Shown: piece by piece, positions 1 through 64,000 of the stretch
How the letters are laid out: every line of letters begins with the position of its first letter
Position numbering within the stretch: position 1 is the first letter of the stretch
IMG/VR virus record: IMGVR_UViG_3300043418_000072
Coordinates: 124,001 to 188,000 of that record
Length of the DNA: 64,000 nt
Reading direction: 5' to 3' (one strand)
Made by a program: the position numbers and the translations under genes
The notes under the pieces: model-generated
The model's input: the letters and a program-made list of their open reading frames with translations, nothing else
What the model was told of the DNA's origin: nothing
Databases searched by the model: none

Positions 1-150
1 TTCGGCAAATGGTTCTTGATCGTGTGGCGCCCAGTAATTATTTGTTAGATAGTCCCACCCAAACACATTTGCATTGGCTGCAAATATTTTTGAAAATAAA
101 TGATTCCCGGACCCCTGGGGGCCGGTTATCACCAATAAGGTTTTTGACAT
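1..150 (-). CDS. P-loop/sulfotransferase-like protein, runs off window edge
   Basis: Hand translation MSKTLLVITGPQGSGNHLFSKIF...; ATG overlaps the stop of the 150..1109 gene. Confidence 0.6.
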   Translation of the reverse strand, partial: MSKTLLVITGPQGSGNHLFSKIFAANANVFGWDYLTNNYWAPHDQEPFAE

Positions 151-1109
151 CAGTCTAGTAAGTTAATTTGTTGACTTAACGGAATGAACACGCTGCGCAA
201 CTGCTCAATGTGTCGATTAAACCCCGAAGGAGTAAGTTCACGCTCGTCAATGAATATTAGATTGGTATCGTAATACTGCTTGATCTCTGCGCTACGCAAT
301 GCAGGGATGAAATTTTTAGCATACCAGTCCACAATCTCTTTAGGGGTGTTTGGCGGCAATGCAAGTGCCCATGCTGCAAATACGTTAATGTAGCTGCCGC
401 CCACTCGAATAGGTTCTGCTGCGGGCAAATTAGCAAGGCGCTTTTCACCAGTGATGCCAATTACTTTAACGTGCCCGCTTTGTACTAGTGGCAGCGCAAT
501 AGCAATGGGCATGATTCCAAACTCAATTCCTGCATCGCTAGCCACGGCTGTAACTGCCTGCAACGGGCCAGGGAACTGTGTAAACTTAACTTGAGTTTTG
601 TTTCCACCAGCTTTCATCATAAAGAACTCGTATGCCATTCTGTGAGCTCCTCCACCAATTGCAAAAGTAATTGGCTTGTCTGTTTCTTTAACTAACTTAG
701 CAAGTTCTGCAGGAGTAGTAATCTTGCTCTTGGGATTGGCAACGATCGCCAACGGACTCTTGCCCATACCAAATGCAGTTGTAAAACTGTTGTATTGGAA
801 CTGCTTAATGTCCTTTTGCCAAATGTCATTTGTTACGTAGGTACTCATGTAACTGGGGATAGCAATAGTGTGGCCATCAGGTTTGGCGTTATATAGCAAG
901 TTCATTGATACTACGCTGTCTGCGCCGGGCTTGAGGTCAATTACAAACACAGCAGGATTGGTTTTGTTAACCACTGCACTAATGGCGCGAAATCCAACTT
1001 CGTTGCCTGAGCCGGGTTGGTTACCAATTAAGACTGTAATGGGTTTAGTGGGTTCCCATGCAAACGCTAGCACAGGGATTAGTAGTAAGGTGATTAAAAA
1101 CTTTTTCAT
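150..1109 (-). CDS. Tripartite tricarboxylate transporter substrate-binding protein (Bug/TctC family)
   Basis: Signal peptide; WEPTKPITVLI, PGSGNE, KPGADS, PDGHT motifs. Confidence 0.85.
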   Translation of the reverse strand: MKKFLITLLLIPVLAFAWEPTKPITVLIGNQPGSGNEVGFRAISAVVNKTNPAVFVIDLKPGADSVVSMNLLYNAKPDGHTIAIPSYMSTYVTNDIWQKDIKQFQYNSFTTAFGMGKSPLAIVANPKSKITTPAELAKLVKETDKPITFAIGGGAHRMAYEFFMMKAGGNKTQVKFTQFPGPLQAVTAVASDAGIEFGIMPIAIALPLVQSGHVKVIGITGEKRLANLPAAEPIRVGGSYINVFAAWALALPPNTPKEIVDWYAKNFIPALRSAEIKQYYDTNLIFIDERELTPSGFNRHIEQLRSVFIPLSQQINLLD

Positions 1110-1792
1110 ATTGTTCTCCGATTTAAATTAGTTTTAGATAGCAACCGGACTGGGTGCAAGTTAATCCAGTTATCTATGTGAGTTTGTTGAGGTTCGTTAA
1201 TTGAAAGGTCAAAATTGTTAAGTAATGCAGTACCAGGATCGTTAACTAGGTCTTTTAAAGAAACTTTAACATCAGCTTGGTCCATTGCCTGCTGCACCCC
1301 TTTTGTATAAATCTCACCGTCGATTACTTCTGCATTTCGTATAGCAAGTTTTGTACGCCTAATAGCTTCAGTTGTAGTTACAATTTCGTCTTTATACCAT
1401 TTTTTATAATATGCAAATGCTTTCTTATACCATGCCAATCTAAGCTCAGTGCGTAAGTCAGTATAGAGAAAAACTTTCTTCCCTGGTAAAGATTCCCACT
1501 GTTCAATATGATTGCAAGTGAAATATATTTTGTGTTTCCCAAGGTCCATTGTTTGAGTAACAGAATTTATAGGCCACGATTCAGTATTCTTCCATTCCGT
1601 CCCAACGGTCCACTGATTCTTGTATACTACTTTTTTAAAAAATAAAAACCATGACCGGTAAGAGTTGAGGGTGATATTTTCATGATGGAAATGGCATGTA
1701 TAGTTGCCACTTAACAATAACAAGTGCAAGAATAAAAAGCCGCCACTGCCACCGTAGTAGAATATATTTAGATCGCTAGAGTCTTTGCTCAT
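1106..1792 (-). CDS. Sulfotransferase-like hypothetical protein
   Basis: N-terminal YYGGSGGFLF loop; coupled operon. Confidence 0.45.
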   Translation of the reverse strand: MSKDSSDLNIFYYGGSGGFLFLHLLLLSGNYTCHFHHENITLNSYRSWFLFFKKVVYKNQWTVGTEWKNTESWPINSVTQTMDLGKHKIYFTCNHIEQWESLPGKKVFLYTDLRTELRLAWYKKAFAYYKKWYKDEIVTTTEAIRRTKLAIRNAEVIDGEIYTKGVQQAMDQADVKVSLKDLVNDPGTALLNNFDLSINEPQQTHIDNWINLHPVRLLSKTNLNRRTI

Positions 1793-2364
1793 TTAATAAT
1801 TGTGACTAGTATATCACTATGCTGTTTAGTTAATCGCACGTCGTGACCAAAGTTATTTTTAATCCATGCATCAGTGAAGTGGTTCCAGGTTGCATCGTGT
1901 TGGTATGCAAACTCCAGTATCCTTTTGTTCTGTACGCTGATCTCATGTAACATAGTTGGACTGTCTTGGTACCAACTGTAGTCAGGGTACTCAATATCAA
2001 ACCCACCTGCTTCGTGCCACCATGTATAGCTAGGCATATCGGGGCGGTAGACTAGCATAATCCAATCGTCGGGAAATGCTGCTTTTACGTCATGCAGCTT
2101 ATATGCCCAGTTATGGCTCTTTACAATCTTGGTACCACCCTCTTTTGCCCATGCGCTGTCAATGTAGTCAGCATCCAATCGATCTTCCAGTTCCATGCCG
2201 GGCCCAAAGTATGCGCCACAGTGGCCTCCATATTTTGCATGAGTGAATACACGATCATTATTACGATCCCGAGTATTAAACTCTGGCAGTGTTTCTAGTA
2301 GTTGTGCAATGCCGCTCCAGCGGCTTCCGGGCACTCCGGTAAAAAATATTCGATTTGGTAGCAT
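1789..2364 (-). CDS. P-loop/sulfotransferase-like protein
   Basis: FFTGVPGSRWS, IVKSH, LVYR motifs; ATG just after TAAATA. Confidence 0.5.
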   Translation of the reverse strand: MLPNRIFFTGVPGSRWSGIAQLLETLPEFNTRDRNNDRVFTHAKYGGHCGAYFGPGMELEDRLDADYIDSAWAKEGGTKIVKSHNWAYKLHDVKAAFPDDWIMLVYRPDMPSYTWWHEAGGFDIEYPDYSWYQDSPTMLHEISVQNKRILEFAYQHDATWNHFTDAWIKNNFGHDVRLTKQHSDILVTIIK

Positions 2365-2366
2365 AG

Positions 2367-2376
2367 TATTTAAATA
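2367..2376. promoter_or_regulatory. Palindromic TATTTAAATA, candidate bidirectional late promoter
   Basis: TAAATA on both strands between divergent genes. Confidence 0.55.
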
Positions 2377-2396
2377 CACATTGTAGACAATTTTAT

Positions 2397-2936
2397 ATGA
2401 TTAATCAACCTTACCTCAATGACTATTTTGCCAATGTATGGGCAAAACGCGATCGCACTCTTGATCAATATACCTACACTGGATGGGCCTTAGTGGACAA
2501 AATTAAACCCGATGAACGAGTAATTGATGTTGGGTGCGGAATGAATCCGTTTAAAGGGCATATCCCTGATCTAGTGGGCATCGATCCTGCATTTGACCAA
2601 GCAGACGTTAAATGCACACTAGAAGAGTACCGCACCCCCGCACCGTTTGATGTTGCGTTTTGTTTGGGGTCAATTAACTTTGGCGATAGGAAAAACATCG
2701 AAGATCAAATTGCTATAGTGCTTGGGTTGCTTAAAAGCGAAGCCAGGATTTATTGGCGTTGCAATCCTGGGCGCAAAGATCACGGTAACACAGAATGTAA
2801 CGACATTGATTTTTATCCATGGAGTATTGAGGAGCATGTGCGTTTAAGCGAGCTATTTGGATGTAAGCTAGTAGAATGCAGATGGGACACGCAGAACCGC
2901 CTATACGCAGAGTGGAAAGTATCGCGCACAGCTTAA
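2397..2936 (+). CDS. Class I SAM-dependent methyltransferase
   Basis: VIDVGCG motif I, GIDP, FDVAFCLGSI. Confidence 0.8.
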   Translation: MINQPYLNDYFANVWAKRDRTLDQYTYTGWALVDKIKPDERVIDVGCGMNPFKGHIPDLVGIDPAFDQADVKCTLEEYRTPAPFDVAFCLGSINFGDRKNIEDQIAIVLGLLKSEARIYWRCNPGRKDHGNTECNDIDFYPWSIEEHVRLSELFGCKLVECRWDTQNRLYAEWKVSRTA

Positions 2937-3070
2937 TACTTATGCCGGTCAACCAAAGTTATAAACCCTGTTAATTGGTCCGAGTCAACCTCCGTAAATA
3001 TTTGCGTGGACAGACTGTTTTACTGATCCACAGTAAAATGGAAAAATTCACGCACCCCAAGGAGGCACAT

Positions 3071-3829
3071 TTGTCTAAACAGCGTAAAGGCCGAGCATCA
3101 AATGCTCAACCAGCAATCACCCAATCAAACAATCGCAACGATAACACCATTAACATCGATACATATCGTCCCCAAAAACAAAGACCAATTAACCTTTCCC
3201 CAAAGTCTTTAGCACAAGAAGACTATATTGATCTGTTAACAGATCCCCAAAAAATTATTCTATTCGCCACTGGCCCAGCAGGTACTGGTAAAACAATGCT
3301 AGCCGTATTAGCGGCACTAAAAGCATTTAGAGCTGGCGAATGTTCCAAGATCGTTATCACTCGACCAGCCGTCGGCGTTGATGATGAGCAGCACGGGTTC
3401 CTACCAGGCGACCTTAATGCAAAAATGGCACCATGGACTAGACCTATTTTAGATTACATCGAAGAATACTATAGACCAATTGAAGTCACAAAAATGCTAG
3501 AAGAAAAACAAATTGAGATCTCTCCACTAGCATATATGAGAGGACGTACCTTTAAAAATAGTTGGATTATTGCAGACGAAATGCAAAACGCCACACCATC
3601 GCAGATGAAGATGCTGCTAACACGCCTCGGTGAAGGTTCCAAGATTGTAGTTACAGGTGACACACGCCAAGCAGACCGTAAAGAAGCAGACAACGGCTTA
3701 CTAGACTTTAAACGTCTAGTTGATGATTACCGTAATTGCAAATACGTCAGCGGAGTGGAATTCACAGGCAAGGATATTATGCGACATCCTGCTGTTCTCG
3801 AGATATTGAAGATCTACAAGGAGGTATGA
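3071..3829 (+). CDS. phoH: PhoH-family ATPase
   Basis: GPAGTGKT, ITRP, GFLPG, MRGRT, DEMQN, GDTRQ; TTG start after GGAGG. Confidence 0.95.
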   Translation: MSKQRKGRASNAQPAITQSNNRNDNTINIDTYRPQKQRPINLSPKSLAQEDYIDLLTDPQKIILFATGPAGTGKTMLAVLAALKAFRAGECSKIVITRPAVGVDDEQHGFLPGDLNAKMAPWTRPILDYIEEYYRPIEVTKMLEEKQIEISPLAYMRGRTFKNSWIIADEMQNATPSQMKMLLTRLGEGSKIVVTGDTRQADRKEADNGLLDFKRLVDDYRNCKYVSGVEFTGKDIMRHPAVLEILKIYKEV

Positions 3830-3858
3830 GTATAGTTACTTACTAACCTTATCCGCTT

Positions 3859-3904
3859 ATATGCGCTAACACTAAATCCAACTAGTGTTGGCGCATATTC
3901 TTTT
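3859..3904 (+). terminator. 16-bp hairpin between convergent genes
   Basis: ATATGCGCTAACACTA / TAGTGTTGGCGCATAT (one G-U) followed by TCTTTT. Confidence 0.6.
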
Positions 3905-4124
3905 AAGATATACGACCAATTGCCACGTAGATTAACTCATCCAGCTCTTGCTGGTAGTCTCGCCCGGTTCTACGCAGCTCGTAAATTTTAGTCACTAACT
4001 CCGACGGTGTACTACTGTCAACTTCAAAGCCCTTGCCTCGTTTTTCTAATTCTTCAATTAGATCGTAGGTGTCAAAGTCGGTTAAATCTACGTCAACTTC
4101 TACATAAGTTTCAACTGTTGCCAT
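3903..4124 (-). CDS. Hypothetical protein
   Basis: ORF in coupled operon. Confidence 0.7.
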   Translation of the reverse strand: MATVETYVEVDVDLTDFDTYDLIEELEKRGKGFEVDSSTPSELVTKIYELRRTGRDYQQELDELIYVAIGRIS

Positions 4125-4593
4125 TGTGTTCTTTCGTTAAGTTGCATACCATTTGAAAGTGCTCGTATGCTTGTCGCACACTTTCATGCTGCATTAGGTT
4201 CTCTGCTTCTCGGGTCATGACTTTAACTGCATCTTCGCAGGCTTCGCGGGCACTAGGCCATTCTAGTGTCTTTGCACTATCCCCAAACTCAGCAACTAGA
4301 TTATCCCAGGCTGCTTTCTGACTAGGAGTTAGCGGTGTGTTGCTTTGTTTTTGTTTCTGCATACGCAAGTCTGTGGCAGCAACAATGGCGCTACTGATAG
4401 CATCTTCTGCTAGCCGCCCTGCTGCAATCATTGCAGCATAGTTGGGATCAATATTGTATCTGCGACTAACCCCGCCGGGATAGCAAATAGTGAGATGTGA
4501 GCCTTTGGGTAATGCGTCCATTAGATCGCTATCGTACTCATGCACTGGCACATATCTGCGGCCAACTTTTTCGTAGAAGATCTTCTTAGTCAT
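4111..4593 (-). CDS. Hypothetical protein
   Basis: Start moved to MTKKIFYEK. Confidence 0.7.
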   Translation of the reverse strand: MTKKIFYEKVGRRYVPVHEYDSDLMDALPKGSHLTICYPGGVSRRYNIDPNYAAMIAAGRLAEDAISSAIVAATDLRMQKQKQSNTPLTPSQKAAWDNLVAEFGDSAKTLEWPSAREACEDAVKVMTREAENLMQHESVRQAYEHFQMVCNLTKEHNGNS

Positions 4594-4738
4594 TTTGTTG
4601 ATGCCTATATTCACGTTTAAACCAATACTTGTACTTGGCAAAATATTCCTGTGCAGTATATGGCAACACCTGGCCATAGCTTTCTAGCTCTGTTTGATGT
4701 TCGTACCATTTTTCCTGACACCATGCTCTAAAGTTCAT
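4586..4738 (-). CDS. Small hypothetical protein (50 aa, not in track)
   Basis: MNFRAWCQEKWYEH...; fills the gap. Confidence 0.6.
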   Translation of the reverse strand: MNFRAWCQEKWYEHQTELESYGQVLPYTAQEYFAKYKYWFKREYRHQQND

Positions 4739-4975
4739 TTACATTTCCTTTAGTAGTGCAACATGAGTGCGGGATAAACGTAAGATACTGTGATTAGCTT
4801 CTTCAAATCTAATTGGCAAATCTGTATGTACTAGGACTTGCTTATTTTCTTCGCGAACCACCATTGCAATGAAGGGAATTTTATTCCAGTGGCCAAAAAC
4901 TCTGTCGCCATAGTTGTACTTAGGCTTGGGCTTATCAGCATCACGTGCTGCAAAATATTCTGCGTAATTAGCCAT
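4739..4975 (-). CDS. Hypothetical protein
   Basis: TAATG-coupled ORF. Confidence 0.65.
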   Translation of the reverse strand: MANYAEYFAARDADKPKPKYNYGDRVFGHWNKIPFIAMVVREENKQVLVHTDLPIRFEEANHSILRLSRTHVALLKEM

Positions 4976-5232
4976 TATGCGCCACCTCTAAGAATGTACA
5001 TAGTAACGTCTTGGCTGTCAATAACACACATTTGCTCGCCGTACTTGTTATGCTCACCGCTGTACCATGAACGTTTTTCGACGTTGAGGATTTCAACCTT
5101 AACCATCTTAGGGTTAATCTTAACTACCTTGGCGATCTCCATGCCATTATGGTGCGCCACTGCAACGCAATCACCTAGTGCAATATCCCGACCTAGTTTA
5201 TCTTTGTGTACCGGAATTTCTTTAGCTGCCAT
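4975..5232 (-). CDS. Hypothetical protein (SH3/KOW-like)
   Basis: DKLGRDIALGDCVA pattern. Confidence 0.6.
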   Translation of the reverse strand: MAAKEIPVHKDKLGRDIALGDCVAVAHHNGMEIAKVVKINPKMVKVEILNVEKRSWYSGEHNKYGEQMCVIDSQDVTMYILRGGA

Positions 5233-5527
5233 GTGATGCTTTCAACATTTCAATTAGTTTTTCGGGTTTGACAATCTCGTGGACCATTTTGTGATCAGTC
5301 GGGATGCAACGGTATTCAATTACCTCCCACTCGCTCATGTCAGTGGCTCCATAATATTTGTTAATATGGCTTGTAATGTGGGCACGGAGTTTACCCAGGG
5401 TGTCCCAAGTCTTGCCACCTTTTTCGACCCAATAGCTGTTGTTGCCATCTGCGTTGGCATAAGTGCCGCCTTTGCTATAACGCTTGGTTACTCGGTGGCG
5501 TATTTTAAAAAATGTTTGTTCACTCAT
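5222..5527 (-). CDS. Hypothetical protein
   Basis: Start moved to MSEQTFFKIRH. Confidence 0.65.
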   Translation of the reverse strand: MSEQTFFKIRHRVTKRYSKGGTYANADGNNSYWVEKGGKTWDTLGKLRAHITSHINKYYGATDMSEWEVIEYRCIPTDHKMVHEIVKPEKLIEMLKASHGS

Positions 5528-5727
5528 CTGCGTTTCCTTTTGGCATCTGCTTTGCCAGTGAAATACCCAACTAACCAAAAACATATTGCAGTCCACAATA
5601 TCCAACCCACCATGTAACTTACTGGTACCATCATTGATCCACAACGTGATAATTAGAAAAGGGGTAAGTTTCTTGTAACCATTGTAACATATCTTCCTTA
5701 AAAGGTAAACGAATATTATCGTATTTG

Positions 5728-5934
5728 TTAGTTATGTACTTCATTGGGAATTCCAGCTTCGGTTGCACACTTGACACAAAGAGCCTTAGGACGAGGGCCG
5801 CCCATACCACTGATCACTTGATTGCATTGGCAACACGCGATCATCGCAGCGGTGTAGATGTAGCCCTTTTTGGGTTGTTGGATAGGTTGGTACTGGTCTT
5901 TGCCCACTCGATCGTAACCGATGATTTCACTCAT
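5728..5934 (-). CDS. Small Zn-finger-like protein
   Basis: CCQC...CVKC. Confidence 0.55.
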   Translation of the reverse strand: MSEIIGYDRVGKDQYQPIQQPKKGYIYTAAMIACCQCNQVISGMGGPRPKALCVKCATEAGIPNEVHN

Positions 5935-6224
5935 GATGCGTTACCTGCACTGTCGTAGATAGAGAAACGACCAGCCTCATCATTCCAATGACGAGTATCG
6001 TAATACTGTGCTGATACAGTATAGCCTAACAAGCCAAGATCCAAGCTCATGCCAGCGTGATCTTGTCTAATGTTCCAACGGAATGCAAAGCTCACAATGG
6101 TTGAATCACGATAGACTTCAAACTCCACAGCTTTATGCAGACGATCAATGACAGCACTGCGGTTGTAGATATTGTCCCAACGGTCACTGAATGGGTTGCG
6201 TAAATTAAAACTGAAACTAATCAT
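5931..6224 (-). CDS. Hypothetical protein
   Basis: ATGA-coupled to FGVEE junction. Confidence 0.7.
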   Translation of the reverse strand: MISFSFNLRNPFSDRWDNIYNRSAVIDRLHKAVEFEVYRDSTIVSFAFRWNIRQDHAGMSLDLGLLGYTVSAQYYDTRHWNDEAGRFSIYDSAGNAS

Positions 6225-6243
6225 TCTTCAACTCCGAAATGTT
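6221..6243 (-). repeat. FGVEE junction repeat TCATTCTTCAACTCC(GAAATGTT)
   Basis: 15-mer exact at 6221, 6499, 6768, 8299, 39800, 40120, 40692; variant at 40441. Confidence 0.95.
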
Positions 6244-6502
6244 CTTTCAATAATAATTGATAGTTATACATTACCTTGGCATACTCAGCCCCTCCTAGGT
6301 GAGAAAATCCACGATAGAGTTCAGCCTCTTCTTCTGCTTTAGCAAGACATTCCCTAACAATCAACTCTGCAAACTTTTTGTTATAAATTTCTCTACCCTC
6401 GGTAAAAGAATAAAGACGATTATGCACCCGTTCCAAGTGGGCAAGTTCATCATCAGCAAGTTGTTCTGCTACTCGTGCAAGTTCTAGAATTCGTTCGTTC
6501 AT
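6221..6502 (-). CDS. MNERI...HFGVEE family protein
   Basis: MNERILELA, FAELIVREC, KEHFGVEE. Confidence 0.8.
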   Translation of the reverse strand: MNERILELARVAEQLADDELAHLERVHNRLYSFTEGREIYNKKFAELIVRECLAKAEEEAELYRGFSHLGGAEYAKVMYNYQLLLKEHFGVEE

Positions 6503-6771
6503 TCTTCAACTCCGAAAGGTTTTTTATTTTCTGCTCTATTTTCTACAATCGAACTAAGTGTAAATCCTTCAAGACCCAGTGCTACTCTGATTGCACGATT
6601 TACTTTCCAAGTTTCTCGTTCAGTCAACCATATGCCCTTTCCTAAACTTGTGAAGTCGTGAGTTGTTCCGTGCCAAGTCCAGCAACCTCCACCGAGAGTC
6701 CAGTATTCGGTTCCTTTTTCTGGAGGGGTCTTTAATGGTGAAGGAACCTCTATTCCATTAATGTAGTTCAT
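6499..6771 (-). CDS. Hypothetical protein with FGVEE tail only
   Basis: Body unrelated to MNERI family. Confidence 0.7.
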   Translation of the reverse strand: MNYINGIEVPSPLKTPPEKGTEYWTLGGGCWTWHGTTHDFTSLGKGIWLTERETWKVNRAIRVALGLEGFTLSSIVENRAENKKPFGVEE

Positions 6772-6989
6772 TCTTCAACTCCGAAATGTTGTTTAATCTC
6801 GCAAATCATAGTATAACCAGGACCAGACTTTTTACCTTGTCCATAATAGTCCCCAACAATGTCAACACATTCCCTAACAATCAACTCGGCGAACATTTCC
6901 ATATGATGGTCAAGAAAATTTTTATCGTCCGCCTCGTCAAATGCCATACAATAAGCCTGTTCAGCAAGTTCTCGAATTCGTTCGTTCAT
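6768..6989 (-). CDS. MNERI...HFGVEE family protein
   Basis: MNERIRELAEQA, FAELIVREC. Confidence 0.8.
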   Translation of the reverse strand: MNERIRELAEQAYCMAFDEADDKNFLDHHMEMFAELIVRECVDIVGDYYGQGKKSGPGYTMICEIKQHFGVEE

Positions 6990-7150
6990 TAGTAACATTC
7001 CTCAACTGTGACAGTATGTCCGAGGTATTCCAACAATTTTTTGATACCTTCAGTTCCCATGTCTTCATCATTGTGGTCCCAGCTGAACCGTTTGCCATCT
7101 ACGTTTACTGTCCATCCATCACAGTATTGCTCAATCTCAATATCTTTCAT
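6989..7150 (-). CDS. Small hypothetical protein (53 aa, not in track)
   Basis: MKDIEIEQYCDGW...; coupled both ends. Confidence 0.65.
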   Translation of the reverse strand: MKDIEIEQYCDGWTVNVDGKRFSWDHNDEDMGTEGIKKLLEYLGHTVTVEECY

Positions 7151-7641
7151 GCTTGCAACTCCTTAAACCACGCTTCGCACTTTTCCCAAGTCGTGTAAAC
7201 ATGAGCGATACCGCCTGCTGCAATCCACTCACTGCAATTACTGTGTCGGTCATCAATTAAGATGTCAGTTGGGTGCTTGACATAACGATACTTGTCATGG
7301 CTAAAAGGGCCCAGGAACACAGGGATGCCGGGAAAGTGCTTGTCTGCCCACCATACTTTATCTTGTGCAGCAAAGGGCACACTGTAGTCATGTGGCAGAG
7401 CTGACAAGAATCGCAGTGTTCCGCCTGTTTCCTGCGTAAGTGCTTGGCAGTAAGCGACTAAGTCATGTGCGCCTGGCTTCAATGGCAAGTTCAAGTAAAA
7501 GCGTTCGTCCTCTTTAAGACGATCCCAATCCTTTTGCGGAATACGTTCACCAATAGTGTCGTCCCATGTCATACCAAGAATGTTTTGTGCGTGGACTTTC
7601 CAATCGCAAACCACATCGTCCATGTCTAAATAAATGTTCAT
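7147..7641 (-). CDS. HAD-family 5'(3')-deoxyribonucleotidase
   Basis: YLDMDDV, FLSALP, DKVWW, LIDD. Confidence 0.85.
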   Translation of the reverse strand: MNIYLDMDDVVCDWKVHAQNILGMTWDDTIGERIPQKDWDRLKEDERFYLNLPLKPGAHDLVAYCQALTQETGGTLRFLSALPHDYSVPFAAQDKVWWADKHFPGIPVFLGPFSHDKYRYVKHPTDILIDDRHSNCSEWIAAGGIAHVYTTWEKCEAWFKELQA

Positions 7642-7650
7642 TTGTTTTCC

Positions 7651-7929
7651 TTAAATTGTTTTCCACTTGTGCATTTCGCACACGCTATGCTCGTCTTCCA
7701 TGAAGGTGATCTTCTTCTCACCTATGTCGGCGCCCATCGCATAGCAACCCCACCCTGCGGTTTGTGTAATAGGACCTTTCATGCGGCCGCCACTCATAGT
7801 ATTCCAAGGATGTCGTGTAACTTCAAATTGATAGTCGCAGTTGCAGCAACACCGCCCTTTGGTATTACCATCTTCTGCTTTCCACCCTTTGTAACAGAGT
7901 TTCACTGGTAGCCCTTCTTTAACATCCAA
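7651..7929 (-). CDS. Cys-rich hypothetical protein
   Basis: CCCNC, GWGC, CEMH. Confidence 0.6.
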   Translation of the reverse strand: MDVKEGLPVKLCYKGWKAEDGNTKGRCCCNCDYQFEVTRHPWNTMSGGRMKGPITQTAGWGCYAMGADIGEKKITFMEDEHSVCEMHKWKTI

Positions 7930-8144
7930 ACCAACACTTGCTGTTGATCCAGTTTAGCAATATCCTTGCTGTGTTTGCTAACAGATTTCGCATTGGGATT
8001 ATCCACAATCTTCATACGCACCTGGCCGCTACCGTTTTCGTACTTAGTAGTACCCACAGCTTTGACCTTGTAGATATTGCTGTAGAAGACCACAAAGTCA
8101 TCTGCTTTAATTTCTTGGTCAATAACGTCAGTAATGGGATTCAT
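7902..8144 (-). CDS. Hypothetical protein
   Basis: Resembles 4975..5232 (D..D+V N-terminus, QQVLVWML tail). Confidence 0.6.
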   Translation of the reverse strand: MNPITDVIDQEIKADDFVVFYSNIYKVKAVGTTKYENGSGQVRMKIVDNPNAKSVSKHSKDIAKLDQQQVLVWMLKKGYQ

Positions 8145-8302
8145 AATAGCTCTGCTTCAATAGTGCTCTTGACTATAGAGAGCAAACTTTGAAAGGGCGC
8201 AATGAACTTGCTTTTACCATGCACAGCCGCATCTACTGTAGGGAACGGACCTGCTTCGATACCCTCTGAACTGACTAGATAATATACTTGATAGGTTTTC
8301 AT
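8141..8302 (-). CDS. Small hypothetical protein (53 aa, not in track)
   Basis: MKTYQVYYLV...; starts at FGVEE junction. Confidence 0.65.
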   Translation of the reverse strand: MKTYQVYYLVSSEGIEAGPFPTVDAAVHGKSKFIAPFQSLLSIVKSTIEAELL

Positions 8303-8526
8303 TCTTCAACTCCGAAATGTTCATTCAGCACCATTGCCCAGTCCAAGTCACTGCGTCCAATAAACTCGGGAGAGTTAAGATATTGACCACATTCCCAAAC
8401 AATCAATTTGGCGAACTTTCCACGGACGATGCTGTGATAGATATCATTGTATCGGTCGTTGACCGGCACTCGGCTATCAGCATAGGCAATAGCCTCAAGT
8501 TCAAGTTGTTTGATTCGTTCGTTCAT
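8299..8526 (-). CDS. MNERI...HFGVEE family protein
   Basis: MNERIKQLE, FAKLIVWEC, EHFGVEE. Confidence 0.8.
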   Translation of the reverse strand: MNERIKQLELEAIAYADSRVPVNDRYNDIYHSIVRGKFAKLIVWECGQYLNSPEFIGRSDLDWAMVLNEHFGVEE

Positions 8527-8729
8527 CAGTACTTCCTCAATTCTTTTATATCTAGCAAGTTGCAGTTGCCGCAATGCCTGGCTTGGTAGTCAACTGTCCA
8601 TACACCTTCTTTGCGGGCTTTTGGATCGTGGTACTTGGTCCAATTATGCCACCCAATGCGACACCAAAAACTTGTTGCCAGCAAAGGCTCGTCCTTTAGA
8701 GCCCGCATGGTGTTTTCTGCTTCATTCAC
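8526..8729 (-). CDS. Small Cys/His Zn-binding phage protein
   Basis: FWCRIGWHNW...HCGNC. Confidence 0.6.
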   Translation of the reverse strand: MNEAENTMRALKDEPLLATSFWCRIGWHNWTKYHDPKARKEGVWTVDYQARHCGNCNLLDIKELRKY

Positions 8730-9459
8730 AGTGTGATGTTCCTTGTAGCGCATCAGGTACAACCCAGTCCGTTGGCACATCAGTGACTTCAACCAAGCCA
8801 GCAGGTGCTCCACCAAGTTGGCGCCAAGCAAATGCACGGTCTTGATTTTCTTTCTGAATCCAGAGTTGTTTAGACTGTTCTTCCCACATCACAGGAAAGT
8901 CAGCAGCCCACAAGCTCAAGTCGTAGCTGAGACTTTTTCCGCCTCCGCCACCTGATCCAGTACAGATAGGAGAGTCTTCGAAGTAGTCACTGCCAAAGCC
9001 GGTCGAACTTGTTACGCTGTAAGTGATTCGGCCGCGCCAGCCCGCATAGCCCGTAGGCTTGCCTTTGTTATGTTCACTTCGGCGATCAAAGTTAGTAACA
9101 CCTCCACGCGGGCAAGAGTGACTGTTGCTAAGTTCGTTAACAAAGTGCAACCCAGACAGTTTCAACCCAATCAGCTGATCGTCTTTCTTGGGAAAATTGC
9201 TGCGTTTGCGCCAGCTATTGCGCTGGATCATGTTGTCACGGAAGAAGCTCCAATGATCAATGATAAACTGTTGCAGCTCATCAAATGATGCAACCTGTCC
9301 CATTGTGTCTAGGAACACTTCGCGGTCTGCTGCACGTTTTTCTAAGCGGCGCACTTGTGCTCGTGCAGCGCCAAGTTTGCGAAGGTGAGTAGTGTACTTG
9401 GCTTTGTCTTCAAACAACTTGCCATCTGCATCACTTTTCCAAACAAGAACTTGACTCAT
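8722..9459 (-). CDS. Hypothetical protein
   Basis: 245-aa ORF with GAGG RBS downstream of promoter. Confidence 0.8.
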   Translation of the reverse strand: MSQVLVWKSDADGKLFEDKAKYTTHLRKLGAARAQVRRLEKRAADREVFLDTMGQVASFDELQQFIIDHWSFFRDNMIQRNSWRKRSNFPKKDDQLIGLKLSGLHFVNELSNSHSCPRGGVTNFDRRSEHNKGKPTGYAGWRGRITYSVTSSTGFGSDYFEDSPICTGSGGGGGKSLSYDLSLWAADFPVMWEEQSKQLWIQKENQDRAFAWRQLGGAPAGLVEVTDVPTDWVVPDALQGTSHCE

Positions 9460-9488
9460 GTGCTACCTCACTTTGCTGCTATGTGTAT

Positions 9489-17751: not shown

Positions 17752-18954
17752 TTACCAGGTAGTCAATGCACTACGCTTCCAAGTATTGGTTGCAGTGCAT
17801 ACATAGATATAGCCGGTGTCGTATGCAATCTGCCCTTTTACGCCTGCGCTTGATGCAGTGGACGGAGCAGTGCCGGTAGCAACAATTAGGTTAGCAACTG
17901 AAGTAGTTACACCGACTGTAAATGTACCGCTGTTTAGAGTGTTACCATGGAAACGAGCAACTTCGGCATTAGCAAAGAAGCTACCAGATGCAATAACAAC
18001 GTCGTTATATGAACCAGCATTGCTGGTACCTAATACCAAGTTACCACCAAAGCTGCTGCTTTCTGGTTTGGTAATCAAGTAACCGTCGTTTTTCTTAGTG
18101 ATAGTATAGTTACTGTCGGAGAAGTTATTGCCAGTGAATCCCATGTCAACCCAACCACCGGCGTCGCTGCCTGCAGAGCTATATGCTGCAAAGTCTGCGC
18201 TACCAGTATTGGTGTTGTTGAACAATGCAACTTGTGCATAGTTAACACCTGCATCAACAGCAACAATAGTTGGGGTAATTAGTGTGCGAGTAGTTGCATC
18301 TGGACCAATATATAGGTTTTGTGAGCTAATAACAACGTTACCAGTAACAGTTAAGTTACCGTGTACTTTGTTGGCATCACGAGTCATGTCAATAACAAAG
18401 TAGCTGGCACCGTTATCGCTGCTGATAAACTCATACAAGTAATCGCCGGTAGCATCAAACGTAATAACGTTAGCAACATCGCCTGCAATTTCGCTTGGGA
18501 AACCTAGAGTAGCTTGCACTGGTAATGTTAGAGTGTATGCAGTACTAGTAACGCTAACCCAAAGGATTAATCGTCCCATAACACCAGTTGCTGGCCAGTT
18601 ATTGAAACCAACTGTTAAGCTACCACCAGTGGTAATACGTTGGTAGTTACCTTGGTTATAGTCTACAGTTTGGCTACCTAGCAAGGAACCGTTGTTGTAA
18701 AATGTTTCGCTAAATGCAGTTAACTGAGCATGGTTCAGGGTAGTACCACTTGCGCTCAAATCATTGCTTAGGGTTGTGTTGTTTAGTGCAGATTTTAGCA
18801 ATACTTTAGATTGCAGATCTTCTAATTCGCTTTTAACGAAAGCAAAGTTATTGCGAGTATTGGTAAAATTATCGCGAAAACCTTGACTGTCGTTATCTTG
18901 GCCGGCTACGGGATACGTACCGTCAATGTTAAATGGATTAACTTGGCTTGTCAT
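17752..18954 (-). CDS. Virion/tail-associated protein
   Basis: T/G/N/S-rich beta composition; C-terminal GQIAYDTGYIYVCTATNTWKR; ATAAATA at 18988-18994. Confidence 0.65.
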   Translation of the reverse strand: MTSQVNPFNIDGTYPVAGQDNDSQGFRDNFTNTRNNFAFVKSELEDLQSKVLLKSALNNTTLSNDLSASGTTLNHAQLTAFSETFYNNGSLLGSQTVDYNQGNYQRITTGGSLTVGFNNWPATGVMGRLILWVSVTSTAYTLTLPVQATLGFPSEIAGDVANVITFDATGDYLYEFISSDNGASYFVIDMTRDANKVHGNLTVTGNVVISSQNLYIGPDATTRTLITPTIVAVDAGVNYAQVALFNNTNTGSADFAAYSSAGSDAGGWVDMGFTGNNFSDSNYTITKKNDGYLITKPESSSFGGNLVLGTSNAGSYNDVVIASGSFFANAEVARFHGNTLNSGTFTVGVTTSVANLIVATGTAPSTASSAGVKGQIAYDTGYIYVCTATNTWKRSALTTW

Positions 18955-21389
18955 TATTTAAAAACTCCGTGTTGTGTGAACATAATATATTTATCGCCGG
19001 ATTCCGGTTCGGCGTAATTGTCTCTACTGCTATAGAATCTAGTATCGTTGCCATCGAAAATGGTACGTACTGCGCTAAATCCACTAAAATCAAACGTAGT
19101 TTCTGCACTTGGGATAAATGCGTTAGTGGCAGTGTTGTAGTTGCTGATCATACCAGCATCAATTTGATAACGATCTGCAATAAATTGGATGTTATTAAAT
19201 GTAATTTGGTTGTTGTTTAGGCGATACGCAATTAACTTAGATGCGCCGGGTACAGTGTATGCTAGCACCACTGATCTAGTTAATCCTAATACTCGCCCAT
19301 CTTCTTGCGGGCTAGTCATCCAGTCTGGTAATGCGCCTCGATTGCTATAACCAACCCCATTTGCCAATCTATAAGTCATATTGCTAAAACTATTAGGGTA
19401 GACTGTGTGGTATATGTTGTTGTAATAATGACTAATTGCTGGCTCTTGGCTAATTGCTGCGCCAGCATTAGTGTCTTCAATTTCGATGTATACAACTTCG
19501 TACTTGGTGTTAAACTTTGCATCAACTGCTCTAGCAGTTTTAATCTTACCAAAGTTAATTTTCTTATTGTAATGGTTATGCTGGATAGCATTAGCAAAAG
19601 TGCTTAGATCGCTTGCAGTTAGGCCTGGTACAAAAAGCATTTTAATGTCTTTAGCCTTGCCGAACCATGGATCCATTGGGCGATAAATTAGTTCGTCTGG
19701 GAAAATGTCGGTATTGCTAATGATACTATCAAACGTGCGGCGTTGGTCGATGCTTGGCAATGCCTTTAGATACACGTTTTCGTATGGAGCTCGGTTGTAG
19801 TTGTTAACTGCAATCGTAAACTCTTTAGTCGCTGATGCAGTTTGGTCAGCAGTTACGGCATTTACAGTAAACTTAAAGGTGCTGTCAAACGTAGTTTTAT
19901 TCTTATCAATTGAAGTGGTACTACTTAGACTAGTTGTTCGTGTAATTACTTCGACGCTGTGGATTAAATCCACGAATGTGATTTGTGTACCTTCAGTGAC
20001 ATAAATGGCCGGTTGAATCTCTACTGTATGCGCATCAATTAATTGAGTGACAGTACATCCGCTAGCAACGCCCGGACCTTCAACAGTCATGCCAACTACA
20101 ATAGCAGTGGCATCTTCGACTGATATCTTGCTACTGTGACCATCAATGCCAAAGTATTGGAAGGTTGCACGGCCGATGATCTCGCCGGTGTCCAGCATTT
20201 TTAGACCTTGCGGTAGTCGATCACTTGGTAAGTCTAACTTAGTGTACTTGATGTCTTTACCTAAGTTACTGATTGCAGAAATTTTAAACTCACTCGTAGT
20301 ACCATTGATGATACTACCTAGTGTACTTGGGCTTGCCCATGTGATGTAGTTGCTGGAATCTCTAACGGTGGTAATGTTAACCTGCACAGGAACGCTAACA
20401 TACGTAGGTTTGTCTCGTTTGTATGCAGTTACATTAAATGTATATGTCTTTTGTTCTTCAGTTTGAATTGGAATCGTGCCAGACACCCATCCGGTTACAC
20501 TACTAATTGTTAAACCGTTTGGTAATCCTGCGTTAGCTGACCAATACACCACGTCGTCTTCTGGATCAATGGCATCAAACTTAAAACTAAACTTGCTGCC
20601 CTCTTCTAGAACTGGGATATTTGATGGATCAGTAATAATAACCGGAACATACTTGTTATCAGCATCAACTGATAGTGAAGTGTTGTTGATAATGGTGATA
20701 TTGTTGTCAGCAGTATAATTACCCTTACTTACAATAGCAATAGTAACAGGTACAGTATCGTATGAGTACCCATCTGTTACTTGAATTTCAAAACTGTAAA
20801 CCTTGTCCTTGCTACCAGCACTAAAGTCGAACGGGAAAGAGTCATCTGCTTCGACGCCGTAACCTGCGGTACCGCTAGTGGTGTCAATTAGTCGTGCAAT
20901 GTGCCCTTCAAGTAAACCAGTCTGGCTTAGAGTAATTGGTTGCCCTGTTCTAATATCAATTGGCAGGGATCCGCTGATAACAGTCCACGTTAGCTTTGCG
21001 CCTGGATTATCTGTTACCGCTTGGAATTGGTAGGAAATAAGTTTGCCATCGTCAAACGCACCAAGGCTTAGACTACGTGGCTCGATGGTTAATACACTTT
21101 GGTTAGTGATTACCAAGCTAAATGTTCTATCAGCAATATTTCCGCTAGTGTTAGCAGCTCTAATAGAGAACACGTAGGTTGCAGAATTTCCGCTAACAGT
21201 TCCGGTAATAGTTGGTACACCCTTAACTACACCGTCAGCTGTGACATACATACCCGGAGGCATAGAGCCTGACAGGTGTATGTATGTTAATGGCCCAGTA
21301 TTGAGATCAGTTGCACTTAGCACGATCTCATTGAAATCGAGCTCTTTAAGAGTACCTAGTCGACCAGCTGGTGTGTTCCAAACAATCAT
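18954..21389 (-). CDS. Structural protein with Ig/cadherin-like repeats (baseplate/tail)
   Basis: Repeated LPxGL.L...G.I.G modules. Confidence 0.7.
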   Translation of the reverse strand: MIVWNTPAGRLGTLKELDFNEIVLSATDLNTGPLTYIHLSGSMPPGMYVTADGVVKGVPTITGTVSGNSATYVFSIRAANTSGNIADRTFSLVITNQSVLTIEPRSLSLGAFDDGKLISYQFQAVTDNPGAKLTWTVISGSLPIDIRTGQPITLSQTGLLEGHIARLIDTTSGTAGYGVEADDSFPFDFSAGSKDKVYSFEIQVTDGYSYDTVPVTIAIVSKGNYTADNNITIINNTSLSVDADNKYVPVIITDPSNIPVLEEGSKFSFKFDAIDPEDDVVYWSANAGLPNGLTISSVTGWVSGTIPIQTEEQKTYTFNVTAYKRDKPTYVSVPVQVNITTVRDSSNYITWASPSTLGSIINGTTSEFKISAISNLGKDIKYTKLDLPSDRLPQGLKMLDTGEIIGRATFQYFGIDGHSSKISVEDATAIVVGMTVEGPGVASGCTVTQLIDAHTVEIQPAIYVTEGTQITFVDLIHSVEVITRTTSLSSTTSIDKNKTTFDSTFKFTVNAVTADQTASATKEFTIAVNNYNRAPYENVYLKALPSIDQRRTFDSIISNTDIFPDELIYRPMDPWFGKAKDIKMLFVPGLTASDLSTFANAIQHNHYNKKINFGKIKTARAVDAKFNTKYEVVYIEIEDTNAGAAISQEPAISHYYNNIYHTVYPNSFSNMTYRLANGVGYSNRGALPDWMTSPQEDGRVLGLTRSVVLAYTVPGASKLIAYRLNNNQITFNNIQFIADRYQIDAGMISNYNTATNAFIPSAETTFDFSGFSAVRTIFDGNDTRFYSSRDNYAEPESGDKYIMFTQHGVFK

Positions 21390-23677
21390 TATAGTATTAC
21401 CGCTTCAATTTGGCCAATGCCATCATTTTCTTTATTGTTAAGTGCCTTAGCAAATACCGCAGGACCATATGTCTTATCGTTACCAACACTTACTGCACAT
21501 CCCGGTGTGGTACTTGTAACAAGCAAATCACCTTTGGCGACCTTGCCAATTACATTAACTGGAATACGTCCACGCAATGCAATAGCAACACCATCTAGTT
21601 CAGCATTCATCAAGTAAGCTGGATCGGTTGTAACTGCACCAGCAACTCTAGAGTCTGCAAATTCAGTGGCAACGGTAACTTCTTGTGTGCCACCAAATAC
21701 TAACACAGTACCTGGAGCATAGTCGCTGTCGCTTGTGTACTTTTCTGCCAAGTCGGCGTATTTGGCTTGACTTGACACACCGTAGATATTGTTAAACCAT
21801 GCAGTTGGGCTACCTAAGTTAACAGTGGCGTTACCAGTAGGAACAATCGCTGCACTTACGTTAATGCCAGCAAATGTAGGAGCTGCGCTAGTACGGATAT
21901 CTTGTGGGGTAGCCAAGGTTACTGTGCTACCGCTTACGGTTGCAGTAACACCGCTGGTGCCAGCAAATGTTAATGATCCGTTAGCTGCACCTGTACCGCT
22001 TGTGCCTGTGAGTGGCAAGTTAATAACTTGTGCAGCAATCGATGTTGCACGTCCTTTGCTGTCCACAGTGACCACAGGATAGTATGTAAGGTTACCATAT
22101 GTACCAGCGGTTACACCAGTTGCAGTTAAACTAACACCTACGCTAGGTCCACTTGGGATGTTAGCAGTGATATCTGCGGTGTTAGCAATCGCAGTTGATA
22201 CAAATGGCGCACCGTTAGCAAAGCCAATATTATTAGCATACAGTCCGTTTGTGTATACGTTACCGCTTACACCAATGCCCCCGGCTACAATTACTGCACC
22301 AGTTGTTAAGTTTGCACTTGCTGTGGTGTTGTTAATTTGTAAACGAGTAAATGTACCAGATCCTGGGCCCTGGTCGCCAATACTGATAAAGTTACCAATA
22401 CTAGATCCGTACACACCAATTGGCGTGTTGTTGATACTACCACCTACATACAAGTTACCAGCAATACCAACACCACCCTTGACAACAAGAGCACCGGTAG
22501 TAATACCAACGCTGTTAGTTGTTGCGCCAGCAACAATGTTACCGCTTGCGTTTATAATACCAGTAGATGTAATGGTAGTAAATGCCCCTGTGTTAACAGT
22601 GCCGGTTCCAATCGGAGCGTTAACACTACCTGCGTATACTGCACCACTAATACCGGCACCACCATTGACTACTAAGGCACCAGTGGTTGTACCGGTGCTT
22701 GCAACTTGGCTATTGGCAAAGATATTACCACGAGCTTCTACCACAGCATTGAATAGAGTGTATCCAGGTACAGTACCACCAGTAAATGATGCGGCTGATG
22801 TAGCAACTGCGGACCCGTTAATATAAATGGTGTCAGAACCACTAAAATACAAACTACCAAGAACTGAGCCAGATACAGATAAGTTGGCTACGTTGGCTTG
22901 GGTACCATATACGTTACCTAAGAAGTTGGTTGCAGCGATATTACCAGCAGCCGCAATGCCACCTCGGGTCACAATAGCGCCAGTGGTGGTGTTAGTAGTT
23001 GCGGTGGTGTTAGTAACAAACAAGCTACCCACTTTGACGTTACCGTAAGTTCCGCTGAAAGTGTTGCCCGCCGACTCAATACCGTCTGCGTAAAACTCTA
23101 ATGCCTGGCTATCATTGGCCCAAACAAGGGCAGCATGTTTATCCGAAGTCTTGTAGTAGTGAAACTTTAAGCCAATATCCTTGCCGTCATCGAACGTCAA
23201 TGGGTCAAGGCCGGTGGTGTGCAAGTTAATCAAGCTATCTTGTACGGCTAAGTCTGCAGAACTAACAGTTACAGAGTTACCAAGGACAGTCAAGTTGCCA
23301 CCAATTACCACGTTTCTAGTGACTTGGATATCGTTGGTGACGTTTAGACTGTCTTGTACATAGGTGTTGCCAGTGGAAGTGATTCTACTAGCAACAAATG
23401 CGTTATTAACTGTTAAATTGGCAATTTGTGCATTGCCTGCAATGTTTGCGGTACTGTAAACTTCTAAGGTGTCGGTTACTGTTGGGCCAAGACTTGTTAA
23501 TAACAAGTTAGCTTGAATGTAAGTGCCGCTGTAAACAACGCCAAAATTACCAGTACTGATTCTGGCATCAATGTTGCTGAAGTTACTATTTACAGTAGTA
23601 AATGCTGTGCGAATTGCATCGCCTGTTCCGTCGTTTGCAACGGCGCCTGTGTTTACGAATCTTACGTCTGAACTCAT
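21389..23677 (-). CDS. Tail fibre-like protein with gp9/gp10-type N-terminus and intramolecular-chaperone-like C-terminus
   Basis: VNTGAVANDGTGDAIR; GALVVxGGxGI repeats; YADLAEKY...GTVLVFGG. Confidence 0.75.
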   Translation of the reverse strand: MSSDVRFVNTGAVANDGTGDAIRTAFTTVNSNFSNIDARISTGNFGVVYSGTYIQANLLLTSLGPTVTDTLEVYSTANIAGNAQIANLTVNNAFVASRITSTGNTYVQDSLNVTNDIQVTRNVVIGGNLTVLGNSVTVSSADLAVQDSLINLHTTGLDPLTFDDGKDIGLKFHYYKTSDKHAALVWANDSQALEFYADGIESAGNTFSGTYGNVKVGSLFVTNTTATTNTTTGAIVTRGGIAAAGNIAATNFLGNVYGTQANVANLSVSGSVLGSLYFSGSDTIYINGSAVATSAASFTGGTVPGYTLFNAVVEARGNIFANSQVASTGTTTGALVVNGGAGISGAVYAGSVNAPIGTGTVNTGAFTTITSTGIINASGNIVAGATTNSVGITTGALVVKGGVGIAGNLYVGGSINNTPIGVYGSSIGNFISIGDQGPGSGTFTRLQINNTTASANLTTGAVIVAGGIGVSGNVYTNGLYANNIGFANGAPFVSTAIANTADITANIPSGPSVGVSLTATGVTAGTYGNLTYYPVVTVDSKGRATSIAAQVINLPLTGTSGTGAANGSLTFAGTSGVTATVSGSTVTLATPQDIRTSAAPTFAGINVSAAIVPTGNATVNLGSPTAWFNNIYGVSSQAKYADLAEKYTSDSDYAPGTVLVFGGTQEVTVATEFADSRVAGAVTTDPAYLMNAELDGVAIALRGRIPVNVIGKVAKGDLLVTSTTPGCAVSVGNDKTYGPAVFAKALNNKENDGIGQIEAVIL

Positions 23678-23742
23678 GTTGTGGTATCCATACTATATGA
23701 GTATTTACCAAAACATGTACAACCCCAATATCGGGCTATATG

Positions 23743-24282
23743 TTACATACGTCTATTAATAGCGTCCCAGTCCATAATTCGCCAAATGCTGTCCAGGTAT
23801 TTTGCTTTGTTTGTGCTGTAGTCGTTGGTGTAGGCATGTTCCCACATATCAACTAACAGTGCAATGTCTGTGCGTTTAGTGTGATTACGTATAGTTTTAA
23901 TTGCGCCGCTCTTGCTTAGATAAATCCAGCCAGAGCCTTGCATCTTTAATGCTTCTTCTTTGAAGTTCTTTTTAAAATCCACAAATGATGTGTGGTGACG
24001 ATTGATTAGATCTAAGATATGCCCTTTAGGTGCAATAGAACGCGGGGCTCTGAACTGACTAAAGAATATACCATGTAGATAGGCCCCTGCTTCGTTGAAG
24101 CTTTTGTCGCCCTCGCCTTTGTTGTATCGATCTACGTAACCCTTGTATAGTTTCCCGTAATGTGTGTCAATAGTGGCGCTGCTCATAACTGGTGAGAGTG
24201 CAGTGTGACTGTAGGGCAGTTTGATCTGCTCTAATTCGGTTGGCGATTCTAATAGAGTTAAGGTATTACGGATGGAGTGCAT
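23743..24282 (-). CDS. sod: Fe/Mn superoxide dismutase
   Basis: LPYSHTAL, TH, YLHG, GSGW, DMWEHAY; ATAAATA at 24287-24293. Confidence 0.9.
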   Translation of the reverse strand: MHSIRNTLTLLESPTELEQIKLPYSHTALSPVMSSATIDTHYGKLYKGYVDRYNKGEGDKSFNEAGAYLHGIFFSQFRAPRSIAPKGHILDLINRHHTSFVDFKKNFKEEALKMQGSGWIYLSKSGAIKTIRNHTKRTDIALLVDMWEHAYTNDYSTNKAKYLDSIWRIMDWDAINRRM

Positions 24283-24285
24283 TAC

Positions 24286-24507
24286 TTATTTATTGCGATA
24301 CACTACACGCCCACGATCCATGTCATATGGGCTCATTTCAATTTCTACGCTGTCGCCGAGCAAGATGCGAATATTGTTTTTGCGTAGTCTACCGCCAATG
24401 GTTGCGGTAATGGTATGCTTGTTTTCAAGCACAATTCTAAACATAGCGTTGGGTAGAACTTCTTCTACTTTACCGGCCATGCGAATAATGTCGTCTGATT
24501 TTGCCAT
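24286..24507 (-). CDS. infA: Translation initiation factor IF-1
   Basis: [32 protein letters not shown]. Confidence 0.95.
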
Positions 24508-24548
24508 GGTGTTTTCTGCGTTATCCTTTCGTTATGTACGCTGTTTAC

Positions 24549-24824
24549 TTATGCCAAAGGTTTGGCAGTTAGTTTAATAAACATGAACTTTTTCATATGT
24601 TTTTCGCTGCTAGTAATATAACCCACTGGATAAACTGCCCGGCGATCCTTGACTACTTTAACCCCACCCCCAGGCCCTTGGCGCCATATTACATCACTGC
24701 ATTGAACTGCGTCATGGTATGATCTAGTAGCATACTTGTGATCCGGAGAATTAAACCAGTAAACTCCACGCGGGCGTCCGGGCCTATCCCAATTGACTTC
24801 GCAGTAATATTGATAATTAACCAC
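24549..24824 (-). CDS. Hypothetical protein
   Basis: Start moved to GTG overlapping upstream stop. Confidence 0.55.
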   Translation of the reverse strand: MVNYQYYCEVNWDRPGRPRGVYWFNSPDHKYATRSYHDAVQCSDVIWRQGPGGGVKVVKDRRAVYPVGYITSSEKHMKKFMFIKLTAKPLA

Positions 24825-25212
24825 GGCGCATACGGCTGATTTCCACAGCTTCTTCGTCGCTAAACACTGGCACCGCGTTGCTCTTGTGCATAGTAGCAAT
24901 ACCTTTTACTTTTGTGCCTGTGTAGACTTTTGCTGGAGCCAGCGTAGCAACACCTGCGCCTGAGTTCAAACTTGGGATACGTGGTCCGGTGTCCCGCCCG
25001 CTTGGGGCACTTAGCTTGTAATTCAATGGCTCGGCCTTGAGCGCACGTTGGCGGCGCTTTTCTTCAAGCTCTGCACCTTGACGTTTGAGCAGATCTTTCC
25101 ATTCCTTATCCAGTTGCTCAAACTCGCGTTTGGCCTCTGCGCTTTTAAATTTCATCTTACCCCGCTTTTTGCCAGTCATGCTGAGGCTAGGGTGGTGTAG
25201 GTGCATACTCAT
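24817..25212 (-). CDS. Conserved phage hypothetical protein
   Basis: C-terminal GIATMHKSNAVPVF. Confidence 0.7.
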   Translation of the reverse strand: MSMHLHHPSLSMTGKKRGKMKFKSAEAKREFEQLDKEWKDLLKRQGAELEEKRRQRALKAEPLNYKLSAPSGRDTGPRIPSLNSGAGVATLAPAKVYTGTKVKGIATMHKSNAVPVFSDEEAVEISRMRRG

Positions 25213-25610
25213 TTGATACGTCCAACAATATTGTTAACAGATTTTGACTCAAGCAGTGCAGCCAGTGGTGCGGCCTGCCAGTCCGGGGCACTGATGCTGC
25301 TTTGTCCTTCGTCAATAATAAAGATATGTGACGGAAACCTTGCTTTAATTTGTGCAATAATTTCCTCATCAGTGTGCCCTTGTCCTAAAAAGGCATCAGT
25401 GTCGTAGTCGAACCAGTAAATCATGTCGCCGTGTTTTTCTGGCTTAACTACGTGTATGAGTTTAGTAAGTTTGTCTTTAAGCTCTTCTTTTTCTTCTTCG
25501 ATCGAGGCAGAGCCTCTGGATACTGCACGGATGCAAAGGCTAAACACCAGCATCCAGAACATAAATTGCAAAAAGAAAACCACAAATTCAACAATCAAAT
25601 CTAATGTCAT
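25209..25610 (-). CDS. Membrane-anchored hypothetical protein
   Basis: N-terminal TM. Confidence 0.7.
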   Translation of the reverse strand: MTLDLIVEFVVFFLQFMFWMLVFSLCIRAVSRGSASIEEEKEELKDKLTKLIHVVKPEKHGDMIYWFDYDTDAFLGQGHTDEEIIAQIKARFPSHIFIIDEGQSSISAPDWQAAPLAALLESKSVNNIVGRIK

Positions 25611-25628
25611 TTTAACTCCAGTGTAGCA

Positions 25629-25657
25629 ATTATACTAGATAAATCATTATGGGTCAA
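25629..25657 (-). promoter_or_regulatory. sigma70-type early promoter
   Basis: TTGACC-17-TATAAT. Confidence 0.85.
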
Positions 25658-26499
25658 GTCCAAAGGCTTTTACGTAGCTTGATTAGCCGAATCATCATAT
25701 CTTCGTCCTCTTGCTCCCACTCTTGCTCAAGTTGATCAATAGTAGCACGGATAGCATCGTACTCTTGTTGCTCAGTGGCAGTAAGTTTACCGCGTCTACC
25801 ATTGCCCAAGGACCCCCATAACCAGTTATCCCCGTACTTGGTATCCATACGCACGTTAAAATCATCCCACCCAGATACTTCGTATGCAGCATTGTCAGTA
25901 CGCACACTGCGAATTTCCTTCCACCAGGTGTATAAGATCATGGTTTCACGGGCGGCTTGTGCTTGACTGTCACAACGTTCGGTTATATCCTTGTTAGGGT
26001 TGTCGAGATCGATCTCCCAACGCAAGTGGTCAAGGCCTGCTTGTGGGCAACGCCACTCTCCCCAATACGCCATACGAAATTTCTTCCACCATGGAATACT
26101 GTATTTTGCTCGATCTTCTTTAGCGCCCCATGCAACTGCGTGACTGGCCTTATCGATTTCAACAAAGTCCACAAGTTCACTAAAAAGTCCGTGCAAAATT
26201 CTAGTTTCGTACTCGTACCACTTACCGGGCTGTAGTCTAGTCTTTAGATAATGAGTTTTTGTGATCCAGCGATTTCGAAAGTAATAACGAACGTCATTGA
26301 TGGGGTCAATAGTCCATTTAGCAGGATACTCGACCCAGTCCGGGAGTACTTCAGTGAAGAAATATGCTACAGGTCGTTGTGCTTTCAATTCGGCTTCCCA
26401 TTTTTCAAATCCTCCCCATGGCAGGGCATATGGCTTGTCAATGTTAAGTTTGTTACGCAACCAGCTAACTAGTGCGCTGCTACTATAATGTCTGCTCAT
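25654..26499 (-). CDS. Trp-rich hypothetical protein
   Basis: 281-aa ORF. Confidence 0.8.
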   Translation of the reverse strand: MSRHYSSSALVSWLRNKLNIDKPYALPWGGFEKWEAELKAQRPVAYFFTEVLPDWVEYPAKWTIDPINDVRYYFRNRWITKTHYLKTRLQPGKWYEYETRILHGLFSELVDFVEIDKASHAVAWGAKEDRAKYSIPWWKKFRMAYWGEWRCPQAGLDHLRWEIDLDNPNKDITERCDSQAQAARETMILYTWWKEIRSVRTDNAAYEVSGWDDFNVRMDTKYGDNWLWGSLGNGRRGKLTATEQQEYDAIRATIDQLEQEWEQEDEDMMIRLIKLRKSLWT

Positions 26500-26773
26500 G
26501 TTGTTTACTCAGTATATCAAAAAGTGTGCCAATTTTAAAAACTGCTATATTGTCGGCAGGCTCCTCTACATCGAGTGCAGAGTGGAATTCTATTAGTGTG
26601 CGCATTGCAATCTGCCCAAATGAAATGCCAAACAGTTCAACCCATCTAGTTTTCATTAAGGACTTTGTTCCGTCAAATGTTGCATAGTAGCAATCATCAA
26701 TGATGTCGATACTAACTTTAACCCCGAGAGGTTTTAGTTTAGCTTTGCATTTATCAACAAATTCAAAATCCAT
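26483..26773 (-). CDS. Hypothetical protein
   Basis: TAATG-coupled; ends in TAG. Confidence 0.65.
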   Translation of the reverse strand: MDFEFVDKCKAKLKPLGVKVSIDIIDDCYYATFDGTKSLMKTRWVELFGISFGQIAMRTLIEFHSALDVEEPADNIAVFKIGTLFDILSKQHEQTL

Positions 26774-27039
26774 TAGGACCACTTTAGTGTAAACATCATT
26801 GCATCTTGCTCTCGCTTGAATGCAAAGTAACTGCCGACATTACGCCACTCGCTACTTTTGAGATTCTCGTAGCACCAGCGCTCTTGTTTATCTGTGGTCT
26901 CGGCTTTGACGTGGTACGGCCAATACTTCTTGTTTAGTACTCTCATGCGATGTTCCTCATCAATTTGGGCCCAAAATGCTCTGCTTCGTGGGCCTTCAAA
27001 ACAGCTTGGGTACATGCTGCTGATATCATTATCGATCAC
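26773..27039 (-). CDS. W-cassette; N-terminal PolB motif A-like peptide
   Basis: Ends FKREQDAMMFTLKWS; GTGA-coupled. Confidence 0.8.
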   Translation of the reverse strand: MIDNDISSMYPSCFEGPRSRAFWAQIDEEHRMRVLNKKYWPYHVKAETTDKQERWCYENLKSSEWRNVGSYFAFKREQDAMMFTLKWS

Positions 27040-27251
27040 GCCCATTTTAGTAGAAATGCAGTTATCTCTGCCCGTGTTTTAAACTTAAACGTGTCAAAGC
27101 TCGTGCGGCGCCCGTAGCCAACCTGATCACACCATTTTTGAACGGGATCCATGTCCTCTTCACGCAGGAAAGATTCGTAGCCCCGCGGAGCAACGGGCAT
27201 CGTTGCACGAAGCTGCTTACCCTCGCGTAGCCATTTGATCTTCTTTTCCAT
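27036..27251 (-). CDS. W-cassette
   Basis: Ends AFLLKWA. Confidence 0.8.
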   Translation of the reverse strand: MEKKIKWLREGKQLRATMPVAPRGYESFLREEDMDPVQKWCDQVGYGRRTSFDTFKFKTRAEITAFLLKWA

Positions 27252-27256
27252 GCTGT

Positions 27257-27285
27257 ATTATAGCATAACACCCAATTTAGGTCAA
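27257..27285 (-). promoter_or_regulatory. sigma70-type promoter inside array
   Basis: TTGACC-17-TATAAT; -35 overlaps a TGA stop. Confidence 0.8.
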
Positions 27286-27494
27286 CTCCAACGTAAGCAG
27301 AATAAAGTTAATACTTTTTCATTGGGTACTACCACTGTCATTCCTTGCACTTGGGAATCGGTTTCTTTACACCAGTCTGCCAAGTCTTGGTAGTGTGCGC
27401 TCCAGTACATAATGTCTGACAGAACAATTAGGTGGCCACCATTAAACCATGCGTCCGTTTGCTCAGACTGTGTTGGTAGTACGTAGCGTGAAAT
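27282..27494 (-). CDS. W-cassette (not in track; start uncertain)
   Basis: ...LADWCKETD...TLFCLRWS; no ATG/GTG/TTG at expected start. Confidence 0.6.
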   Translation of the reverse strand: MSRYVLPTQSEQTDAWFNGGHLIVLSDIMYWSAHYQDLADWCKETDSQVQGMTVVVPNEKVLTLFCLRWS

Positions 27495-27495
27495 A

Positions 27496-27894
27496 TTAGC
27501 CCCACTTCAGCACGAATGCTGTCCTATCTTCGGCTCGTTTAAAGCAATAACGGTAGTTAATTTTATCCCATATAAATTCAGGATGCTCGTTGGAGCAGCG
27601 TGGTCCGAATGTTTCTTCACACCATGCATCAACTTGTTCGTAATGCGCCTGGGTTCCTTTGATGTTCCAGAATGCTCCTGCAGACAGGGGCAATCGTGCC
27701 CAATACCATTCCACGATGTTGTTTTCGGTTGCATGACTAGCGGCTTCATCCACGTAAGTCTCCCCGGTTTCGAGTTCGATTCCCATATCCATATGCTGCA
27801 CACCAATGATGTCAGTTGCGATCATTGTGGGCATGACCTTACGGATCATTGGGATCAAGATTTTCATTTGATCGTTGATATTCTTATCAGTCAT
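27496..27894 (-). CDS. W-cassette; N-terminal major-capsid Gol-like peptide
   Basis: DAWCEETFGP, ends AFVLKWG. Confidence 0.8.
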   Translation of the reverse strand: MTDKNINDQMKILIPMIRKVMPTMIATDIIGVQHMDMGIELETGETYVDEAASHATENNIVEWYWARLPLSAGAFWNIKGTQAHYEQVDAWCEETFGPRCSNEHPEFIWDKINYRYCFKRAEDRTAFVLKWG

Positions 27895-28078
27895 TTTGCG
27901 TCCATTTCAATTCATACATAATGTAAACATCTTCATTCATCCAGAGATTATCCAGTCCGTAATTGTAGACTGTACCCCACCGGTCGCCTTCGGGCCCAAA
28001 GTTTTGCTCAAGCCAATGCCATATAGTGGCCTTACGTGGATGCCCCCAATGTTCAATAGCTAGGCCGTATTGCTTCAT
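27887..28078 (-). CDS. W-cassette
   Basis: WLEQNFGP, MYELKW. Confidence 0.75.
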   Translation of the reverse strand: MKQYGLAIEHWGHPRKATIWHWLEQNFGPEGDRWGTVYNYGLDNLWMNEDVYIMYELKWTQND

Positions 28079-28365
28079 AGCCATTTCAACTTGATAAACG
28101 CCAGCAGGTCTTCACGCACAATGTAGATAGCACGGTGCCTGCCGCCGTATATTCTCCAGCGTTCTTTTCCGCCGTTTTCTTCAATCCAGTCACCAAACCA
28201 ATAGCTACAGTTTAACCGACTCCACACATGGCCGTCGTCTTCTTTAAACCCGTACTCGCAGCCTGGCTCAACATAATACAGTCTATCGCCGTGTACCATA
28301 TCATGTTTTGGGTCATGCTTGGACCGAATCCACTCTTGTGAATTAGATCTAGGTCTTTCCATCAT
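28075..28365 (-). CDS. W-cassette
   Basis: Ends FIKLKWL. Confidence 0.75.
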   Translation of the reverse strand: MMERPRSNSQEWIRSKHDPKHDMVHGDRLYYVEPGCEYGFKEDDGHVWSRLNCSYWFGDWIEENGGKERWRIYGGRHRAIYIVREDLLAFIKLKWL

Positions 28366-28574
28366 GCCCACCTCAGTGCAAACATTGCAGCATCTTGTTC
28401 TCGTGCAAAGTAGTATATACGATTTTCAGGGTTAACAAAATCCACTCCGTAATAATCGTAGTCCATATTTAAAATATTGTCCAGCAACCATATACGCAGG
28501 TCTCTAAACTGTCCAGTACTGCGCCATGGTACAGTGACTCGAATTGTACACCAATATTTCTCATGCCGACTCAT
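28362..28574 (-). CDS. W-cassette
   Basis: Ends EQDAAMFALRWA. Confidence 0.8.
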   Translation of the reverse strand: MSRHEKYWCTIRVTVPWRSTGQFRDLRIWLLDNILNMDYDYYGVDFVNPENRIYYFAREQDAAMFALRWA

Positions 28575-28591
28575 GACCACCTCAGTACAAA
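28571..28591 (-). repeat. LRWS junction repeat (minus strand TT[GC/TA]..[T/C]TGAGGTGGTCATGA)
   Basis: 12-mer TCATGACCACCT exact at 28571, 28807, 29324, 44853, 45737, 45964, 46212, 46433; many near copies. Confidence 0.95.
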
Positions 28592-28810
28592 CCATTCAGC
28601 GTCTTTTTTATCACGGAAATCAAACCATTCAATATCAAATGTACCGTCAATGGTTTCACTGCCCATGAACCCTGGGTGATCCTTGCCATAAGTCCAGCGT
28701 TTAAGATTGCCATTATGTACTTCCGGTGGCCCAAAGTTCTTGGTCATCCAATACCACATTTCAGACATTTCTAAAATCGTTCGCTGAGTATTCTTAGTAT
28801 AAACTTTCAT
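28571..28810 (-). CDS. W-cassette
   Basis: WMTKNFGP, ends WFVLRWS. Confidence 0.8.
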   Translation of the reverse strand: MKVYTKNTQRTILEMSEMWYWMTKNFGPPEVHNGNLKRWTYGKDHPGFMGSETIDGTFDIEWFDFRDKKDAEWFVLRWS

Positions 28811-29052
28811 GACCACCTTAATACAAACCAAGCAAACTTCTTTTCATCAATGACATTGTACCCAACTATCTTGTTATGGTACCCTGACAACAGTATCTCT
28901 ACACCGCACACAGTTTCTAGAAAATGCAAGTAAGCATCTTCTTTGATTTGGCCAGTGACGACCTTTGCTTCTGGCGGCAATATGATAGGCTTTTTAAGAA
29001 ATTCGTTATTAGCCTGTCTGACTACAATCTTTTTTACAAGGTCTAAATCCAT
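28807..29052 (-). CDS. W-cassette
   Basis: Ends WFVLRWS. Confidence 0.8.
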   Translation of the reverse strand: MDLDLVKKIVVRQANNEFLKKPIILPPEAKVVTGQIKEDAYLHFLETVCGVEILLSGYHNKIVGYNVIDEKKFAWFVLRWS

Positions 29053-29327
29053 TAACTCCACCTTAGTACAAACAACGCATACTCTTGCTCACATAAGAAC
29101 TTGAACGTATACCTGCCAGTGTATCTCCATTGGTCACCGGCAACGAGTTCTTCTTCACGCTCGGCACTTATAAGTTTGCACCCGCGTTCTCGCAACCATC
29201 TGTATGCTTTGACATATACACTATAGCTAGGCACAGTGTGATACAACCAGTTATTACAAGATGCACCCTCGCATCTATGCTCGTGGCGACAAATATCATC
29301 CCACTCTAACTTAACGGTATCTGTCAT
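29052..29327 (-). CDS. W-cassette
   Basis: Ends LFVLRWS. Confidence 0.8.
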   Translation of the reverse strand: MTDTVKLEWDDICRHEHRCEGASCNNWLYHTVPSYSVYVKAYRWLRERGCKLISAEREEELVAGDQWRYTGRYTFKFLCEQEYALFVLRWS

Positions 29328-29662
29328 GACCACCTCAACACAAACAGAGTTAAGTCTTCCTTACTTGTAAACCAGAACTCGCGTCCAAATATTTGATATT
29401 GCGCTGTAGTGTTCAGGTGTATCCATTTCACAACCTCTGCTATTTGGTGGTTGCCTGGTGTAGCAAACTTGTCGCTAGTAAACGGTGCCTTGACCCATCC
29501 TTCTAACATAAGTCTTTGCCTTTTGATAGTGTTGACAATTTCGTCATCGATCTCTTTTTGCAATGCTGCTCCAACCTCTTGCCATACTTCGTCGTCCTCT
29601 GGCTTCTCAATGGTCCATTTGACTTTGATGGCACGAGTCTTTGCTGCAATAGTTTGTTTCAT
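29324..29662 (-). CDS. W-cassette; N-terminal major-capsid-like segment
   Basis: IAAKTRAIKVKWTIE; ends LFVLRWS. Confidence 0.8.
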   Translation of the reverse strand: MKQTIAAKTRAIKVKWTIEKPEDDEVWQEVGAALQKEIDDEIVNTIKRQRLMLEGWVKAPFTSDKFATPGNHQIAEVVKWIHLNTTAQYQIFGREFWFTSKEDLTLFVLRWS

Positions 29663-30078
29663 GACCATTTTAGTAACAGCATTGAATACAGTTCTTCGTG
29701 TATATTGTAGTTGTTGAACGTGGGGTGACCAAATCGCAGTGCGCCTGTGTTGTAGTGACGGCACCACATATCGGGGTCTTGCTCTTGCACCCACCCGCTA
29801 ATAGTTGAAGGACGACAATGCACAGTGTACCATGTAGCACCAGCTAGAGCAAACGTATCTAACTTCTGGATTTGCTCCTTAATACCCATCTCGTAGTATC
29901 TGCTCTTTAGCATTTGGTAAGTCATTGTGGACTTGCCAGTTTGTCTACCTCCGGCAAAAATCATCATTTCATCAGGATGTATTCCACCTGAGATGTTTTG
30001 AAAAACAGATGAAGACCCGCGCGGCATTACTGCTTCCATTGTTTCAATATCCAGTACTACGGTGTTGCGTTTTGTCAT
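29659..30078 (-). CDS. W-cassette; N-terminal helicase Walker A-like segment
   Basis: IFAGGRQTGKST; ends MLLLKWS. Confidence 0.8.
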   Translation of the reverse strand: MTKRNTVVLDIETMEAVMPRGSSSVFQNISGGIHPDEMMIFAGGRQTGKSTMTYQMLKSRYYEMGIKEQIQKLDTFALAGATWYTVHCRPSTISGWVQEQDPDMWCRHYNTGALRFGHPTFNNYNIHEELYSMLLLKWS

Positions 30079-30278
30079 AGCCATCTCATTATAAAAAGCA
30101 TCTTATGTTCTTCCTTAGAGAACATAAACATACTGTCAAGATATTCCCAATTCTGCCCGTAGTGCTCACGTAGCCAGTTACTAATTTGATACCAAGTACC
30201 GCCGGGAGTATACCAATCTCCTGTACGCTTAAAGCGCACATGGTACGGATATAGTTCTCTTGTAGTTTTGGTTCTCAT
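30075..30278 (-). CDS. W-cassette
   Basis: WLREHYG, ends LFIMRWL. Confidence 0.8.
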   Translation of the reverse strand: MRTKTTRELYPYHVRFKRTGDWYTPGGTWYQISNWLREHYGQNWEYLDSMFMFSKEEHKMLFIMRWL

Positions 30279-30637
30279 TGGGCCCACATCAATGCTGCTA
30301 TTGTAGCATACTTTGTCTTTCCTACCCGAAACTTAATATCCAGAGTATCTATTTCATCTGTCCAAAATCCAAAAGTTCCCATTCTCCATTCCCAATCAAT
30401 GCCCTGACGCCCAACATGCTCTTCTAACCATGGGCGATAGTGATCGTTTGGATCAGCGGAGTCGACGATTACCTCTTCGCCATCAGGATCACAACCCAGA
30501 GAAATTGGGCCATTGGGCCAAATGACCCCAATGCTAGTGCCAGGCACAATGGTCCAGTAAAACCATTCTTTCCATTCTATAAACTTACCAAATTTTACCC
30601 AATCGCATAGCCTGTTCCAGAGATTCCGATCATCCAT
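30275..30637 (-). CDS. W-cassette with N-terminal extension
   Basis: WLEEHVG, ends AALMWAQ. Confidence 0.7.
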   Translation of the reverse strand: MDDRNLWNRLCDWVKFGKFIEWKEWFYWTIVPGTSIGVIWPNGPISLGCDPDGEEVIVDSADPNDHYRPWLEEHVGRQGIDWEWRMGTFGFWTDEIDTLDIKFRVGKTKYATIAALMWAQ

Positions 30638-30638
30638 A

Positions 30639-30869
30639 TTATTTCCATTTCAATGCAAAGAAGGTTGCATCTTTGCGATGTTTAAAGTAGAAAAATGTTG
30701 TGCCAAACGCACTAGCCATGCACCATGTGCCTAACCCTTCCCACTCAACTGGCTTGGACCAAACGTGGTTGCTATAACGAGGATTAGACCCAATATTGTG
30801 CTCGCACCATTCTTCCATTTCACCCTGTAAGTGATAACGATCTTTACCAAATTCAACAGTAGTTGTCAT
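30639..30869 (-). CDS. W-cassette
   Basis: WCEHNIG, ends FFALKWK. Confidence 0.8.
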   Translation of the reverse strand: MTTTVEFGKDRYHLQGEMEEWCEHNIGSNPRYSNHVWSKPVEWEGLGTWCMASAFGTTFFYFKHRKDATFFALKWK

Positions 30870-31099
30870 GACCATCTCAACATAAAAATTGTTCTATCCG
30901 ATTCATTAATAAAGCCCCAATGCTGTTCAGCCCTGTCGCTCCAGCTACCCTGTTTGTTTAACAGCACGGTGCGATATTCCTGTATCATCCAAAGGTAATA
31001 AGGAGTTTCGTAATGATTTACGTTCATCATGTAGTACTCACGTGATTTAGCGTAGTAGGGATCTCGTTCGCAGTAAAATTGGACTAGGTCTGTTTTCAT
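30866..31099 (-). CDS. W-cassette
   Basis: Ends IFMLRWS. Confidence 0.8.
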   Translation of the reverse strand: MKTDLVQFYCERDPYYAKSREYYMMNVNHYETPYYLWMIQEYRTVLLNKQGSWSDRAEQHWGFINESDRTIFMLRWS

Positions 31100-31356
31100 G
31101 ACCATCTCAGCAAAAACGCTACCCTATCTTCATCATTACGAAACCAAAACTTTGCATTGTTAGCATACCAACGAGCACCGGGTTCCCATACACCCATTTC
31201 TGCACTGGCACCAAAGGTTTCTACACACCATGCTAACATATTGCGCCAATTGGTATTTGTGTCATTTAAGCTACTAGGAATCCACCAATCAAAGTCTGGT
31301 CTAACCGTGTAGTAGCGAGCTCCGTGTATGCGCCCTTCTAACAATTCAAACTTCAT
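31096..31356 (-). CDS. W-cassette
   Basis: WCVETFG, ends AFLLRWS. Confidence 0.8.
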   Translation of the reverse strand: MKFELLEGRIHGARYYTVRPDFDWWIPSSLNDTNTNWRNMLAWCVETFGASAEMGVWEPGARWYANNAKFWFRNDEDRVAFLLRWS

Positions 31357-31576
31357 TGCTTGCTTTCAGTGCAAACCAAGTTATGATTTCGTTATTCAGG
31401 CAATCGTGTCGAATCCATACACCATCGGGCGCACTAAACCATTCGCGGTCCACAAGCGGCATCGTGATACGGTTGTCACTAATGTGCAGGCGGCACAGGT
31501 CAATTTCCTCACTGCCCCATATAAAGTCCTTGGGAACGTGTTTGAATTTAAAAAATCGGTGAGTCTCGCTATACAT
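31346..31576 (-). CDS. W-cassette, variant tail
   Basis: WFALKA. Confidence 0.7.
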   Translation of the reverse strand: MYSETHRFFKFKHVPKDFIWGSEEIDLCRLHISDNRITMPLVDREWFSAPDGVWIRHDCLNNEIITWFALKASNEV

Positions 31577-31833
31577 TACTTTGCCCACTTTAGTGCGAAT
31601 AGCACTGCTTCTTCATCACATTCAAACTCAATGAACTTTTCACGAAGATACCCGGGACTGTGGTAGTAAGGATGGCGTGTGTTTGCTTTAAGCCATTCAT
31701 TGACTATATAATCCTTGTAGCTGATTTGCCATTGTGCTGGGACACCATCAATGGTGTGTGCATAGACAACACGGTGCAACACGGGAAAATTAACACCTGG
31801 GAATAACGGATTAGTTTTATAAGTTACTGCCAT
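31576..31833 (-). CDS. W-cassette
   Basis: Ends IEFECDEEAVLFALKWAK. Confidence 0.8.
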   Translation of the reverse strand: MAVTYKTNPLFPGVNFPVLHRVVYAHTIDGVPAQWQISYKDYIVNEWLKANTRHPYYHSPGYLREKFIEFECDEEAVLFALKWAK

Positions 31834-32051
31834 AACAATCCAAACAGTGTTGCATCTTCATCCCGATAAAAACGAATCGCCCATCGTTCGTCGCCATATC
31901 TGCCGGGCCCTTTGTTAACAATAGCAACACGGACGATGCAGGAACGTTCTTGAGGAAAGTGTGCGTCAAGCCACTTTTGTAGAGTTTCCATAGAGAACGT
32001 GCGACTGCCATTCATTAAGGTTGGGTATGGAATTTCAAGCAACTGCTGCAC
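31824..32051 (-). CDS. W-cassette
   Basis: Ends DEDATLFGLLWQ. Confidence 0.8.
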   Translation of the reverse strand: MQQLLEIPYPTLMNGSRTFSMETLQKWLDAHFPQERSCIVRVAIVNKGPGRYGDERWAIRFYRDEDATLFGLLWQ

Positions 32052-32391
32052 CTTGCCTTAAATAGTACCAAGCCAAGCGACTTTCTAATAAGTCATAAAA
32101 TGCTCTAGCTTCGTGTTTGTGAAAAAACACAACTCCCCCAACCACATACATGTCTTCCCATCCGTATGTCATATCAGACCGTTGAAAATAATTTTTTTCG
32201 CTAATCCACAGTGTTTCTAGTTCGCCATTGTTTAGCGTAATGCCCAGGCCAACTTCACGGCATCCAATGTCTCGGAACAGAAGATCAACTAACTTGTCTC
32301 GCTGTCTAGCATTATGTGCAAAGTTATTCTCAGCCCATGTCACTAACCAAGTGTTGTTAGGAAGATCTGTGAGTTTAAAAGGATTAGACAT
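32035..32391 (-). CDS. Hypothetical protein within array
   Basis: No clear W tail. Confidence 0.7.
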   Translation of the reverse strand: MSNPFKLTDLPNNTWLVTWAENNFAHNARQRDKLVDLLFRDIGCREVGLGITLNNGELETLWISEKNYFQRSDMTYGWEDMYVVGGVVFFHKHEARAFYDLLESRLAWYYLRQGAAVA

Positions 32392-32392
32392 G

Positions 32393-32674
32393 CTATGCCC
32401 ATTTCAAACTAAACATTAACAGATCGCTTTCGCGGCGGAATACAAAGATCAAATCTGAGATATCTTCAAGATTGTCATCGTTGTCGTAGTACTCTTCTTC
32501 CTCTTCGTCGCTGCCTGGAACTAGTACTTCTTCATAGCAGTACCAATCTTCGGCGCCCAGCCATGTATTGTTTGCATGTCGCTTGCTACCAGGGCCAACG
32601 TTAGCGTTGAGCCATGCTTCGATTTGATCTAATTGATCGTGATGCTTGTGTGCTAGTTTAAGTTTATAACTCAT
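32393..32674 (-). CDS. W-cassette with acidic insert
   Basis: WLNANVGP, ends MFSLKWA-TAG. Confidence 0.8.
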   Translation of the reverse strand: MSYKLKLAHKHHDQLDQIEAWLNANVGPGSKRHANNTWLGAEDWYCYEEVLVPGSDEEEEEYYDNDDNLEDISDLIFVFRRESDLLMFSLKWA

Positions 32675-32940
32675 GTGAATTTCATTACTAAAAATGTATA
32701 GGCTTTTGTAGCTTCTTCTAAGTTACGGTATTTCCAGTGTGTGCCAGCTTGCCCGCTGCGGCAGCGAGTTGGGTCAATCACATCGCGAACTTGCTCGGGG
32801 AAACTTTTCTCCCCTGCAGGTCGTTCTCGGTCCATCCAGTAATCATATGTCATCTCGACACGATAATGCACCTTGTCGCTTTTGCGATGGCGCCATTTGA
32901 TTAATCGGAAATTCTCGCCGCGGTGGATAATATTGTCCAT
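32671..32940 (-). CDS. W-cassette, variant tail
   Basis: EEATKAYTFLVMKF. Confidence 0.6.
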   Translation of the reverse strand: MDNIIHRGENFRLIKWRHRKSDKVHYRVEMTYDYWMDRERPAGEKSFPEQVRDVIDPTRCRSGQAGTHWKYRNLEEATKAYTFLVMKFT

Positions 32941-32941
32941 A

Positions 32942-33418
32942 TCATTCAGTTCCCAAAATATTCCACATACCCAATTGCTCTTTGAGATGTCTATTCTCTG
33001 CTTGTACCTTGTCAATTACTTCGTGAGCTTTTTCAGCTTCTCTAACTGCGTAAAGGTGATTGGATTTTGCAGAGTCAATTGCCCGCTGCGCATCTACTAG
33101 AAGTTCTGTAACGGTGCGTCGACTTAACTTATCAAGTTCTTCACGAGCATCCGCTAAATCCATTTCGGCTACCGCACGGTCATCTTCTGCGTAGGCAACC
33201 ATCTTTTGCAAGTGGGTGATGTAATCTCCGGGGTAGTAGTCTTGGTGATCGTCTGTAAAGACCCATGTGTTAGGATCCATGCCTGCTTCGACTAAATCAC
33301 CAACAAGCCCACCGTTAGGTGCAGACAGCATGTTGATTAATCGTTTGACCAATGGATCAGTGCTAGTCAAATCCAAGTAGCGTAGCAGCTCTACGTCAGA
33401 TAGATGATTTAGATTCAT
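32942..33418 (-). CDS. Coiled-coil hypothetical protein
   Basis: Heptad-like C-terminal half. Confidence 0.7.
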   Translation of the reverse strand: MNLNHLSDVELLRYLDLTSTDPLVKRLINMLSAPNGGLVGDLVEAGMDPNTWVFTDDHQDYYPGDYITHLQKMVAYAEDDRAVAEMDLADAREELDKLSRRTVTELLVDAQRAIDSAKSNHLYAVREAEKAHEVIDKVQAENRHLKEQLGMWNILGTE

Positions 33419-33725
33419 GTTTTAAAATCTCGAATAGTGTTGCATATTCAACCCAGGGTTCCATGTGAAAGCCTTTGCCCCACACTGCCCAGAATCGTTG
33501 TTTGTAAACAGTGCGTAACCAAATGCGATTACCACCTATTGTTTTAACTGGCCAAAGTGCAAACGTCTTGCGCCATGGGTAGCAGTCAGGCCCGTTGTAA
33601 ATTCGTTCAGTTATGTCCAACTCCACAGTCTCCGATCCTATTAGCAATGGCGCAATGCCTGTTGGGTTCTTGTCCCACTTAAGGCGATGTTCTCCGATTC
33701 GGCCATTTTTAAGACGAACTTTCAT
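33396..33725 (-). CDS. Hypothetical protein
   Basis: WRKTFALWPVKT. Confidence 0.65.
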   Translation of the reverse strand: MKVRLKNGRIGEHRLKWDKNPTGIAPLLIGSETVELDITERIYNGPDCYPWRKTFALWPVKTIGGNRIWLRTVYKQRFWAVWGKGFHMEPWVEYATLFEILKHESKSSI

Positions 33726-34006
33726 TAATACGAATGTGTTACCGACTCAGTATAGATTTGTTGTAGTAGATGGATTCTACCTGCGTACCGTAATTGTAAC
33801 ATACATTCACCTTTATCGTCAAATGTGGTTAGTTTTATAACCCCGGGCGAGCTGCGGTAGTGATAGACCTGCCCGCTGGTTTCAATACGCTGATGCTCAC
33901 CTTGCTGGGCGTCTAGTTGTATGCCATTGTTTTTGCAGTAGTCTACATCAGACTGGTCGGGGATAACATTGTGATCCAACACCCAAATTCTTACTATAGT
34001 TAACAT
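33725..34006 (-). CDS. W-cassette-like variant
   Basis: MLQLRY; similar to 48754..49047. Confidence 0.6.
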   Translation of the reverse strand: MLTIVRIWVLDHNVIPDQSDVDYCKNNGIQLDAQQGEHQRIETSGQVYHYRSSPGVIKLTTFDDKGECMLQLRYAGRIHLLQQIYTESVTHSY

Positions 34007-34263
34007 ACACTATCCGCAAAACTCAGAGCAAACATAATAGCAGCTTGTTCCCATTCAAATTGAAATGTAGTGTATTCACTATCCCAAGTTTTTGTGCCTC
34101 CACGCCAATCAATGTAGTAGCGTTTGAAATAGCCCTTATCGCCTGTTGGATAGTCGTCGCACCACTTCATCATAGCATTGACTTCAGGCGAGTTCTTTTT
34201 AATACGCACCTTATATCTAAAGTCGGGGTACTGATTCCCGCCACCGCCGTAAAATAATTCCAT
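34000..34263 (-). CDS. W-cassette
   Basis: KWCDDY, FEWEQAAIMFALSF. Confidence 0.75.
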   Translation of the reverse strand: MELFYGGGGNQYPDFRYKVRIKKNSPEVNAMMKWCDDYPTGDKGYFKRYYIDWRGGTKTWDSEYTTFQFEWEQAAIMFALSFADSVC

Positions 34264-34481
34264 TAGCTCCACCTCAACACAAACATTGTAGCATCTTCTT
34301 CCCTGCGAAATTTAATCCATCCACCATGGCTATCCCAAGTGCCATTACCTAATGCTAGTCCCGGGTGACCGAATGTGGTCCAGCACCATCCGTATATTTC
34401 GCTCATCTCTGGACCTTGTGGACTGTAGTACATTTCCCACTCGTAGTATCGGTCCGGGCGATGTTTGAATTTAATATTCAT
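34263..34481 (-). CDS. W-cassette
   Basis: WCWTTFG, ends EEDATMFVLRWS. Confidence 0.8.
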   Translation of the reverse strand: MNIKFKHRPDRYYEWEMYYSPQGPEMSEIYGWCWTTFGHPGLALGNGTWDSHGGWIKFRREEDATMFVLRWS

Positions 34482-34897
34482 TACACACTCCAGTATAGAC
34501 TAAACATTACAGCATCTTGCTCATTGTTAAATGCAAAAAATAGAATGTTGTGGCTTAGACCCATGCACCCTTGCGTCCATTCGCCATCCCAACTCTTGTC
34601 AACTGGGAGGATATCTTCTCTCCATTTACCGGTGGCATTTGCTGCGCACCACGTGGTCATGTTATCAACTACGGTGATCCATCCTTGGCCATGCCGCCGT
34701 TCCAGTGGCACTGTGTCGTCAAACGGGACGAGGTAAGGGTAGCCACGATACACGTCCTTACGAATACTACCACCACGTGCGCAAAAATCAGGATCATTTA
34801 TGAGATCAAACTGGCGCTGAGTCCATCCCTTCTTCTTAAGGTAACGGGCATGTCGCCATGCTTGAAACCTACCTACCGTAGCGTGTAGTAACTTCAT
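34481..34897 (-). CDS. W-cassette with N-terminal extension
   Basis: Ends EQDAVMFSLYWSV. Confidence 0.75.
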   Translation of the reverse strand: MKLLHATVGRFQAWRHARYLKKKGWTQRQFDLINDPDFCARGGSIRKDVYRGYPYLVPFDDTVPLERRHGQGWITVVDNMTTWCAANATGKWREDILPVDKSWDGEWTQGCMGLSHNILFFAFNNEQDAVMFSLYWSV

Positions 34898-35084
34898 CTA
34901 GTGTTTTCTTTGCTATTTTTCCTGACGGATGATCTGGGTGCATACGTGCGATATCATCTAGTGCAGTCCACATCAACTCGTGTTCGTGTTGTTGCTGGTA
35001 TACCTTATCCCGCAAGCGACTGGCATCCATAATGCTTAGGACACCAGCAATTAACTTGGGAAGGATACGAGCAAGGAATTCCAA
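34869..35084 (-). CDS. Hypothetical protein
   Basis: Start uncertain; ends in TAG. Confidence 0.55.
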   Translation of the reverse strand: MEFLARILPKLIAGVLSIMDASRLRDKVYQQQHEHELMWTALDDIARMHPDHPSGKIAKKTLDEVTTRYGR

Positions 35085-35312
35085 TTATAAGTACTTCAAT
35101 CTAAACATTGTTTCTGCTGCGTCATTGAAGAAGTCTAAGTAGACAGTAGTGATGTAACCTGTTTGTTCTCGGTAAACCTGATGATGGCGGTCGGTGAATC
35201 CTAACTCACGCTTCATTACAGATCGCAAGAGCCAAACACTAGGCTTGTCTGCGTACTCAATTTTAATCTGAGCTCGGATCTTGCGCCACTCAGTATCGGT
35301 TAGTGTGATCAT
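35085..35312 (-). CDS. W-cassette
   Basis: Ends TMFRLKYL. Confidence 0.75.
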   Translation of the reverse strand: MITLTDTEWRKIRAQIKIEYADKPSVWLLRSVMKRELGFTDRHHQVYREQTGYITTVYLDFFNDAAETMFRLKYL

Positions 35313-35541
35313 ACTTTAACTTGAAAAAGGTTGCATCCTCATCTTTAAGTTTAGCAGTTACTCTGTAACGAAGAGAGTATGAGTGGTAATCGTTGCACTT
35401 GCTCCATTGCGGGGTTTCAATTGCATTAGCCATAACCCATTTCCCTGCATCACTTTGCTGCCATTCCCATAGAGGCCATGCGGCATAAAGGTCCGGGTCA
35501 TCAACATCCCCCACTGAAAATTCATGAACAGCTAGAGTCAC
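35290..35541 (-). CDS. W-cassette
   Basis: DEDATFFKLKY. Confidence 0.75.
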   Translation of the reverse strand: MTLAVHEFSVGDVDDPDLYAAWPLWEWQQSDAGKWVMANAIETPQWSKCNDYHSYSLRYRVTAKLKDEDATFFKLKYDHTNRY

Positions 35542-35720
35542 CGCCATTTTAATGCAAATAGTGTAGCATCAGAGGGACTAGAGAAATCAAACCTATACGT
35601 GGGATTGTTACCCAGCATACTGTTTAAGTCTATTGTCCATCCCTTAATACCAAATTGTTGTCTGCACCAGCCGCCCGCCTCAAGCGCCTTATCGGCACCA
35701 TTAATTGTGATAGAGTTCAT
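35538..35720 (-). CDS. W-cassette (first of array 1)
   Basis: WCRQQFG, ends LFALKWR. Confidence 0.8.
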   Translation of the reverse strand: MNSITINGADKALEAGGWCRQQFGIKGWTIDLNSMLGNNPTYRFDFSSPSDATLFALKWR

Positions 35721-35726
35721 AGTACT

Positions 35727-35755
35727 ATTATACACTAAATGCCTTTATGCGTCAA
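35727..35755 (-). promoter_or_regulatory. sigma70-type promoter heading W-array 1
   Basis: TTGACG-17-TATAAT. Confidence 0.8.
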
Positions 35756-36129
35756 AGTGATGTATTCTTGAGAGTATCCCAAGTTTTCATCTTTTCCTTG
35801 ATCTCTAATTCCAACTTGCGGTATTCGTCACCTAACCGTTTTAGTTCTGCCCATTCGGTTTCGAGTGAGACATCGGGTTTCAGCATGGCCAACCTTGATT
35901 CAAGGGCCTCTAGCGTATCCTTGAGACTCTTGCCGTTCATAACAATGTCTGCCTGTTCTCCGTTTAGCGTAATAGTCGCTTGCTGCGTAACTGTCATTGG
36001 ATTAGCGGCAGTGGTCCATGTGGTATTAGAGTATCCATTTGATCCACTAACTGAAAATGGATTAGCGACAGTAGTTGCGCCAGCAAATAAGTTGCCGGTA
36101 TGCTTGTGATTATTTAAAATGTATGCCAA
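35752..36129 (-). CDS. Hypothetical protein
   Basis: TTG start after GAGG; C-terminal coiled coil. Confidence 0.7.
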   Translation of the reverse strand: MAYILNNHKHTGNLFAGATTVANPFSVSGSNGYSNTTWTTAANPMTVTQQATITLNGEQADIVMNGKSLKDTLEALESRLAMLKPDVSLETEWAELKRLGDEYRKLELEIKEKMKTWDTLKNTSL

Positions 36130-36141
36130 AATTTACCTCGT

Positions 36142-36187
36142 AAAAAAGCCTATACCGCAGTATAGGCTTTGTGTTAACTAAAGTCAA
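36142..36187 (-). terminator. Intrinsic terminator overlapping a sigma70 promoter
   Basis: AAAGCCTATAC/GTATAGGCTTT stem plus U-run; TTGACT-17-TATACT at 36159-36187. Confidence 0.75.
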
Positions 36188-36191
36188 CAGG

Positions 36192-37034
36192 TTAGATATC
36201 AAATCCAAATGTTGGATCAAAGTCCTCTGCTTGCTGCTCATAGTTCTTGTAACCACGTGGGTTGCAAATAACACGAGTGTCACCAACCATGTAATCAAAC
36301 TGATGGTGTGTATGACCGTGTGTCCAAACTTTAATCTCAGGGTTGTCTAATATAAACTCACTGAGATCGCTGCTGTACGCACCATTCATAATGACATCGT
36401 CTGCGTAACGCGGATGAGTGCTCAACTTGCTCGGGCTGTGATGTGTACATACAACCACTGGCTTGTTACGGCCACTCATGCGGTTCTCACTCAGCTGCTG
36501 AGTAAAGTATTGTTTGGTCTTAATGTGCTCAGTTACAGTCTTTTCGGGCTGCAAGCGATGGTAAGCACCATTAGTCTCGTTCAGCATAGTTACCTGACGA
36601 TAGTCATTCATCATGCTCTTCATGTGGTACAAGGTAAGCTGATCATGGTTGTTCATGTCAGTCCACAGCGTTCCGCCTATAAACAACACACCGTCAATTT
36701 CGTACGTTTCTTTTTCAAGCAGATGCACGTTAGACGGCAACTGGCTCTTGATGTGATCATAGGTCTTATGGAACTGATAACCATAGTGCTCATGGTTGCC
36801 CATTACGTAAATGACTTCGCGGTACTTAGCGCACTCTTCCTCTAGGAAGCGACTGCACCGATCGGGGCGCTGGTCTTTACGCTCGTGCTCTAGCAATACC
36901 ATTGCTGGGTTGTAATCTTCTTTCTTGAAACGCTTGGCTTCGCAAACGTCGCCGCTGAGAATAAGTACATCGCCGCCGGGCAACGTCAAGTCTGCAAAAT
37001 CCAAGTGTAAATCACTCATTACGCTAACACGCAT
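36192..37034 (-). CDS. Calcineurin-like metallophosphoesterase
   Basis: SDLH, SGD, GNHE, HHSP, HGHTH. Confidence 0.9.
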   Translation of the reverse strand: MRVSVMSDLHLDFADLTLPGGDVLILSGDVCEAKRFKKEDYNPAMVLLEHERKDQRPDRCSRFLEEECAKYREVIYVMGNHEHYGYQFHKTYDHIKSQLPSNVHLLEKETYEIDGVLFIGGTLWTDMNNHDQLTLYHMKSMMNDYRQVTMLNETNGAYHRLQPEKTVTEHIKTKQYFTQQLSENRMSGRNKPVVVCTHHSPSKLSTHPRYADDVIMNGAYSSDLSEFILDNPEIKVWTHGHTHHQFDYMVGDTRVICNPRGYKNYEQQAEDFDPTFGFDI

Positions 37035-37057
37035 GATAGTTCCTTTAGTAATGTGCT

Positions 37058-37086
37058 ATTGTAGCACTATTCCAATTTCTTGTCAA
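37058..37086 (-). promoter_or_regulatory. sigma70-type promoter
   Basis: TTGACA-17-TACAAT. Confidence 0.8.
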
Positions 37087-37087
37087 G

Positions 37088-37112
37088 AGAAAAGGCCCTT
37101 GCGAGCCTTTTT
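37088..37112 (-). terminator. Intrinsic terminator
   Basis: AAAGGCTC-GCAA-GGGCCTTT, GNRA loop. Confidence 0.75.
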
Positions 37113-37126
37113 GGAGCAGTCTAGAA

Positions 37127-37414
37127 TTAGACCAAACCTTGTGCCATTGCTTTGTAAGCGATAGCAACCATTTTGCGGCTAGCTTCGCCGTAACGGTATT
37201 CAGTGACCTGAACGCCATTGCCTGCTTTACGGCTCTTGCCGTAAATGGCATAACCACGTTGACGGATTGCACTGATGGTAGCAGTTGGGTTAGCAATGCT
37301 GAAACGCTTGGCAATTTGTGCCTCGCTCAAAACTTCCTTGTCTAAGACCAATGCTTTGAACAATTTGCCTTGCTTAGTAGTTAAATCGAAACGCTTTAAG
37401 TTGATAGTTGTCAT
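37127..37414 (-). CDS. Winged-helix/HTH DNA-binding protein
   Basis: LSEAQIAKRF..NPTATISAIRQRGY. Confidence 0.65.
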   Translation of the reverse strand: MTTINLKRFDLTTKQGKLFKALVLDKEVLSEAQIAKRFSIANPTATISAIRQRGYAIYGKSRKAGNGVQVTEYRYGEASRKMVAIAYKAMAQGLV

Positions 37415-37504
37415 AATGTAATTTCCTTTAGTATTTGTTGTGTCTTGCACAACTGATTGTAGTATAGCAAAGTGCTATCTATAAGAACAAGAGTTATGGT
37501 AATC

Positions 37505-38068
37505 TTACTCGTTCTTGCTATCCAATGCAGCCCATCCTAGGCGGTGTAGGTCTTCTCGGATCTCGTCGGTAACACGACTTTCGGACACGTAGGCTTGTGA
37601 TTGCTTGTGATAGGCCAACTGCTCTTCTGTGTAATCTGCTAGTTCTTCGGGCGTTGCATCTCCGTTGCGAATACCGCTGCAATACCAATCAATGTAGTCG
37701 CCTTTTTCCTGCATATCGGCAACAATACCGCCGGCATAACGCCAAGAACAGCCCCAGGTCTTGCCTGTTAAGATAGGCCAAGTGTCTAGCTTCTGGAAGT
37801 CATTGTTGCACATGGCAGCATAGAGATTCTGTGCATACACATCATCGCTACGCACCTTTTCAAGGATCCAATCTGTTGTACGAAGATCGTACTCCATGTT
37901 GTCCTTTTGCCATTCGGGGTCTTGAGTTCTCAGGTCAGCTTTATGGTTCCACTCTTCGTAATGTTCAATCATTTGCAGGGCATCTTCGTCCGTTGGATCA
38001 ACCAACAGTTTGTCACGATAACTTTGAGCCTGAAAAGTATTACGCTCGGGACTTTTGCTAATAGTCAT
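37505..38068 (-). CDS. Conserved hypothetical protein
   Basis: YAQNLYAAMCNN, SWRYAGGIVAD, DYIDWYCSG. Confidence 0.75.
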   Translation of the reverse strand: MTISKSPERNTFQAQSYRDKLLVDPTDEDALQMIEHYEEWNHKADLRTQDPEWQKDNMEYDLRTTDWILEKVRSDDVYAQNLYAAMCNNDFQKLDTWPILTGKTWGCSWRYAGGIVADMQEKGDYIDWYCSGIRNGDATPEELADYTEEQLAYHKQSQAYVSESRVTDEIREDLHRLGWAALDSKNE

Positions 38069-38274
38069 TGCTTAGTTAGAAAGATAGTGCCATCATCACG
38101 AACATCCCACACCAGAGTATCGCCGATTGCCCATCCTTGTGCAGCAAGTAGTTCATCAGGAATGGGCATAACCAGGTCGTCCCCGTCTTCTTGTAAAGTA
38201 ACCACCCAAGAGTTCTTGCCAGTCTGTTCCCATTCTGGAGTTAGATCGCTTGGGTCAATCTTGCTTGTGGTCAT
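38065..38274 (-). CDS. AbrB/MazE-like protein
   Basis: DLVMPIPDELL..GW.IGDTL. Confidence 0.65.
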   Translation of the reverse strand: MTTSKIDPSDLTPEWEQTGKNSWVVTLQEDGDDLVMPIPDELLAAQGWAIGDTLVWDVRDDGTIFLTKQ

Positions 38275-38275
38275 A

Positions 38276-38503
38276 TCAGTCTTTGCTTACTGGCAAGCAG
38301 GTGCGGGCAGGAACTACACTAGTGTAGGTATCACCGATCTTTTCGTATAGCTTGCCTTCGATGCAGTACCAAACAGGCCCAGGGCGACTGTCTGCGTACT
38401 CCTTTGCAGCAGAGCCAATGGCCCAACCAATTATGGAACCACATCCCATTGAGACCACAATAAATGCGATCACATATAAAAAGCCTGCTACTGCGTCTTT
38501 CAT
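38276..38503 (-). CDS. Membrane protein
   Basis: N-terminal TM. Confidence 0.65.
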   Translation of the reverse strand: MKDAVAGFLYVIAFIVVSMGCGSIIGWAIGSAAKEYADSRPGPVWYCIEGKLYEKIGDTYTSVVPARTCLPVSKD

Positions 38504-38802
38504 GCAATCACCCGAATATGAGTAACGTTTTCAGTTCTAAAACTGCGCCATTCGCTTTTGTCTAAACACCAGGCACTAAGAGTCTTGTGGTTTAGCAATC
38601 GTGTTTCGTGTAGCTTAGTTGCATCACGAGCAGGCAATGCCTCTGCCTTTAGGGTACAAGGCATTGTTCGCACACTTCCATCTACTTTAGTGAAAGTGAC
38701 TTCGCATTGGTGTTCCCACAAGAGCTTTTGAATCTCTTTGTAACGGGTACCCAGCGCAAACTCATCGTCACCTAATGGGCCGAAAGTGTATTCTAGACTC
38801 AC
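38500..38802 (-). CDS. Sm/SH3-like (WYL_2-like) protein
   Basis: VTFTKVDGSVRTMPCTL, WRSFR. Confidence 0.7.
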   Translation of the reverse strand: MSLEYTFGPLGDDEFALGTRYKEIQKLLWEHQCEVTFTKVDGSVRTMPCTLKAEALPARDATKLHETRLLNHKTLSAWCLDKSEWRSFRTENVTHIRVIA

Positions 38803-38966
38803 TTAGAGTCCTTACGTGCGCCCTTTTGGCGAGCGTCAGCTTCAGCAATCTTTGTGAAGCTGCGGAGAAATGCTCCACGAACTTGCTTGTCTACAATAGT
38901 AGACGATGCCATCTTAACCAAGCTGGAGAGTTTCACAGCTTTAGAATCGTAACCTCTGCATGTCAT
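38799..38966 (-). CDS. Small basic protein (55 aa, not in track)
   Basis: MTCRGYDSKAVKLS...; AAGGA RBS. Confidence 0.6.
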   Translation of the reverse strand: MTCRGYDSKAVKLSSLVKMASSTIVDKQVRGAFLRSFTKIAEADARQKGARKDSK

Positions 38967-39016
38967 AATGTTTTCCTTTAAAAATGTATTATATAGGGAT
39001 GTTGAATTGTTGTCTA

Positions 39017-39370
39017 TTAAATGTTTGTGTCTCTTAACCGTTTCATAATCTCTTCACGCTCTAAAAGAAACGCTTTGAAAGCAATGGTTACCAATGTAAA
39101 CATGTAGTATGAAAGCACGGTCCAGAACCAAATCTTCACAGCAAGCACCGATGATGCAGTTTCGCCAGTGTAGACTAGCGAGCCTAATCCAACAGGTATG
39201 CACCCGGTTGCTAAAATCGCAGCGGTCATAAACGTGGTAAACCCTGGTTCTTTTATCAACGACTTGGCATATTCTATGTGGCGGCCTACGAAGTACATAC
39301 CAATTTTAGATAACGCCCAAAAGATAAACTCTTTCAGGATGCGGAGAGCATGTCCGATTTCTCGTATCAT
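39017..39370 (-). CDS. Membrane protein
   Basis: Hydrophobic segments. Confidence 0.65.
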   Translation of the reverse strand: MIREIGHALRILKEFIFWALSKIGMYFVGRHIEYAKSLIKEPGFTTFMTAAILATGCIPVGLGSLVYTGETASSVLAVKIWFWTVLSYYMFTLVTIAFKAFLLEREEIMKRLRDTNI

Positions 39371-39675
39371 TTCCACAGCTTTAGCATGTTAACAAATTCG
39401 GGCCACTCGTTTGGTTGGCGTGGTTTAAGCACAATGGCAACTTCTTGTCCATTTAGTCGACTCTCGGTTACTACCAAATGATCTTCTACAGTTTTCAGCA
39501 TAGCAAACTCCGCAGGAGTTACTGCACATGTTACTTTCTTGAAGCTATTACCGAGCCAGTCCAAGTAGTTGCCATCTTCGCAAAACTTCAAGTGACACAT
39601 AAGACCAGCATGTGCTGCGGAATTCATTGCCATGCCTGCAGGCAAGTCGTCTTTGATACAAATATACATTTTCAT
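39367..39675 (-). CDS. Peptidyl-tRNA hydrolase type 2-like protein
   Basis: KMYICIKDDL..G.....AHA, W....FKKV. Confidence 0.7.
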   Translation of the reverse strand: MKMYICIKDDLPAGMAMNSAAHAGLMCHLKFCEDGNYLDWLGNSFKKVTCAVTPAEFAMLKTVEDHLVVTESRLNGQEVAIVLKPRQPNEWPEFVNMLKLWK

Positions 39676-39803
39676 TCTTTATCTCCTTTAACACAAGAAA
39701 TTTTGTCCGGGCTATACATCAACACAAAGTTACCAATATTAAATGATCCTAAAATTGATAGGCATAACACAAATCCGCCAATTGCTGCAAGGAAGGTTTT
39801 CAT
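39672..39803 (-). CDS. Small membrane protein (43 aa, not in track)
   Basis: Starts at FGVEE junction. Confidence 0.6.
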   Translation of the reverse strand: MKTFLAAIGGFVLCLSILGSFNIGNFVLMYSPDKISCVKGDKE

Positions 39804-40123
39804 TCTTCAACTCCAAACTTTTTACTCAATCGTTCAAATTCGGCTTTTTCAGCTTCTTCACGTTTGCGGTCATACTCAGCTTGTTCAGCTAGGCGCTTGT
39901 TAAATTCTTCATCGTTTTCTTCACGCACTATATACAACTCATAACGAGGTGATGGGTCGTTATCGTAATCGTAATAGAAGTTTCGATTATAGTCAAGCCG
40001 TGCATCCGGTCCATGTTCTCGGATCATTGCCTGCACACGCTCCAACACTGTTGCTAGTGTACCTTCAAACTCCCATGTGGAGACATCGTCCACCATGTCG
40101 TTAATTTTTCTACGTTGGGTCAT
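39800..40123 (-). CDS. Hypothetical protein with FGVEE tail only
   Basis: Ends KKFGVEE. Confidence 0.75.
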   Translation of the reverse strand: MTQRRKINDMVDDVSTWEFEGTLATVLERVQAMIREHGPDARLDYNRNFYYDYDNDPSPRYELYIVREENDEEFNKRLAEQAEYDRKREEAEKAEFERLSKKFGVEE

Positions 40124-40147
40124 TCTTCAACTCCGAAGGCTTTATTG

Positions 40148-40444
40148 CTACACAAATGCGATGCCCGATGACATAACGGCATAAACATCACAGGCGTTAT
40201 CAGTAAAAATGCCTCTTACTAGGTAACTTTCTTTTTCTGTTCCTACCATCAGTTTTGGCTCAAATGTATCACGATCCAATACCGTGCATTCAACATTTTC
40301 CGCAATAACTCTGTAATAGTTAGATGCTTTAGTAACTACCTGTTCTGTTACGGGTTTGCCATAATTATCAAAGGTAATTTCTTCGTAATGGTTGTAGATA
40401 TCATCTAATACACCCTGTGGGATTTCTTCACGATTTATAATCAT
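40148..40444 (-). CDS. Hypothetical protein
   Basis: Ends in TAG; followed by orphan FGVEE repeat. Confidence 0.7.
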   Translation of the reverse strand: MIINREEIPQGVLDDIYNHYEEITFDNYGKPVTEQVVTKASNYYRVIAENVECTVLDRDTFEPKLMVGTEKESYLVRGIFTDNACDVYAVMSSGIAFV

Positions 40445-40695
40445 TATTCAACTCCAAAATGTTCTTTTATATCGTTCGCACACAACATCGCACCATCAGT
40501 CACTGAACCTAAAATTCCCTTATAAGCACGGTCGTAGCACAACTTAGCACATTCCCGAACAATCAACTCGGCGAACTTTTCTAATCCGGGATTATCTGGA
40601 TCTTCTTGCCACATAGGCAATTCTTTACCCAAAGAATTCCATAATCTTTGTTTCAATCCTGCCTGTTCAGCAAGTTGTTTAATTCGTTCGTTCAT
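40444..40695 (-). CDS. MNERI...HFGVE family protein
   Basis: MNERIKQLAEQAG, FAELIVREC. Confidence 0.8.
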   Translation of the reverse strand: MNERIKQLAEQAGLKQRLWNSLGKELPMWQEDPDNPGLEKFAELIVRECAKLCYDRAYKGILGSVTDGAMLCANDIKEHFGVE

Positions 40696-40952
40696 TCTTC
40701 AACTCCGAAATGTTCTTTAATCCTGTCTTTGATAACTTCAGAAACATTGCCATTGATACCATCTTCACGAGTATACCAAACCTGCTCCAAACATTCTTTC
40801 ACCAGCAGTCGGGCGAATTGTTCCACATCCATGTCGCCACCGTGAACAAACTTGTGTCCTGTGTAGACACTATCACCGTTAGCTTGTTCAACATAGCCAC
40901 CCTGCCAGATACCACCTGATTGGATGGCAAGTTCGTTTATACGCTTGTTCAT
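40692..40952 (-). CDS. MNERI...HFGVEE family protein
   Basis: MNKRINELA, FARLLVKEC. Confidence 0.8.
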   Translation of the reverse strand: MNKRINELAIQSGGIWQGGYVEQANGDSVYTGHKFVHGGDMDVEQFARLLVKECLEQVWYTREDGINGNVSEVIKDRIKEHFGVEE

Positions 40953-41191
40953 ACGTGCTTTACATAAGTTAGGTCGGGATCAATGGTCCAATGCGGAACT
41001 GCATCTTCTCTTCGCAGTCTGCCTTCGGTGTGCATTTTGATAACTAGATACACTTTGCGGTCAGCGTTCCACGTATCATAATCAACAATGGTTCCAAGTT
41101 GGGCATCAGTGCCCTGTTTAACAACCACATTGTCATTGAGTTTGTACTGCGCCATTACCAGGCGATTGCGGTGGAAAATTTCAGGCGTCAT
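40949..41191 (-). CDS. Hypothetical protein
   Basis: Coupled ORF. Confidence 0.65.
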   Translation of the reverse strand: MTPEIFHRNRLVMAQYKLNDNVVVKQGTDAQLGTIVDYDTWNADRKVYLVIKMHTEGRLRREDAVPHWTIDPDLTYVKHV

Positions 41192-41455
41192 TTAGTAATC
41201 TCAAAAGTTTTTGCAGCATACTCGTAACGAGCAGCACATTGACGCCACGCATCAGCAAACAACCAATCGGCAAGAGTTTGAATCATTTGTATTCCTTGGC
41301 TAGTGCGTCGAATGTTTCTTGCTTACGGTCATTGAGATAACACTGTGCTATAAACAACATCTGATAAGCGTGGTCTTCACTACTAGGTAGAACAAAACTG
41401 CGGCCTTCGTACAGTTCTTGTAGCTTTAACTCAAGCTCGTAATCAGTATACGGTA

Positions 41456-42772
41456 TCACAGTTTCTCACCTTTAGCAAAGCCGCGCCATGTTTTAAAACG
41501 TGGGAATCGCAAGCTGTAGACATCAGTACTGTCTTGATTCAGCGTGGCAGCATCTGCACGAACTTCGCCTACATCGCCTACGACAGATTCTGGCGTATTA
41601 CGAGCAGTCCAAATGTCTGCACGATCCTTATCACTCCAGCCGCCGCCAACACTTACGCGGATGAACTTTCCGTCGTCTGTGCCTTCAAACAACACTGCAC
41701 CCATCTTGCCCACGTTCTTGCCAGTACCTTCTTCGATGGCAACCGCAGTCAATGACACTTCAATGAAAGGCTTGATTTTGAGCCAGCTCACTGTGCGCTT
41801 GCACTCGTAAACTGCATTGGGTTCTTTAAGCATAATGCCTTCGTAACCTGCTGCAATAGCTTGTGCATTGATCTCTTTGAAACGTGCATAGCCTTCTGGG
41901 GTATCGAGATCCACATCTTCTTGACCCACAACAGTGACGTTGGGCATGTGATCTTCGCAAGGAGTAAACCAAGCCAACAGATCCACGCTGCGTTCTGCTT
42001 GTGTACGTGAACCCACGCCTGCTTGAAACTCGTCGAGTGGGATGATGTCAAACAAGTTAAGTACCGCATCATCTGCGTTGACGTTGGTCTTGCGCTTGGC
42101 CTGCTTCATCAAGTCTTGGAAGCTGGCGCTCATGATCTCGCCGTCTAGTACCATTGGCTCTCGAAAGAACTTGGCGTGCTTGGCAATTTGTTGTTTAACA
42201 ACTTCGAAGTTGACCAGCTCTTTGCCGTTACGGCTGTATTGATCAACTTGACCTGTTGGGTAAACAATGGTAAGCACACGCATACCGTCCAGCTTGACTT
42301 CGATTGTTTTGTGGCCTTTGATTTTGCTTTCGTGCTTGGCACCATCGTGTGCAAGCTGGCATTCAAACACTGGCACATGGTATTTGGGATCAGCAACTTT
42401 GTTAACAATGCTGTCGCTAGCACCGCAGCGCATGTCCTTGATCAAGATGCGACGATACCAGTTGTTCCACTCGTCTTCTGTTGCTTGCATACGCAAGAAG
42501 TTGATAGCAGTTTGAGCAGCGCCACCTGTGAGTTCACGTTCTGCAAGTTTGCGGGCAATGTCCCAAAATGCGTCAGAGCTGATACCAGGACCGTCGCCAG
42601 TTTTGACGTCAACTTTCTTAACACCAAATGTCACCATTGCATCGTATGCAGCACGAAAACCCCGAAACACTTCTGTGTTACTGGCTTTGCTCTCACGGGC
42701 AATAACTGCTTCCTTGAACAGGCGGCTGTTGTCACTTTCGAGTTCTGCGATTACGTCCCATGGCTTGATCAT
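41456..42772 (-). CDS. lig: ATP-dependent DNA ligase
   Basis: KLDG motif I, LDGE, EGIMLK, WLKIK, SLRFPRF. Confidence 0.95.
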   Translation of the reverse strand: MIKPWDVIAELESDNSRLFKEAVIARESKASNTEVFRGFRAAYDAMVTFGVKKVDVKTGDGPGISSDAFWDIARKLAERELTGGAAQTAINFLRMQATEDEWNNWYRRILIKDMRCGASDSIVNKVADPKYHVPVFECQLAHDGAKHESKIKGHKTIEVKLDGMRVLTIVYPTGQVDQYSRNGKELVNFEVVKQQIAKHAKFFREPMVLDGEIMSASFQDLMKQAKRKTNVNADDAVLNLFDIIPLDEFQAGVGSRTQAERSVDLLAWFTPCEDHMPNVTVVGQEDVDLDTPEGYARFKEINAQAIAAGYEGIMLKEPNAVYECKRTVSWLKIKPFIEVSLTAVAIEEGTGKNVGKMGAVLFEGTDDGKFIRVSVGGGWSDKDRADIWTARNTPESVVGDVGEVRADAATLNQDSTDVYSLRFPRFKTWRGFAKGEKL

Positions 42773-42802
42773 TTGTGTTCCTTTGTTTCGTTCTATGTGT
42801 AT

Positions 42803-42831
42803 ATTATAGCACCAAAATCATTATGGTGCAA
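42803..42831 (-). promoter_or_regulatory. sigma70-type early promoter
   Basis: TTGCAC-17-TATAAT; flanks near-identical to 9489. Confidence 0.8.
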
Positions 42832-42836
42832 CCATT

Positions 42837-43103
42837 TTACATGTTTTCTTCTGGGCAACCGGCCCACAAATCCTTGAGATATTCTTCGCGCTTTACTGCT
42901 GCTGCACGGAAAGCGTTGGCAGTTACTTGGCTAACATCAACTTCAATATACTGGTTGTGCCACATCTGCTCTGCAAAGTCTGCCAAATCGGCAGCAATTT
43001 TTTCATCAGTCCAAGCTGCTTTTTCACGTGCCTCGCTGGGCCAAGACGCATCTTCCATGATGTTCTTCAAAATGGTTTTTGGTTGATTCATTTTGCGTGT
43101 CAT
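42837..43103 (-). CDS. Hypothetical protein
   Basis: Own promoter and RBS. Confidence 0.7.
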   Translation of the reverse strand: MTRKMNQPKTILKNIMEDASWPSEAREKAAWTDEKIAADLADFAEQMWHNQYIEVDVSQVTANAFRAAAVKREEYLKDLWAGCPEENM

Positions 43104-43133
43104 TTCGGGTCCTGTTTTGCTTGCTATGTGTAT

Positions 43134-43162
43134 ATTATACAAACAAAATCATTTATTGTCAA
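43134..43162 (-). promoter_or_regulatory. sigma70-type early promoter
   Basis: TTGACA-17-TATAAT. Confidence 0.9.
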
Positions 43163-43174
43163 GTTTTGGGCAAA

Positions 43175-43579
43175 TTAGTTTTTGTAGAGAACCGCAACTT
43201 TGGGGTAAGTACAACCTTCGCAACTTTGAAACAACACCCGGTCGTTGCCAATTTCATACTCTACATAGGTGTAGTGGCGATCCACATAGCTCTTACCAGA
43301 CTTTTCACGCGAACCTTCAGCAACGAATCCAACTAATGTACCAGTAACCTGTGTATTTTTGTAGTACTTTGTACTCTGGTCTGTCCACTCATAACTAACC
43401 ATGTAAGCAATTCCTACTGGAATCAACAAGATTAAAAGTACATTAAACAATTTGTATTCTTCTTCACCAGTGATATTAGAGTAAGCTGCCATCAAAAATA
43501 CAACTAACATGAATACACAAACGATAACGAAACCTTTGTGGTCAGTTACAATTGGTGCTAGTGGTTGCATTGTGTACAT
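43175..43579 (-). CDS. Membrane protein
   Basis: Two TM segments. Confidence 0.75.
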   Translation of the reverse strand: MYTMQPLAPIVTDHKGFVIVCVFMLVVFLMAAYSNITGEEEYKLFNVLLILLIPVGIAYMVSYEWTDQSTKYYKNTQVTGTLVGFVAEGSREKSGKSYVDRHYTYVEYEIGNDRVLFQSCEGCTYPKVAVLYKN

Positions 43580-43607
43580 GATAGTCCTGTTTGCTTGCTA
43601 TGTGTAT

Positions 43608-43636
43608 ATTATACAACCAAAACCATTATTGGACAA
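43608..43636 (-). promoter_or_regulatory. sigma70-type early promoter
   Basis: TTGTCC-17-TATAAT; shared leader. Confidence 0.75.
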
Positions 43637-43659
43637 CCAAAATTAGTACTACAAAAGTA

Positions 43660-43989
43660 TTAGTTTTGTAATGCCGCCCACATGTGTTTCTTTTCTAGGC
43701 GCTCAATGAATAGTGTGCGCACACGGTCTTGATCATTTAGCCAGTCTTGTACTACTGCTGGATTGCCCCAACACATGTTAGGTGCCACATTAGACATCCA
43801 TTTAGCAATCGGGACTAGGTGATCCTTGTTAACCGAGTCACAACGGCATGCTGCCGCAGTAAAATTGTTTTCCAATACTGCCTTTAAAAACCCGCCTGGC
43901 ATGTATCCGCGGATAATATAATCCTCAAACGCATCTTGCGTGTGACTTGGTACATTGTAGTGTTCCCACTCTAGCCATCGTTTTGTCAT
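43660..43989 (-). CDS. Conserved phage hypothetical protein
   Basis: YIIRGYMPGGFLKAVLENN. Confidence 0.75.
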   Translation of the reverse strand: MTKRWLEWEHYNVPSHTQDAFEDYIIRGYMPGGFLKAVLENNFTAAACRCDSVNKDHLVPIAKWMSNVAPNMCWGNPAVVQDWLNDQDRVRTLFIERLEKKHMWAALQN

Positions 43990-43990
43990 T

Positions 43991-44170
43991 CTAACTCCAT
44001 TTTAAAACAAACATCATTTCATCCTCGGGCGTGTCAAACTCAACCATAAAGTACAAGTAATCGTCTTTACGGTAGCTGTCATGAAAATGCCCATTGGGAA
44101 TATCACTGAGCCCGCTTTCAATCATGCGTTGCTGAATGTTGACCCAGTCAATCATACGGTACGTTAACAT
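43991..44170 (-). CDS. W-cassette (59 aa, not in track)
   Basis: ...VEFDTPEDEMMFVLKWS-TAG. Confidence 0.75.
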   Translation of the reverse strand: MLTYRMIDWVNIQQRMIESGLSDIPNGHFHDSYRKDDYLYFMVEFDTPEDEMMFVLKWS

Positions 44171-44171
44171 G

Positions 44172-44462
44172 TCATGCCCACTTTAGTAAGAACCAAGCAT
44201 ACTTTTGCTCGTCGAGCACTGTGGTGATAACCCTCTGTCCACTATTGTGATAGCGATACTCAAACCCATGCACATGTTTACACCATTCCCCAAAACCAAA
44301 GTCTGTGACTGTATCTTTAATCTCAGGCCACTGGCTCCATGCGTTTTGAATTGCAGTTAGTGCTTGATCCTTTGGTGCCATTATTTCCTTACAGAGGTTT
44401 GTGCCGTAGACGCTGTTTAGTTGCATCTTGCGATGCAATTTTGCCCATTCTTCTTTAGTCAT
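44172..44462 (-). CDS. W-cassette; N-terminal PolB motif B-like peptide
   Basis: RKMQLNSVYG; ends WFLLKWA. Confidence 0.8.
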   Translation of the reverse strand: MTKEEWAKLHRKMQLNSVYGTNLCKEIMAPKDQALTAIQNAWSQWPEIKDTVTDFGFGEWCKHVHGFEYRYHNSGQRVITTVLDEQKYAWFLLKWA

Positions 44463-44665
44463 GCAAACCTCAATGCAAACATGGTAGCATATTTTTCATC
44501 AGAAAAATACCAGTCAGACCATTCACCTTCACCGGTTTCCCACACATAAAACCACTCACCTCCATACTCGCCAATATTTTTTTCGCACCACTTAACTCTA
44601 GCCTCAGTGCGTTCATGGTGCCATCCATAGAGTCTGACTTCGGTCATTGGTTCACTTAATGTCAT
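44459..44665 (-). CDS. W-cassette
   Basis: WCEKNIG, ends MFALRFA. Confidence 0.8.
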   Translation of the reverse strand: MTLSEPMTEVRLYGWHHERTEARVKWCEKNIGEYGGEWFYVWETGEGEWSDWYFSDEKYATMFALRFA

Positions 44666-44856
44666 AGCCACCTCAATGCAAACAGTGTAGCATCTTCTTC
44701 TTTATGAAACCAAAATGTTCGGATAGTGTCCCATGCCCGACGCTTGCCATTAGGTTCCGGTGGTCCAAAGTTATCCAAGCACCACTTCCACGCGACCTGT
44801 GTACCACTTTCCCCGTATACATCACGAAGTTTCTTGCTGATTTTAATTTCAATCAT
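44662..44856 (-). CDS. W-cassette
   Basis: WCLDNFGP, ends LFALRWL. Confidence 0.8.
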   Translation of the reverse strand: MIEIKISKKLRDVYGESGTQVAWKWCLDNFGPPEPNGKRRAWDTIRTFWFHKEEDATLFALRWL

Positions 44857-45101
44857 GACCACCTCAACATAAACCAAGAGTACAATTCTTCGTCTTCAAA
44901 CTCGATCCAGTGCAGAACACTACTTTCAAATAAGTTGCCCACCTCTTCCATGTAGTACACTGCACGGTACTCAACCAGTGCTGCATTAACATAAGCGTCG
45001 GTTACTGCCTGTGGTCCCACTTGTTCTTGCAGGTGTGCAACAAATTTGTTCCACACAGGGATAGGTGCATAGTCTTTAACAAGATCCAATCGTATCATCA
45101 A
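44853..45101 (-). CDS. W-cassette
   Basis: Ends WFMLRWS. Confidence 0.8.
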   Translation of the reverse strand: MMIRLDLVKDYAPIPVWNKFVAHLQEQVGPQAVTDAYVNAALVEYRAVYYMEEVGNLFESSVLHWIEFEDEELYSWFMLRWS

Positions 45102-45265
45102 AACCTCAGCGCAAACTCTGTGGCTTTTAACGGGTCACGAAAACGAAAGTCCCAGCCACAGCCATCAGAACTGCACACCCAATCATTATAGTCGAGATTG
45201 GCATGGCACCATTCTGCCCCGCTGGTGTAATCATCAATTGTTACTATTGCCCATTTCGCCATCAT
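45098..45265 (-). CDS. W-cassette
   Basis: Ends EFALRF. Confidence 0.75.
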   Translation of the reverse strand: MMAKWAIVTIDDYTSGAEWCHANLDYNDWVCSSDGCGWDFRFRDPLKATEFALRF

Positions 45266-45543
45266 AAGTGCCTTAATGTAAACATAATTAGATTTTCTTC
45301 TTCGAAGAAGTCTGCATAACGCTTGCTGTATTCTGTATAAATGCGGCCACCACATGACCAAACATAATGATCAAACGCTTGACCAGCACCATAACGTAAG
45401 TTAAGTCGATCAAAGTGGTCAATCCAATGTCCCGAGGTCTTATACCCATTGTTTGCAGCCCACTTCTGGAAGATAGTGTTTAGCTGGTCGGATTCAATAC
45501 GTGCCTTTTTCATAAGGGAGTCTCTTGTATATTGCTTTTTCAT
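45262..45543 (-). CDS. W-cassette
   Basis: Ends MFTLRHL. Confidence 0.75.
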   Translation of the reverse strand: MKKQYTRDSLMKKARIESDQLNTIFQKWAANNGYKTSGHWIDHFDRLNLRYGAGQAFDHYVWSCGGRIYTEYSKRYADFFEEENLIMFTLRHL

Positions 45544-45740
45544 TTATGGATCAATGCAAACATTATAGCATCTTTTTCATTTTCGAAGTAAACGCCATGT
45601 CCTCCCATGCTAAAATGTCCGATTCCATCAAACTCTTCGCACCAAAGCAATGCCTCTATCCAACCAATGGTTTTTTGGTTTTCAGATAATGGAATGTATG
45701 TGTAGTCGCAATCCATTAGCATAGTTAGCTCTTGCTTCAT
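45540..45740 (-). CDS. W-cassette
   Basis: FENEKDAIMFAL. Confidence 0.75.
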   Translation of the reverse strand: MKQELTMLMDCDYTYIPLSENQKTIGWIEALLWCEEFDGIGHFSMGGHGVYFENEKDAIMFALIHK

Positions 45741-45967
45741 GACCACCTCAACATAAACATTGTCATGTGTTGTTCGTCAGGAAACGATACCCACAACTCG
45801 GGTTTGCGACCAACTGGTCCAACCTTAACAACATTGTAGTCTTGCTTGAGCCAATCCCAAATAGTTATGTGATGCCCGTCGTTGTTGTGTATGTCACGAC
45901 CAATGTTGTCCCAGTAGTAATTGGCAATCTTCTGAAAGTATGGGCGAATGTCTTTGCGTAGTTTCAT
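45737..45967 (-). CDS. W-cassette
   Basis: Ends MFMLRWS; close to 46433. Confidence 0.8.
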   Translation of the reverse strand: MKLRKDIRPYFQKIANYYWDNIGRDIHNNDGHHITIWDWLKQDYNVVKVGPVGRKPELWVSFPDEQHMTMFMLRWS

Positions 45968-46215
45968 GACCACCTCAACACAAACATGGTATAGTCGTGC
46001 TCGTCTTTGAAGGTCACTACAAATCTATACCCACTGTCTTTACCTTCAATACAAGCACCGACTTGAGCAATTTCTTCTTCAAGGATATGGTCCACCAATG
46101 CCGGAGGTGCGGACTTTTTAGTAATACGGCGTGCCCATACATCTGCATACCAACGCTCGAAGTAATTCCTGGGTTGTTTACAGTTGATGTTTTGGTAATA
46201 CTCTTTTACAATCAT
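45964..46215 (-). CDS. W-cassette
   Basis: Ends MFVLRWS. Confidence 0.8.
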   Translation of the reverse strand: MIVKEYYQNINCKQPRNYFERWYADVWARRITKKSAPPALVDHILEEEIAQVGACIEGKDSGYRFVVTFKDEHDYTMFVLRWS

Positions 46216-46436
46216 GACCACCTCAACACAAAGTAAGTTAAATCTTGTTCAGTGCTAAACACAATGCACTTGGTTTCGTTATTCCAGTGTGCATTGTAGT
46301 CTCTGAGAAACTCTTCTCCCGAGAGGGGAGCACGGCGGGTCTTCATCATCTCAGGTTCTATCACTGCTCTATAGAAGTTTTTGTATGCCATTGGGCTTTG
46401 GTCGTAATCGTCGGATATGTAAAGAGTTGTACTCAT
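46212..46436 (-). CDS. W-cassette
   Basis: Ends YFVLRWS. Confidence 0.8.
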   Translation of the reverse strand: MSTTLYISDDYDQSPMAYKNFYRAVIEPEMMKTRRAPLSGEEFLRDYNAHWNNETKCIVFSTEQDLTYFVLRWS

Positions 46437-46645
46437 GACCACCTCAGTATAAACCAATTGAGTGTTTTCTCATCGGGAAATGACACCACTATCTGCTGGC
46501 TGGCTGCACTGCCAAAAGTGTGGCTAATACCGTACTCACGGCCAAGCCAATCCCAGACACTAATATTAGACTTGTATAGATCATCCCAATAGTGGTTAGC
46601 AACCTTCTTGAAGTAGGGATAGATGTCTGCATAGATTTTAGTCAT
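46433..46645 (-). CDS. W-cassette
   Basis: Ends WFILRWS. Confidence 0.8.
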   Translation of the reverse strand: MTKIYADIYPYFKKVANHYWDDLYKSNISVWDWLGREYGISHTFGSAASQQIVVSFPDEKTLNWFILRWS

Positions 46646-46926
46646 GCCCACCTCAACAAGAATACTGCACGATCACGCTCGTACTTGAAGAAGATTGTTT
46701 CAAATCTCCAGATCCAGTCACGCCCAAAATGTTCTTCACACCACAGCATAACTTCTTCAAACGGTGCGGCACCATTAAACTGCCAGCAGGAGAAACAGTG
46801 ACACACAATATTAACGGCATCTGCGTCATTGGTGTACAGGCAAGGAGTCTCTGCAACAAACTCACGCAGGCGCAGGCGAAGAGTGCCGTAGATTGAATCA
46901 ATTTGCAGTGTGTCTTTTACTATCAT
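46642..46926 (-). CDS. W-cassette
   Basis: WCEEHFG, ends VFLLRWA. Confidence 0.8.
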   Translation of the reverse strand: MIVKDTLQIDSIYGTLRLRLREFVAETPCLYTNDADAVNIVCHCFSCWQFNGAAPFEEVMLWCEEHFGRDWIWRFETIFFKYERDRAVFLLRWA

Positions 46927-47144
46927 GAAAATCTCAACATAAACAACAAATAGTCGTGCTCATTCTCAAAGTAGAACTTGGTAGTCTCTGGATCTTTATC
47001 AATGGCGTTCCATTCGGATAGTGCCTGCGTGATAGAGTCGGCCTCATTGAAATCGTACCCTTGTGTTTCGGCATAGTCGCGAAAGTTTTCCCACCAATGC
47101 TTGCGTCCAGTGCCAGTTTCAGAGTCGATGTCTAGCTCAATCAT
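46923..47144 (-). CDS. W-cassette
   Basis: Ends LFMLRFS. Confidence 0.8.
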   Translation of the reverse strand: MIELDIDSETGTGRKHWWENFRDYAETQGYDFNEADSITQALSEWNAIDKDPETTKFYFENEHDYLLFMLRFS

Positions 47145-47371
47145 GACATTCTCAGTAAAAACATTACATAATCTCGTTCGTTGTTGAACACTAGAAAATT
47201 CTCTCTAGTACGCCAACTCCACTCACGCTCGGCATTAAACTCTTGTTTGACAAAGTCGAAAAACTGCATTTGAATTTTTCCAGTAGCAGTCATGTGCTTT
47301 ACAATTTTAACATTGTAATCATTTTCTGTCACAGCCACTCGATATTGCTTACGCCAGAACCGCCAGTTCAT
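47141..47371 (-). CDS. W-cassette
   Basis: Ends MFLLRMS. Confidence 0.8.
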   Translation of the reverse strand: MNWRFWRKQYRVAVTENDYNVKIVKHMTATGKIQMQFFDFVKQEFNAEREWSWRTRENFLVFNNERDYVMFLLRMS

Positions 47372-47577
47372 GAGTACTTGATCCTAAAAAATATGTATAA
47401 CTGCTCGTCGTGAAACTTGACATTATAAGTGTACTTGGCTTTGCTTTTGGCAACAGTTGCCTTCCACTTAGTTAGTTCTGTACGAATGTGTTCTTGCCCA
47501 CCAGCTGCATCAACAAAGTTGCAGAAGTAGGCATCACCGTTGCGGCCACCATAGTAATGATACTGACGTTTAATCAT
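47368..47577 (-). CDS. W-cassette
   Basis: Ends FFRIKYS. Confidence 0.75.
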   Translation of the reverse strand: MIKRQYHYYGGRNGDAYFCNFVDAAGGQEHIRTELTKWKATVAKSKAKYTYNVKFHDEQLYIFFRIKYS

Positions 47578-47930
47578 GCGCCTTTGATCTCCGTGACGTG
47601 CTTGCAGCTACCGCGGAATTTGAATCCACTGCATGTGCATGAATACATCAAGCCATCTTTACGAACAATGTACTCATCGCCCTTGCTGCCCTTAACAATC
47701 CACTGTGGGACCGTTGGTGCAACTTCTGCAGGGATCACATAGTTAAAGGTGTTGGTAACTGGCTTGAAGCTGCGACCGCGAGTGTCGATACGAATTGGGC
47801 GTTTGAATTCTTTTGCAGTGCTGTTACCCGGGGCAACATAGGCAAACATACGAGTCTTGTCATCTGACAGCAAGTAGATGCCGTTTGAAATCTTGTCTTT
47901 GTAGTCAGTAGTTTCTTGAAAGAATTTCAT
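47574..47930 (-). CDS. SWIM zinc-finger protein
   Basis: YSCTCSGFKFRGSCKH (CxCxnCxH). Confidence 0.8.
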   Translation of the reverse strand: MKFFQETTDYKDKISNGIYLLSDDKTRMFAYVAPGNSTAKEFKRPIRIDTRGRSFKPVTNTFNYVIPAEVAPTVPQWIVKGSKGDEYIVRKDGLMYSCTCSGFKFRGSCKHVTEIKGA

Positions 47931-47958
47931 GGTTGACCCTTTTGTTTGCGATATATGT

Positions 47959-47987
47959 ATTATACATGAACGCTCATTATGGGTCAA
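47959..47987 (-). promoter_or_regulatory. sigma70-type promoter heading W-array 2
   Basis: TTGACC-17-TATAAT. Confidence 0.85.
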
Positions 47988-48003
47988 CCAAAAAAAGTAG
48001 TAC

Positions 48004-48180
48004 TCAAGTATTAGTAAACTTTAGCGCAAAAAACGTGCTCATAGGACCATCTTCGATAGTAACTACATATCCCGGCCATTCCCGTTTAAACGGCCAGTGC
48101 TTTACTTTGGACTCTTTGAGAGCTTGCCTGACTGAGTTTATATCTTTATACGGAACTTTTAGTTCAATCGTCTTCTTCAT
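48004..48180 (-). CDS. W-cassette-like protein
   Basis: TFFALKF. Confidence 0.65.
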   Translation of the reverse strand: MKKTIELKVPYKDINSVRQALKESKVKHWPFKREWPGYVVTIEDGPMSTFFALKFTNT

Positions 48181-48739
48181 CGTCAAATCCTTCATTGCCG
48201 CGCATCTCGATATGAATGTATTGGTTATCATAATCCTTATGGTATGCTTCGTTTGCATTTAGCACACGATACTGGTTGGGATACTTGAGTGCTAACATTA
48301 GCATATCATCTCTATTTGTGATCTCGGTAATGATGTACTCAGTGCCACATGCACCGTCTACGTGTTTGATCATGCCATGTTTAAACTCATTGTCGATAAT
48401 AGCAGTGGTTAAATTACTGTGCATAGGCACAATGATGCGATCAAATGGCAAGTGCGGTGTAGGTAAGTTACGATCTAGTATTCCTAATTTGGATAACGTT
48501 GCACAGTTATCTTGGTCAATGGTTAGCTTACATCGCTTGAACTTGATGCTGCCTTTGGTACTGGGATTATCGGGTGTTTCCTTGGTGCTCCAAGGGATTT
48601 CTGCTGTTACGTGATGCACGTAAAAAGTGACTCCGTGTGATTTAATGACCCACATGGGAATGGTCGGATCTGTAAGATGTCCCTTATTGAAGTGGAACAC
48701 TAATTCCTTACATTGGTAGTTGATCTAGGCTTGTGACAT
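48164..48739 (-). CDS. Hypothetical protein with in-frame TAG at codon 5 (candidate read-through gene)
   Basis: AAAGGAG-6nt-ATG TCA CAA GCC TAG ATC AAC..., in frame with the 178-aa track ORF. Confidence 0.65.
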
Positions 48740-48753
48740 GAGTTTCTCCTTTG

Positions 48754-49047
48754 TTATGTCGTTGTAATATTATATATGCCTTTAAGGCCGTCTGTCAATT
48801 CATTTAGACGATCTCGATAGCGAAGTTGTAGATATGTGTACTGCGCTGGGGTAACATTTCTAAACACCACACGATCAAGGTGATGAACAACTCGTTGTTC
48901 GGTTGCCATATCGCGCCACCCACTGTCAAACATACTGGACTCGGGTTTGAGACCATGTGTGTTAACTAGGTCAAAGTCCATATCGGTTTCGTTAAGAAAC
49001 TCTACATCATCTGAATTAAGGGCGTTGCGTAATAAGTAATCAGTCAT
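48754..49047 (-). CDS. W-cassette-like variant
   Basis: YLQLRY; similar to 33725. Confidence 0.6.
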   Translation of the reverse strand: MTDYLLRNALNSDDVEFLNETDMDFDLVNTHGLKPESSMFDSGWRDMATEQRVVHHLDRVVFRNVTPAQYTYLQLRYRDRLNELTDGLKGIYNITTT

Positions 49048-49966
49048 TGAACTCTTCGTACTCGCGTTTTTCAGCGTCAAGTACTTTCTTCATTGCATCA
49101 ATCAGCAGCAAGTAACCTTCAGGTTCTTGTTGTTGGCTACCAGCACCCGATTGTGGGCTCCAGAACTTGCGGGTCTCTAACATAAATCCATCGATCCACA
49201 CGGCTTTGAGGTACTCAGTTAACATCCCTCTAAGACCTTCGCGATCGTTGGCTTCGACATAGTCACAAACCATAAGACTGGGGCGAACCAAACTGCTGTA
49301 ACGATACTCGTCATGTGCTAGCCACTGTGCCGCAGTATTTAATTGAGCTCTTTCTTTGCCTTCGTTGAGAATACGTAGGCCACGCAATGGATCAAATCGG
49401 AATAGATCTTTCTTGCACGATTCAAACAAGTGATCCACACATGCAGCAACGTCTTTAACTACATCAGCAAAGGTGATGTTGATGTAAGCGTCATCCCATC
49501 CACTGGTGCCGTTGTTGGCACCCACATAGCGTTCAACAACACGGTTCTCGATCACGTGATCAAAAACGTCCTTGTGGATCATTACAAATCCCACGTGCTG
49601 GCGCTGGCGCTCGTAGCGACCTTTGATGAACAAGCGACTCTCGTGTACTGCTTCAAAGAACACATCTGCATCAAAGCCTTCGCGTTTGACCGGAATGTCG
49701 TGAAATGTATTCTCTCCCTGTGGCAACTCAACCAGTTCTTCTTTGATAGCATTTATAACCAAGTCAACCCCGAGACCTGTGCAGTCCTCTGCGCCACCGT
49801 AGTCGTTATACTTGGCATAGAACGGCATCATTACTGGTGCGTAAAATGGGGTAGTGTAACAAAGACTGTCCACACCGTTGTTTTTAACAAGTGCAAACAC
49901 AACCACGTCTTGATTGGCGCGAATGTGTAGCTGAGACAGTCCACAAGTTTGATTCCAACATCCCAT
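49040..49966 (-). CDS. Hypothetical protein
   Basis: MGCWNQTC start, YNDYG; AAGGA RBS. Confidence 0.8.
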   Translation of the reverse strand: MGCWNQTCGLSQLHIRANQDVVVFALVKNNGVDSLCYTTPFYAPVMMPFYAKYNDYGGAEDCTGLGVDLVINAIKEELVELPQGENTFHDIPVKREGFDADVFFEAVHESRLFIKGRYERQRQHVGFVMIHKDVFDHVIENRVVERYVGANNGTSGWDDAYINITFADVVKDVAACVDHLFESCKKDLFRFDPLRGLRILNEGKERAQLNTAAQWLAHDEYRYSSLVRPSLMVCDYVEANDREGLRGMLTEYLKAVWIDGFMLETRKFWSPQSGAGSQQQEPEGYLLLIDAMKKVLDAEKREYEEFND

Positions 49967-49980
49967 TTGAGTTCCTTAAT

Positions 49981-50265
49981 TTACTCGTTGTCCAAAATAG
50001 CGAAGATTTCTTCTTCCTTGATTACCAGCAGAGTTTCGCCCTTAACTGTTACAGTAATTGTGGCAGATGGATTGTACATCACGCGATCACCGACTTGCAC
50101 TGTAAGTGGGATGGGTGCGCCATCTTTAACGGGCTTGCCTGTGCCTACTGCTACAACTTCGGCTTCGTAAACCGGAGTTACTGAAGTAGTTAGCATAATG
50201 CCACCTGCGGATTTTGTTTCGGGTTCAAGTTTCTTGATTAGAACTCTGTCGTGCATTACTTGCAT
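49981..50265 (-). CDS. groES: Co-chaperonin GroES
   Basis: HDRVLIK, SAGGI, VVAVGTG, VQVGDRV, EEEIFAI. Confidence 0.95.
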   Translation of the reverse strand: MQVMHDRVLIKKLEPETKSAGGIMLTTSVTPVYEAEVVAVGTGKPVKDGAPIPLTVQVGDRVMYNPSATITVTVKGETLLVIKEEEIFAILDNE

Positions 50266-50280
50266 GTTATTTCCTTATTA

Positions 50281-50394
50281 ACCATAGTTAAGTACACTGC
50301 CGGAGTAGCAAGAACCAACTTGCCCACTTTGTTCCGTCCTGGATAGATTACTCTACTGGTTCCCAGGCAAACCGCTAATGTACTTAACTATGGT
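50281..50394 (-). ncRNA. Structured tRNA 3' trailer closed by a perfect 16-bp inverted repeat
   Basis: ACCATAGTTAAGTACA (50281-50296) / TGTACTTAACTATGGT (50379-50394); internal GNRA hairpin. Confidence 0.6.
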
Positions 50395-50465
50395 GCGCTA
50401 GGCGGGAATCGAACCCGCGATTCAGAGGTTTAGAAACTCCTGCTATACCATTTAGCTACTAGCGC
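50391..50465 (-). tRNA. tRNA with CUA anticodon (amber suppressor), CCA encoded
   Basis: 75-nt cloverleaf GCGCTAG...TT-CTA-AA...TTCGATT...CTAGCGC-A-CCA. Confidence 0.9.
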
Positions 50466-50473
50466 ATTTTGTA

Positions 50474-50502
50474 ATTATAACAAGAGCACTGATGTTAGTC
50501 AA
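50474..50502 (-). promoter_or_regulatory. sigma70-type promoter for the tRNA
   Basis: TTGACT-17-TATAAT. Confidence 0.85.
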
Positions 50503-50517
50503 TGCCCTTGTTGTTCA

Positions 50518-51921
50518 TTATTTCATGCTGTTAGCACGAACTTGTTCGAAAGTGATTTCGTTAAACAATGCACCGTTCTGGAAAACAGTTTGCAATGCTT
50601 CAGTCCAACCACCAATGCCTTTGTCGCTCCAACCAGTAGGGGCTTGCACACTTGTTGAAAACTCGCCACCACTGTTGGTCCACAACTTAACACGGCCTTT
50701 GAGTGATGCTTTGCCACTGTCAGTGATGGGGTCTTTGTAAACATCAACCCATTCACCGTTGACACATGCACTGGAACATTTCATAGCCCACTTCTGTGTA
50801 TCACGATCAATAGCTTGCAGCAAAGCACCACCCATACCAAATGCAAAGTTATCTGCTGACCAACCTTGGAAATCAACCATAGTGCGCAAGATGCTTTGGA
50901 TGCTAACAGTGTTGATACCATCGCCCCAGATCATGCGTACATTGTTGAGTACCTTGTAGCCCTTGTCATTGGTAGTGTATCCAAAGCCTTCTGCAAGAAT
51001 TGCAATCATCTTTGGCATGACTTCAACAGGATCACCTGAGTCAGGACGGATAACAACTGTGGCACCTGAATCAATCACTTGCTGTTTCAAGTCACCAGTA
51101 CTCCACATTTTACATGCTTCGTAGATGTTGTAGCTGTCACTAACAACTGCAACAATACCGCCTGGCTTACCAAACTGTGTGACCATGTTGCTGTAGGCGT
51201 TCAGTTCACCTGCACGACCCCAACTAGTGATAGTACTGTGCTCGGCAGCTGGAATTGAAAAACCTGCGATGCCAGCATTGTAATATTCGCGAGCGTACAG
51301 TACACCAGTAATAGTGTCGGTACCCATGAAGTTGACCAAGTGGGCCGCACCCCCAATACCAGCACTCTCCATTGAAGATACACCACGAGCACCAAAATCG
51401 TGCAGTTTAAAACCGATAGTAGTAGGATCACCAGATTTCTCCAAGTATTCTTGCAAGATGTTTTTAATGTACTTGCTTTGTGTTGAGACTGTAGTTGGGT
51501 ACCAGACTGCACGAAGCAATGGAGTTTCCAACCATGTGGTTAAACCGTGGCACTTGGGGTCAGTGTTTTCGATTGTGACCAGTGCGTTTCCAACTGGGAC
51601 AACAGTGCCTTCTGGTACGGCTTTAATGACCACGGGCAAGTAGCCGTTGTGTGCTTCGACGATGTAGTCCCACATGGTGCGGTCGAATGGTTCGCCGTGT
51701 GCTGTGAGGATTTCTTCTGCGATGTCAACGTCGGCTTTTGTAATTGGGTCAAGTAAATACTCCTTGAAGAAAATTTGCAGTCCAACAACTTGTGTGAATG
51801 TGAATTTGCCGCCGCGGGCTGCAATGTAGCTGAATACATTAGTAGTGCCAGCTGGGTATTGAGGCGCCATACTAACTTTGTAGCTGTCAGTATTGAGAAT
51901 GATGTTTTTAGAGAGTTTCAT
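50518..51921 (-). CDS. nadV: Nicotinamide phosphoribosyltransferase
   Basis: TDSYK, LHDFGARG, AAEHS, VSDSY, IRPDSG. Confidence 0.95.
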   Translation of the reverse strand: MKLSKNIILNTDSYKVSMAPQYPAGTTNVFSYIAARGGKFTFTQVVGLQIFFKEYLLDPITKADVDIAEEILTAHGEPFDRTMWDYIVEAHNGYLPVVIKAVPEGTVVPVGNALVTIENTDPKCHGLTTWLETPLLRAVWYPTTVSTQSKYIKNILQEYLEKSGDPTTIGFKLHDFGARGVSSMESAGIGGAAHLVNFMGTDTITGVLYAREYYNAGIAGFSIPAAEHSTITSWGRAGELNAYSNMVTQFGKPGGIVAVVSDSYNIYEACKMWSTGDLKQQVIDSGATVVIRPDSGDPVEVMPKMIAILAEGFGYTTNDKGYKVLNNVRMIWGDGINTVSIQSILRTMVDFQGWSADNFAFGMGGALLQAIDRDTQKWAMKCSSACVNGEWVDVYKDPITDSGKASLKGRVKLWTNSGGEFSTSVQAPTGWSDKGIGGWTEALQTVFQNGALFNEITFEQVRANSMK

Positions 51922-52003
51922 AATAAAGTTCCTTTATTTAAATTGCCTTAGGTCTATCCTTAGGACTTGCTTACAGTATAACAGTGAACCATTTCATTGT
52001 CAA
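51922..52003 (-). promoter_or_regulatory. nadV promoter and two-hairpin leader
   Basis: TTGACA-17-TATACT; G-ATAGA-C hairpin; SD-sequestering hairpin. Confidence 0.7.
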
Positions 52004-52204
52004 CTATTCTGTTCCGCCAATTTTCTTGGCACGTTGGATACGTTCGTAATCTTCGCGGCATTCCTTTGAGCAAAAAATGCCTTCAGTTGGCTCATCACAA
52101 GACAAGCAGAACCCATTTGATTCTGGAACCGTTTGGCGATTGCGGAGGTTGTTTTGCAACCAAATGTCTGATGCGTTTGCTGCGTCTTCTAACATATCAC
52201 TCAT
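52004..52204 (-). CDS. C4 Zn-finger protein (TraR/DksA-like or Zn-ribbon)
   Basis: MSD..EDA, CLSC...FCSKEC. Confidence 0.65.
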   Translation of the reverse strand: MSDMLEDAANASDIWLQNNLRNRQTVPESNGFCLSCDEPTEGIFCSKECREDYERIQRAKKIGGTE

Positions 52205-52461
52205 TTTTGTACCTTAATTTCTTGGATTTCCGTTGTTGCTTTAAGCGAAGTCAGATACGACATTGGGTATGTACGCTTCCTGCCATTGACGCTGATTTGA
52301 TATCCTGGTTCGACTTTGGTTCCATAAAAGAATCCACCTTTATGGAATGCCATTGGTCGAAGTTCGCCGGTGACTTTAACAGAGTACAGTTTCTCTTCTG
52401 CCACGTTCCAGAAGTAACCTGGGAAGCGTGTTGCTACAAAATCTACAGGTAGTGTAACCAT
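52201..52461 (-). CDS. Hypothetical protein
   Basis: Coupled ORF. Confidence 0.7.
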   Translation of the reverse strand: MVTLPVDFVATRFPGYFWNVAEEKLYSVKVTGELRPMAFHKGGFFYGTKVEPGYQISVNGRKRTYPMSYLTSLKATTEIQEIKVQK

Positions 52462-52679
52462 TATAACTCCACTCTTTCAAAGTAAATCTTGGCAAAGCCC
52501 ATGGGGCTTGTTGCACGGCGTTCAATTTGTAGATACAAACGTGTCGGAGTATCCTCTAACACATGGTGCACCACAATCTGATCCATGGTATCGTTAAACA
52601 CTTGAGTCCTAACTTGTTCAGCTAAGAACAGTTGTTGACTACGCCGGGGTTGATAGTTGCTCTTGTGCATCTTAAACAC
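52461..52679 (-). CDS. Hypothetical protein
   Basis: Coupled ORF. Confidence 0.6.
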   Translation of the reverse strand: MFKMHKSNYQPRRSQQLFLAEQVRTQVFNDTMDQIVVHHVLEDTPTRLYLQIERRATSPMGFAKIYFERVEL

Positions 52680-53691
52680 CTACCGCCCATTGGACCATAT
52701 CGTAGTGGTCTTCAAAACACTCGTCGCTACGCACTTCTGCAATAGGAACCCAACGTGCTTTCTCTGCATCGTCACTGCCTTTTACTTTAGGCAATGCACC
52801 ATCAGGCAATTCAATCTTGTAGCAATGAGTAATGATACGACCACGTGGTGAACGATCAACAGCATCAAACACACGGTTGCCCGTAATGCTACCACGCAAC
52901 ACTGGCTCAGGTACTTTGATACCAGTTTCTTCACGGAGTTCGCGAATAGCTGCATCAAGTACGGTCTTGTCGGTGCTGGCGTTAACGTAACCACCAGGCA
53001 GTGCCCACAAGCCACGACCTGGCTCAGCACGGCGTTTGATCATAAGCACATGGCCTGAGCAAATTACTGCGGCATCTGCTGTGCTAAAGATTGGAGGGTA
53101 CTTCAAGCTGGCATATTGCTTGTTGTGTTCAATCAAGAATTCACGCTCACGGATAATCTGTGCAAATTCCTCAGTCTTACGAAAATTCATCAAGAAGTCA
53201 TAAGTTGATTGAGGTACAACATTCTTAATAAAGTTGCTGTTGAAGGTCCAGTTAAAGAACAGGTCACGAATGTTCACTGCACTAAGTGGTTCAATTTCCT
53301 CTACATCAACATAGCCCCATTGGGGGAACATGTCCAAGTAGAAACTTGATTCGTCTTTCTTGTGACCAATGATGGCAGTTTTAGTACCCAGGATTCGATA
53401 CTTGCTGACAATACCTTGCACACGAACTGCCCACGCTTGGTCGTTGTACATTGTATCAATGTTTTCTTCAATGTGAATACTCATTGCAAGACCACTTGTT
53501 GCAGCCTTAATCATTTGAGCACGTTCGGCACTGGTGAAGGGGTTTTTGTAAGTGCGGGGTTGAGCAGCTGAGCCTGTGATAATTACCAGATTGTCGGTCA
53601 ATGCTGTGGCTCGCTTGATAATCTCTAAGTGAGCATTGTGGAAGGGTTGAAAACGTCCGATGAGGACTAGTGTTCCGTATTCTTTAGACAT
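52672..53691 (-). CDS. nadM: Bifunctional NMN adenylyltransferase / Nudix ADPR pyrophosphatase
   Basis: GRFQPFHNAH, KNPF, Nudix box PGG...RELREETG. Confidence 0.95.
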   Translation of the reverse strand: MSKEYGTLVLIGRFQPFHNAHLEIIKRATALTDNLVIITGSAAQPRTYKNPFTSAERAQMIKAATSGLAMSIHIEENIDTMYNDQAWAVRVQGIVSKYRILGTKTAIIGHKKDESSFYLDMFPQWGYVDVEEIEPLSAVNIRDLFFNWTFNSNFIKNVVPQSTYDFLMNFRKTEEFAQIIREREFLIEHNKQYASLKYPPIFSTADAAVICSGHVLMIKRRAEPGRGLWALPGGYVNASTDKTVLDAAIRELREETGIKVPEPVLRGSITGNRVFDAVDRSPRGRIITHCYKIELPDGALPKVKGSDDAEKARWVPIAEVRSDECFEDHYDMVQWAVGV

Positions 53692-53692
53692 A

Positions 53693-54160
53693 TTAACCTC
53701 GCAATGCTTTGATGTCGGCTTCGGTTAAGCCCAGGGATTTTGCTCGAGCAATGGCTGCTTCTTTGGCTGTTTTTGCTTGCTGTTCAGCCTCAAGCTGTTG
53801 TTCAACTCGCAAGTCTTCCTGAGTGGGCTCAATGACACGAACTGGACCATACCATCCCCGACCGGCGTTGAACAATACTTCTTCTGTCACACGGCTATCA
53901 GTGCCCATGACATAGTTCTTCTTGGCTCGTCGCAATGCGGTGGACTTCTTCTCGCAAAGGTATTGAACATACTCACGTCCGCGACCTTCGGTCAAATCTG
54001 TGTTGGTCCATACTGCATAGACAGTCTGTTGTTTGGGGGTTTCTACATTGAGCTTTTCAGTCAATGCTTTTACGATAGCTTCGACTGCTGGGCGATTTGC
54101 AAGGGGCAATGCCTCACATACTGCGGCAATCATCTCGGGTGATGTGAAATCTACTGGCAT
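53693..54160 (-). CDS. Hypothetical protein
   Basis: TNTDLTEGRG; first gene of nadM unit. Confidence 0.75.
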   Translation of the reverse strand: MPVDFTSPEMIAAVCEALPLANRPAVEAIVKALTEKLNVETPKQQTVYAVWTNTDLTEGRGREYVQYLCEKKSTALRRAKKNYVMGTDSRVTEEVLFNAGRGWYGPVRVIEPTQEDLRVEQQLEAEQQAKTAKEAAIARAKSLGLTEADIKALRG

Positions 54161-54255
54161 ACAAAAATCCTTTGTATAATGTTGAGTACAGAAAGTCTAT
54201 CTCTCTGTATTTTTATTTATGTGTTTATTATAACACCTGATTCTTTATTTGTCAA
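54159..54255 (-). promoter_or_regulatory. nadM-unit promoter and two-hairpin leader
   Basis: TTGACA-17-TATAAT; G-ATAGA-C hairpin; SD-sequestering hairpin. Confidence 0.7.
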
Positions 54256-54443
54256 ACTTTTCTGTAGTCTGCGCGATAGTAGCAGTCAGGATCACCGGGG
54301 TCTTTGTTGTATGCTGCAACAAAATCCTTGGCTTCTTGTTCGTTATCAAACAACTTTTCTCCCATTGGGCGCTGACCATAACCACGCTCATATTCAGTCA
54401 TTGTGACTTTGTACAAGGGACCATTTAGTTTAACTTCTGCCAT
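54252..54443 (-). CDS. Small hypothetical protein
   Basis: EYERGYGQR; GGAG RBS. Confidence 0.7.
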   Translation of the reverse strand: MAEVKLNGPLYKVTMTEYERGYGQRPMGEKLFDNEQEAKDFVAAYNKDPGDPDCYYRADYRKV

Positions 54444-54517
54444 TTTCTGCTCCTTTGGGTTAACTACTTTCTACAGTTTTAGTATAACACTAGAGTCATT
54501 AAAATGCAACCAAAAGA

Positions 54518-54537
54518 AAACCCGCCGAAGCGGGTTT
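54518..54537 (-). terminator. UUCG-loop terminator, identical copy at 59447-59466
   Basis: AAACCCGC-TTCG-GCGGGTTT. Confidence 0.85.
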
Positions 54538-54618
54538 CTAATTAACTCTATAAATCTACGATTTTCCATTAACTTTTCCTATGTCGACAATAGGCCTAAG
54601 GCAAACGGCATATTTGAG

Positions 54619-55587
54619 TTATTGTTTGCTTTTGATTAGTGATTGATGTGCAACCAACTGCTCTCTGAGTTGTGCAAATTGCGGATGCACTAGAATGTCC
54701 AATGCAGATTCAATGCTACGTAACGCGGTGTTGAATAATGCAGGCGCTAGATTGTAAATGGCTAGATATTTTGGACTGTTGGCAGTATGTGCAACAAAAG
54801 TACAGCGGGGATTGTTTTCAACTATCTCAACAAAGTACTTGGCCAACGAGTGTATGTCAACGATTGAGATATTTGTGAGAGTGATATGAAATTTTATTTG
54901 AACTGGCAAATCCACAAACTTAGTAATGTTATCTTGTACTATGGACCAGACTGTGCCCGTACGTTGCAGTTCTGCTGTTCGTCCTACTCCATCAATGCTG
55001 AGATTTAATGTTGTATTAAATTTCAGCAGCTTCTCAACAAATATTTGATTGTACACGCTTGCATTGGTGTAGACTCGCAAGTTAATGTCTGTTCTGTCTT
55101 TAGCTATCAAGTGATCTAGCAACTGATAGTAGTGCTTAATTATCATTGGCTCGCCACCAGTTAATGTAAGGAACTTTAGATTCTCTGACATGGTAAGTAT
55201 CTCGGCCCAGTCAGAATCTGAAACGGTATTAACTGAGCCATTGATGAGAGAGCTGTTTTCGCTATTGCACATCTTGCACTGAAAATTACAAAGATTGCTT
55301 GCTCTCAGCTCCATATAATCGAGTTGGTCAACGGTAGTTTCACCATATAGTGCAAGTAGGTGCTGTCTTATACTTTGCAGCCCTGCGTCTTCTAGTGACT
55401 TGCATCCTCCGCAAGTTTCGTCAAACTCGTTATTTAAAAACTTGGTTTTTAAATCTTTAAGGTAATCACTATTTCTAAACTCTACTGGACTCATGCTAAA
55501 CTTCTTAGAACTAATGCAGCACACAGCCGATTGATCGACATGGTAGAACAAAGATCGCCACGGTGCAGGACAAAAGAATTTTTTCAT
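54619..55587 (-). CDS. Radical SAM protein with N-terminal SPASM/twitch-like Cys cluster
   Basis: CNFQCKMC, TGGEPM, YTN, SIDG. Confidence 0.9.
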   Translation of the reverse strand: MKKFFCPAPWRSLFYHVDQSAVCCISSKKFSMSPVEFRNSDYLKDLKTKFLNNEFDETCGGCKSLEDAGLQSIRQHLLALYGETTVDQLDYMELRASNLCNFQCKMCNSENSSLINGSVNTVSDSDWAEILTMSENLKFLTLTGGEPMIIKHYYQLLDHLIAKDRTDINLRVYTNASVYNQIFVEKLLKFNTTLNLSIDGVGRTAELQRTGTVWSIVQDNITKFVDLPVQIKFHITLTNISIVDIHSLAKYFVEIVENNPRCTFVAHTANSPKYLAIYNLAPALFNTALRSIESALDILVHPQFAQLREQLVAHQSLIKSKQ

Positions 55588-55605
55588 AGAATAGAGTGTG
55601 TAATT

Positions 55606-55631
55606 AGAAAATAGGGGCCGAAGCCCCTATT
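55606..55631 (-). terminator. Terminator after tmRNA
   Basis: AATAGGGGC-TTCG-GCCCCTATT-TTCT. Confidence 0.85.
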
Positions 55632-55632
55632 A

Positions 55633-55953
55633 CTATTTCCTGTTGCAAGGCATAGCTGCCCCGGAAGCCTTTATCAGGCAACCATTAGAAACTGTGAGTC
55701 GTTTGCATTTACTTTTTTTGCTTCTACGGCCGGGAAACCCCAACCCTACGGCTTCTGCTTTGCCGAGCTGTCCACTTGTTTACTTGTTGCCCTGTCGAAA
55801 CCATGGCAGGCCCATCAAAAACATACTAAGCACTTTACACCGATATCGTTTCTTAAGTTCGCCCACGATGTATCGAATAGTACGCTTTTGGTGGACCTGG
55901 CGGGAGTCGAACCCGCGTCCAGAACACTTTTCTCTTTGCTTCATACAGCAATA
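55633..55953 (-). ncRNA. ssrA: Circularly permuted two-piece tmRNA; tag ANDSQFLMVA
   Basis: Acceptor piece ends ...GGGTTCGACTCCCGCCAGGTCCACCA (55889) before coding piece GGGCCTG... (55813); G3-U70; tag 55674-55706; ends approximate. Confidence 0.9.
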
Positions 55954-55980
55954 ACTTATATTATAGCACAAGACTATAAT

Positions 55981-56367
55981 TTAACGACCTGTAGTTGTCC
56001 AATCCAGCACAACTTCATCGGTGGTAGCATCTCGTAATTGGTAACGGCGTTCAATTCCTGATGCTTGCTGAAAAGAAGCAACAGTAGTGGACTCGCCATC
56101 GACATGTGCTTGAGCTTGATTTTCTAACGCCAGTTCGTCGAAACATTTGTTAAACTGCTCAACTGATTCAAACATCATAGTTACTGTAGTGACTACAGAT
56201 CCATCAGGCATGTCAGCTCGTGTAGTGACATTTAACTCAGATCCGGGTGCGCTATACTTTGCAATTATTGCATCACGTGCATCATACACATGCTTGAATT
56301 CCGGGCGGTGTAGTGGTCTAACTGCCCCAGCTGGTGTAGTAATTTCTTTAATATACTTGATCATCAA
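55981..56367 (-). CDS. Hypothetical protein
   Basis: TAAATA at 56384-56389, GGAG RBS. Confidence 0.75.
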   Translation of the reverse strand: MMIKYIKEITTPAGAVRPLHRPEFKHVYDARDAIIAKYSAPGSELNVTTRADMPDGSVVTTVTMMFESVEQFNKCFDELALENQAQAHVDGESTTVASFQQASGIERRYQLRDATTDEVVLDWTTTGR

Positions 56368-56395
56368 ATTCTCCTATATGCTATATTTAGCCAAG

Positions 56396-56427
56396 AGAAA
56401 GGGCGAAGCCAAGTTCGCCCTGTTTTT
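56396..56427. terminator. Intrinsic terminator-like hairpin
   Basis: AGGGCGAA/TTCGCCCT stem. Confidence 0.7.
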
Positions 56428-56440
56428 GCACACTCGCTGA

Positions 56441-56779
56441 TTAAGCTGCGTCTGCTTCAGTTTTAGCTGCGGCCTTGGCCTTGAGCTTTTCCATGCTTGG
56501 CTTTTCTGCTTTGGTCTTTGTGACCTTAACAGTTGCCACGGCGTTGTACTTTGCATCAGCATTGTCAATTGCCTCTTTGTATGCAGCGTTAGCATACAAG
56601 TCTGTTGTCTTAAGGAAAGTAACCAATTCAGGCTTGGTCATCTCATTGGGCAAATCCATTAGCTGGATATCCGTATCTGTCTTTGCCAGAATCTTAACAC
56701 GGGTCATGTCAGTTGCGAAACGCACCTTGTAACCAGATTTGCACTTAGAAACACCACCAACTTTGAACAATTTAGTCAT
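56441..56779 (-). CDS. Hypothetical protein, K/A-rich tail
   Basis: YKVRFATD; promoter TTGACT-17-TATAAT at 56847-56875. Confidence 0.75.
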   Translation of the reverse strand: MTKLFKVGGVSKCKSGYKVRFATDMTRVKILAKTDTDIQLMDLPNEMTKPELVTFLKTTDLYANAAYKEAIDNADAKYNAVATVKVTKTKAEKPSMEKLKAKAAAKTEADAA

Positions 56780-56902
56780 TTGTAAACTCCATTTACGTTA
56801 ATTGAAAAACACACTCTCAATGTAGCCTCATTGCTACAGTATTTAAATTATAGTTGATTTCGAATTATGAGTCAACCACAATTTAAATTCTTTTTGCCCA
56901 TT

Positions 56903-57031
56903 TTACTGAGCCAATTCCTTGCTGTGGGTCTTGACAGAGTCAATGCTCTTGTCCAGAATCCTTGCAACACCGCTGAAGCCAACTGTGGCCACAACCAAAC
57001 CAAGAACAAACCCAATTGCTAAATTACGCAT
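56903..57031 (-). CDS. Small membrane protein (42 aa, not in track)
   Basis: MRNLAIGFVLGLVV... Confidence 0.6.
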   Translation of the reverse strand: MRNLAIGFVLGLVVATVGFSGVARILDKSIDSVKTHSKELAQ

Positions 57032-57033
57032 GA

Positions 57034-57249
57034 TTACTCCTCTACAACTTCACGAATGTCGGACCACGCAGACCATTGCATGTTGCGATGACCTCGGGCG
57101 ATAAAGTCTTGCGACAAGGCATTTGCCTGCGCATAAACTGTCTTGTCTTCCATTTGTCGGTATTGCAGCACACGTTCGTAGACGGTAACAATTTTTGTAC
57201 CGCTGAGTTTGCTACCAATTGGGCGTTTAAGCCAGCGCATTTCCATCAT
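57034..57249 (-). CDS. Hypothetical protein
   Basis: MEMRWL...VLQYR...WSDI. Confidence 0.65.
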   Translation of the reverse strand: MMEMRWLKRPIGSKLSGTKIVTVYERVLQYRQMEDKTVYAQANALSQDFIARGHRNMQWSAWSDIREVVEE

Positions 57250-57368
57250 ACCATGAATCCCCAAACAATAATGTTCATACCAATAAACACACCAAGCAAG
57301 AACACACTTACCTTTTCAAGCATTATGCTGCCTCCAACATGTTAGCTGGGAACAAGATAAATAAATAC

Positions 57369-57977
57369 ATGTTTAACTCCAGTAAATACACAAAAATTTA
57401 TTATAACATAATCAAACGAGCTTTTTCAAGATCGATAATTGGTTATACCGAAAAACACCACATCATCCCACGAAGCATTGGTGGCAACAACAAACGATCT
57501 AACATTGTAGCCCTGACTGCAAAAGAACATCGTCTTTGTCATTTGCTGTTGACTAAAATGGTTATTGATCCAGCGCATAGAAGTTCTATGTATCGTGCAG
57601 CTTGGTTCATGAGTAACCGAGTTTTGTTAGGTGTAAGCAAAGGATCATGCTATCAACAATTAAAGGAAGAGTTTGACAAACTTAACCGATCTCGTGTAGT
57701 TACTAACGAAACAAAACAAAAAATACGAGACAAGCGAGCACTACAAACAAACATATCTAACCAATACCTTTCAGGTAAATTAACTGAGTCGCCTCGCAAA
57801 GGAATACCAAATAAAAAGACTTCAGACGCACTTGCTGGACGAGTTATAACTTGGGGAGAAAAACTGTCTGAAACTGCTCTTACCCGTACTAAATGTTCGT
57901 GCATAAAATGCAAAAAAGTAGTTACAGTTGGATACAATGGAGACCGTCACTTTCTTACTTGTTTACTCAACCGCTGA
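57369..57977 (+). mobile_element. Free-standing HNH homing endonuclease with NUMOD3-like tail
   Basis: EKHHIIPRSIGG.N..SN...LT.KEH..CH; ATAAATA at 57357-57367; opposite strand to neighbours. Confidence 0.85.
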
Positions 57978-58241
57978 AAGCATGTTAGCTGGAACGTTCC
58001 AGTTCAGCGTACCGTTTTCCAGAACAGTCACGTTCTTGATCTTAACTTTCTTAACCACACCGTAATGCACCGCACGGGTTTTAGGATGTGTAAACTTAAC
58101 CTTGGTACCAATGACCAAGCTGCCTGTATTCTTGTGAATCATTTGAGCACGTACAAAACGGATCGCATCACTGATGTTATTCAGTTCGTCGTTAGTGTAG
58201 TTGCTAGCGATAATTGCACGGGCGATTTCAACAGCTTGCAT
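57963..58241 (-). CDS. Hypothetical protein (SH3-like)
   Basis: GTKVKF, WNVPANML; promoter TTGACT-17-TATAAT at 58272-58300. Confidence 0.75.
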   Translation of the reverse strand: MQAVEIARAIIASNYTNDELNNISDAIRFVRAQMIHKNTGSLVIGTKVKFTHPKTRAVHYGVVKKVKIKNVTVLENGTLNWNVPANMLSAVE

Positions 58242-58306
58242 TTCAGTTCCTTTGTTTCTTACTATGTGTATATTATACAACCAAAACCATTTCGAGTCAA
58301 CCGAAA

Positions 58307-58633
58307 TTAGCGTGGCACGTGATATTGAAAGCCTTGGGCAGACACTTTCTTAAAGATGCCTTCCTTTGACCAGTCTTCTTCGAGCAATCGCAGTGTTTTG
58401 CGATCTGCAATTAAGGCACCATCTTGCACTTTAACGCTGGCACTCTTCTTACCATACGATGGCTCATAAACAGTACCGTGGAGCACCATCTCAAGTGCGA
58501 GCTTGATGCGGTCCAAACGGATTTGCTGGGCTGTGGTGTACAGGGTTTTGTTTGCATGGTTGCGCATACGGCGATCTTGCAATGCGAAAAACTTGTTATT
58601 TGATTCTTTAGTTTCAAGTGACATCGTTAACAT
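58307..58633 (-). CDS. Hypothetical protein
   Basis: Promoter TTGACC-17-TATAAT at 58664-58692. Confidence 0.75.
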   Translation of the reverse strand: MLTMSLETKESNNKFFALQDRRMRNHANKTLYTTAQQIRLDRIKLALEMVLHGTVYEPSYGKKSASVKVQDGALIADRKTLRLLEEDWSKEGIFKKVSAQGFQYHVPR

Positions 58634-58696
58634 GCTAACTCCTGTTTTGTTTGCTATGTAGCTATTATACCCGAAAATTCATTTCGGGTCAACCAT

Positions 58697-59122
58697 TTAT
58701 TCTGCGCCGAAGTTTGCACTCAAGTACGCACGGCACTGAGCTTCGGTACGCTTGGTTACTACAACACGCCCGCCCCAGAATCCCACATAGAGATCACGGT
58801 GATCCAGGAACTTGATTTCACCGTCTGCACCAGTGTGCTTTTGACGGGTAGCAGCTTTTTGTACTACTTTTGTAGCAGTTTTCTTAGCAGGAGTTTTAGC
58901 TGGCACTTTTGCTGCGGGCTTGGTTTCTGCTGTCTTTTTAGCAGGAGCCTTTTCTACTACTTTCTTAGTAGCTGGTTCTGCTTTAGGTGCAGTTGCATAC
59001 CCGTGCTTGACATCGTAGTTAGCAATTTGACGCTCAGTCATGCCCCAAGTATCAAGCAAACGCTTGACTTCGGTACCAGAGAGTTGATGCCAGTTAATGC
59101 ACGAATCGGTCCAGTTTTTCAT
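58697..59122 (-). CDS. Protein with histone H1-like PAKK repeats
   Basis: KAPAKKTAETKPAAKVPAKTPAKKT; promoter at 59153-59181. Confidence 0.7.
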   Translation of the reverse strand: MKNWTDSCINWHQLSGTEVKRLLDTWGMTERQIANYDVKHGYATAPKAEPATKKVVEKAPAKKTAETKPAAKVPAKTPAKKTATKVVQKAATRQKHTGADGEIKFLDHRDLYVGFWGGRVVVTKRTEAQCRAYLSANFGAE

Positions 59123-59177
59123 TGCTAACTCCTTTTTACTTACTATGCCATTATTATAGCAAGAAATCCATTTCGGG

Positions 59178-59408
59178 TCAACCAAAAGCCTTAATTAGGC
59201 CAACTAGGCACACAATGATGCCCACTGCGTTAACAACCATCTGTGGCCGATTTGCAACACGTAGGCACCAGATTAAGTAGCAAGTACTACCACTGAGTCC
59301 TGCTACAATGTTCCATGGATAGATGTTCATTGACATCAAAGTGTACATGGCCATAAAGCAGAGTGTGCCAGTCCACTGCAAGATATCGTTGACGTTTAAT
59401 TTTTTCAT
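59178..59408 (-). CDS. Small membrane protein
   Basis: Three hydrophobic segments; promoter at 59415-59443. Confidence 0.7.
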   Translation of the reverse strand: MKKLNVNDILQWTGTLCFMAMYTLMSMNIYPWNIVAGLSGSTCYLIWCLRVANRPQMVVNAVGIIVCLVGLIKAFG

Positions 59409-59486
59409 ATAGACATTATACGCCCGAAATCGTTTTTGGTCAAGAGAAACCCGCCGAAGCGGGTTTGTGATCTCTGTACATTGAGT

Positions 59487-61934
59487 TTAGGCAGCTACTG
59501 CTCTAACACTATATTCAGCTGGGTCATAAGCAGCATATCGCGTTCTAAACATCTCTTGCGCTTCGGCCCATGCACTTTGTTGATCTGTACTAGATAACTC
59601 CACTGCACTTTGTCCAGTGCTGCGTTTGTAGATTTCAAATCGCTGCGTCTGTGCTTGACTTTGTTGTCTAGCATTGTGTGCTGCGGTTGGCACAACCTCA
59701 ACTTCTTGTCCTATCATGTTGGGATGGTGCATACCTAGGAACCCTGCGGCACGTTGATTGGCCTCACCTTGTGTAGCAGCTTGCACTCTGCCCATTACTG
59801 CGCCTTGACCATTTAAAATAGTCCACTCTTGCATGTTTGCTGCCTGGTGAGCATTGTGCGATTGTTGTGCAACTTGTGCATTACTAGGTTGCTCGATTGC
59901 TTGCAAGGTGAAATCATCACTGTGCAGTCCTCTGCTGGTTAAGTAATCGTGCTGTATACCAATGGCATTGTCTTGTCCGTCTGCATGGAATTGGTGGACA
60001 ACTTGACTAGTGCGGTTGTTTACTGTCTCCCAATTTGGCCTTTGTGCTGATGCTTGTTGTGCAGCACCCTGCTGAGTTCTTACTCGATAATTTGATATAT
60101 CGCCTAGTGTTGAACTGTATAGATTATAGTATGTAACCGCTTCAGTTTCTGCGCCGTTACGGTTAGTCTGCTCTAATCGTCGGTAAACTACACCGTTTGA
60201 TGTGTTGTAAAGTTCCCATGGCCCCGGTCCGGTTGGAGTCAACGGGTTCGCGGTACGTTCGGTAGGAACGTAGTCTGCTGGGATTTCTAAAACATCAAAT
60301 CTTTCCGGCTTTAGACCATGGCTGGTCATCCATGCTTCGCCGTCCTCTTTTGATTTAAATCTACGTACTGGGCTGTCTTTGTCTGTGGTTAATGCTGCAA
60401 ATCTATTAGGAACTTTTGCCCACAGACCCCAGTTGCCTTCATTGCGTTGTGACTTCTTGCCTGCATTGCTTTGTTGCAGTTTAGACAATGCTGCACGCCT
60501 AAAGTCTTTAACAACTTGTTCGGGTGCGCCGCCAACACCACTTACATAGTCACTAAAGTCTTTAACCATAGCGCCATACTCGTCCATAGTTGGCTCTAAG
60601 AGTTTATACAACTTCTTTTGATATTCTTGTTTGTACTTGTCTTCGTGTACTGCTGCATCCAGTGCAACCACAAAGCGTAACAGTGTAGGTTCAATTTTGT
60701 CTTCAAATTCGTTTAACCAATCGCCACCTGGGCTACGGAATTCTACATATCCGTCTTTGGTGTTAATACTAGTAAACTTGTTAGTGACACCACTGTGAAT
60801 CAACTTGCTAGCCGCAGTGGTCATGTGATTCTTCATCTTCTCTAGCAGCTCCTTGGCACTCAGTGGATTCTGCTTGATGGCATTTTTAACAAGTCCCATC
60901 GCACTCTTGCAATAGGTATTGCTTTGACGTTCAAATTGCTTTAATACATACTCATCGCCAAGCAAGATTGCCAACTTGACGTAGTCTAGATTTTCAAGAC
61001 CTTTCCATCCGTCAACTGAAACGTTAATGTGCAAGCCTGTGCCATAATCGCTGCCTGTGTAGCAGCCTCTACGCTTGGCCCAGCGTTTAACTTTCTGCAA
61101 ATCACTTAGCAATTCTGCAATAGGCAATGGTGGGCTAACAAATTCCAAACCGCCGTCGTCGCTGTCATCACCTTCTAAGCTGCCATCTGGTTCAACAACG
61201 TAGGTGCCTTCTTCTCGACGTGCGCCGTGATAATCTGTACTGTGATTAACTGGGCGACCAATGGCGTTACCGAAATCGTCAGCAACATTCTCTACGTCCA
61301 TATTATCACTGTCACCTTGATATTCTGTCCAGTAAGGCCAGTTAATATCAAAGTTGCGGGAAATGTTGGTCATGTGGTCATAATCAACAGCATTCAACCA
61401 ATCGCCGCTATCCCAATCGTCTTCGTGGTCAGAAACAAATTCATTGTAGGCTTCTGTATAAGCACGGTCTTGTGATTCCCATTCGCGATCTATATAATTG
61501 GAAAACGCTTCATTCTCGTCTTCATCTTCTTCACCGGTTAACCATTCGTCGTCACTGACATTCTCTCTAACCCAATGGGCAAAGAATTCGTGACCATCGC
61601 TGTCCCATTCTTCGTCAACTTTCGTTTGGCGCCACTCGTAGAATTCTTGCTCTAATTCTTCTACTAGATTGTCAACGTCACGTCGACTATTGTGGTCACC
61701 ATCGTGGAAAAAATCACGAATATCGCTAATGCTACGTGTGCGCGGGTCGTGTTCGTAATCGGGTTCTGACTCAAAATCTTCTTGACCATCGACTTTGACG
61801 TTGGGAACAATCATTTCAAATTCCATACCAGCCTTGGCATTGATCTGACTTGCGAGTTTACGCAAGCTGCCCGGGCTCATATTGACTTCGAATAATGTTT
61901 GTTCTGTTAATGTTTTGATTTGTTTATAGCGCAT
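59487..61934 (-). CDS. Putative amidoligase (COOH-NH2 ligase type 2) with acidic insert and C-terminal repeats
   Basis: GMEFE, DGSL, GLEFVSPP, GLHINVS, YVEFRSPGG; TATAAATA at 61953-61960. Confidence 0.8.
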   Translation of the reverse strand: MRYKQIKTLTEQTLFEVNMSPGSLRKLASQINAKAGMEFEMIVPNVKVDGQEDFESEPDYEHDPRTRSISDIRDFFHDGDHNSRRDVDNLVEELEQEFYEWRQTKVDEEWDSDGHEFFAHWVRENVSDDEWLTGEEDEDENEAFSNYIDREWESQDRAYTEAYNEFVSDHEDDWDSGDWLNAVDYDHMTNISRNFDINWPYWTEYQGDSDNMDVENVADDFGNAIGRPVNHSTDYHGARREEGTYVVEPDGSLEGDDSDDGGLEFVSPPLPIAELLSDLQKVKRWAKRRGCYTGSDYGTGLHINVSVDGWKGLENLDYVKLAILLGDEYVLKQFERQSNTYCKSAMGLVKNAIKQNPLSAKELLEKMKNHMTTAASKLIHSGVTNKFTSINTKDGYVEFRSPGGDWLNEFEDKIEPTLLRFVVALDAAVHEDKYKQEYQKKLYKLLEPTMDEYGAMVKDFSDYVSGVGGAPEQVVKDFRRAALSKLQQSNAGKKSQRNEGNWGLWAKVPNRFAALTTDKDSPVRRFKSKEDGEAWMTSHGLKPERFDVLEIPADYVPTERTANPLTPTGPGPWELYNTSNGVVYRRLEQTNRNGAETEAVTYYNLYSSTLGDISNYRVRTQQGAAQQASAQRPNWETVNNRTSQVVHQFHADGQDNAIGIQHDYLTSRGLHSDDFTLQAIEQPSNAQVAQQSHNAHQAANMQEWTILNGQGAVMGRVQAATQGEANQRAAGFLGMHHPNMIGQEVEVVPTAAHNARQQSQAQTQRFEIYKRSTGQSAVELSSTDQQSAWAEAQEMFRTRYAAYDPAEYSVRAVAA

Positions 61935-61967
61935 AAAAATACCTGTATTAGGTATTTATACGCACTA

Positions 61968-62885
61968 TTAATCTTGGTACGGAACTAATGCTCGTATGCT
62001 TTGCAAGCCCTTGGCTCTAGCGGCTGTGACCCTATGGTTGCCGTCTAGTAGCCATCCGTTGCTGTCTGCAACTACGGGCTTCTTTAAAATATCACGTGTT
62101 GTGACATTGTTGATGTGGTCCCAGTCTAAGTCGATTACTCTGCGGTAAGGATCGTCTTGATCGTAGAACTCCGGAGTCTGCAACTCACTTAGTGGAACTT
62201 CTTTAAGCACCCATACCTTGTGTCGCAGAATTGGCTTTTCTAAATGATATTCATTATGTATGCCTTTAACATACTTGAGCACCTGTTGATTGGTGTAAAG
62301 TTTGTTTTCTACGCTTAGGTCAACATCTTCGTCTTCTACTTCGCTAGCAGGAATCAAGCCTTCTAGTGCATAGTGCAGTTTCTTTAAGGCCCGTTCACAC
62401 TCGCCATCTTTGTACAAGATACCAATTCCGCCATTTGCTTCCCATAGCTTGATATTGCTATCCCAATCGTCGATCAAGATATTAGGAGTGCCATCTGCTT
62501 GTCTAGCAAACTTTTCCTTTTGGTGATCAAAGATAATGCTTTCGGGAGGGATTCTGGATAGTTTGCGATCAATCCAGTCGGCCTTTTCTCTGCTGCTTTG
62601 CTCTACATCGCTCATTAGCGGAGCAGATAAGATACTGTATTCGCCTGCTAGTTTTAGCACACCGTGTAGCAGTTTACCTGCTTGTGGTAATGCTGGCAAT
62701 TCAGCGAAGAATCCAGGTTCTTGTGCGACTTGATCAATGCAGTCTTTTTCTTTACGTGCTCTACGCCAATGCGTTGCACCTTCGCGTTTTGCGATCTCGC
62801 CAAACATGTCCGCGAGAACACCGTCGAGGTCAACGTATACCACCGGAGTGGACTCATAACTATTTTCTAATTCAAAACTTTTCAT
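61968..62885 (-). CDS. HAD 5'-nucleotidase fused to ParB-like domain
   Basis: [16 protein letters not shown]; C-terminal LLDGNHRV. Confidence 0.8.
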
Positions 62886-62976
62886 ATCAGTATTTACGTG
62901 GGTTTATATAAATATTAGTGTAGTTCGCGGACATCCCCTTCCCAACTACTCTAATGCTACAAGGAGCAATCAGCAC

Positions 62977-63570
62977 ATGTATTTACACTATTACGTCTAT
63001 GCCTATCTAAGAAAAGATAGCACACCTTACTACATTGGCAAGGGAAAAGGTAACCGTGCATTTCAGAATCATATTTCTCACAGGCCACCAGCTGATAGAA
63101 CTAGGATAGTGTTTATTGAGAAAAATTTATCCAATGTAGGAGCCCTTGCAATCGAACGTAAGATGATACTCTGGTATGGCCGTAAGGATAATGGAACTGG
63201 TATCTTGCGTAACAAAACAGATGGGGGAGATGGATTAACTAATTACAATCCGTCAGCGGCAGTGAGGCAAAAATGTTCACAACCCGGTGAGTTAAATGGA
63301 ATGTATGGTAAATCACATTCTGATGATGTACGAAAAGCGTCGAGTATGCGAAGATCCCGCACTAATAGCTTGCGGCGGTGGTATAATAATGGCGTAGAGA
63401 CTGCTTTCTTATTAGAATGTCCCACTGGATGGCGCGAAGGCAGAATAAATCAAAAGCCCACTACTGCTGGTAACAAATGGTACAATAACGGTATTATTGC
63501 AGTTAGTAGAAAAGAGAAACCACCCGGGGACGAGTGGATTTGTGGTATGCTTGACCGTAATAATTTATAA
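62977..63570 (+). mobile_element. Free-standing GIY-YIG homing endonuclease with NUMOD-like tail
   Basis: YYVYAYLR...[19 protein letters not shown], two WYNNG; TATAAATA at 62907-62914. Confidence 0.85.
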
Positions 63571-64000
63571 CGCTAGCGCTCGACGAAAACTTTGAATTGT
63601 GTGGTTAAGAGTTGTGTTAACTGCGTTCTGTTGGCGCAGGGCAATTTCGTGTCCGATACTAAAGATGTTAGTAGGAGGCATAGTAACACGGGCATCGCTT
63701 TCGATTCCGTCCCTACTAATAGCAAGTCCGTGCTTGGTAACAAGGTGCTTAATGGGTGCATTATAGCTCAAACAGTGCATGTAAAGGTCTCTAAAACCTC
63801 TGTTTTGTGCCCATGTCATGGCATAATCCATCATACCACTGGCAATGCCCTTGCTGCGATATGCTTCTGCTACCATTACACCAAACTCTACTTCGTGGTC
63901 GCTCATACGTGCAATATGCACGGTGCCCACAATTTCTTGATCAATATCTTCTGCTACCACAATATTGTGCAAGAGTGCATCTGCAATCATTCCATCCATT
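63565..64000 (-). CDS. GNAT acetyltransferase, 5' end beyond window
   Basis: [20 protein letters not shown]. Confidence 0.8.

What the first reader, a model, noticed from the sequence alone, without database searches (positions are those of the whole stretch)
50391..50502. Lone amber-suppressor tRNA under its own strong promoter
Seen: CUA anticodon with U33 and A37, encoded CCA, G1-C72, A73, short variable loop, a U31-C39 mismatch; the alternative UCU register breaks the anticodon stem. Known: CUA tRNAs mark TAG-recoded phages; tRNA-Pyl lacks the D-loop GG and T-loop TTC, both present here. The inserted amino acid is unknown.
Basis: partly seen in the sequence, partly recalled or inferred. 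Interest (0 to 1): 0.8.

Follow-up and report, generated by a model that had tools for sequence, protein, structure and literature searches.

The report
Suppressor tRNA paired with amber-gated gene
A freshwater giant phage that uses the normal genetic code carries a tRNA that reads the UAG stop codon. A nearby gene has a conserved UAG a few codons after its start, so it can probably be translated only when that tRNA is present. Hundreds of related phages carry the same pairing.

Summary
Window 50391-50465 (minus strand) is a canonical tRNA with anticodon CUA, an encoded CCA end and a U31-C39 mismatch. Its -10 box ends 8 nt upstream of base 1, in a near-consensus sigma-70 promoter.

The window and about 2 Mb of related loci read well in the standard code, while truly recoded control loci fetched by the same scan stand out clearly.

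The tRNA has a specific target. About 1.7 kb downstream on the same strand, a gene with its own 12/12 promoter and a strong ribosome-binding site begins ATG TCA CAA GCC TAG (TAG at 48725-48727). It then runs 186 codons.
- In 79 of 80 loci found through this protein, the homolog has ATG, 1-8 further codons, then TAG, never TAA or TGA.
- 71 of those 80 loci hold a CUA tRNA. Seven of the other nine have under 250 nt of upstream DNA.
- A second, unrelated family with the Pth2 (peptidyl-tRNA hydrolase) fold is gated the same way in other phages.
- A cultured Rhizobium phage carries an unannotated copy of the pairing.

The best reading is a natural "amber gate" that makes one gene's translation depend on the phage tRNA. 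The gated protein's function and the inserted amino acid remain unknown.

The parts
50474..50502 (-). Sigma-70-type promoter of the tRNA: TTGACT, 17-nt spacer, TG-extended TATAAT. The -10 box ends 8 nt before tRNA base 1.
   Evidence: 11 of 12 matches; 50 of 76 distinct family tRNAs have a promoter of at least 9/12 at the same distance, against 10 of 380 control positions.
50391..50465 (-). tRNA with anticodon CUA (amber suppressor type), CCA encoded, non-Watson-Crick 31:39 pair.
   Evidence: Searches detect it. Family covariation: 92.7% of cells paired, 17 of 21 pairs with changes on both sides, 0 of 500 shuffles as high. CM R1 scores it 93.2 bits.
50281..50394 (-). Very stable stem-loop spacer. 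Its 18-bp basal helix includes the ACCA 3' end of the tRNA. It is a likely processing site separating the tRNA from the downstream mRNA; a role for RNase III is inferred, not shown.
   Evidence: -48.5 kcal/mol, z -5.3. It is conserved in L004, L005 and L007 only. No Rfam match.
49981..50265 (-). GroES-like co-chaperonin gene lying between the tRNA and the gated gene.
   Evidence: Pfam Cpn10, E 1.6e-23. L085 and L142 have the same order tRNA - groES - gated gene. Covered in the metatranscriptome run X3.
49040..49966 (-). 308-aa ORF of unknown function inserted in the cassette of this lineage.
   Evidence: No Pfam match. phrog_5960, unknown function, E 5e-19.
48769..48798 (-). Perfect consensus sigma-70 promoter (TTGACA, 18-nt spacer, TATAAT) in front of the gated gene.
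   Evidence: 12 of 12 matches. Sequence read.
48746..48752 (-). Ribosome-binding site AAAGGAG, 6 nt before the ATG of the leader.
48725..48739 (-). Leader of the gated gene: ATG TCA CAA GCC followed by an in-frame TAG at 48725-48727. The next codon is ATC.
   Evidence: It is the only case of ribosome-binding site + ATG + up to 10 codons + TAG + long ORF in the window. The TAG is intact in DNA and RNA-library contigs of independent runs.
48164..48724 (-). Body of the amber-gated gene: 186 codons plus stop. It has an N-terminal beta domain, a C-terminal ferredoxin-like domain and an acidic tail. The family is conserved, phage-only and unnamed.
   Evidence: 921 protein clusters, none with a Pfam domain; 414 IMG/VR contigs; alignment and AlphaFold2 model, pLDDT 81.7. 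Searches found no family or fold assignment.
55583..55981 (-). Two-piece (permuted) tmRNA with tag ANDSQFLMVA. It often lies near the cassette in relatives. A functional link is inferred only.
   Evidence: A tmRNA lies within 10 kb of the gated gene in 33 of 80 loci.

Best explanation
The tRNA is a working amber suppressor whose dedicated task is to read one conserved UAG placed a few codons into a nearby phage gene. I call this arrangement an "amber gate".

Proposed sequence of events:
1. Host RNA polymerase transcribes the tRNA from a strong early-type promoter that starts at or within about 2 nt of the tRNA 5' end.
2. The 3' end is freed by cleavage in the long stem that follows, then trimmed back to the encoded CCA.
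3. A host synthetase charges the tRNA. Which one is unknown. Lys, or less likely Gln, is my low-confidence guess, based on recalled E. coli amber-suppressor work.
4. The gated gene at 48164-48739 has its own perfect promoter and a strong ribosome-binding site. Ribosomes load efficiently, make Met-Ser-Gln-Ala and then meet UAG.
5. Release factor 1 ends translation there unless the charged suppressor wins the competition.
6. Full-length protein therefore appears only when, and in proportion as, the phage tRNA is present.

A gate at the N-terminus has two advantages. The aborted product is only a tiny peptide, and any inserted amino acid is tolerated.

The phage's own genes rarely end in TAG, which limits self-damage from read-through.

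What is shown and what is inferred:
- Shown: the tRNA, both promoters, the conserved in-frame TAG, the co-occurrence of tRNA and gated gene, and the standard code elsewhere.
- Inferred: charging, actual suppression, the competition with release factor 1, tRNA processing, and the purpose of the gate (delay, dosage control, or sensing of translation state).
For: The tRNA is under selection as a CUA tRNA.
- All 22 contigs from the anticodon-free scan carry CTA.
- 46 distinct family members keep the cloverleaf through compensatory changes, 17 of 21 pairs.
- U33, C34, U35, A36, A37, G1-C72, C2-G71, G3-C70, A73 and the encoded CCA stay fixed or nearly fixed.
- The dedicated promoter is conserved at a fixed distance from the tRNA.

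The target gene is conserved with its TAG.
- Every one of 36 tblastn matches to the L092 homolog in the loci already held is preceded by a ribosome-binding site, ATG, a few codons and TAG.
- In 80 loci found through the protein alone, 79 have this leader.
- The stop is always TAG. TAG ends only about 6% of genes in these phages.
- Leader length and sequence vary: 2, 3 and 4 codons in 33, 13 and 12 of 62 distinct genes, and 5, 6 or 9 in the remaining four. The codon after TAG is always ATT, ATC or ATA.
- The first residues after the TAG are conserved and form the first beta strand of the model. That stretch is therefore translated.

The tRNA and the gated gene occur together.
- A CUA tRNA is present in 71 of 80 protein-ascertained loci: 60 by ARAGORN and 11 by the covariance model. 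It lies on the same strand, mostly 100-400 nt or 1-3 kb upstream.
- Seven of the nine remaining loci have under 250 nt of upstream DNA.
- For comparison, only 5 of 80 nadV-ascertained loci held a CUA tRNA, and three of those are this phage lineage.

The design recurs independently.
- A Pth2-fold family carries the same N-terminal ATG-x-TAG next to CUA tRNAs of different scaffolds.
- This includes L164 and L189, where the first family has lost its TAG.
- Scanning 2.0 Mb for leader + stop + open frame gives TAG 136, TAA 23, TGA 16.

The code is otherwise standard.

The gated gene and groES are found in a metatranscriptome library with the TAG unchanged.
Against: - No experiment shows that the tRNA is charged or that the UAG is read through.
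- About a fifth of the closest homologs (26 of 120) have no TAG. The gate is therefore dispensable for the protein. At least two phages with a TAG-less copy still keep a CUA tRNA, although they gate a Pth2-like gene instead.
- The homologs share descent, so 79 of 80 is not 79 independent events.
- Two loci with several kb of upstream DNA show no tRNA: L183 and L058.
- Only 64 kb of a 354-kb genome was read, so other UAG-containing genes may exist.
- The RNA-library contigs cannot exclude contaminating DNA, and the tRNA itself was not covered.
- The function of the gated protein is unknown, so the benefit of gating is conjecture.
Confidence: 0.7

Rival explanations
1. Genome-wide or late-gene TAG recoding (code 15), with the tRNA as the general decoder.
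For: - CUA tRNAs do mark recoded gut phages. Recoded loci with Gln-like CUA tRNAs were fetched by the same scan. The published model is in bioRxiv 10.1101/2021.08.26.457843.
- Only 18% of this genome was seen.
- One relative (L132) has an in-frame TAG in its DNA ligase gene.
Against: - The window reads well in the standard code, and tail-like genes at 17752-23677 are intact.
- In relatives, the gp23 capsid and prohead protease genes right next to the cassette are intact in the standard code.
- There is no coverage gain specific to TAG.
- The homology-based search found no other spanning in-frame TAG in about 0.6 Mb.
Confidence: 0.05
2. The ATG-x-TAG is a genuine mini upstream ORF that ends at TAG. 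The main protein would start by re-initiation at the adjacent AUU/AUC or at a later GTG, and the tRNA would be unrelated to it.
For: - AUU is a known rare start codon (my own knowledge).
- Gene callers start the protein at a downstream GTG or ATG.
- TAG-less homologs show that the leader residue is not needed.
Against: - Only TAG is ever used, although TAA and TGA end 94% of genes.
- The leader is always in frame with no gap.
- A CUA tRNA is nearly always present on the same strand.
- In the Pth2-like family the codon after TAG is AAC or GTA in some members, and AAC cannot start translation.
- The stretch right after the TAG is conserved as protein and is part of the fold. The ribosome-binding site is spaced for the ATG, not for the Ile codon.
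Confidence: 0.1
3. The tRNA mainly acts on the host or serves as insurance. It would read through host UAG stops to disturb host or defence proteins, or rescue phage nonsense mutations. The gated gene would be a side effect or a monitor.
For: - The promoter is of the early, host-polymerase type.
- TAG is the rarest stop in these phages, and TAG-ended genes in the window have back-up stops 0-21 codons later.
- A phage tmRNA that could clear read-through ribosomes is often nearby.
- The 'detoxified stop codon' step is part of the published model.
Against: - It does not explain why one gene family keeps a TAG at the same place across about 50% protein divergence.
- It does not explain why a second family converged on the same design.
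- TAG stop usage is equally low (about 6%) in related loci with and without a CUA tRNA in view.
- This reading is not exclusive of the best explanation.
Confidence: 0.15
4. The UAG encodes a special, non-standard amino acid, as in the pyrrolysine system.
For: A few genes with in-frame UAG plus a dedicated CUA tRNA is the pyrrolysine pattern. ARAGORN labels the tRNA 'Pyl'.
Against: - The tRNA has a canonical D loop (GG), a canonical T loop and a 5-nt variable loop. Its anticodon stem is effectively 4 bp, not 6.
- No synthetase or biosynthesis genes were seen among the neighbours annotated.
- The UAG sits in a leader of variable length.
- TAG-less homologs simply lack that residue.
Confidence: 0.03

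Closest known systems
Suppressor-tRNA-based stop-codon recoding in phages (crAss-like, Lak, Agate and others; Borges et al., bioRxiv 10.1101/2021.08.26.457843; theta-ribozyme paper PMC10879173)
   Same: A phage-encoded CUA tRNA is made in a standard-code host. In-frame UAG blocks translation of phage genes until the tRNA is present. The published proposal is that this acts as a post-transcriptional regulator, after earlier depletion of TAG stops.
   Different: - Here the genome keeps the standard code. One gene (two in some relatives) carries one UAG, always within the first 3-10 codons and usually next to the tRNA.
- The hosts are freshwater and soil Proteobacteria-type hosts, not gut Bacteroidota or Bacillota.
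- The tRNA is a distinct GCG...CGC-A73 lineage, not Gln-like.
- No release factor or synthetase gene was seen, and no HDV-like ribozyme was found.
Laboratory amber mutants with suppressor tRNAs (for example T4 psu suppressors) and synthetic amber-gated circuits. Recalled from my own knowledge.
   Same: Expression of a gene depends on a suppressor tRNA through a single UAG.
   Different: This arrangement is natural, conserved and self-contained: the tRNA and its target travel together. The UAG is placed where any amino acid is tolerated.
prfB (RF2) autoregulation through an early in-frame UGA (PMC12421855 was listed; the mechanism is recalled from my own knowledge)
   Same: An in-frame stop early in a gene acts as a sensor of termination efficiency and sets the output of that gene.
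   Different: prfB escapes the stop by +1 frameshifting and senses RF2. Here escape would be by a cognate suppressor tRNA competing with RF1. No feedback loop is shown.
Pyrrolysine system (tRNA-Pyl CUA with in-frame UAG in methyltransferase genes)
   Same: A dedicated CUA tRNA serves a small set of genes with in-frame UAG.
   Different: The tRNA architecture is canonical, there is no PylS or PylBCD, and the UAG lies in a dispensable leader.
CUA tRNAs annotated in cultured standard-code phages with no known target (Stenotrophomonas phage Summit, PMC9022506; cluster C mycobacteriophages; Rhizobium phage RHph_I1_18)
   Same: An orphan 'tRNA-Pyl', 'OTHER' or 'Sup' annotation in a genome that uses the standard code. 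Mycobacteriophages also carry a tmRNA.
   Different: Here a target was found. In RHph_I1_18 the target is an unannotated ORF with TAG at codon 6, ending 12 nt before the tRNA. I did not test whether Summit or the mycobacteriophages have such targets.

Membership tests
tRNA (Rfam RF00005) | Score above the curated threshold, and a cloverleaf supported by covariation | tested here: met
   66.7 bits against a threshold of 29. Across 46 family members, 17 of 21 pairs have changes on both sides, and 0 of 500 shuffles reach the observed values.
Amber suppressor tRNA | Anticodon CUA in a standard 7-nt loop with U33 and a purine at position 37, conserved among relatives | tested here: met
   Loop UUCUAAA. 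CTA in 22 of 22 contigs from the anticodon-free scan and in all 46 aligned members.
Amber suppressor tRNA | In-frame UAG codons exist that need it | tested here: met
   Conserved TAG at codon 5 of the gene at 48164-48739, and in 79 of 80 homologs.
Amber suppressor tRNA | Aminoacylation and read-through activity in vivo | not testable with these tools
   Needs charging assays, reporters and mass spectrometry.
tRNA-Pyl | 6-bp anticodon stem, 3-nt variable loop, small D loop without GG, no T-psi-C sequence, and a pylS/pylBCD gene context | tested here: not met
   GG and UUCGA are present, the variable loop is 5 nt, and the anticodon stem is effectively 4 bp. No such genes were seen among the annotated neighbours.
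TAG-recoded (code 15) phage | Many genes interrupted by in-frame TAG, with coding density rising specifically when TAG is read as sense | tested here: not met
   Positive controls behaved as expected. Only 64 kb of the 354-kb genome was read.
tRNA with a 3' HDV-like theta ribozyme | HDV-like ribozyme fold starting at the tRNA 3' end | tested here: inconclusive
   No Rfam match at E up to 1 in 50300-50600. The spacer folds as a long hairpin. I did not run a dedicated theta-ribozyme descriptor.
Pth2 peptidyl-tRNA hydrolase (the second gated family, found in relatives and not in the window) | Sequence-profile and fold match to Pth2 | tested here: met
   - Pfam PF01981: 23.4 bits against a threshold of 23 for L104.
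- The family profile hits PDB Pth2 chains at E 6.8e-5 to 4e-3.
- The top 15 Foldseek hits are all of the Pth2 fold (named hydrolases or structural-genomics entries); the top 13 have TM 0.62-0.74.
- Catalytic residues were not examined.

The most novel reading that the evidence does not exclude
Phages of aquatic and soil bacteria carry a portable, natural "amber gate". It consists of a dedicated suppressor tRNA lineage (GCG...CGC-A73, with a deliberately unpaired 31:39 position) plus genes whose first few codons contain a UAG.

The gated genes include a Pth2-type peptidyl-tRNA hydrolase and an unknown two-domain protein. These two are neighbours in jumbo rhizobiophages. The gate may therefore couple production of translation-maintenance factors to the balance between suppressor tRNA and release factor 1 in the infected cell.

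Probability: 0.45. Interest if true: 0.85.

Novelty: new variant of a known kind. Interest (0 to 1): 0.78.

Why it matters
- **Orphan suppressor tRNAs.** Cultured standard-code phages are annotated with CUA tRNAs that have no known target (for example PMC9022506). Here a target was found, and in Rhizobium phage RHph_I1_18 it is an unannotated ORF right next to the tRNA.
- **Regulation.** Stop-codon suppression may be used as a single-gene switch rather than only as a genome-wide code change. This could be an early or alternative branch of the proposed route to recoding.
- **Annotation.** The family is called in databases in two wrong ways. Standard-code calls truncate it at a downstream GTG or ATG. 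Code-15 calls print Q at the UAG. The family comprises 921 protein clusters and at least 414 IMG/VR contigs.
- **Testability.** A cultured system exists: Rhizobium phaseoli with phage RHph_I1_18.
- **tRNA biology.** The conserved non-Watson-Crick 31:39 pair offers a natural case for studying how anticodon-stem architecture affects stop-codon decoding.

Tried and rejected
- **Recoding.** I rejected genome-wide TAG recoding after three tests: ORF coverage under four codes, stops flanked by long open frames, and inspection of the gaps between called genes.
- **First homology screen.** The first screen for in-frame TAGs was swamped by conserved antisense frames. After filtering only the L132 DNA ligase case remained. 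A second apparent case, shared by L112, L124 and L144, was just two adjacent genes in one frame.
- **TAG-stop depletion.** I tested whether TAG stops are specifically depleted in tRNA-bearing loci. They are not: about 6% in both sets, p = 0.56.
- **Ancestry of the tRNA.** The nearest sense tRNA among those fetched is a tRNA-Met(CAU) at 80% identity. In RHph_I1_18 no sense tRNA comes closer than 69%. Neither result is informative about which amino acid is loaded.
- **Function of the gated protein.** No assignment came from any of these:
  - Pfam, PHROGs and NCBIfam
  - ESM Atlas
  - a PDB sequence profile
  - Foldseek against PDB, AFDB and BFVD
  - VIA-align, which showed only a generic ferredoxin-like C-terminal domain at Z up to 5.5
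- **Weak resemblances.** The faint matches to LepA, EF-G and RF3 domains are below what can be trusted.
- **Gene neighbourhood.** The neighbours (AhpC, an AhpD-like protein, a zinc-ribbon protein) gave no functional lead.
- **Host identity.** The genome-contig scan gave only mis-binned phage contigs in MAGs.
- **Literature.** Searches found no description of this arrangement. The library does not cover most subscription journals.
Full report
**1. The observation**

ARAGORN finds one tRNA in the window, at 50391-50465 on the minus strand, with anticodon cta. Rfam's tRNA model scores it 66.7 bits against a threshold of 29. Read on the minus strand, it has the following features:
- acceptor stem GCGCUAG/CUAGCGC, discriminator A73 and an encoded CCA
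- U8 and A9, a 4-bp D stem and a D loop containing GG
- anticodon arm GGAGU-UUCUAAA-CCUCU, giving U33, C34 U35 A36, A37, A38 and a U31-C39 mismatch
- a 5-nt variable loop and T arm GCGGG-UUCGAUU-CCCGC

ARAGORN's label 'Pyl' only reflects the anticodon; the architecture is canonical.

A promoter TTGACT-17-TG-TATAAT lies at 50502..50474 and matches 11 of 12 positions. Its -10 box ends 8 nt before G1.

**2. The setting**

The window is part of a 354-kb IMG/VR contig, 3300043418_000072, at contig positions 124001-188000. It belongs to a giant phage from freshwater.
- Nearly all genes lie on the minus strand.
- The region around the tRNA holds nadV (50518-51921), an NMN adenylyltransferase/Nudix gene, a radical SAM gene, a groES-like gene and a DNA ligase.
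- It also holds a two-piece tmRNA at 55583-55981.
- Several near-perfect sigma-70 promoters occur in this stretch. The region therefore looks as if host polymerase transcribes it early.
- The identical tRNA is present in two further contigs from other metagenomes, one with only 94% identity in nadV.

**3. Not a recoded phage**

- Under the standard code my gene call gives 127 genes and 85.5% coding. Stop codons are TGA 67, TAA 54 and TAG 6.
- Reading TAG as sense adds less ORF coverage than reading TGA or TAA as sense.
- Only one minus-strand TAG is flanked by long open frames. It lies across a terminator hairpin in front of a gene, not inside one.
- The gaps between called genes hide no TAG-split genes.
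- The same test on loci fetched by an anticodon-arm pattern separates two groups cleanly. Loci with Gln-like CUA tRNAs (acceptor UGCCCUA or UGGGG) rise from 0.31-0.46 to 0.76-0.91 coverage when TAG is sense. Loci with this tRNA's type do not.
- TAG ends about 6% of genes in related loci, whether or not a CUA tRNA is in view.

**4. The tRNA is a conserved lineage**

- A scan that fixed the acceptor and anticodon stems but left the anticodon free returned 22 contigs, all with CTA.
- I aligned 46 distinct CUA tRNAs: the window's own, L164's, and 44 from loci found through the partner protein rather than the tRNA.
- On this alignment the cloverleaf is 92.7% paired. 17 of 21 pairs show changes on both sides, and no shuffle or slid control comes near.
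- Fixed or nearly fixed features are G1-C72, C2-G71, G3-C70, A73, CCA, G30-C40 and U33 through A37.
- Pair 31:39 is non-Watson-Crick in 41 of 46 members (C-A, A-C or U-C), while the other four anticodon-stem pairs covary.
- A recent paper reviews evidence that 4-bp anticodon stems change stop-codon decoding (PMC13092985). There it is the top pair, 27:43, that is open. The parallel is a lead, not a match.
- A promoter of at least 9/12 with the -10 box 7-9 nt before G1 is present in 50 of 76 distinct members, against 10 of 380 control positions.

**5. The partner gene**

Printing the DNA downstream of the family tRNAs showed that in many loci the next gene begins ATG, one to a few codons, TAG, then ATT GAA TAY.

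A tblastn search with the L092 protein against everything held gave 36 matches. Every one is preceded by a ribosome-binding site, an ATG, a short variable leader and an in-frame TAG.

The window's copy is on the minus strand:
- ribosome-binding site AAAGGAG at 48752-48746
- ATG at 48739-48737, then TCA CAA GCC
- TAG at 48727-48725
- ATC AAC TAC CAA TGT and onward, to the stop at 48166-48164

The mechanical ORF list had only the truncated 48164..48700 from a GTG. The gene has a 12/12 promoter at 48798..48769. It is the only case of ribosome-binding site + ATG + up to 10 codons + TAG + long ORF in the window.

**6. Testing the link without tRNA-based ascertainment**

- The protein family has 921 clusters in the large protein collection. 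None has a Pfam domain or an informative name.
- Among the best 120 sequences:

| N-terminus in the database | Count | Meaning |
|---|---|---|
| 'Q' at the TAG position | 53 | Product of code-15 gene calling |
| Truncated, starting at (M/V)FHFNK | 41 | Almost all are standard-code calls cut short by the TAG |
| Genuinely TAG-less | 26 | For example L164 |

- I verified the code-15 artefact on L162, where the DNA reads GCC TAG ATC.
- A protein-seeded scan of IMG/VR found 414 contigs, of which 80 loci were kept.
- 79 of the 80 have the ATG...TAG leader.
- ARAGORN finds a CUA tRNA on the same strand in 60 loci. A covariance model built from the family finds it in 11 more, where the D or T loop is unusual; all of these read CUA.
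- Of the nine loci left, seven have under 250 nt of upstream DNA.
- Among 62 distinct gated genes the leader has 2-9 codons. The codon after TAG is ATT 51, ATC 9, ATA 2.
- As I recall from classical work on context effects, an A after UAG favours suppression.
- The residues directly after the TAG are conserved and form the first strand of the AlphaFold2 model. Translation must therefore pass this point.

**7. A second gated family, and cultured phages**

- I scanned 161 loci (2.0 Mb) for ribosome-binding site + ATG + 1-10 codons + stop + at least 50 open codons. The counts were TAG 136, TAA 23, TGA 16.
- 107 of the TAG cases are the family above.
- A second group, all TAG, has the Pth2 peptidyl-tRNA hydrolase fold. 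The evidence is Pfam, a PDB sequence profile, and an AlphaFold2 model whose top 15 Foldseek hits are all of the Pth2 fold (named hydrolases or structural-genomics entries), the top 13 with TM 0.62-0.74.
- This second family is gated in L104, L146, L153, L164, L189 and L246, next to CUA tRNAs of different scaffolds.
- L164 and L189 are exactly the loci whose first-family gene has lost its TAG. In these two loci, then, the rule that a CUA tRNA goes with at least one N-terminally gated gene nearby still holds.
- In the cultured Rhizobium phage RHph_I1_18 an unannotated ORF reads ATG AGT GAG TTC ATG TAG AAC GAA. It is a short homolog with the N-terminal domain only, and it ends 12 nt before the annotated 'tRNA-Pyl(cta)'.
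- In Sinorhizobium phage Phosso a homolog of that domain lies two genes after a 'peptidyl tRNA hydrolase'.

**8. What the gated protein is**

Its function is unknown.
- The model (pLDDT 81.7, pTM 0.50) has a beta-rich N-terminal domain, a ferredoxin-like C-terminal domain and an acidic disordered tail.
- No search gave a trustworthy match.
- The family is confined to phage DNA.
- Frequent neighbours are AhpC-type and AhpD-like genes and a zinc-ribbon protein. In T4-like relatives the gp23 capsid and prohead protease genes lie nearby and are intact in the standard code.

**9. Expression evidence**

Contigs of one freshwater metatranscriptome library cover 48042-49596 and 49849-50244. One of them spans the leader with no differences, so the TAG is unchanged there. 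Contaminating DNA cannot be excluded, and the tRNA itself is not covered. Loose ends from other runs show relatives with the same TAG ATT GAA TA junction.

**10. Mechanism**

The best-supported reading is an amber gate. The tRNA is made early and competes with release factor 1 at the UAG in the leader of a strongly transcribed and strongly initiated gene. Full-length protein then depends on the tRNA.

Placing the UAG in a variable N-terminal leader makes the aborted product trivial and frees the system from needing a particular amino acid.

The physiological purpose could be a delay, a dosage limit or a read-out of translation state. It is not established. The Pth2 link and the frequent tmRNA hint at translation maintenance.

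The amino acid inserted is unknown. From my recollection of E. coli amber-suppressor work, the fixed G1-C72, C2-G71, G3-C70 and A73 together with U35 would favour Lys over Gln. That is a guess.

**11. Comparison with what is known, and novelty**

The closest known system is suppressor-tRNA-driven stop-codon recoding of gut phages, proposed to time late genes. This case shares the logic but not the form:
- the code is otherwise standard
- one conserved UAG sits at the very start of one gene, or two genes in some relatives
- the tRNA is a separate lineage with its own promoter
- the pairing is widespread in freshwater and soil phages

I found no description of it in the searchable literature. 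I rate it a new variant of a known kind.

Noticed in passing
window 55583-55981 (-): Two-piece (permuted) tmRNA with tag ANDSQFLMVA and a double stop, preceded by a promoter-like site at 56001..55973. A tmRNA lies within 10 kb of the gated gene in 33 of 80 related loci.
   Followed up: partly
window 50281-50394 (-): Very stable hairpin (-48.5 kcal/mol, z -5.3) whose 18-bp base includes the tRNA's ACCA end. It is present only in this lineage (L004, L005, L007) and has no Rfam match.
   Followed up: partly
L107, L127 and L118, directly after the tRNA: Mini-ORFs with an in-frame TAG followed by a Pro-Pro stop: MKDFRL-TAG-IRPP-stop and MEKIPRV-TAG-NMHPP-stop. They look like leader peptides that would stall only after read-through.
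   Followed up: no
L101, L119, L150 and L158, between the tRNA and the gated gene: A conserved, apparently structured element of about 60 nt (GTCCTGGACACGCGGAC ... GGTGGAAGCCCTG). No Rfam match at gathering threshold.
   Followed up: no
L112:6730-6813, L122:2060-2142, L144:8604-8684 (opposite strand, next to the tRNA): Rfam 'freshwater-2' RNA motif (RF02980, 75-76 bits) close to the CUA tRNA.
   Followed up: no
L132 near 6795 (+): The DNA ligase gene of a relative has a single in-frame TAG where homologs have Lys, Ser or Thr. It could be a tolerated nonsense codon in a suppressor-bearing phage, or an error.
   Followed up: partly
L112, L124 and L144 (for example L112 near 5347, -): Two adjacent genes of 206 and 456 codons are separated only by TAG followed by ATG in the same frame. 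Suppression would fuse them.
   Followed up: no
window genes 26483-26782, 32393-32674, 34869-35084, 40148-40444, 43991-44170, 52004-52204 (all -): These are the only six called genes that end in TAG. All are small, and the next in-frame stop lies 0, 2, 10, 1, 21 and 10 codons later.
   Followed up: partly
Proteins P0001, P0002, P0010 and others; L162:162-734: Public protein collections hold this family with 'Q' at the UAG position because some pipelines applied code 15. Other pipelines truncate it at a downstream GTG or ATG.
   Followed up: yes
L164 (NCBI GCA_035707045.1, contig DASSUK010001367.1, 358,784 bp) and L246 (PLXT01000115.1, 170,662 bp): Contigs filed in archaeal MAGs ('Methanosarcina sp.', 'Methanobacterium sp.') carry the phage-type features: CUA tRNA, gated genes and tRNA arrays. 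They look like mis-binned giant phage genomes.
   Followed up: partly
window 50518-51921 and 52672-53691 (-): An NAD salvage pair: nicotinamide phosphoribosyltransferase, and NMN adenylyltransferase fused to a Nudix domain. This is typical of large phages. In L006 and L008 the tRNA-groES block is absent from this position.
   Followed up: partly
Phages collection: Cluster C mycobacteriophages carry a CUA tRNA (annotated Pyl, OTHER or Arg) whose 3' half is 84% identical to this one. I did not test whether they have an N-terminally gated gene.
   Followed up: no

What the first reader, a model, noticed from the sequence alone, without database searches (positions are those of the whole stretch)
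50281..50394. Structured RNA that pairs with the suppressor tRNA's CCA end
Seen: in the transcript, ACCA+UAGUUAAGUACA pairs perfectly (16 bp) with UGUACUUAACUAUGGU 82 nt later. Inside are UAGA-GUAA-UCUA (GNRA), CUGG/CCAG, GCAAG-UUGGUU-CUUGC, and a possible kissing pair GAACCA/UGGUUC. Known: HDV-like theta ribozymes follow phage tRNAs, including suppressors, but this sequence does not fit their G1-start pattern by eye. Inferred: a new element gating 3' maturation of the suppressor, and possibly groES translation just downstream.
Basis: partly seen in the sequence, partly recalled or inferred. Interest (0 to 1): 0.78.

Follow-up and report, generated by a model that had tools for sequence, protein, structure and literature searches.

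The report
Phage tRNA-tail stalk-and-head RNA module
The hairpin that pairs with the suppressor tRNA's CCA tail is real, but it is one member of a large, apparently undescribed family of exchangeable "stalk-and-head" RNA modules that follow many different tRNAs in uncultured phages, so it is not specific to suppressors.

Summary
On the minus strand, the tRNA's A73-CCA plus 14 trailer bases pair with the last 18 bases of a 114-nt element (window 50281-50394; MFE -49 kcal/mol, z = -5.5). The element is not an HDV-like/theta ribozyme and matches no Rfam family.

It is also not suppressor-specific. The same 354-kb phage has two more such elements after tRNA-Lys(UUU). About 70 further unique examples follow other tRNAs in IMG/VR contigs, mainly Lys-UUU, Glu-UUC, Gln, Leu-UAG and Tyr.

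All share a roughly 19-bp AU-rich stalk that starts exactly at the discriminator base. The stalk shows many compensatory changes, and G.U pairs outnumber A.C by 97 to 19 on the tRNA-sense strand, so it is selected as RNA. The enclosed "heads" (about 25-190 nt) are structured but mostly unrelated to each other.

The suppressor-type head is 99-100% identical in five backgrounds whose tRNA and groES have diverged by about 20%. It is replaced by another head in closer relatives and absent in others, so the module behaves as an exchangeable cassette.

Best reading (inferred): a co-transcribed double-stranded processing or insulator stalk, cut by host RNase III or E between the tRNA and groES. No cleavage, gating of tRNA maturation or control of groES translation is shown.

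The parts
50474..50502 (-). Sigma-70-type promoter TTGACT-17-TATAAT (TG-extended). It would start transcription within a few nt of tRNA position 1.
   Evidence: 11 of 12 matches; sequence.
50391..50465 (-). tRNA with anticodon CUA (amber suppressor type), with encoded A73-CCA. The last four bases (50391-50394) are also the first four of the stalk.
   Evidence: ARAGORN; Rfam tRNA 66.7 bits.
50281..50394 (-). The whole 114-nt stalk-and-head module (the finding).
50377..50394 (-). 5' arm of the stalk: ACCAUAGUUAAGUACAUU (N73-CCA plus 14 nt of trailer).
   Evidence: MFE structure; family stalk table.
50281..50298 (-). 3' arm of the stalk: AGUGUACUUAACUAUGGU. The terminal UGGU pairs with ACCA.
   Evidence: The last base covaries with N73 across the family.
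50299..50376 (-). The 'head': a three-way junction with a GNRA-capped arm and a CAAG-UUGGUU-CUUG arm.
   Evidence: Invariant in five backgrounds except the GNRA loop.
50343..50356 (-). GUAGA-GUAA-UCUAU hairpin. Loop positions 50349-50350 are the only variable columns inside the element (GUAA, GCGA, GCAA).
50357..50362 (-). GAACCA internal loop, candidate partner of UGGUUC (untested).
   Evidence: Sequence only; no variation to test.
50308..50323 (-). GCAAG-UUGGUU-CUUGC hairpin whose loop holds UGGUUC (50312-50317).
50266..50280 (-). 15-nt spacer with Shine-Dalgarno AAGGA (50272-50276). It lies outside the stalk and is unpaired in the fold.
49981..50265 (-). groES (Cpn10) gene, co-transcribed downstream. 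No minus-strand terminator separates it from the tRNA.
   Evidence: Pfam PF00166 E=1.6e-23.

Best explanation
The element is the suppressor-tRNA copy of a widespread family of phage RNA modules. Each module begins at the discriminator base of a tRNA. It closes a roughly 19-bp, AU/GU-rich stalk over the tRNA's NCCA tail and the first ~15 nt of trailer, and it encloses a variable structured head.

Shown:
- The helix is selected at the RNA level on the tRNA-sense strand.
- Its boundary is the NCCA tail.
- Heads are structured and come in many unrelated classes.
- The module is present, absent or swapped at the same site in related phages.
- Here it is co-transcribed from one promoter with tRNA-Sup and groES.

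Inferred mechanism: the stalk is a double-stranded processing or insulator signal. After transcription the tRNA's acceptor/T stack and the stalk form one long rod, and the CCA end is unusable until a host endonuclease cuts. The cut could be RNase III in the stalk, as between the E. coli metY tRNA and its downstream mRNA. It could also be RNase E at the conserved CCA-UAU, as when it removes the terminator hairpins of E. coli tRNA-Pro. Exonucleases then trim back to the CCA.

The same cuts would separate the tRNA from groES mRNA (or from the next tRNA) and release the head as a stem-closed small RNA. The stalk probably also serves as the unit by which heads are exchanged between co-infecting phages.
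For: (1) The structure is real and non-random.

(2) Family:
- Two more copies follow tRNA-Lys(UUU) in the same genome.
- A pattern scan of IMG/VR found the long stalk in about 70 of 90 loci.
- Of 1053 tRNAs in the fetched loci, 109 (84 unique) carry it.
- 67 of 129 long perfect inverted repeats in ~800 kb of these loci are CCA-anchored.

(3) RNA-level selection:
- Positions 4-18 are 97% paired, against 78% when partners are shuffled.
- There are dozens of both-side changes.
- G.U outnumbers A.C by 97 to 19 in the filtered set of 72 and by 163 to 35 in all 84.

(4) Boundary at N73: 65 of 73 are paired at N73, 36 of 73 at nt 72, and 19 of 73 at nt 71. The terminal pair switches from A-U to U-A or G.U within one head class when the tRNA differs.

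(5) Heads are structured: compensatory changes occur in three head classes.

(6) Cassette behaviour:
- tRNA-Sup abuts groES with no element in L007-L009.
- L004 and L005 have a different head although their groES is 90% identical.
- L006, L341 and L342 have a 99-100% identical head although groES is only 76-82% and the tRNA ~80% nt identical.

(7) One transcription unit: there is a promoter and no terminator. Metatranscriptome contigs bridge tRNA-element and element-groES, although DNA carry-over is not excluded.

(8) Position between cistrons: 16 of 72 stalks overlap G1-G2 of the next tRNA, and 12 more end 3-9 nt before it.

(9) Precedents: RNase E cutting right after CCA to remove a hairpin (PMC5291269), and RNase III cutting between the metY tRNA and its mRNA (PMC5371410). 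The Rfam permuted-tmRNA consensus, and this phage's own tmRNA, have an excised CCA-to-G1 hairpin of the same logic.
Against: - No cleavage site is mapped. The only metatranscriptome with good depth covers groES and NAMPT but not the tRNA or element.
- RNase III has little sequence specificity, so it does not explain why the stalk sequence (CCAUAUWRAARYACAYU) is conserved, rather than only its pairing.
- RNase E needs single-stranded RNA, and the conserved UAU is inside the helix.
- Most tRNAs in the same arrays do without a stalk, so it is not needed for tRNA maturation in general.
- A plain processing role does not explain the strong preference for Lys-UUU, Glu-UUC, Gln, Leu-UAG and suppressor tRNAs.
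- It also does not explain the diversity of structured heads.
- The phage encodes no RNase III of its own.
Confidence: 0.42

Rival explanations
1. Selfish mobile hairpin element (MITE-like). It inserts at the TA of the CCA-TA-TGG junction that follows tRNAs and is merely tolerated. The RNA hairpin is a by-product or a way of being harmless.
For: - Presence, absence and replacement at one site, and identical copies in diverged backgrounds.
- Tandem arrays.
- Conserved termini with TA...TA just inside the CCA/TGG.
- The plain inter-tRNA spacer in these phages is often CCA-tat-GG, which is the putative empty target.
- Neisseria Correia elements are a precedent for TA-flanked inverted-repeat elements whose transcripts are RNase III hairpins (PMC2649163).
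Against: - Many compensatory arm changes and a 5:1 excess of G.U over A.C on one strand point to selection on RNA pairing, not on two transposase-binding ends.
- Interiors are mostly unrelated (53 of 72 are singletons), unlike copies of a master MITE.
- There are only three copies in 354 kb, all after tRNAs.
- The last base tracks the discriminator.
- The stalk position after Lys-UUU or Glu is conserved across many loci.
- No Y1, TnpB, IS630-type DDE or RT gene is in the genome.
Confidence: 0.22
2. CCA-masking switch. The stalk keeps particular tRNAs (Lys-UUU, Glu, Gln, suppressor) uncharged or hidden until a regulated cut. This would time suppression or shield the tRNA's 3' end from host nucleases or toxins.
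For: - The helix starts exactly at N73 and covaries with it, like the UGGN/NCCA contact of T-box RNAs.
- There is a strong preference for a few tRNA types, several of which are classic anticodon-nuclease targets; that link is my own background knowledge.
- tRNA-Sup in front of groES is conserved in eight relatives.
Against: - Relatives with the same tRNA-Sup and groES lack any element.
- There is no sign that the phage recodes TAG. TAG ends 12 of 188 long ORFs and the read-through extensions are short.
- No regulator or ligand-binding signature is known.
- The heads differ completely between copies behind the same tRNA type.
Confidence: 0.15
3. The head is the product. The stalk is a processing stalk (as for rRNA) that delivers diverse small structured RNAs, such as tRNA mimics, decoys or anti-defence RNAs, from tRNA operons.
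For: - Heads show compensatory changes.
- 9 of 72 carry a T-arm-like GGUUCRANUCC stacked on the stalk like a tRNA with a 19-bp acceptor stem.
- The suppressor-type head is invariant apart from its GNRA loop.
- T4 has stable tRNA-like RNAs (rnaC, rnaD) of unknown function in its tRNA cluster.
- GOLLD RNA sits in one of these clusters.
Against: - Head classes share no motif and match no Rfam family.
- The shortest heads are about 25 nt.
- Invariance of the suppressor-type head is equally explained by recent transfer.
Confidence: 0.15
4. A self-cleaving ribozyme that frees the tRNA 3' end, either theta/HDV-like or of a new class.
For: Same genomic position as theta ribozymes, directly after phage tRNAs that include suppressors (PMC10879173). 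The suppressor-type head is highly conserved.
Against: - No hit to any ribozyme family at E<=10.
- The 5' end pairs with the 3' end in an uninterrupted 18-bp helix, which excludes the P1/P2 nested double pseudoknot.
- Only the stalk is conserved across the family and it has no internal loop. Heads are unrelated, and some are only about 25 nt.
- Theta-associated tRNAs mostly lack an encoded CCA (4.5% have one), whereas all of these have it.
Confidence: 0.04
5. Intrinsic terminator or attenuator derived from the bidirectional terminators that follow some bacterial tRNAs.
For: In bacterial genomes the same search pattern finds 42-49-nt terminator-like hairpins whose A- and U-tracts pair down to the CCA, for example CCAUAUAAAAAUAC-[GC stem]-GUAUUUUUAUAUGG. 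This resembles the outer stalk.
Against: - There is no G+C-rich stem followed by a U-run on the minus strand here.
- Genes or tRNAs follow within 0-15 nt and lack their own promoter in many cases.
- The 3' arm here (AGUGUACUUAACUAUGGU) is not U-rich.
Confidence: 0.03

Closest known systems
Intervening segment of permuted (two-piece) tmRNA precursors (Rfam RF04321, RF01850)
   Same: A hairpin that begins with the CCA tail of one RNA piece and ends just before G1 of the next, and is removed during maturation. The Rfam consensus shows ACCA + A-rich ... U-rich + GG. This phage's own tmRNA (window ~55812-55894, minus strand) has an 83-nt version with a 13-bp AU/GU stalk.
   Different: In tmRNA the hairpin extends the acceptor stem of the same tRNA-like domain. 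Here the 3' arm leads into a different gene. The tRNA modules have a longer, sequence-conserved stalk and large structured heads.
RNase III site between the metY tRNA and the rimP-nusA-infB mRNA in E. coli; RNase E removal of terminator hairpins right after the CCA of tRNA-Pro
   Same: The layout promoter-tRNA-hairpin-mRNA. An endonuclease cut in or at the hairpin frees the tRNA and sets the fate of the downstream mRNA (PMC5371410, citing Regnier and Grunberg-Manago 1989; PMC5291269).
   Different: Those hairpins do not pair with the CCA itself, are not a conserved family, carry no structured head and are not exchangeable. No cleavage has been shown here.
Correia repeat-enclosed elements (CREE/NEMIS) of Neisseria
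   Same: Elements of about 100-150 bp with inverted-repeat ends and TA at both borders. They are co-transcribed with neighbours, fold into hairpins bound or cut by RNase III, and vary in presence between strains (PMC2649163).
   Different: CREE have conserved interiors, hundreds of dispersed copies and no tRNA-end specificity. Here the interiors are unrelated, copies are few, every copy starts at an NCCA, and the arms evolve by RNA-style compensation.
HDV-like theta ribozymes after phage tRNAs (PMC10879173)
   Same: They lie directly 3' of phage tRNAs, including suppressors, and have a proposed role in 3'-trailer removal.
   Different: The fold topology differs. There is no CM match. The theta-associated tRNAs mostly lack an encoded CCA and come from gut phages of Bacteroidota and Bacillota, whereas these are freshwater phages whose CCA is always encoded and paired.
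T4 stable RNAs species 1 and 2 (rnaC, rnaD)
   Same: Small structured, partly tRNA-like RNAs of unknown function, embedded in and co-transcribed with a phage tRNA cluster. rnaC has a T-arm next to its paired ends.
   Different: They have no long stalk over the preceding CCA and no sequence similarity.
T-box riboswitch UGGN-NCCA contact
   Same: A UGGN that pairs with the tRNA's NCCA, with N tracking the discriminator.
   Different: Here the contact is in cis and is simply the base of a long helix. There is no stem I, specifier or antiterminator, and no Rfam T-box hit.

Membership tests
HDV-like / theta ribozyme | Nested double pseudoknot (P1, P1.1, P2, P3, optional P4), with the cleavage site at the 5' end of P1 | tested here: not met
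   The first 18 nt pair with the last 18 nt as one uninterrupted closing helix. No HDV-type covariance model matches at E<=10.
HDV-like / theta ribozyme | Associated tRNAs usually lack an encoded CCA (4.5% have one) | tested here: not met
   The CCA is encoded and paired in all family members.
HDV-like / theta ribozyme | Self-cleavage in vitro | not testable with these tools
   Needs a bench assay.
Any Rfam 15 family | Covariance-model score at or near the gathering threshold | tested here: not met
   There are no hits over the element or over other heads. Only weak chance hits appear (DUF2815 14.7 bits against 41.2, and tmRNA_permuted 14.3 bits caused by the tRNA T-arm).
MITE / Correia-like transposable element | Terminal inverted repeats flanked by a duplicated TA | tested here: inconclusive
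   TA at stalk positions 4-5 is mirrored at the 3' end in 75 of 84, but this cannot be told apart from helix conservation. The known empty sites (L007: CCA-TA-TATTGAGG; L009: CCA-AAGG) do not contain the TGGT that follows filled sites.
MITE / Correia-like transposable element | Many dispersed copies with a conserved interior, and a cognate transposase | tested here: not met
   There are three copies in 354 kb, all after tRNAs, with unrelated interiors. 53 of 72 heads are singletons. No Y1, TnpB, DDE_3 or RT is present; other transposase families were not searched.
Intrinsic (Rho-independent) terminator | G+C-rich stem followed directly by a U-run | tested here: not met
   No minus-strand terminator-like site lies between the tRNA and groES. 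The 3' arm is not U-rich.
RNase III processing stalk | About two turns of mostly regular dsRNA between cistrons | tested here: met
   The stalk here is 18 bp, and 19 bp across the family with over 95% pairing. It lies between tRNA and mRNA or between two tRNAs.
RNase III processing stalk | Staggered cleavage of both arms by RNase III | not testable with these tools
   The metatranscriptome contigs gave no usable ends. The phage has no RNase III gene of its own.
Bacterial Y RNA (YrlA) / Ro system | Ro (TROVE) protein partner and a YrlA-like tRNA mimic on a terminal stem | tested here: not met
   There is no TROVE domain in the genome and no Rfam match. Where a T-arm is present it abuts the 3' strand as in a normal tRNA, not in the permuted order I recall for YrlA (background knowledge).
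T-box leader | Stem I/specifier plus an antiterminator bulge UGGN | tested here: not met
   Only the UGGN-NCCA pairing is shared. There is no T-box model hit.
Permuted-tmRNA intervening segment | Lies between the CCA of the acceptor piece and G1 of the coding piece of one tmRNA | tested here: not met
   The element follows an ordinary tRNA and precedes groES. The real tmRNA of the window is at 55583-55981. The resemblance is in how it works, not in family membership.

The most novel reading that the evidence does not exclude
A previously unrecognised class of modular phage RNA. A sequence-conserved helix clamps the CCA end of selected tRNAs (Lys-UUU, Glu-UUC, Gln-UUG, Leu-UAG, amber suppressor). 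It serves as a docking and exchange platform for fast-evolving structured 'head' RNAs. The heads would be the active parts, for example decoys or inhibitors aimed at host tRNA-targeting defences or tRNA-modifying and tRNA-processing enzymes. They would be swapped between phages as cassettes by a dedicated, still unknown, CCA-end-specific mechanism.
Probability: 0.2. Interest if true: 0.85.

Novelty: new variant of a known kind. Interest (0 to 1): 0.62.

Why it matters
Phage tRNA arrays are usually read as plain gene lists. In these uncultured, apparently mostly freshwater phages about one tRNA in ten carries a conserved RNA clamp on its CCA end, with a structured and rapidly changing cargo.

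If the stalk is a processing signal, it defines how large phages cut tRNA-mRNA co-transcripts using host enzymes. That is a question where 3'-end maturation is still poorly understood.

If the heads are active RNAs, the family is a large reservoir of undescribed structured RNAs. It would also be a natural scaffold (paired termini next to a tRNA) for expressing stable RNAs.

The preference for the tRNAs that host anticodon nucleases attack makes a link to the phage-host conflict over tRNAs directly testable. For annotation, the stalk consensus gives a simple way to find these modules.

Tried and rejected
- **Rfam.** Gathering and E<=10 scans of the window, the two Lys copies, the tmRNA and seven related loci matched no family over any element.
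- **Theta/HDV-like ribozyme.** Rejected on topology, CCA status and the lack of a CM hit.
- **GenBank phages.** blastn found only an unrelated tRNA-Gly for the region and nothing for a consensus-like family member. The closest cultured phage by NAMPT, Ralstonia phage RsoM2USA at 58.7%, has no annotated tRNA after NAMPT and is not syntenic.
- **17-mer scan for the 5' arm.** Three hits inside coding sequence (L012-L014) were chance matches.
- **Exact 20-mer head scan of metagenomes.** It gave two more backgrounds, both again near-identical, so covariation inside the suppressor-type head cannot be assessed.
- **Reads.** Only assembled contigs were available. The one deep metatranscriptome skips the tRNA and element, so no RNA ends could be read.
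- **Partner proteins in the phage.** No TROVE, RNase III, Y1 transposase, TnpB, DDE_3, reverse transcriptase, CCA-adding enzyme or Rnl2-type ligase was found.
- **Shared UGGUU/AACCA loop-loop motif among heads.** It occurs in only three independent classes, so it is not a family feature.
- **TAG recoding of the phage.** Not supported.
- **Identity of the suppressor.** No clear parent tRNA; the best match is 73% to several types.
- **Bacterial genomes.** About eight are short terminator-like hairpins.

Full report
**What is there**

The window is part of a 354,098-bp virus record with 43.5% G+C. The record has 48 tRNA genes clustered at 280-303 kb, plus a lone tRNA(CUA) and a permuted tmRNA inside the window.

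On the minus strand the order is as follows:
- a nicotinamide phosphoribosyltransferase gene (50518-51921);
- a near-consensus promoter, TTGACT-17-TATAAT (50502-50474);
- the tRNA (50465-50391, with encoded CCA);
- the 114-nt element (50394-50281);
- a 15-nt spacer with AAGGA;
- groES (50265-49981).

No minus-strand terminator lies between the tRNA and groES, so all three are one transcription unit.

**Checking the observation**

- The 16-bp perfect complementarity is exact.
- The fold extends it to 18 pairs and gives -49 kcal/mol, with z = -5.5 against shuffles.
- Genome-wide, only two inverted repeats with a 30-400 nt spacer have arms of 16 bp or more. Both begin at a tRNA's CCA.

**It is not a known RNA**

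No Rfam family matches at E<=10. An HDV-like fold is excluded by topology, because the 5' end pairs with the 3' end in an unbroken helix. Theta ribozymes also accompany tRNAs that mostly lack an encoded CCA.

**It is not suppressor-specific**

- Reading every tRNA trailer in the genome showed two further elements of the same build after the two tRNA-Lys(UUU) genes. They lie at genome 293326-293456 and 293145-293243, which is L223 427-557 and 246-344.
- A pattern of T-loop + NCCA + UANNNRARUAC returned 90 IMG/VR loci. In about 70 of them the NCCA and trailer pair with a segment 65-228 nt downstream.
- Across all fetched loci, 109 of 1053 tRNAs (84 unique) carry such a stalk.
- Half of all long perfect inverted repeats in these loci are CCA-anchored.
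- In one-per-species bacterial and archaeal genomes the same pattern gave mostly chance hits or short terminator-like hairpins. Only two were long elements.
- GenBank phages gave nothing.

**Anatomy of the family**

- The stalk is about 19 bp, with consensus NCCAUAUWRAARYACAYU paired to ARUGURYUUYWAUAUGGN.
- Positions 4-18 are 97% paired, against 78% when the partner arms are swapped between elements. Most positions show both-side changes.
- G.U pairs outnumber A.C by about 5 to 1 on the tRNA-sense strand. This is what an RNA helix on that strand predicts, and not what a DNA site would predict.
- Pairing begins sharply at the discriminator: 65 of 73 at N73, 36 of 73 at nt 72, and chance level beyond.
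- The last base follows the discriminator: A-U, G.U, and U-A for U73 tRNAs. This holds within a single head class.
- Heads are diverse. 53 of 72 are singletons by blastn.
- Where several members of a head class exist, their inner helices show compensatory changes.
- Nine heads have a T-arm-like hairpin stacked on the stalk.

**Distribution**

- Stalks are strongly preferred after Lys-UUU (15 of 28 unique tRNAs), Glu-UUC (19 of 38), the CUA suppressor (4 of 8), Leu-UAG and Gln-UUG.
- None follows Met (65), Asp (45), His, Ile, Cys, Val or Pro.
- The preference also holds for the 23 stalks that were not used to find the loci. Shared ancestry of the loci is not controlled for.
- About 40% of stalks end at, or within 9 nt of, the next tRNA. 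In 16 cases the last GGN of the stalk is G1-G2-N3 of that tRNA.

**Cassette behaviour at the suppressor site**

tRNA(CUA) directly upstream of groES is conserved in eight relatives found via groES, whose groES is down to 42% identical. Two further metagenome contigs, L341 and L342, carry the same tRNA-plus-element arrangement. Across these ten loci:
- Three have no element, with only 10-15 nt between the CCA and the ATG.
- Two close relatives (groES 90% identical) have a different 123-nt head, followed by one or more further modules.
- The 114-nt head of the window occurs unchanged, or with changes only in the two middle bases of the GNRA loop and the last base. This holds in backgrounds whose groES is 76-93% and whose tRNA is about 80-100% nt identical.
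- The 123-nt head also sits behind a tRNA-Glu next to a tmRNA gene.
- A 131-nt head sits behind Tyr, Thr and Arg tRNAs.

Divergence resumes within a few bases of both ends of the element. The unit that moves is therefore the module itself. How it moves is unknown. No transposase of the families tested, and no reverse transcriptase, is encoded.

**How it most likely works**

Shown: the RNA-level helix over the NCCA, the structured heads, co-transcription, and exchangeability.

Inferred: the stalk is a double-stranded processing or insulator signal. Three precedents support this.
- RNase III cuts a hairpin between the E. coli metY tRNA and its downstream mRNA. This frees the tRNA and starts decay of the mRNA.
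- RNase E cuts immediately after the CCA of the three tRNA-Pro transcripts and removes the whole hairpin. Its loose consensus (A/G)N|AU fits the conserved A76-U|AU.
- Permuted tmRNA precursors carry an excised hairpin from the CCA to G1. This phage's tmRNA has an expanded one.

The model does not explain the conserved stalk sequence, the tRNA preference or the head diversity, so my confidence in it is moderate.

groES translation control is unlikely. The Shine-Dalgarno lies outside the helix, and relatives with empty sites have the same arrangement.

**Rivals**

- A purely selfish MITE-like element. It is weakened by the RNA-type covariation and the unrelated interiors.
- A CCA-masking switch.
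- Heads as the real products.
- A new ribozyme.
- A terminator.

The report sections give the evidence for and against each.

**Limits**

- No RNA ends could be read, because only contigs were available and the one deep metatranscriptome skips the region.
- The loci were found with a pattern that demands CCAUA and a common T-loop, so family frequencies and the consensus are biased towards that form.
- Copies are related by descent, so the counts are not independent events.
- The loop-loop contact in the suppressor-type head is untested.

Noticed in passing
window 55583-55981 (-), intervening hairpin ~55812-55894: The phage encodes a permuted (two-piece, beta-type) tmRNA with tag ANDSQFLMVA. 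Its CCA-to-G1 intervening segment is an expanded 83-nt hairpin with a 13-bp AU/GU stalk, built on the same logic as the tRNA modules. Relatives L004, L005 and L042 also carry permuted tmRNAs, and in L042 the tmRNA directly follows a tRNA-Glu module.
   Followed up: partly
genome 293145-293243 and 293326-293456 (locus L223 246-344 and 427-557, minus strand): Two more stalk-and-head modules lie outside the window, each after a tRNA-Lys(UUU). Both have a T-arm-like GGUUCGAUUCC hairpin stacked on the stalk, giving a tRNA-like shape with a 19-20-bp 'acceptor'.
   Followed up: partly
window 50391-50465 (-) and loci L002-L009: An amber-suppressor-type tRNA directly upstream of groES is conserved across relatives whose groES is down to 42% identical. 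Yet the genome shows no sign of TAG reassignment: TAG ends 12 of 188 long ORFs and the extensions are short. The tRNA has no clear parent type. What the suppressor is for is open.
   Followed up: partly
window 50518-51921 (-), 52672-53691 (-), 54619-55587 (-): An NAD-salvage pair sits upstream of the tRNA: NAMPT, and a cytidylyltransferase-like + NUDIX protein of NadR/NMNAT type. A radical-SAM protein lies nearby.
   Followed up: no
genome 280-303 kb tRNA cluster (outside the window), e.g. trailers of tRNA-Pro 301134, tRNA-Thr 300703, tRNA-Gln 295413: Several gaps between annotated tRNAs contain T-arm-like sequences ending in CCA that ARAGORN does not call. They may be odd tRNAs, tRNA-like RNAs or decayed genes. 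Locus L034 has five modules alternating with ~100-nt RNAs that end in CCA but are not recognisable tRNAs.
   Followed up: no
L037 407-872 (-): A GOLLD RNA (219.9 bits), with a tRNA inside it, lies in the same tRNA cluster as two stalk modules. These phages collect several kinds of large structured RNA next to tRNAs.
   Followed up: no
window 50244: In metatranscriptome run X3 the groES contig (49849-50244, word depth ~35) ends 21 nt inside the ORF, directly joined to Illumina adapter sequence. This may mark a discrete RNA end, or may only reflect short inserts.
   Followed up: no
loci L145, L176, L192, L197, L199, L210, L216 (bacterial genomes): Some bacterial tRNAs are followed by 42-49-nt terminator-like hairpins whose A- and U-tracts pair all the way down to the CCA (CCAUAUAAAAAUAC...GUAUUUUUAUAUGG). 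These are a possible evolutionary source of the phage stalk.
   Followed up: no

Follow-up and report, generated by a model that had tools for sequence, protein, structure and literature searches.

Regulatory question raised by the two NAD-salvage units

The DNA analysed was a 64,000-nucleotide window (positions 124,001 to 188,000) of IMG/VR record IMGVR_UViG_3300043418_000072, the 354,098-bp genome of a freshwater phage. On its minus strand lie two gene units for the rebuilding of NAD+, one encoding NadV/NAMPT and the other NadM-Nudix, and each unit starts with a similar two-hairpin leader. This raised the question of whether the two leaders represent a chance resemblance or a shared regulatory RNA that coordinates the two units. 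The initial annotation had proposed the latter, as either a protein-binding site or a small riboswitch, with differing stems, an identical G-AUAGA-C loop and a second hairpin hiding the RBS. All coordinates and letters were checked on the minus strand and the observation was found to be correct, with one correction: the leader assigned to the nadM unit precedes a 155-aa ORF and not nadM itself, NadM-Nudix being the second gene of that unit. The features of the locus are as follows.

54250-54255, minus strand: -35 hexamer TTGACA of the nadM-unit promoter, found by a promoter consensus scan of the whole genome.
54227-54232, minus strand: -10 hexamer TATAAT of the nadM-unit promoter, with a 17-nt spacer and a predicted start site near 54220.
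54187-54209, minus strand: first hairpin (H1) of the nadM-unit leader, UACAGAGAG / AUAGA / CUUUCUGUA, a 9-bp stem with one G.U and the loop G-AUAGA-C.
54159-54177, minus strand: second hairpin (H2) of the nadM-unit leader, AUACAAA / GGAUU / UUUGUAU, a 7-bp A/U-rich stem which holds the Shine-Dalgarno sequence and, in its 3' arm, the AU of the AUG (54158-54160).
53693-54160, minus strand: orf155, first gene of the unit, function unknown, with no Pfam or PHROG hit and only hypothetical proteins as matches in a protein atlas; homologues sit behind the same leader in three other cases.
52672-53691, minus strand: NadM-Nudix (NMN adenylyltransferase plus Nudix domain), 339 aa, Pfam PF01467 (2.2e-14) and PF00293 (4.6e-21).
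52004-52679, minus strand: three small ORFs (72, 86 and 66 aa) between nadM and the nadV promoter, not conserved in other cassettes; the 66-aa ORF (orf66) is a DksA-like zinc-finger protein (phrog_54, 2.1e-6).
51998-52003, minus strand: -35 hexamer TTGACA of the nadV promoter, directly after the orf66 stop codon and also found by the consensus scan.
51981-52000, minus strand: inverted repeat inside the nadV promoter spacer, ACAAUGAA / UUCACUGU, a hairpin that would exist only in transcripts reading through from upstream.
51975-51980, minus strand: -10 hexamer TATACT of the nadV promoter, preceded by TGT (extended -10) and a 17-nt spacer, with a predicted start site near A51968.
51946-51964, minus strand: H1 of the nadV leader, CCUAAGG / AUAGA / CCUAAGG, with 3+3 base pairs around a central A.A mismatch, loop G-AUAGA-C, flanked by the conserved AAGU and CA; the two arms are also a direct repeat.
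51922-51938, minus strand: H2 of the nadV leader, AAUAAAG / GAA / CUUUAUU, a 7-bp stem with the Shine-Dalgarno AAGGA in its 5' arm and loop, the AUG (51919-51921) following directly.
50518-51921, minus strand: NadV/NAMPT (nicotinamide phosphoribosyltransferase), 467 aa, Pfam PF04095 (7e-56) and PF18127 NAMPT_N (7e-22).

The two leaders within the phage genome

Folding energies were first used to ask whether the leaders stand out as single sequences. The nadV leader was not thermodynamically remarkable (-7.7 kcal/mol, z -1.15), while the nadM-unit leader was (-13.6 kcal/mol, z -3.94), its H1 alone giving -9.6 kcal/mol (z -4.34). The H2 hairpins are weak, their energies of -2.3 and -4.5 kcal/mol falling in the 32nd and 10th percentile of 242 gene starts of the genome. 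In contrast, genome-wide scans showed that only these two hairpins in 354,098 bp have a G-AUAGA-C loop, and a covariance model of H1 (R1) found exactly these two sites even at E up to 10, with 32.0 bits for the nadV leader and 31.4 bits for the nadM-unit leader (E about 5e-6 and 8e-6). The AGGA-centred 6-bp palindrome occurs 12 times in the genome, against 6.8 in shuffles, and only the two NAD leaders abut the AUG of a long ORF. The decisive evidence, however, was comparative.

Conservation and covariation of H1 and H2

Homologous leaders were collected from IMG/VR phage contigs and aligned. RNAalifold on a MAFFT alignment of full leaders recovered only the three inner H1 pairs, because the linker was misaligned, and anchored gap-free alignments were used instead. 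In 67 distinct leaders the seven loop letters of H1 never change while the stem covaries, the two pairs next to the loop being paired 134 of 134 times, as AU, CG, UA, GC and 13 G.U, with no A.C. The covariation score was 0.468 against 0.146 in shuffles (0 of 500 shuffles reached it) and at most 0.136 with slid partners. H2 covaries even more strongly, with AGGA invariant at the tip, 94.7% of cells paired, a score of 0.759 against 0.198, and 25 G.U with no A.C. The inverted repeat in the nadV promoter spacer also covaries, in 40 distinct promoters, with 27 G.U against 8 A.C.

The arrangement of the two hairpins was then examined. The H1 loop lies 25-31 nt from the GGA and 33-41 nt from the AUG in both leader classes, despite different stem lengths, whereas its distance to the promoter varies: H1 can sit 4 nt or more than 40 nt from the promoter, or, in four cases, inside a polycistron with no promoter. 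A split nadV carries the leader before each half. H1 and H2 co-fold in 68 of 72 leaders. H2 is, however, kept in nadV leaders that lack H1, so H2 can work without H1.

Association with NAD-cassette genes and distribution

In eight other phage records of 208-365 kb, all R1 hits of 26 bits or more lie in the NAD cassette, while additional hits of 14-22 bits in other phage genomes lie inside coding sequence with no leader features. The pattern AAGTCC-N4-GATAGAC-N4-GGCA gave 105 IMG/VR stretches; of the 81 matches inspected, 77 have 6-7 of 7 stem pairs, with 35 distinct stems among all 81 matches, and wherever the downstream ORF could be read it is a NAMPT-family gene. A second, gene-blind pattern gave 52 stemmed hits, nearly all followed by NadM-Nudix, NadV or small ORFs of the same unit, while the 26 stemless hits had no such context. 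The element recurs in at least about 100 uncultured phage contigs, and the possibility that the loop is not enriched upstream of NAD genes is clearly excluded.

Outside these phages the element is almost absent. The strict nadV-type pattern gave 55 hits in 185,579 prokaryote species genomes, a number we estimate to be close to chance, with only one true site, on a 5.6-kb MAG contig. R1 on 151 genomes drawn from the taxonomic order of an Acidovorax genome gave 7 hits at E<=0.05, about the number we would expect by chance, and none in a leader context. Two cultured relatives, Ralstonia phage RsoM2USA (closest NadV, 58.7% identity) and Acidovorax phage ACP17, have no H1 anywhere in their genomes, although RsoM2USA does keep an H2-like RBS hairpin. 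No family of Rfam 15 covers the leaders and no description of the motif was found in the literature. The proposal of a new regulatory RNA motif linked to the two NAD-salvage units was therefore supported, the leader being a real and apparently undescribed element.

A probable translational operator

The best explanation, which we hold with moderate confidence, is a conserved, phage-specific, two-part 5'-leader RNA element that co-regulates the NadV/NAMPT and NadM-Nudix units after transcription. The anatomy favours a protein-bound operator over a riboswitch: a simple hairpin whose only invariant letters are in the apical loop, no conserved internal loop, junction or pseudoknot, and hairpins that co-fold rather than exclude each other. 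H1 is probably the operator for a sequence-specific RNA-binding protein that reads the loop, and the same protein is inferred to act on both mRNAs, where by binding next to H2 it would set how easily the 30S subunit can open H2, giving either repression or, in the manner of Mu Com, activation. The factor is probably phage-encoded. The only proteins common to all cassettes are NadV and NadM-Nudix themselves, so autogenous control, possibly modulated by their substrates, is the simplest version, although binding by NadV or NadM is pure inference.

The search for another reader of H1 gave no supported candidate. The small ORFs behind the motif (105-109 aa, 116-118 aa, 124 aa and 155 aa) are mutually unrelated. 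A macro-like protein is enriched in motif-bearing cassettes (38 of 50 against 3 of 30) but is missing from three complete motif-bearing genomes, and orf66 is not conserved in other cassettes. No CsrA homologue was found in the genome; searches for RegA and RegB also found nothing, but their controls were recovered in no control genome, so that absence is not shown.

A reason for tight control can be envisaged from the pathway itself. Nampt and NMN adenylyltransferase encoded together in a phage define the NARP2 NAD+ reconstitution pathway, which lets phages rebuild NAD+ and escape Thoeris, DSR, SIR2-HerA and SEFIR defences, but which consumes PRPP and overproduces NAD+, and the KVP40 operon was toxic in E. 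coli (bioRxiv 10.1101/2024.02.11.579819). The Pfam domains of NadV and NadM-Nudix meet this definition. A dedicated RNA element conserved in front of both enzymes suggests that expression of the pathway is deliberately tuned and co-ordinated, and offers an experimentally small handle, a hairpin with a 7-nt conserved loop. It would add a phage-specific family to the catalogue of cis-regulatory RNAs, and a compact orthogonal RNA-protein pair if the binder is found. A more speculative possibility, which we regard as unlikely on present evidence, is that the leader is the sensor arm of a phage counter-defence circuit, H1 being read by apo-NadV or apo-NadM-Nudix, or directly by a small ligand, with translation of both NARP2 units staying low until host NADase immunity raises nicotinamide or ADP-ribose, or lowers NAD+. 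Expression of a costly, PRPP-draining pathway would then be coupled to actual NAD+ depletion.

Alternative explanations

A minimal riboswitch, in which the leader itself binds an NAD-related metabolite (NAD+, NMN, nicotinamide, ADP-ribose or PRPP) and changes how accessible H2 is, could be envisaged but seems unlikely. The gene association is typical of a riboswitch, with both steps of one pathway behind the same leader and an RBS-holding hairpin as expression platform, no trans-acting factor was found in the cassette, and the H1-to-H2 spacing is fixed. However, only seven letters are invariant, all in a 5-nt apical loop closed by G-C, and the stem interior is freely paired or mismatched (columns 8-10 paired in 51-69% of sequences). 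There is no conserved junction or internal loop, and inspection of the alignments revealed no consistent loop-to-linker pseudoknot across the H2 sequence classes, pairing of the loop with the 3' arm of H2 working for some H2 classes only. H1 and H2 are not mutually exclusive, no Rfam riboswitch model matched, and the motif is, but for the single site noted above, absent from the bacteria searched, unlike known metabolite riboswitches.

A passive mRNA stability or processing element appears equally doubtful. Here H1 would protect the 5' end from decay dependent on RNase E or RppH, or be the recognition site of a nuclease, with H2 merely throttling translation and no regulated binding involved. 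In the commonest nadV arrangement H1 does start about 4 nt from the predicted 5' end, AAGU can pair with AYUU after the stem, and H2 persists without H1. In contrast, a stabiliser needs a stem and not a loop sequence kept through NadV divergence down to about 62% identity, H1 also occurs far from the 5' end and inside polycistrons, and its distance to the GGA, not to the promoter, is what is conserved.

A transcription-level element, that is a boxB/nut-like or put-like antitermination site loading a phage factor onto RNA polymerase just after the early promoter, is very unlikely. A promoter-proximal hairpin with a 5-nt loop and covarying stem does resemble what is probably the form of lambda boxB, and read-through transcripts must cross the hairpin in the nadV promoter spacer. 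The loop AUAGA is, however, not GNRA-like, the stems are 7-11 bp rather than 5 bp, no boxA-like word was present in any of 72 leaders, and H1 tracks the RBS rather than the promoter. No U-run of 5 or more follows H1, the longest T-run within 10 nt being 1-4 nt, and 4 nt in only 5 of 72 leaders, which is also not the pattern of an intrinsic terminator or attenuator. Finally, a DNA-level site, either an operator for a regulator of the NrtR, NadR or NiaR type or a recombination site that moves the cassette, is the weakest alternative since, although the element lies next to promoters and travels with a cassette that looks mobile, its conserved core is asymmetric while the arms vary but stay complementary, it is always in the sense orientation between promoter and AUG, and the tolerance of G.U but not A.C (13 against 0 in the inner H1 pairs, 25 against 0 in H2) points to a folded sense-strand RNA.

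Comparison with known systems

One parallel is offered by the autogenous translational operators of T4-type phages, such as the gp43 DNA polymerase operator hairpin and the gp32 and RegA targets, in which a phage protein probably reads a short hairpin with a sequence-specific loop and a covarying stem, just upstream of or overlapping the Shine-Dalgarno sequence. Here, however, one loop sequence serves two different mRNAs, and H1 is separated from the RBS, which has its own conserved hairpin. In Mu Com/mom activation, a small protein would bind the upstream of two adjacent hairpins and thereby open the downstream one, which hides the Shine-Dalgarno sequence and start codon, but no Com homologue was identified. 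PyrR in Bacillus pyr leaders, a precedent for NadV acting as the reader of H1, is probably a phosphoribosyltransferase-fold protein that binds a conserved hairpin loop in the leaders of several units of its own pathway, under nucleotide and PRPP control; PyrR, however, appears to act by transcription attenuation through an anti-antiterminator, its loop sequence probably differs, and NadV is a type II phosphoribosyltransferase for which nothing here shows RNA binding. As regards CsrA/RsmA sites, H2 presents A-GGA at the tip of a 6-7 bp hairpin over the RBS and the nadM-class H2 (ACAAAGGAU...UGU) resembles what is probably the SELEX consensus, while the upstream H1 loop carries AGA and not GGA.

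NAD+ riboswitches of class I (nadA motif) and class II (pnuC motif) are likewise cis-acting leaders of NAD metabolism genes, and class II also hides the RBS, but a cmscan of window positions 49000-58000 at E<=1 and of each leader alone at E<=10 gave no NAD riboswitch hit, the leaders lack the bulged tandem domains or pseudoknot of these classes, and the motif is found in phages and not in bacteria, the one MAG site excepted. The only near hit in Rfam, RF03084 DUF2815 RNA, is also a phage leader motif (of SSB genes) and matched weakly through a UAGAC word and the RBS region, with 20 bits against a gathering score of 41.2; its central 31-nt hairpin is replaced by 11 nt, UAGAC is unpaired in that model, and the downstream gene here is NadV. 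Finally, the PeSL promoter-stem-loop cassettes of T4-like phages (PMC2839356, PMC4122927) combine sigma70-like early promoters with a stem-loop repeated through the genome, and the nadV promoter carries a covarying hairpin in its spacer, although this is A/U-rich and lies inside the promoter. PeSL stem-loops are G/C-rich terminators next to promoters of many ORFans and are not gene-specific, while H1 and H2 are downstream of the promoter, specific to NAD genes and not terminator-like.

Genomic context of the two NAD units

The virus record analysed here (354,098 bp, 43.5% G+C, CheckV 100% complete) is a jumbo phage from a freshwater metagenome. The genes around the two leaders lie on the minus strand, and in transcription order a radical-SAM protein, a terminator-like hairpin and orf63 are followed by the two NAD units. 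Unit 1 comprises a promoter, the leader, orf155, NadM-Nudix and three small ORFs of 72, 86 and 66 aa. Unit 2 starts right at the stop codon of the last of these, orf66, and comprises a promoter, the leader, NadV/NAMPT and then a tRNA. NadV plus NadM is the NARP2 NAD+ reconstitution pathway, which phages use against NAD+-depleting defence systems (bioRxiv 10.1101/2024.02.11.579819). The features of the region, in window coordinates, are as follows.

55608-55998, minus strand: phage-borne tmRNA gene (Rfam beta_tmRNA 110.2 bits, E 1.6e-33; tmRNA_permuted 110.9 bits), hinting at a betaproteobacterial host
54619-55587, minus strand: radical-SAM protein
54511-54545, minus strand: terminator-like hairpin (CCCGC-UUCG-GCGGG followed by a U-run), then a TTGCA-N17-TATACT promoter for orf63
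54252-54443, minus strand: orf63
53693-54160, minus strand: orf155, first gene of unit 1
52672-53691, minus strand: NadM-Nudix (PF01467 and PF00293)
52004-52204, minus strand: orf66, a small DksA-like zinc-finger protein (phrog_54, 2.1e-6), not conserved in other cassettes
51981-52000, minus strand: inverted repeat of 7-8 bp between the -35 and -10 hexamers of the nadV promoter
50518-51921, minus strand: NadV/NAMPT (PF04095 and PF18127)
50394-50465, minus strand: tRNA gene directly downstream of nadV (Rfam tRNA, 66.7 bits)

The initial annotation had described two-hairpin leaders on both units, with an identical G-AUAGA-C loop on differing stems and a second hairpin hiding the RBS, and reading of the minus strand gave exactly this. 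Each leader follows a near-consensus sigma70-type promoter, TTGACA-N17-TATACT for nadV and TTGACA-N17-TATAAT for the nadM unit. The first hairpin, H1, has the loop G-AUAGA-C in both leaders but on unrelated stems, the nadV stem being CCUAAGG/CCUAAGG with a central A.A mismatch and the nadM-unit stem being UACAGAGAG/CUUUCUGUA with one G.U. The second hairpin, H2, is A/U-rich and carries the GGA of the Shine-Dalgarno sequence at its tip, with the AUG sitting directly behind it (nadV) or partly inside it (nadM unit). Energetically, only the nadM-unit leader stood out (z -3.94 against -1.15 for nadV), and the H2 energies were ordinary for this genome. A single-sequence view therefore could not settle the matter.

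The promoter scan of the genome also revealed features beyond the NAD units. Many early promoters (TTGACC-N17-TATAAT) are followed by a nearly identical short leader (CAUAGCAAGCAAAACAGGAG, then AUG), constituting a repeated promoter-leader cassette, while other consensus promoters have an ATG only 5-7 nt after the -10 hexamer, suggesting leaderless mRNAs in this phage. More tRNAs sit behind consensus promoters elsewhere in the genome. The positions within the window, all on the minus strand, are listed below.

About 9489, 12204, 12443, 43134, 47959, 58272, 58664 and 59153: repeated promoter-leader cassette
27257-27285, 35727-35755 and 59415-59443, and others outside the window: promoters of suggested leaderless mRNAs

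The inverted repeat inside the nadV promoter spacer covaried across phages in an alignment of 40 related promoters (87% of cells paired against 67% in shuffles; G.U 27 against A.C 8). It would be an RNA hairpin only in read-through transcripts from the nadM unit, and is reminiscent of PeSL promoter-stem-loop cassettes, but lies inside the promoter.

Comparative analysis of H1

NadV relatives were found in 155 IMG/VR stretches, of which 80 loci were fetched. About fifty nadV leaders carried H1 with the same loop and different, complementary stems, examples being CCUAGCG/CGCAAGG, CCAAGCG/CGCCUGG, CCUAGAG/CUCUAGG, CCUCGUG/CAUGAGG and GUUCGGUG/CACUGAAC. A second leader class, located 2-2.5 kb upstream, carried the same loop on 8-11 bp stems of yet other sequence, some of them with a 3x3 internal loop. 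In a gap-free alignment of 67 distinct 31-nt sequences, anchored on the loop, G-A-U-A-G-A-C was invariant, although rare loop variants exist at individual loci (GAAAGAC in L037 and L072, and a final G in L075). The two pairs next to the closing G-C were paired in every sequence, occurring as AU 33, CG 25, UA 5, GC 2 and UG 2 at one pair, and as GC 50, GU 11, AU 4, CG 1 and UA 1 at the other. The covariation score was 0.468, against 0.146 in 500 shuffles, none of which reached it, and at most 0.136 when partners were slid. G.U occurred 13 times at these two pairs and A.C never; the folded molecule is therefore the sense-strand RNA and not duplex DNA. In the DNA run of the source metagenome, a co-occurring strain carried, at window 51939-51966, H1 with the compensatory stem CCUAGAG/CUCUAGG in place of CCUAAGG/CCUAAGG, and assembly unitigs broke exactly at the hairpin, with a loose end at 51939.

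The specificity of H1 was then assessed with a covariance model (R1), which found only the two NAD leaders in the phage's own genome, even at E up to 10. When eight further phage records of 208-365 kb were scanned, every hit of 26 bits or more lay in the NAD cassette, with one to three sites per genome, while the few hits of 14-22 bits lay in coding sequence without leader features. A strict nadV-type pattern of 17 fixed letters hit 105 viral stretches. Of 81 matches inspected, 77 had 6-7 of 7 stem pairs, and the 81 matches carried 35 different stems. Wherever the downstream ORF could be read, it was a NAMPT-family gene, including very divergent ones. In two of the loci, L115 (4133-6865) and L178 (932-1655), nadV is split into two ORFs (N-terminal 233 aa, C-terminal 225-249 aa), and the C-terminal half in both loci, and the N-terminal half in L115, is preceded by its own H1+H2 leader. 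A second pattern, which fixes only the loop and an H2 word and is blind to the gene, returned 78 unique matches. The 52 with a stem were nearly all followed by NadM-Nudix, NadV or small ORFs (105-109, 116-118 or 155 aa) that head a NadM unit, whereas the 26 without a stem had no such context. In loci L002 and L004, three units carry the motif, namely a 108-aa ORF, nadM and nadV.

Conservation of H2 and leader geometry

An alignment of 59 distinct RBS regions, anchored on GGA and including nadV genes without H1, was used to analyse H2. In this alignment 94.7% of cells were paired, three positions switched freely between AU, UA, GC and CG, and the score was 0.759 against 0.198 (0 of 500 shuffles reached it), with 25 G.U and no A.C. 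In the phage's own genome, this architecture at the start of a long ORF occurs only at nadV and orf155. H2 is kept in nadV leaders that lack H1, and in the cultured Ralstonia phage RsoM2USA, and is thus an older or independent feature of nadV translation starts.

The centre of the H1 loop lies 25-31 nt from the A of GGA in both leader classes, mostly 25-29 nt, and this holds although stems differ by up to 4 bp and linkers are unrelated. In contrast, the distance to the promoter is not conserved, since H1 begins about 4 nt from the predicted start in most nadV leaders and 10-12 nt from it in the nadM class, lies behind an extra 5' hairpin in loci L048, L054, L070 and L113, and lies inside a polycistron directly after nadM in L012, L036 and L132. 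H1 and H2 were both predicted with probability above 0.5 in 68 of 72 leaders, so that they co-exist rather than alternate. No U-run follows H1, and no boxA-like word is present. These facts point to action at translation initiation, and not at transcription start, termination or 5'-end protection alone.

Distribution and expression

On a quick maximum-likelihood tree of 66 NadV proteins, H1 was present on both sides of the midpoint root, the H1-less genes were nested among H1-bearing ones, and starred branches forced at least 7 changes. One clade of ten losses corresponds to nadV fused directly behind the preceding gene. The nearest cultured NadV genes, in RsoM2USA (58.7% identity) and ACP17, have no H1 anywhere in their genomes. 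In 185,579 prokaryote species genomes the strict pattern gave 55 hits, a number that we estimate to be near chance, of which only one is genuine, on a 5.6-kb contig of a MAG with nadV behind it. A search with R1 of 151 genomes drawn from the taxonomic order of an Acidovorax genome gave only chance-level hits. The motif is therefore phage-specific as far as searched.

A freshwater metatranscriptome run holds contigs identical to the window from 50643 to 54447, across both leaders, but none upstream of 54447, just downstream of the terminator-like hairpin and orf63 promoter, where a DNA run covers everything. Although contigs cannot show starts or levels, this fits transcription entering from the orf63 promoter and running through both units.

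Possible mode of action

The two conserved RNA hairpins show an invariant loop, fixed spacing to the RBS and exclusive association with NAD-cassette genes in phages. We are highly confident that this is a functional RNA element specific to NAD genes. That it works as a protein-read translational operator is only somewhat more likely than not. The loop is inferred to be a recognition site, and a 5-nt loop on a plain stem, with no other invariant unpaired letters and no alternative fold, suits a sequence-specific protein better than a metabolite pocket. The same loop on two or three mRNAs would give co-ordinate control. The cost and toxicity of NARP2 (bioRxiv 10.1101/2024.02.11.579819) give a reason for tight control.

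Because the element is missing from bacteria as far as searched, the single MAG contig apart, its reader is more likely phage-encoded than a host factor. Within plus or minus 5 kb, the only proteins common to all cassettes are NadV and NadM-Nudix. A protein of about 160 aa (L002:3556-4044 and homologues, cluster c11), with macro-domain-like sequence features but no Pfam hit, lies between nadM and nadV in 38 of 50 motif-bearing loci against 3 of 30 others, but is absent from the motif-bearing genomes G000, G001 and G161. Thus this macro-like protein fails as a universal partner, as do the small leading ORFs and orf66. Other cassette cargo includes a nucleoside 2-deoxyribosyltransferase-like protein and an AAA ATPase downstream of nadV. 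No CsrA homologue was found in the phage genome, and RegA and RegB homologues were not found either, although the control searches for those two families detected nothing in any control genome.

Comparison with known systems

Autogenous control by one of the two enzymes appears to have precedents in T4 gp43 and in PyrR and is therefore the simplest concrete, though hypothetical, model. Binding might either repress, by blocking 30S entry or stabilising H2, or activate, by opening H2 in the manner of Mu Com. No Rfam 15 family matched the leaders, and no description of the motif was found in full-text literature searches, from which subscription journals were largely absent. Translational operators, and riboswitches, which remain a possible alternative, are known kinds of element, while this family of cis-regulatory leader RNA, its loop and its association with phage NAD+ salvage and reconstitution genes appear to be new. 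On sequence and predicted structure, it is not a member of the NAD+ riboswitch classes, the DUF2815 RNA, nut sites or intrinsic terminators. H2 alone looks like a CsrA-type site, but H1 lacks the GGA.

What the first reader, a model, noticed from the sequence alone, without database searches (positions are those of the whole stretch)
55633..55953. Phage-encoded circularly permuted tmRNA with a non-canonical tag end
Seen: acceptor piece first, then a 75-nt spacer whose ends pair (CAAAAGCGUACU/AGUAUGUUUUUG), then the coding piece; G3-U70; resume context GUAAAU-GCA; tag ANDSQFLMVA-stop-stop. Known: two-piece tmRNAs occur in Alphaproteobacteria, some cyanobacteria and one betaproteobacterial lineage, and ClpX reads the C-terminal LAA. 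Inferred: the MVA end may alter degradation of rescued proteins, and the layout constrains the host.
Basis: partly seen in the sequence, partly recalled or inferred. Interest (0 to 1): 0.7.

Follow-up and report, generated by a model that had tools for sequence, protein, structure and literature searches.

The report
Two-piece tmRNA gene in jumbo phage
A 354-kb freshwater jumbo phage carries a genuine, conserved and transcribed gene for a circularly permuted (two-piece) ribosome-rescue RNA, but such phage genes are already on record, so this is a well-supported new member of a known kind.

Summary
On the minus strand (about 55968-55604) lies a permuted tmRNA gene. It scores as a permuted tmRNA in ARAGORN, 110.9 bits on Rfam RF04321 and 110.2 bits on RF01850 (cut-off 84). 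The order is acceptor piece, 75-nt spacer with paired ends, then coding piece. G3:U70, A73 and an encoded CCA are present, and the tag ANDSQFLMVA ends in UGA UAA.

The window belongs to a 354,098-bp IMG/VR virus record with 48 tRNAs and no smpB. Thirty related genes show compensatory changes in all helices of the tRNA-like domain and in the spacer stem. In the nearest relative the mature parts are 96% identical and the spacer only 49%. A freshwater metatranscriptome covers the gene.

- **Novelty:** phage two-piece tmRNAs are already published, and at least 120 IMG/VR contigs carry one.
- **Host:** cultured Stenotrophomonas, Xanthomonas and Alcaligenes phages have the same beta-type layout, so the layout does not constrain the host.
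- **Tag end:** the -MVA end recurs in relatives with synonymous Val codons. It resembles the LVA tag, which is degraded nearly as fast as LAA in E. coli.

The phage also encodes ClpX, ClpP, a ClpA-like ATPase and an amber-suppressor tRNA.

The parts
55960..55968 (-). Extended -10 promoter element TGC-TATAAT. The predicted transcription start is about 55956-55952.
   Evidence: Read from the sequence. It aligns with the TATAAT of the Rfam beta_tmRNA model. It also aligns with TTGACA-17-TATAAT promoters of relatives such as L093. A second sigma-70-like site (TGGACA-17-TATAGT, 56001-55973) was found.
55889..55953 (-). Acceptor piece. It holds the 5' strands of helix P2, the T arm (55916-55900), the acceptor 3' strand CAGGUCC (55899-55893), discriminator A (55892) and the encoded CCA (55891-55889).
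   Evidence: ARAGORN 3' tRNA domain and Rfam alignments. The T stem, acceptor stem and P2 pairs covary in 30 sequences.
55814..55888 (-). 75-nt intervening spacer, predicted to be excised. Its ends form a 10-12-bp stem that continues the acceptor stem.
   Evidence: 10 stem pairs, most with changes on both sides. It is 49% identical to the nearest relative, against 96% for the mature parts.
55604..55813 (-). Coding piece, in order:
- acceptor 5' strand GGGCCUG (55813-55807)
- D-loop analogue UGGUUUCGAC
- P2 3' strands
- hairpin CGGC/GCCG (55765-55749)
- clade-specific extra hairpin (55745-55728)
- tag frame
- 3' pseudoknot-like region (55671-55632)
- terminator
   Evidence: ARAGORN 5' tRNA domain, Rfam beta_tmRNA alignment and covariation.
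55671..55706 (-). Tag reading frame GCA AAC GAC TCA CAG TTT CTA ATG GTT GCC TGA TAA. It encodes (A)ANDSQFLMVA followed by two stops. The resume codon GCA is preceded by GUAAAU (55712-55707).
   Evidence: FLMVA is kept in L111 and L025 through synonymous codon changes (CTA/TTG, GTT/GTA/GTG, GCC/GCG).
55610..55631 (-). Intrinsic terminator AAUAGGGGC-UUCG-GCCCCUAUU followed by UUUCU.
   Evidence: (9 pairs, 5 G-C) and the Rfam terminal hairpin. Depth in the RNA library falls from 110-200 over the tmRNA to about 2-4 downstream, while the DNA run stays flat.
50391..50465 (-). tRNA with anticodon CUA (amber suppressor), CCA encoded, 5 kb downstream on the same strand. It may be functionally linked (context, not part of the tmRNA).
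   Evidence: tRNA model, 66.7 bits. It is 100% identical over 97 nt in the close relative G402.

Best explanation
This is a functional ssrA gene of a lytic jumbo phage, encoding a two-piece (circularly permuted, beta-type) tmRNA.

**Shown**
- The gene has its own promoter-like site and a strong terminator.
- It has all sequence and structure hallmarks of the family.
- It is under purifying selection on the mature RNA parts and on the tag peptide.
- It is transcribed in nature.

**Inferred**
1. A precursor of about 345 nt folds so that the upstream 3' half and the downstream 5' half of the tRNA-like domain pair.
2. The 75-nt spacer, held by a conserved stem that extends the acceptor stem, is removed. 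Host RNase P cuts at G55813, and 3' trimming stops at the encoded CCA.
3. The two pieces stay together through the acceptor stem and P2.
4. Host AlaRS charges the RNA (G3:U70, A73).
5. Host SmpB and EF-Tu bring it to ribosomes stalled on broken or read-through mRNAs. The phage has no smpB.
6. Translation resumes at GCA and adds AANDSQFLMVA.
7. The ribosome is released at UGA UAA, and the tagged protein goes to ClpXP or ClpAP, of the host or of the phage. The phage encodes ClpX, ClpP and a ClpA-like ATPase.

The likely benefit is a supply of free ribosomes and the clearing of truncated proteins during infection, alongside the phage's 48 tRNAs.
For: - **Detection:** ARAGORN and two Rfam models score well above their cut-offs.
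- **Structure:** G3:U70 is invariant in 30 of 30 related genes. Compensatory changes occur in the acceptor stem (7-11 sequences per pair), T stem, P2a, distal P2 and spacer stem.
- **Selection on the RNA:** mature parts are 96% identical to the closest relative and the spacer 49%. That relative is G402, with a terminase 99% identical.
- **Selection on the tag:** FLMVA is kept with synonymous codon differences in three contigs.
- **Gene ends:** an extended -10 promoter and an intrinsic terminator flank the gene.
- **Transcription:** in metatranscriptome X3 the region has word depth 110-200, and an exact 167-nt contig has depth 130. The next gene downstream has 0-4, while the DNA run is flat at 60-90.
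- **Not an attachment site:** the genome has no integrase.
- **Host dependence:** smpB is absent here and in five relatives.
- **Phage proteolysis genes:** ClpX scores 524 bits (cut-off 359) and keeps the GYVG, TRDV, KKH and IGF loops. ClpP scores 207 bits and keeps Ser, His and Asp. The ClpA-like ATPase scores 814 bits.
- **Precedents:** permuted tmRNAs occur in cultured phages (PMC9004378).
Against: - Nothing here shows processing into two pieces, alanylation or tagging.
- The only exact RNA-library contig (55748-55914) spans the spacer. It could be precursor or contaminating DNA.
- Joints that skip part of the spacer also occur in a DNA run, so they come from other tmRNA genes and not from processing.
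- The host is unknown, so compatibility with its SmpB, AlaRS and RNase P is assumed.
- The pseudoknot before the resume codon was not verified.
- ClpX is present in only 3 of 34 other tmRNA-bearing phage records, so a link between the tmRNA and phage Clp proteins is not general.
Confidence: 0.82

Rival explanations
1. The variant tag end changes the fate of rescued proteins. -MVA might escape or weaken host ClpXP recognition, so that rescued (phage) proteins survive. Alternatively, it might be tuned to the phage's own ClpX or ClpA, giving a phage-controlled degradation channel.
For: - -VA ends are rare: 5 of 116 viral permuted tmRNAs, against 106 ending -AA.
- Val is kept by selection, with GTT, GTA and GTG codons.
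- The phage and its jumbo relatives encode ClpX.
- A relative with a terminase 74% identical has a quite different predicted 33-aa tag ending AFA.
- Substituting the penultimate Ala raises the KM of E. coli ClpXP (PMC7652416).
Against: - The LVA tag is degraded nearly as fast as LAA in E. coli: LacI half-life about 13 min against about 8 min (PMC3511798).
- The phage ClpX keeps the same tag-contacting loops as E. coli ClpX, with only R228K in the RKH loop.
- A ClpX-bearing relative (G423) has an ordinary ...SLAA tag.
- The AAND start and the hydrophobic end are canonical.
Confidence: 0.15
2. The RNA acts mainly as a decoy. It would titrate host SmpB or block host trans-translation rather than tag proteins, like the tRNA-like-domain-only RNA of mycobacteriophage DS6A.
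For: The phage has no smpB and must compete for the host protein. A DS6A-like molecule inhibits tmRNA (PMC4131195, PMC11915505).
Against: A complete tag frame is present, with resume context and double stop. It is conserved at the amino-acid level through synonymous changes. The whole coding piece is 92-100% identical to the relative's.
Confidence: 0.05
3. It is a passenger: a recently captured host gene, or the remnant of an attachment site at ssrA, with no role for the phage.
For: ssrA is a common integration site, and phages can pick up fragments of it (PMC9004378, PMC4131195).
Against: - The gene is full length with its own promoter and terminator.
- The genome has no integrase.
- A permuted tmRNA is present in phages whose terminases are 99% and 74% identical.
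- No close bacterial counterpart was found in 185,579 species genomes by an exact 37-nt pattern. The single hit is 55% identical over the mature parts.
- The gene is transcribed.
Confidence: 0.03

Closest known systems
Betaproteobacterial two-piece tmRNA (Rfam RF01850; Sharkady and Williams 2004, cited from PMC9004378)
   Same: Same gene order: promoter, acceptor piece, spacer, coding piece, terminator hairpin. It matches the full 331-position model at 110.2 bits. The tag is 10 aa and begins ANDxxF.
   Different: - It is encoded by a phage.
- It has a 29-nt extra hairpin before the resume region where the model has 6 nt.
- The spacer is longer (75 nt).
- The middle P2 pairs of the model are not formed.
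- The tag ends LMVA and not ALAA.
- The only bacterial genome sharing its 3' tRNA-like half is 55% identical over the mature parts.
Permuted tmRNAs of cultured phages: Stenotrophomonas phages Marzo, Mendera and Moby; Xanthomonas phages BUDD, Rb1 and XacN1; Alcaligenes phage QDWS595
   Same: Marzo, BUDD, Rb1 and QDWS595 are called permuted by ARAGORN and score 77-119 bits on RF04321. Marzo and QDWS595 also pass RF01850. They are large lytic phages with tRNA sets. Mendera, Moby and XacN1 are listed as 'Permuted' in Table S1 of PMC9004378.
   Different: The sequences are only 45-57% identical over the mature parts. Their tags end in AA or YA and are often 14 aa. Marzo, BUDD, Rb1 and QDWS595 have no ClpX.
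OM43 phage Melnitz two-piece tmRNA (PMC9004378)
   Same: A phage-encoded two-piece tmRNA whose type does not match what the host lineage would predict. Its proposed role is maintenance of the hijacked translation machinery.
   Different: Melnitz has the alpha type and lies downstream of a glutamine riboswitch. No riboswitch was found in this window at Rfam gathering thresholds.
Sinorhizobium jumbo phage AP-J-162 (PMC11242549)
   Same: A jumbo phage of the same broad terminase group. Phosso and Atu_ph07 terminases are 50-52% identical to this phage's. It was reported with one tmRNA, 66 tRNAs and six Clp ORFs including clpX.
   Different: The host is an alphaproteobacterium. I did not examine its tmRNA form or tag.
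One-piece tmRNAs of mycobacteriophages (Bxz1 group) and phage G (PMC4131195)
   Same: Phage-borne ssrA without smpB.
   Different: They have the standard, non-permuted gene form.

Membership tests
tmRNA, permuted (two-piece) form | Covariance-model score at or above the curated cut-off | tested here: met
   RF04321 scores 110.9 bits (cut-off 47) and RF01850 scores 110.2 bits (cut-off 84). ARAGORN reports 'Permuted'.
tmRNA, permuted (two-piece) form | The 3' half of the tRNA-like domain (T arm, acceptor 3' strand, CCA) lies upstream of the 5' half | tested here: met
   The 3' domain is at positions 55-93 and the 5' domain at 169-195 of the ARAGORN sequence.
tmRNA, permuted (two-piece) form | Alanine identity: G3:U70 in a 7-bp acceptor stem, discriminator A, CCA end | tested here: met
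   GGGCCUG pairs with CAGGUCC, followed by A and CCA. G:U is invariant in 30 of 30 relatives, and neighbouring pairs covary.
tmRNA, permuted (two-piece) form | Tag reading frame with an Ala resume codon, a conserved upstream context and a stop | tested here: met
   GUAAAU-GCA, then 10 codons, then UGA UAA. The peptide is conserved through synonymous changes.
tmRNA, permuted (two-piece) form | Pseudoknot upstream of the resume codon | tested here: inconclusive
   The CGGC/GCCG hairpin of the model is present, as is a covarying extra hairpin. I could not establish a second pseudoknot stem.
tmRNA, permuted (two-piece) form | Precursor processed into two base-paired RNAs | tested here: inconclusive
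   Support is evolutionary only: mature parts 96% identical against spacer 49%, and a covarying spacer stem. The RNA data are assembled contigs, and one spans the spacer.
tmRNA, permuted (two-piece) form | Works with SmpB, AlaRS and EF-Tu in trans-translation | not testable with these tools
   The phage has no smpB, so it must use host factors. The host is unknown.
Canonical ssrA degron read by ClpX | C-terminal Leu-Ala-Ala-COOH | tested here: not met
   The tag ends Met-Val-Ala. It works like the engineered LVA tag (PMC3511798).
Canonical ssrA degron read by ClpX | N-terminal AAND and an aromatic residue at position 7 (SspB-type part) | tested here: met
   A-ANDSQF. The comparison with E. coli determinants is from established knowledge (Flynn et al. 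2001, as cited in PMC7652416).
Gene borrowed from, or diagnostic of, a host with two-piece tmRNA | A close bacterial counterpart, and hosts of such phages restricted to the two-piece lineages | tested here: not met
   One MAG in 185,579 species genomes shares the 37-nt half, and it is 55% identical over the mature parts. Cultured phages of Stenotrophomonas, Xanthomonas and Alcaligenes have the same layout.

The most novel reading that the evidence does not exclude
This jumbo-phage clade may run its own tag-and-degrade pathway. A phage tmRNA would write a clade-specific degron (FLMVA here, a predicted 33-aa ...AFA tag in a relative). Phage-encoded ClpX, ClpA and ClpP would read it in preference to host proteases. 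The amber-suppressor tRNA would raise the supply of read-through, stalled ribosomes. The phage, not the host, would then decide which incomplete proteins are destroyed during infection.
Probability: 0.12. Interest if true: 0.65.

Novelty: new member of a known kind. Interest (0 to 1): 0.3.

Why it matters
The result confirms that a reader working from sequence alone can recognise a permuted tmRNA. It adds a well-documented freshwater jumbo-phage example with evolutionary support for the two-piece architecture.

It also corrects two tempting inferences. The permuted layout is widespread among phages: at least 120 IMG/VR contigs carry it, as do cultured phages of gammaproteobacterial hosts. It therefore cannot be used for host prediction. 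The -VA tag end is a recurring, conservative variant.

The wider context may be worth a bench test of whether phages tune the degron. In one genome it comprises:
- the tmRNA
- 48 tRNAs
- an amber suppressor tRNA
- a release-factor fragment
- ClpX, ClpP and a ClpA-like ATPase

The combination of a tmRNA with Clp genes has already been described for a cultured jumbo phage (PMC11242549).

Tried and rejected
- **TAG recoding, suggested by the tRNA-CUA: rejected.** Under the standard code, frames of at least 150 aa cover 297 kb of 354 kb. Freeing TAG adds less than freeing TAA or TGA. TAG ends 25 of 301 long frames.
- **Host or donor search by DNA similarity: uninformative.** A search of 401 genomes of the MAG's order gave only 30-50-nt T-arm matches.
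- **Sharkady and Williams 2004:** not held in the library.
- **RNA evidence for processing: none usable.** The runs are kept as assembled contigs. Joints that skip 63-67 nt of the spacer also occur in a DNA run, so they belong to other tmRNA genes. I did not use the second read-laying run because contigs cannot show RNA ends.
- **General co-occurrence of tmRNA and ClpX in phages: not found.** ClpX occurs in 3 of 34 records.
- **Attachment-site remnant: rejected.** There is no integrase.
- **Megablast of 24 kb of the window against cultured phages:** no relative was found.
- **Complex prediction and structure prediction:** not used, because no claim here needs them.

Full report
**What is there**

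The minus strand of the window between about 55968 and 55604 holds a tmRNA gene in the circularly permuted form. ARAGORN reports 'tmRNA*', permuted, with tag ANDSQFLMVA**. Rfam's general permuted model RF04321 scores 110.9 bits against a cut-off of 47. The betaproteobacterial two-piece model RF01850 scores 110.2 bits against a cut-off of 84, over its full 331 positions.

- T arm at 55916-55900
- acceptor 3' strand CAGGUCC, then A, then CCA ending at 55889
- a 75-nt spacer at 55888-55814 whose ends pair
- acceptor 5' strand GGGCCUG at 55813-55807, hence G3:U70
- GUAAAU before the resume codon GCA (55706-55704)
- ten tag codons, then UGA UAA

An extended -10 element TGCTATAAT (55968-55960) lies upstream. 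A 9-bp G+C-rich hairpin followed by U-rich sequence (55631-55610) ends the gene.

**Whose gene it is**

The window is bases 124001-188000 of a single 354,098-bp IMG/VR virus record, rated 100% complete by CheckV, with 43.5% G+C.
- **Translation genes.** It carries 48 ordinary tRNAs, mostly between 280 and 303 kb, plus one tRNA with anticodon CUA.
- **Absent genes.** It has no smpB and no tyrosine integrase.
- **Relatives by terminase.** Its large terminase is 53% identical to that of the PA5oct-like Pseudomonas jumbo phages. It is 50-52% identical to those of Sinorhizobium phage Phosso and Agrobacterium phage Atu_ph07, and 43% to the Rak2/GAP32 group.
- **Source.** Sequencing runs that hold the stretch are freshwater metagenomes.
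- **Neighbouring genes.** These are a radical SAM protein, an NMN adenylyltransferase/Nudix protein, NAMPT and an HNH homing endonuclease.

**Evidence that the gene is real and under selection**

ARAGORN calls a permuted tmRNA in nearly all of them.

The nearest relative is L111, on a 320,767-bp contig whose terminase is 99% identical. Its tmRNA is 96% identical over the mature parts but only 49% over the spacer. Its tag ANDEQFLMVA** differs by one residue and by a synonymous Val codon.

In an alignment of 30 related genes, RNAalifold recovers the acceptor stem, T stem, two P2 helices and a 10-bp stem at the base of the spacer. Of the 38 predicted pairs, 25 show changes on both sides that keep the pair. 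G3:U70 is invariant.

A variable spacer with a conserved basal stem, between strongly conserved flanks, is what an excised intervening sequence should look like. This is indirect evidence for two-piece maturation.

**Expression**

In a freshwater metatranscriptome (run X3, which holds 79% of the sampled words) the depth is very uneven. It is 0-4 over the radical SAM gene just downstream of the terminator, 110-200 over the tmRNA, and 81-93 upstream. The DNA run from the probable source sample is flat at 60-90. The signal is therefore RNA, the region is transcribed, and the terminator appears to work.

The data are assembled contigs. One exact contig (55748-55914, depth 130) spans the spacer. 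Joints that skip part of the spacer also appear in DNA and therefore come from other tmRNA genes. Processing is neither shown nor excluded.

**Is it new?**

No.
- Rfam's RF04321 was built for all permuted tmRNAs, and the accompanying database lists 79 bacteriophage sequences (PMC11915505).
- Buchholz et al. found that 53 of 133 unique phage tmRNAs were two-piece. They described the two-piece tmRNA of OM43 phage Melnitz (PMC9004378).
- Their Table S1 marks as 'Permuted' the tmRNAs of Stenotrophomonas phages Mendera and Moby, the 385-kb Xanthomonas phage XacN1, and Caulobacter phages CcrSC and CcrBL9.

I confirmed beta-type or permuted calls in Stenotrophomonas phage Marzo, Xanthomonas phages BUDD and Rb1, and Alcaligenes phage QDWS595.

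**Does the layout constrain the host?**

The evidence says no. The cultured phages above infect Xanthomonadales and Alcaligenes. By established knowledge these lie outside the lineages with two-piece tmRNA; I could not test this directly here. Melnitz carries an alpha-type gene in a host of another class (PMC9004378).

An exact search for the 37-nt 3' half of the tRNA-like domain in one genome per species (185,579 species) found one hit. It is a freshwater MAG labelled uncultured Burkholderiales. That MAG has only a permuted tmRNA, with tag ANDERFALAA. Its tmRNA is just 55% identical to the phage's over the mature parts.

The host remains unknown. The 10-aa ANDxxF tag fits a beta- or gammaproteobacterial host, but that is inference only.

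**The tag end**

Among 116 permuted tmRNAs called in the viral loci and the window, the tag ends are:

| Tag end | Count |
|---|---|
| LAA | 90 |
| MAA | 7 |
| IAA | 6 |
| VAA | 3 |
| MVA | 3 |
| LVA | 2 |
| FAV | 2 |

The three MVA tags (window, L111, L025) use GTT, GTA and GTG for Val, and different Leu, Phe and Ala codons. The peptide FLMVA is therefore itself selected.

The change is nevertheless conservative. In E. coli, LacI with the AANDENYALVA tag has a half-life of about 13 min against about 8 min with LAA (PMC3511798). Substitutions of the last two alanines raise the KM of ClpXP with little effect on Vmax (PMC7652416). I expect at most a modest quantitative effect.

**Added context**

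The same genome encodes:
- **ClpX**, 400 aa. It scores 524 bits on the NCBIfam equivalog against a cut-off of 359. It keeps the zinc finger, GYVG, the TRDV pore-2 segment, KKH in place of RKH, and the IGF loop.
- **ClpP**, scoring 207 bits on Pfam. Ser, His and Asp sit in the expected motifs. It scores well above the head-maturation-protease models.
- **A 763-aa ClpA-like ATPase**, scoring 814 bits, which is below the equivalog cut-off of 993.
- **A 129-aa GGQ protein** matching domain 3 of RF1, inside the tRNA array.

ClpX occurs in only 3 of 34 other tmRNA-bearing phage records, all jumbo contigs (G402, G405, G423). Those three have tags ending FLMVA, AFA (a predicted 33-aa tag) and SLAA. 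The data therefore neither show nor exclude matching of tag and protease. A cultured jumbo phage with a tmRNA and six Clp ORFs is already described (PMC11242549).

**Verdict**

The gene is very probably a working two-piece tmRNA that depends on host SmpB. It is a new member of a known kind. The two forward-looking inferences, host constraint and altered degradation, are respectively not supported and weakly supported.

Noticed in passing
window 50391-50465 (-): A tRNA with anticodon CUA (amber suppressor; ARAGORN labels it 'Pyl'), with CCA encoded. It lies apart from the main tRNA array.
- It is 100% identical over 97 nt in the close relative G402 and absent from G405 and G423.
- It is at most 69% identical to any other tRNA of the genome.
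- The genome shows no TAG recoding, and TAG is the rarest stop (25 of 301 long frames).
- The tmRNA tag ends in UGA UAA, which this tRNA would not read.
   Followed up: partly
outside the window: genome 188766-189341 (L149:1492-2115:-), L152:1411-2613:-, L153:118-2409:-: The phage encodes ClpP, ClpX and a ClpA-like ATPase. ClpP lies about 770 nt beyond the window's right end. ClpX keeps the tag-binding loops and the ClpP-docking IGF loop.
   Followed up: partly
outside the window: L150:1435-1824:- (genome about 293.7 kb): A 129-aa protein with a GGQ motif that matches only domain 3 of release factor 1. It lies inside the tRNA array and may be a stand-alone peptidyl-tRNA hydrolase or ribosome-rescue factor.
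   Followed up: no
window 50518-51921 (-) and 52672-53691 (-): NAMPT and a bifunctional NMN adenylyltransferase/Nudix protein, forming an NAD salvage pair between the suppressor tRNA and the tmRNA. This pair is known from other large phages.
   Followed up: no
L074/L156 (G405, 355 kb), L028, L103: Some permuted viral tmRNAs have predicted long tags of 29-33 aa that share A[KT]AST[GT]E...V and end in AFA or FAV. G405 is a relative of this phage, with a terminase 74% identical.
   Followed up: no
L008, L037, L079, L122; L014, L044, L048, L051, L102 and others: Two further families of long tags (23-31 aa) have canonical ends: ANA[NS]TFEYF...AA and ANADTFDFSAMSFTGN...ALAA. Several of the first family lie on contigs of 210-380 kb.
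   Followed up: no
window 55814-55888 and 56004-56300, compared with L111: Against the close relative the flanks are 90-98% identical. The spacer is only about 60% identical, and the upstream ORF (55981-56367, 128 aa, no family match) only 44-60%. These two segments look replaced or fast-evolving.
   Followed up: partly
L009 and L025 (same sample series): Two contigs share an identical spacer and identical adjacent tRNA-like halves. They differ in the P2 5' strand and in the tag (ANEESFLMAA against ANDSRFLMVA), which suggests recombination within tmRNA genes.
   Followed up: no
window 55728-55745 (-): A 7-bp hairpin (GGUUGGG/CCCGGCC) lies between the model's hairpin and the resume region. It is present in about half of the 30 aligned genes, with compensatory changes, and is absent from the Rfam beta model (29 nt where the model has 6).
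   Followed up: partly
window 57339-57977 (+): An HNH homing endonuclease (phrog_655, E 6e-33) on the opposite strand, 1.4 kb upstream of the tmRNA gene.
   Followed up: no
L003 1789-1865 (Alcaligenes phage QDWS595): ARAGORN calls a tRNA with anticodon UUA (ochre suppressor) directly after that phage's permuted tmRNA. This is another pairing of a tmRNA with a suppressor tRNA.
   Followed up: no
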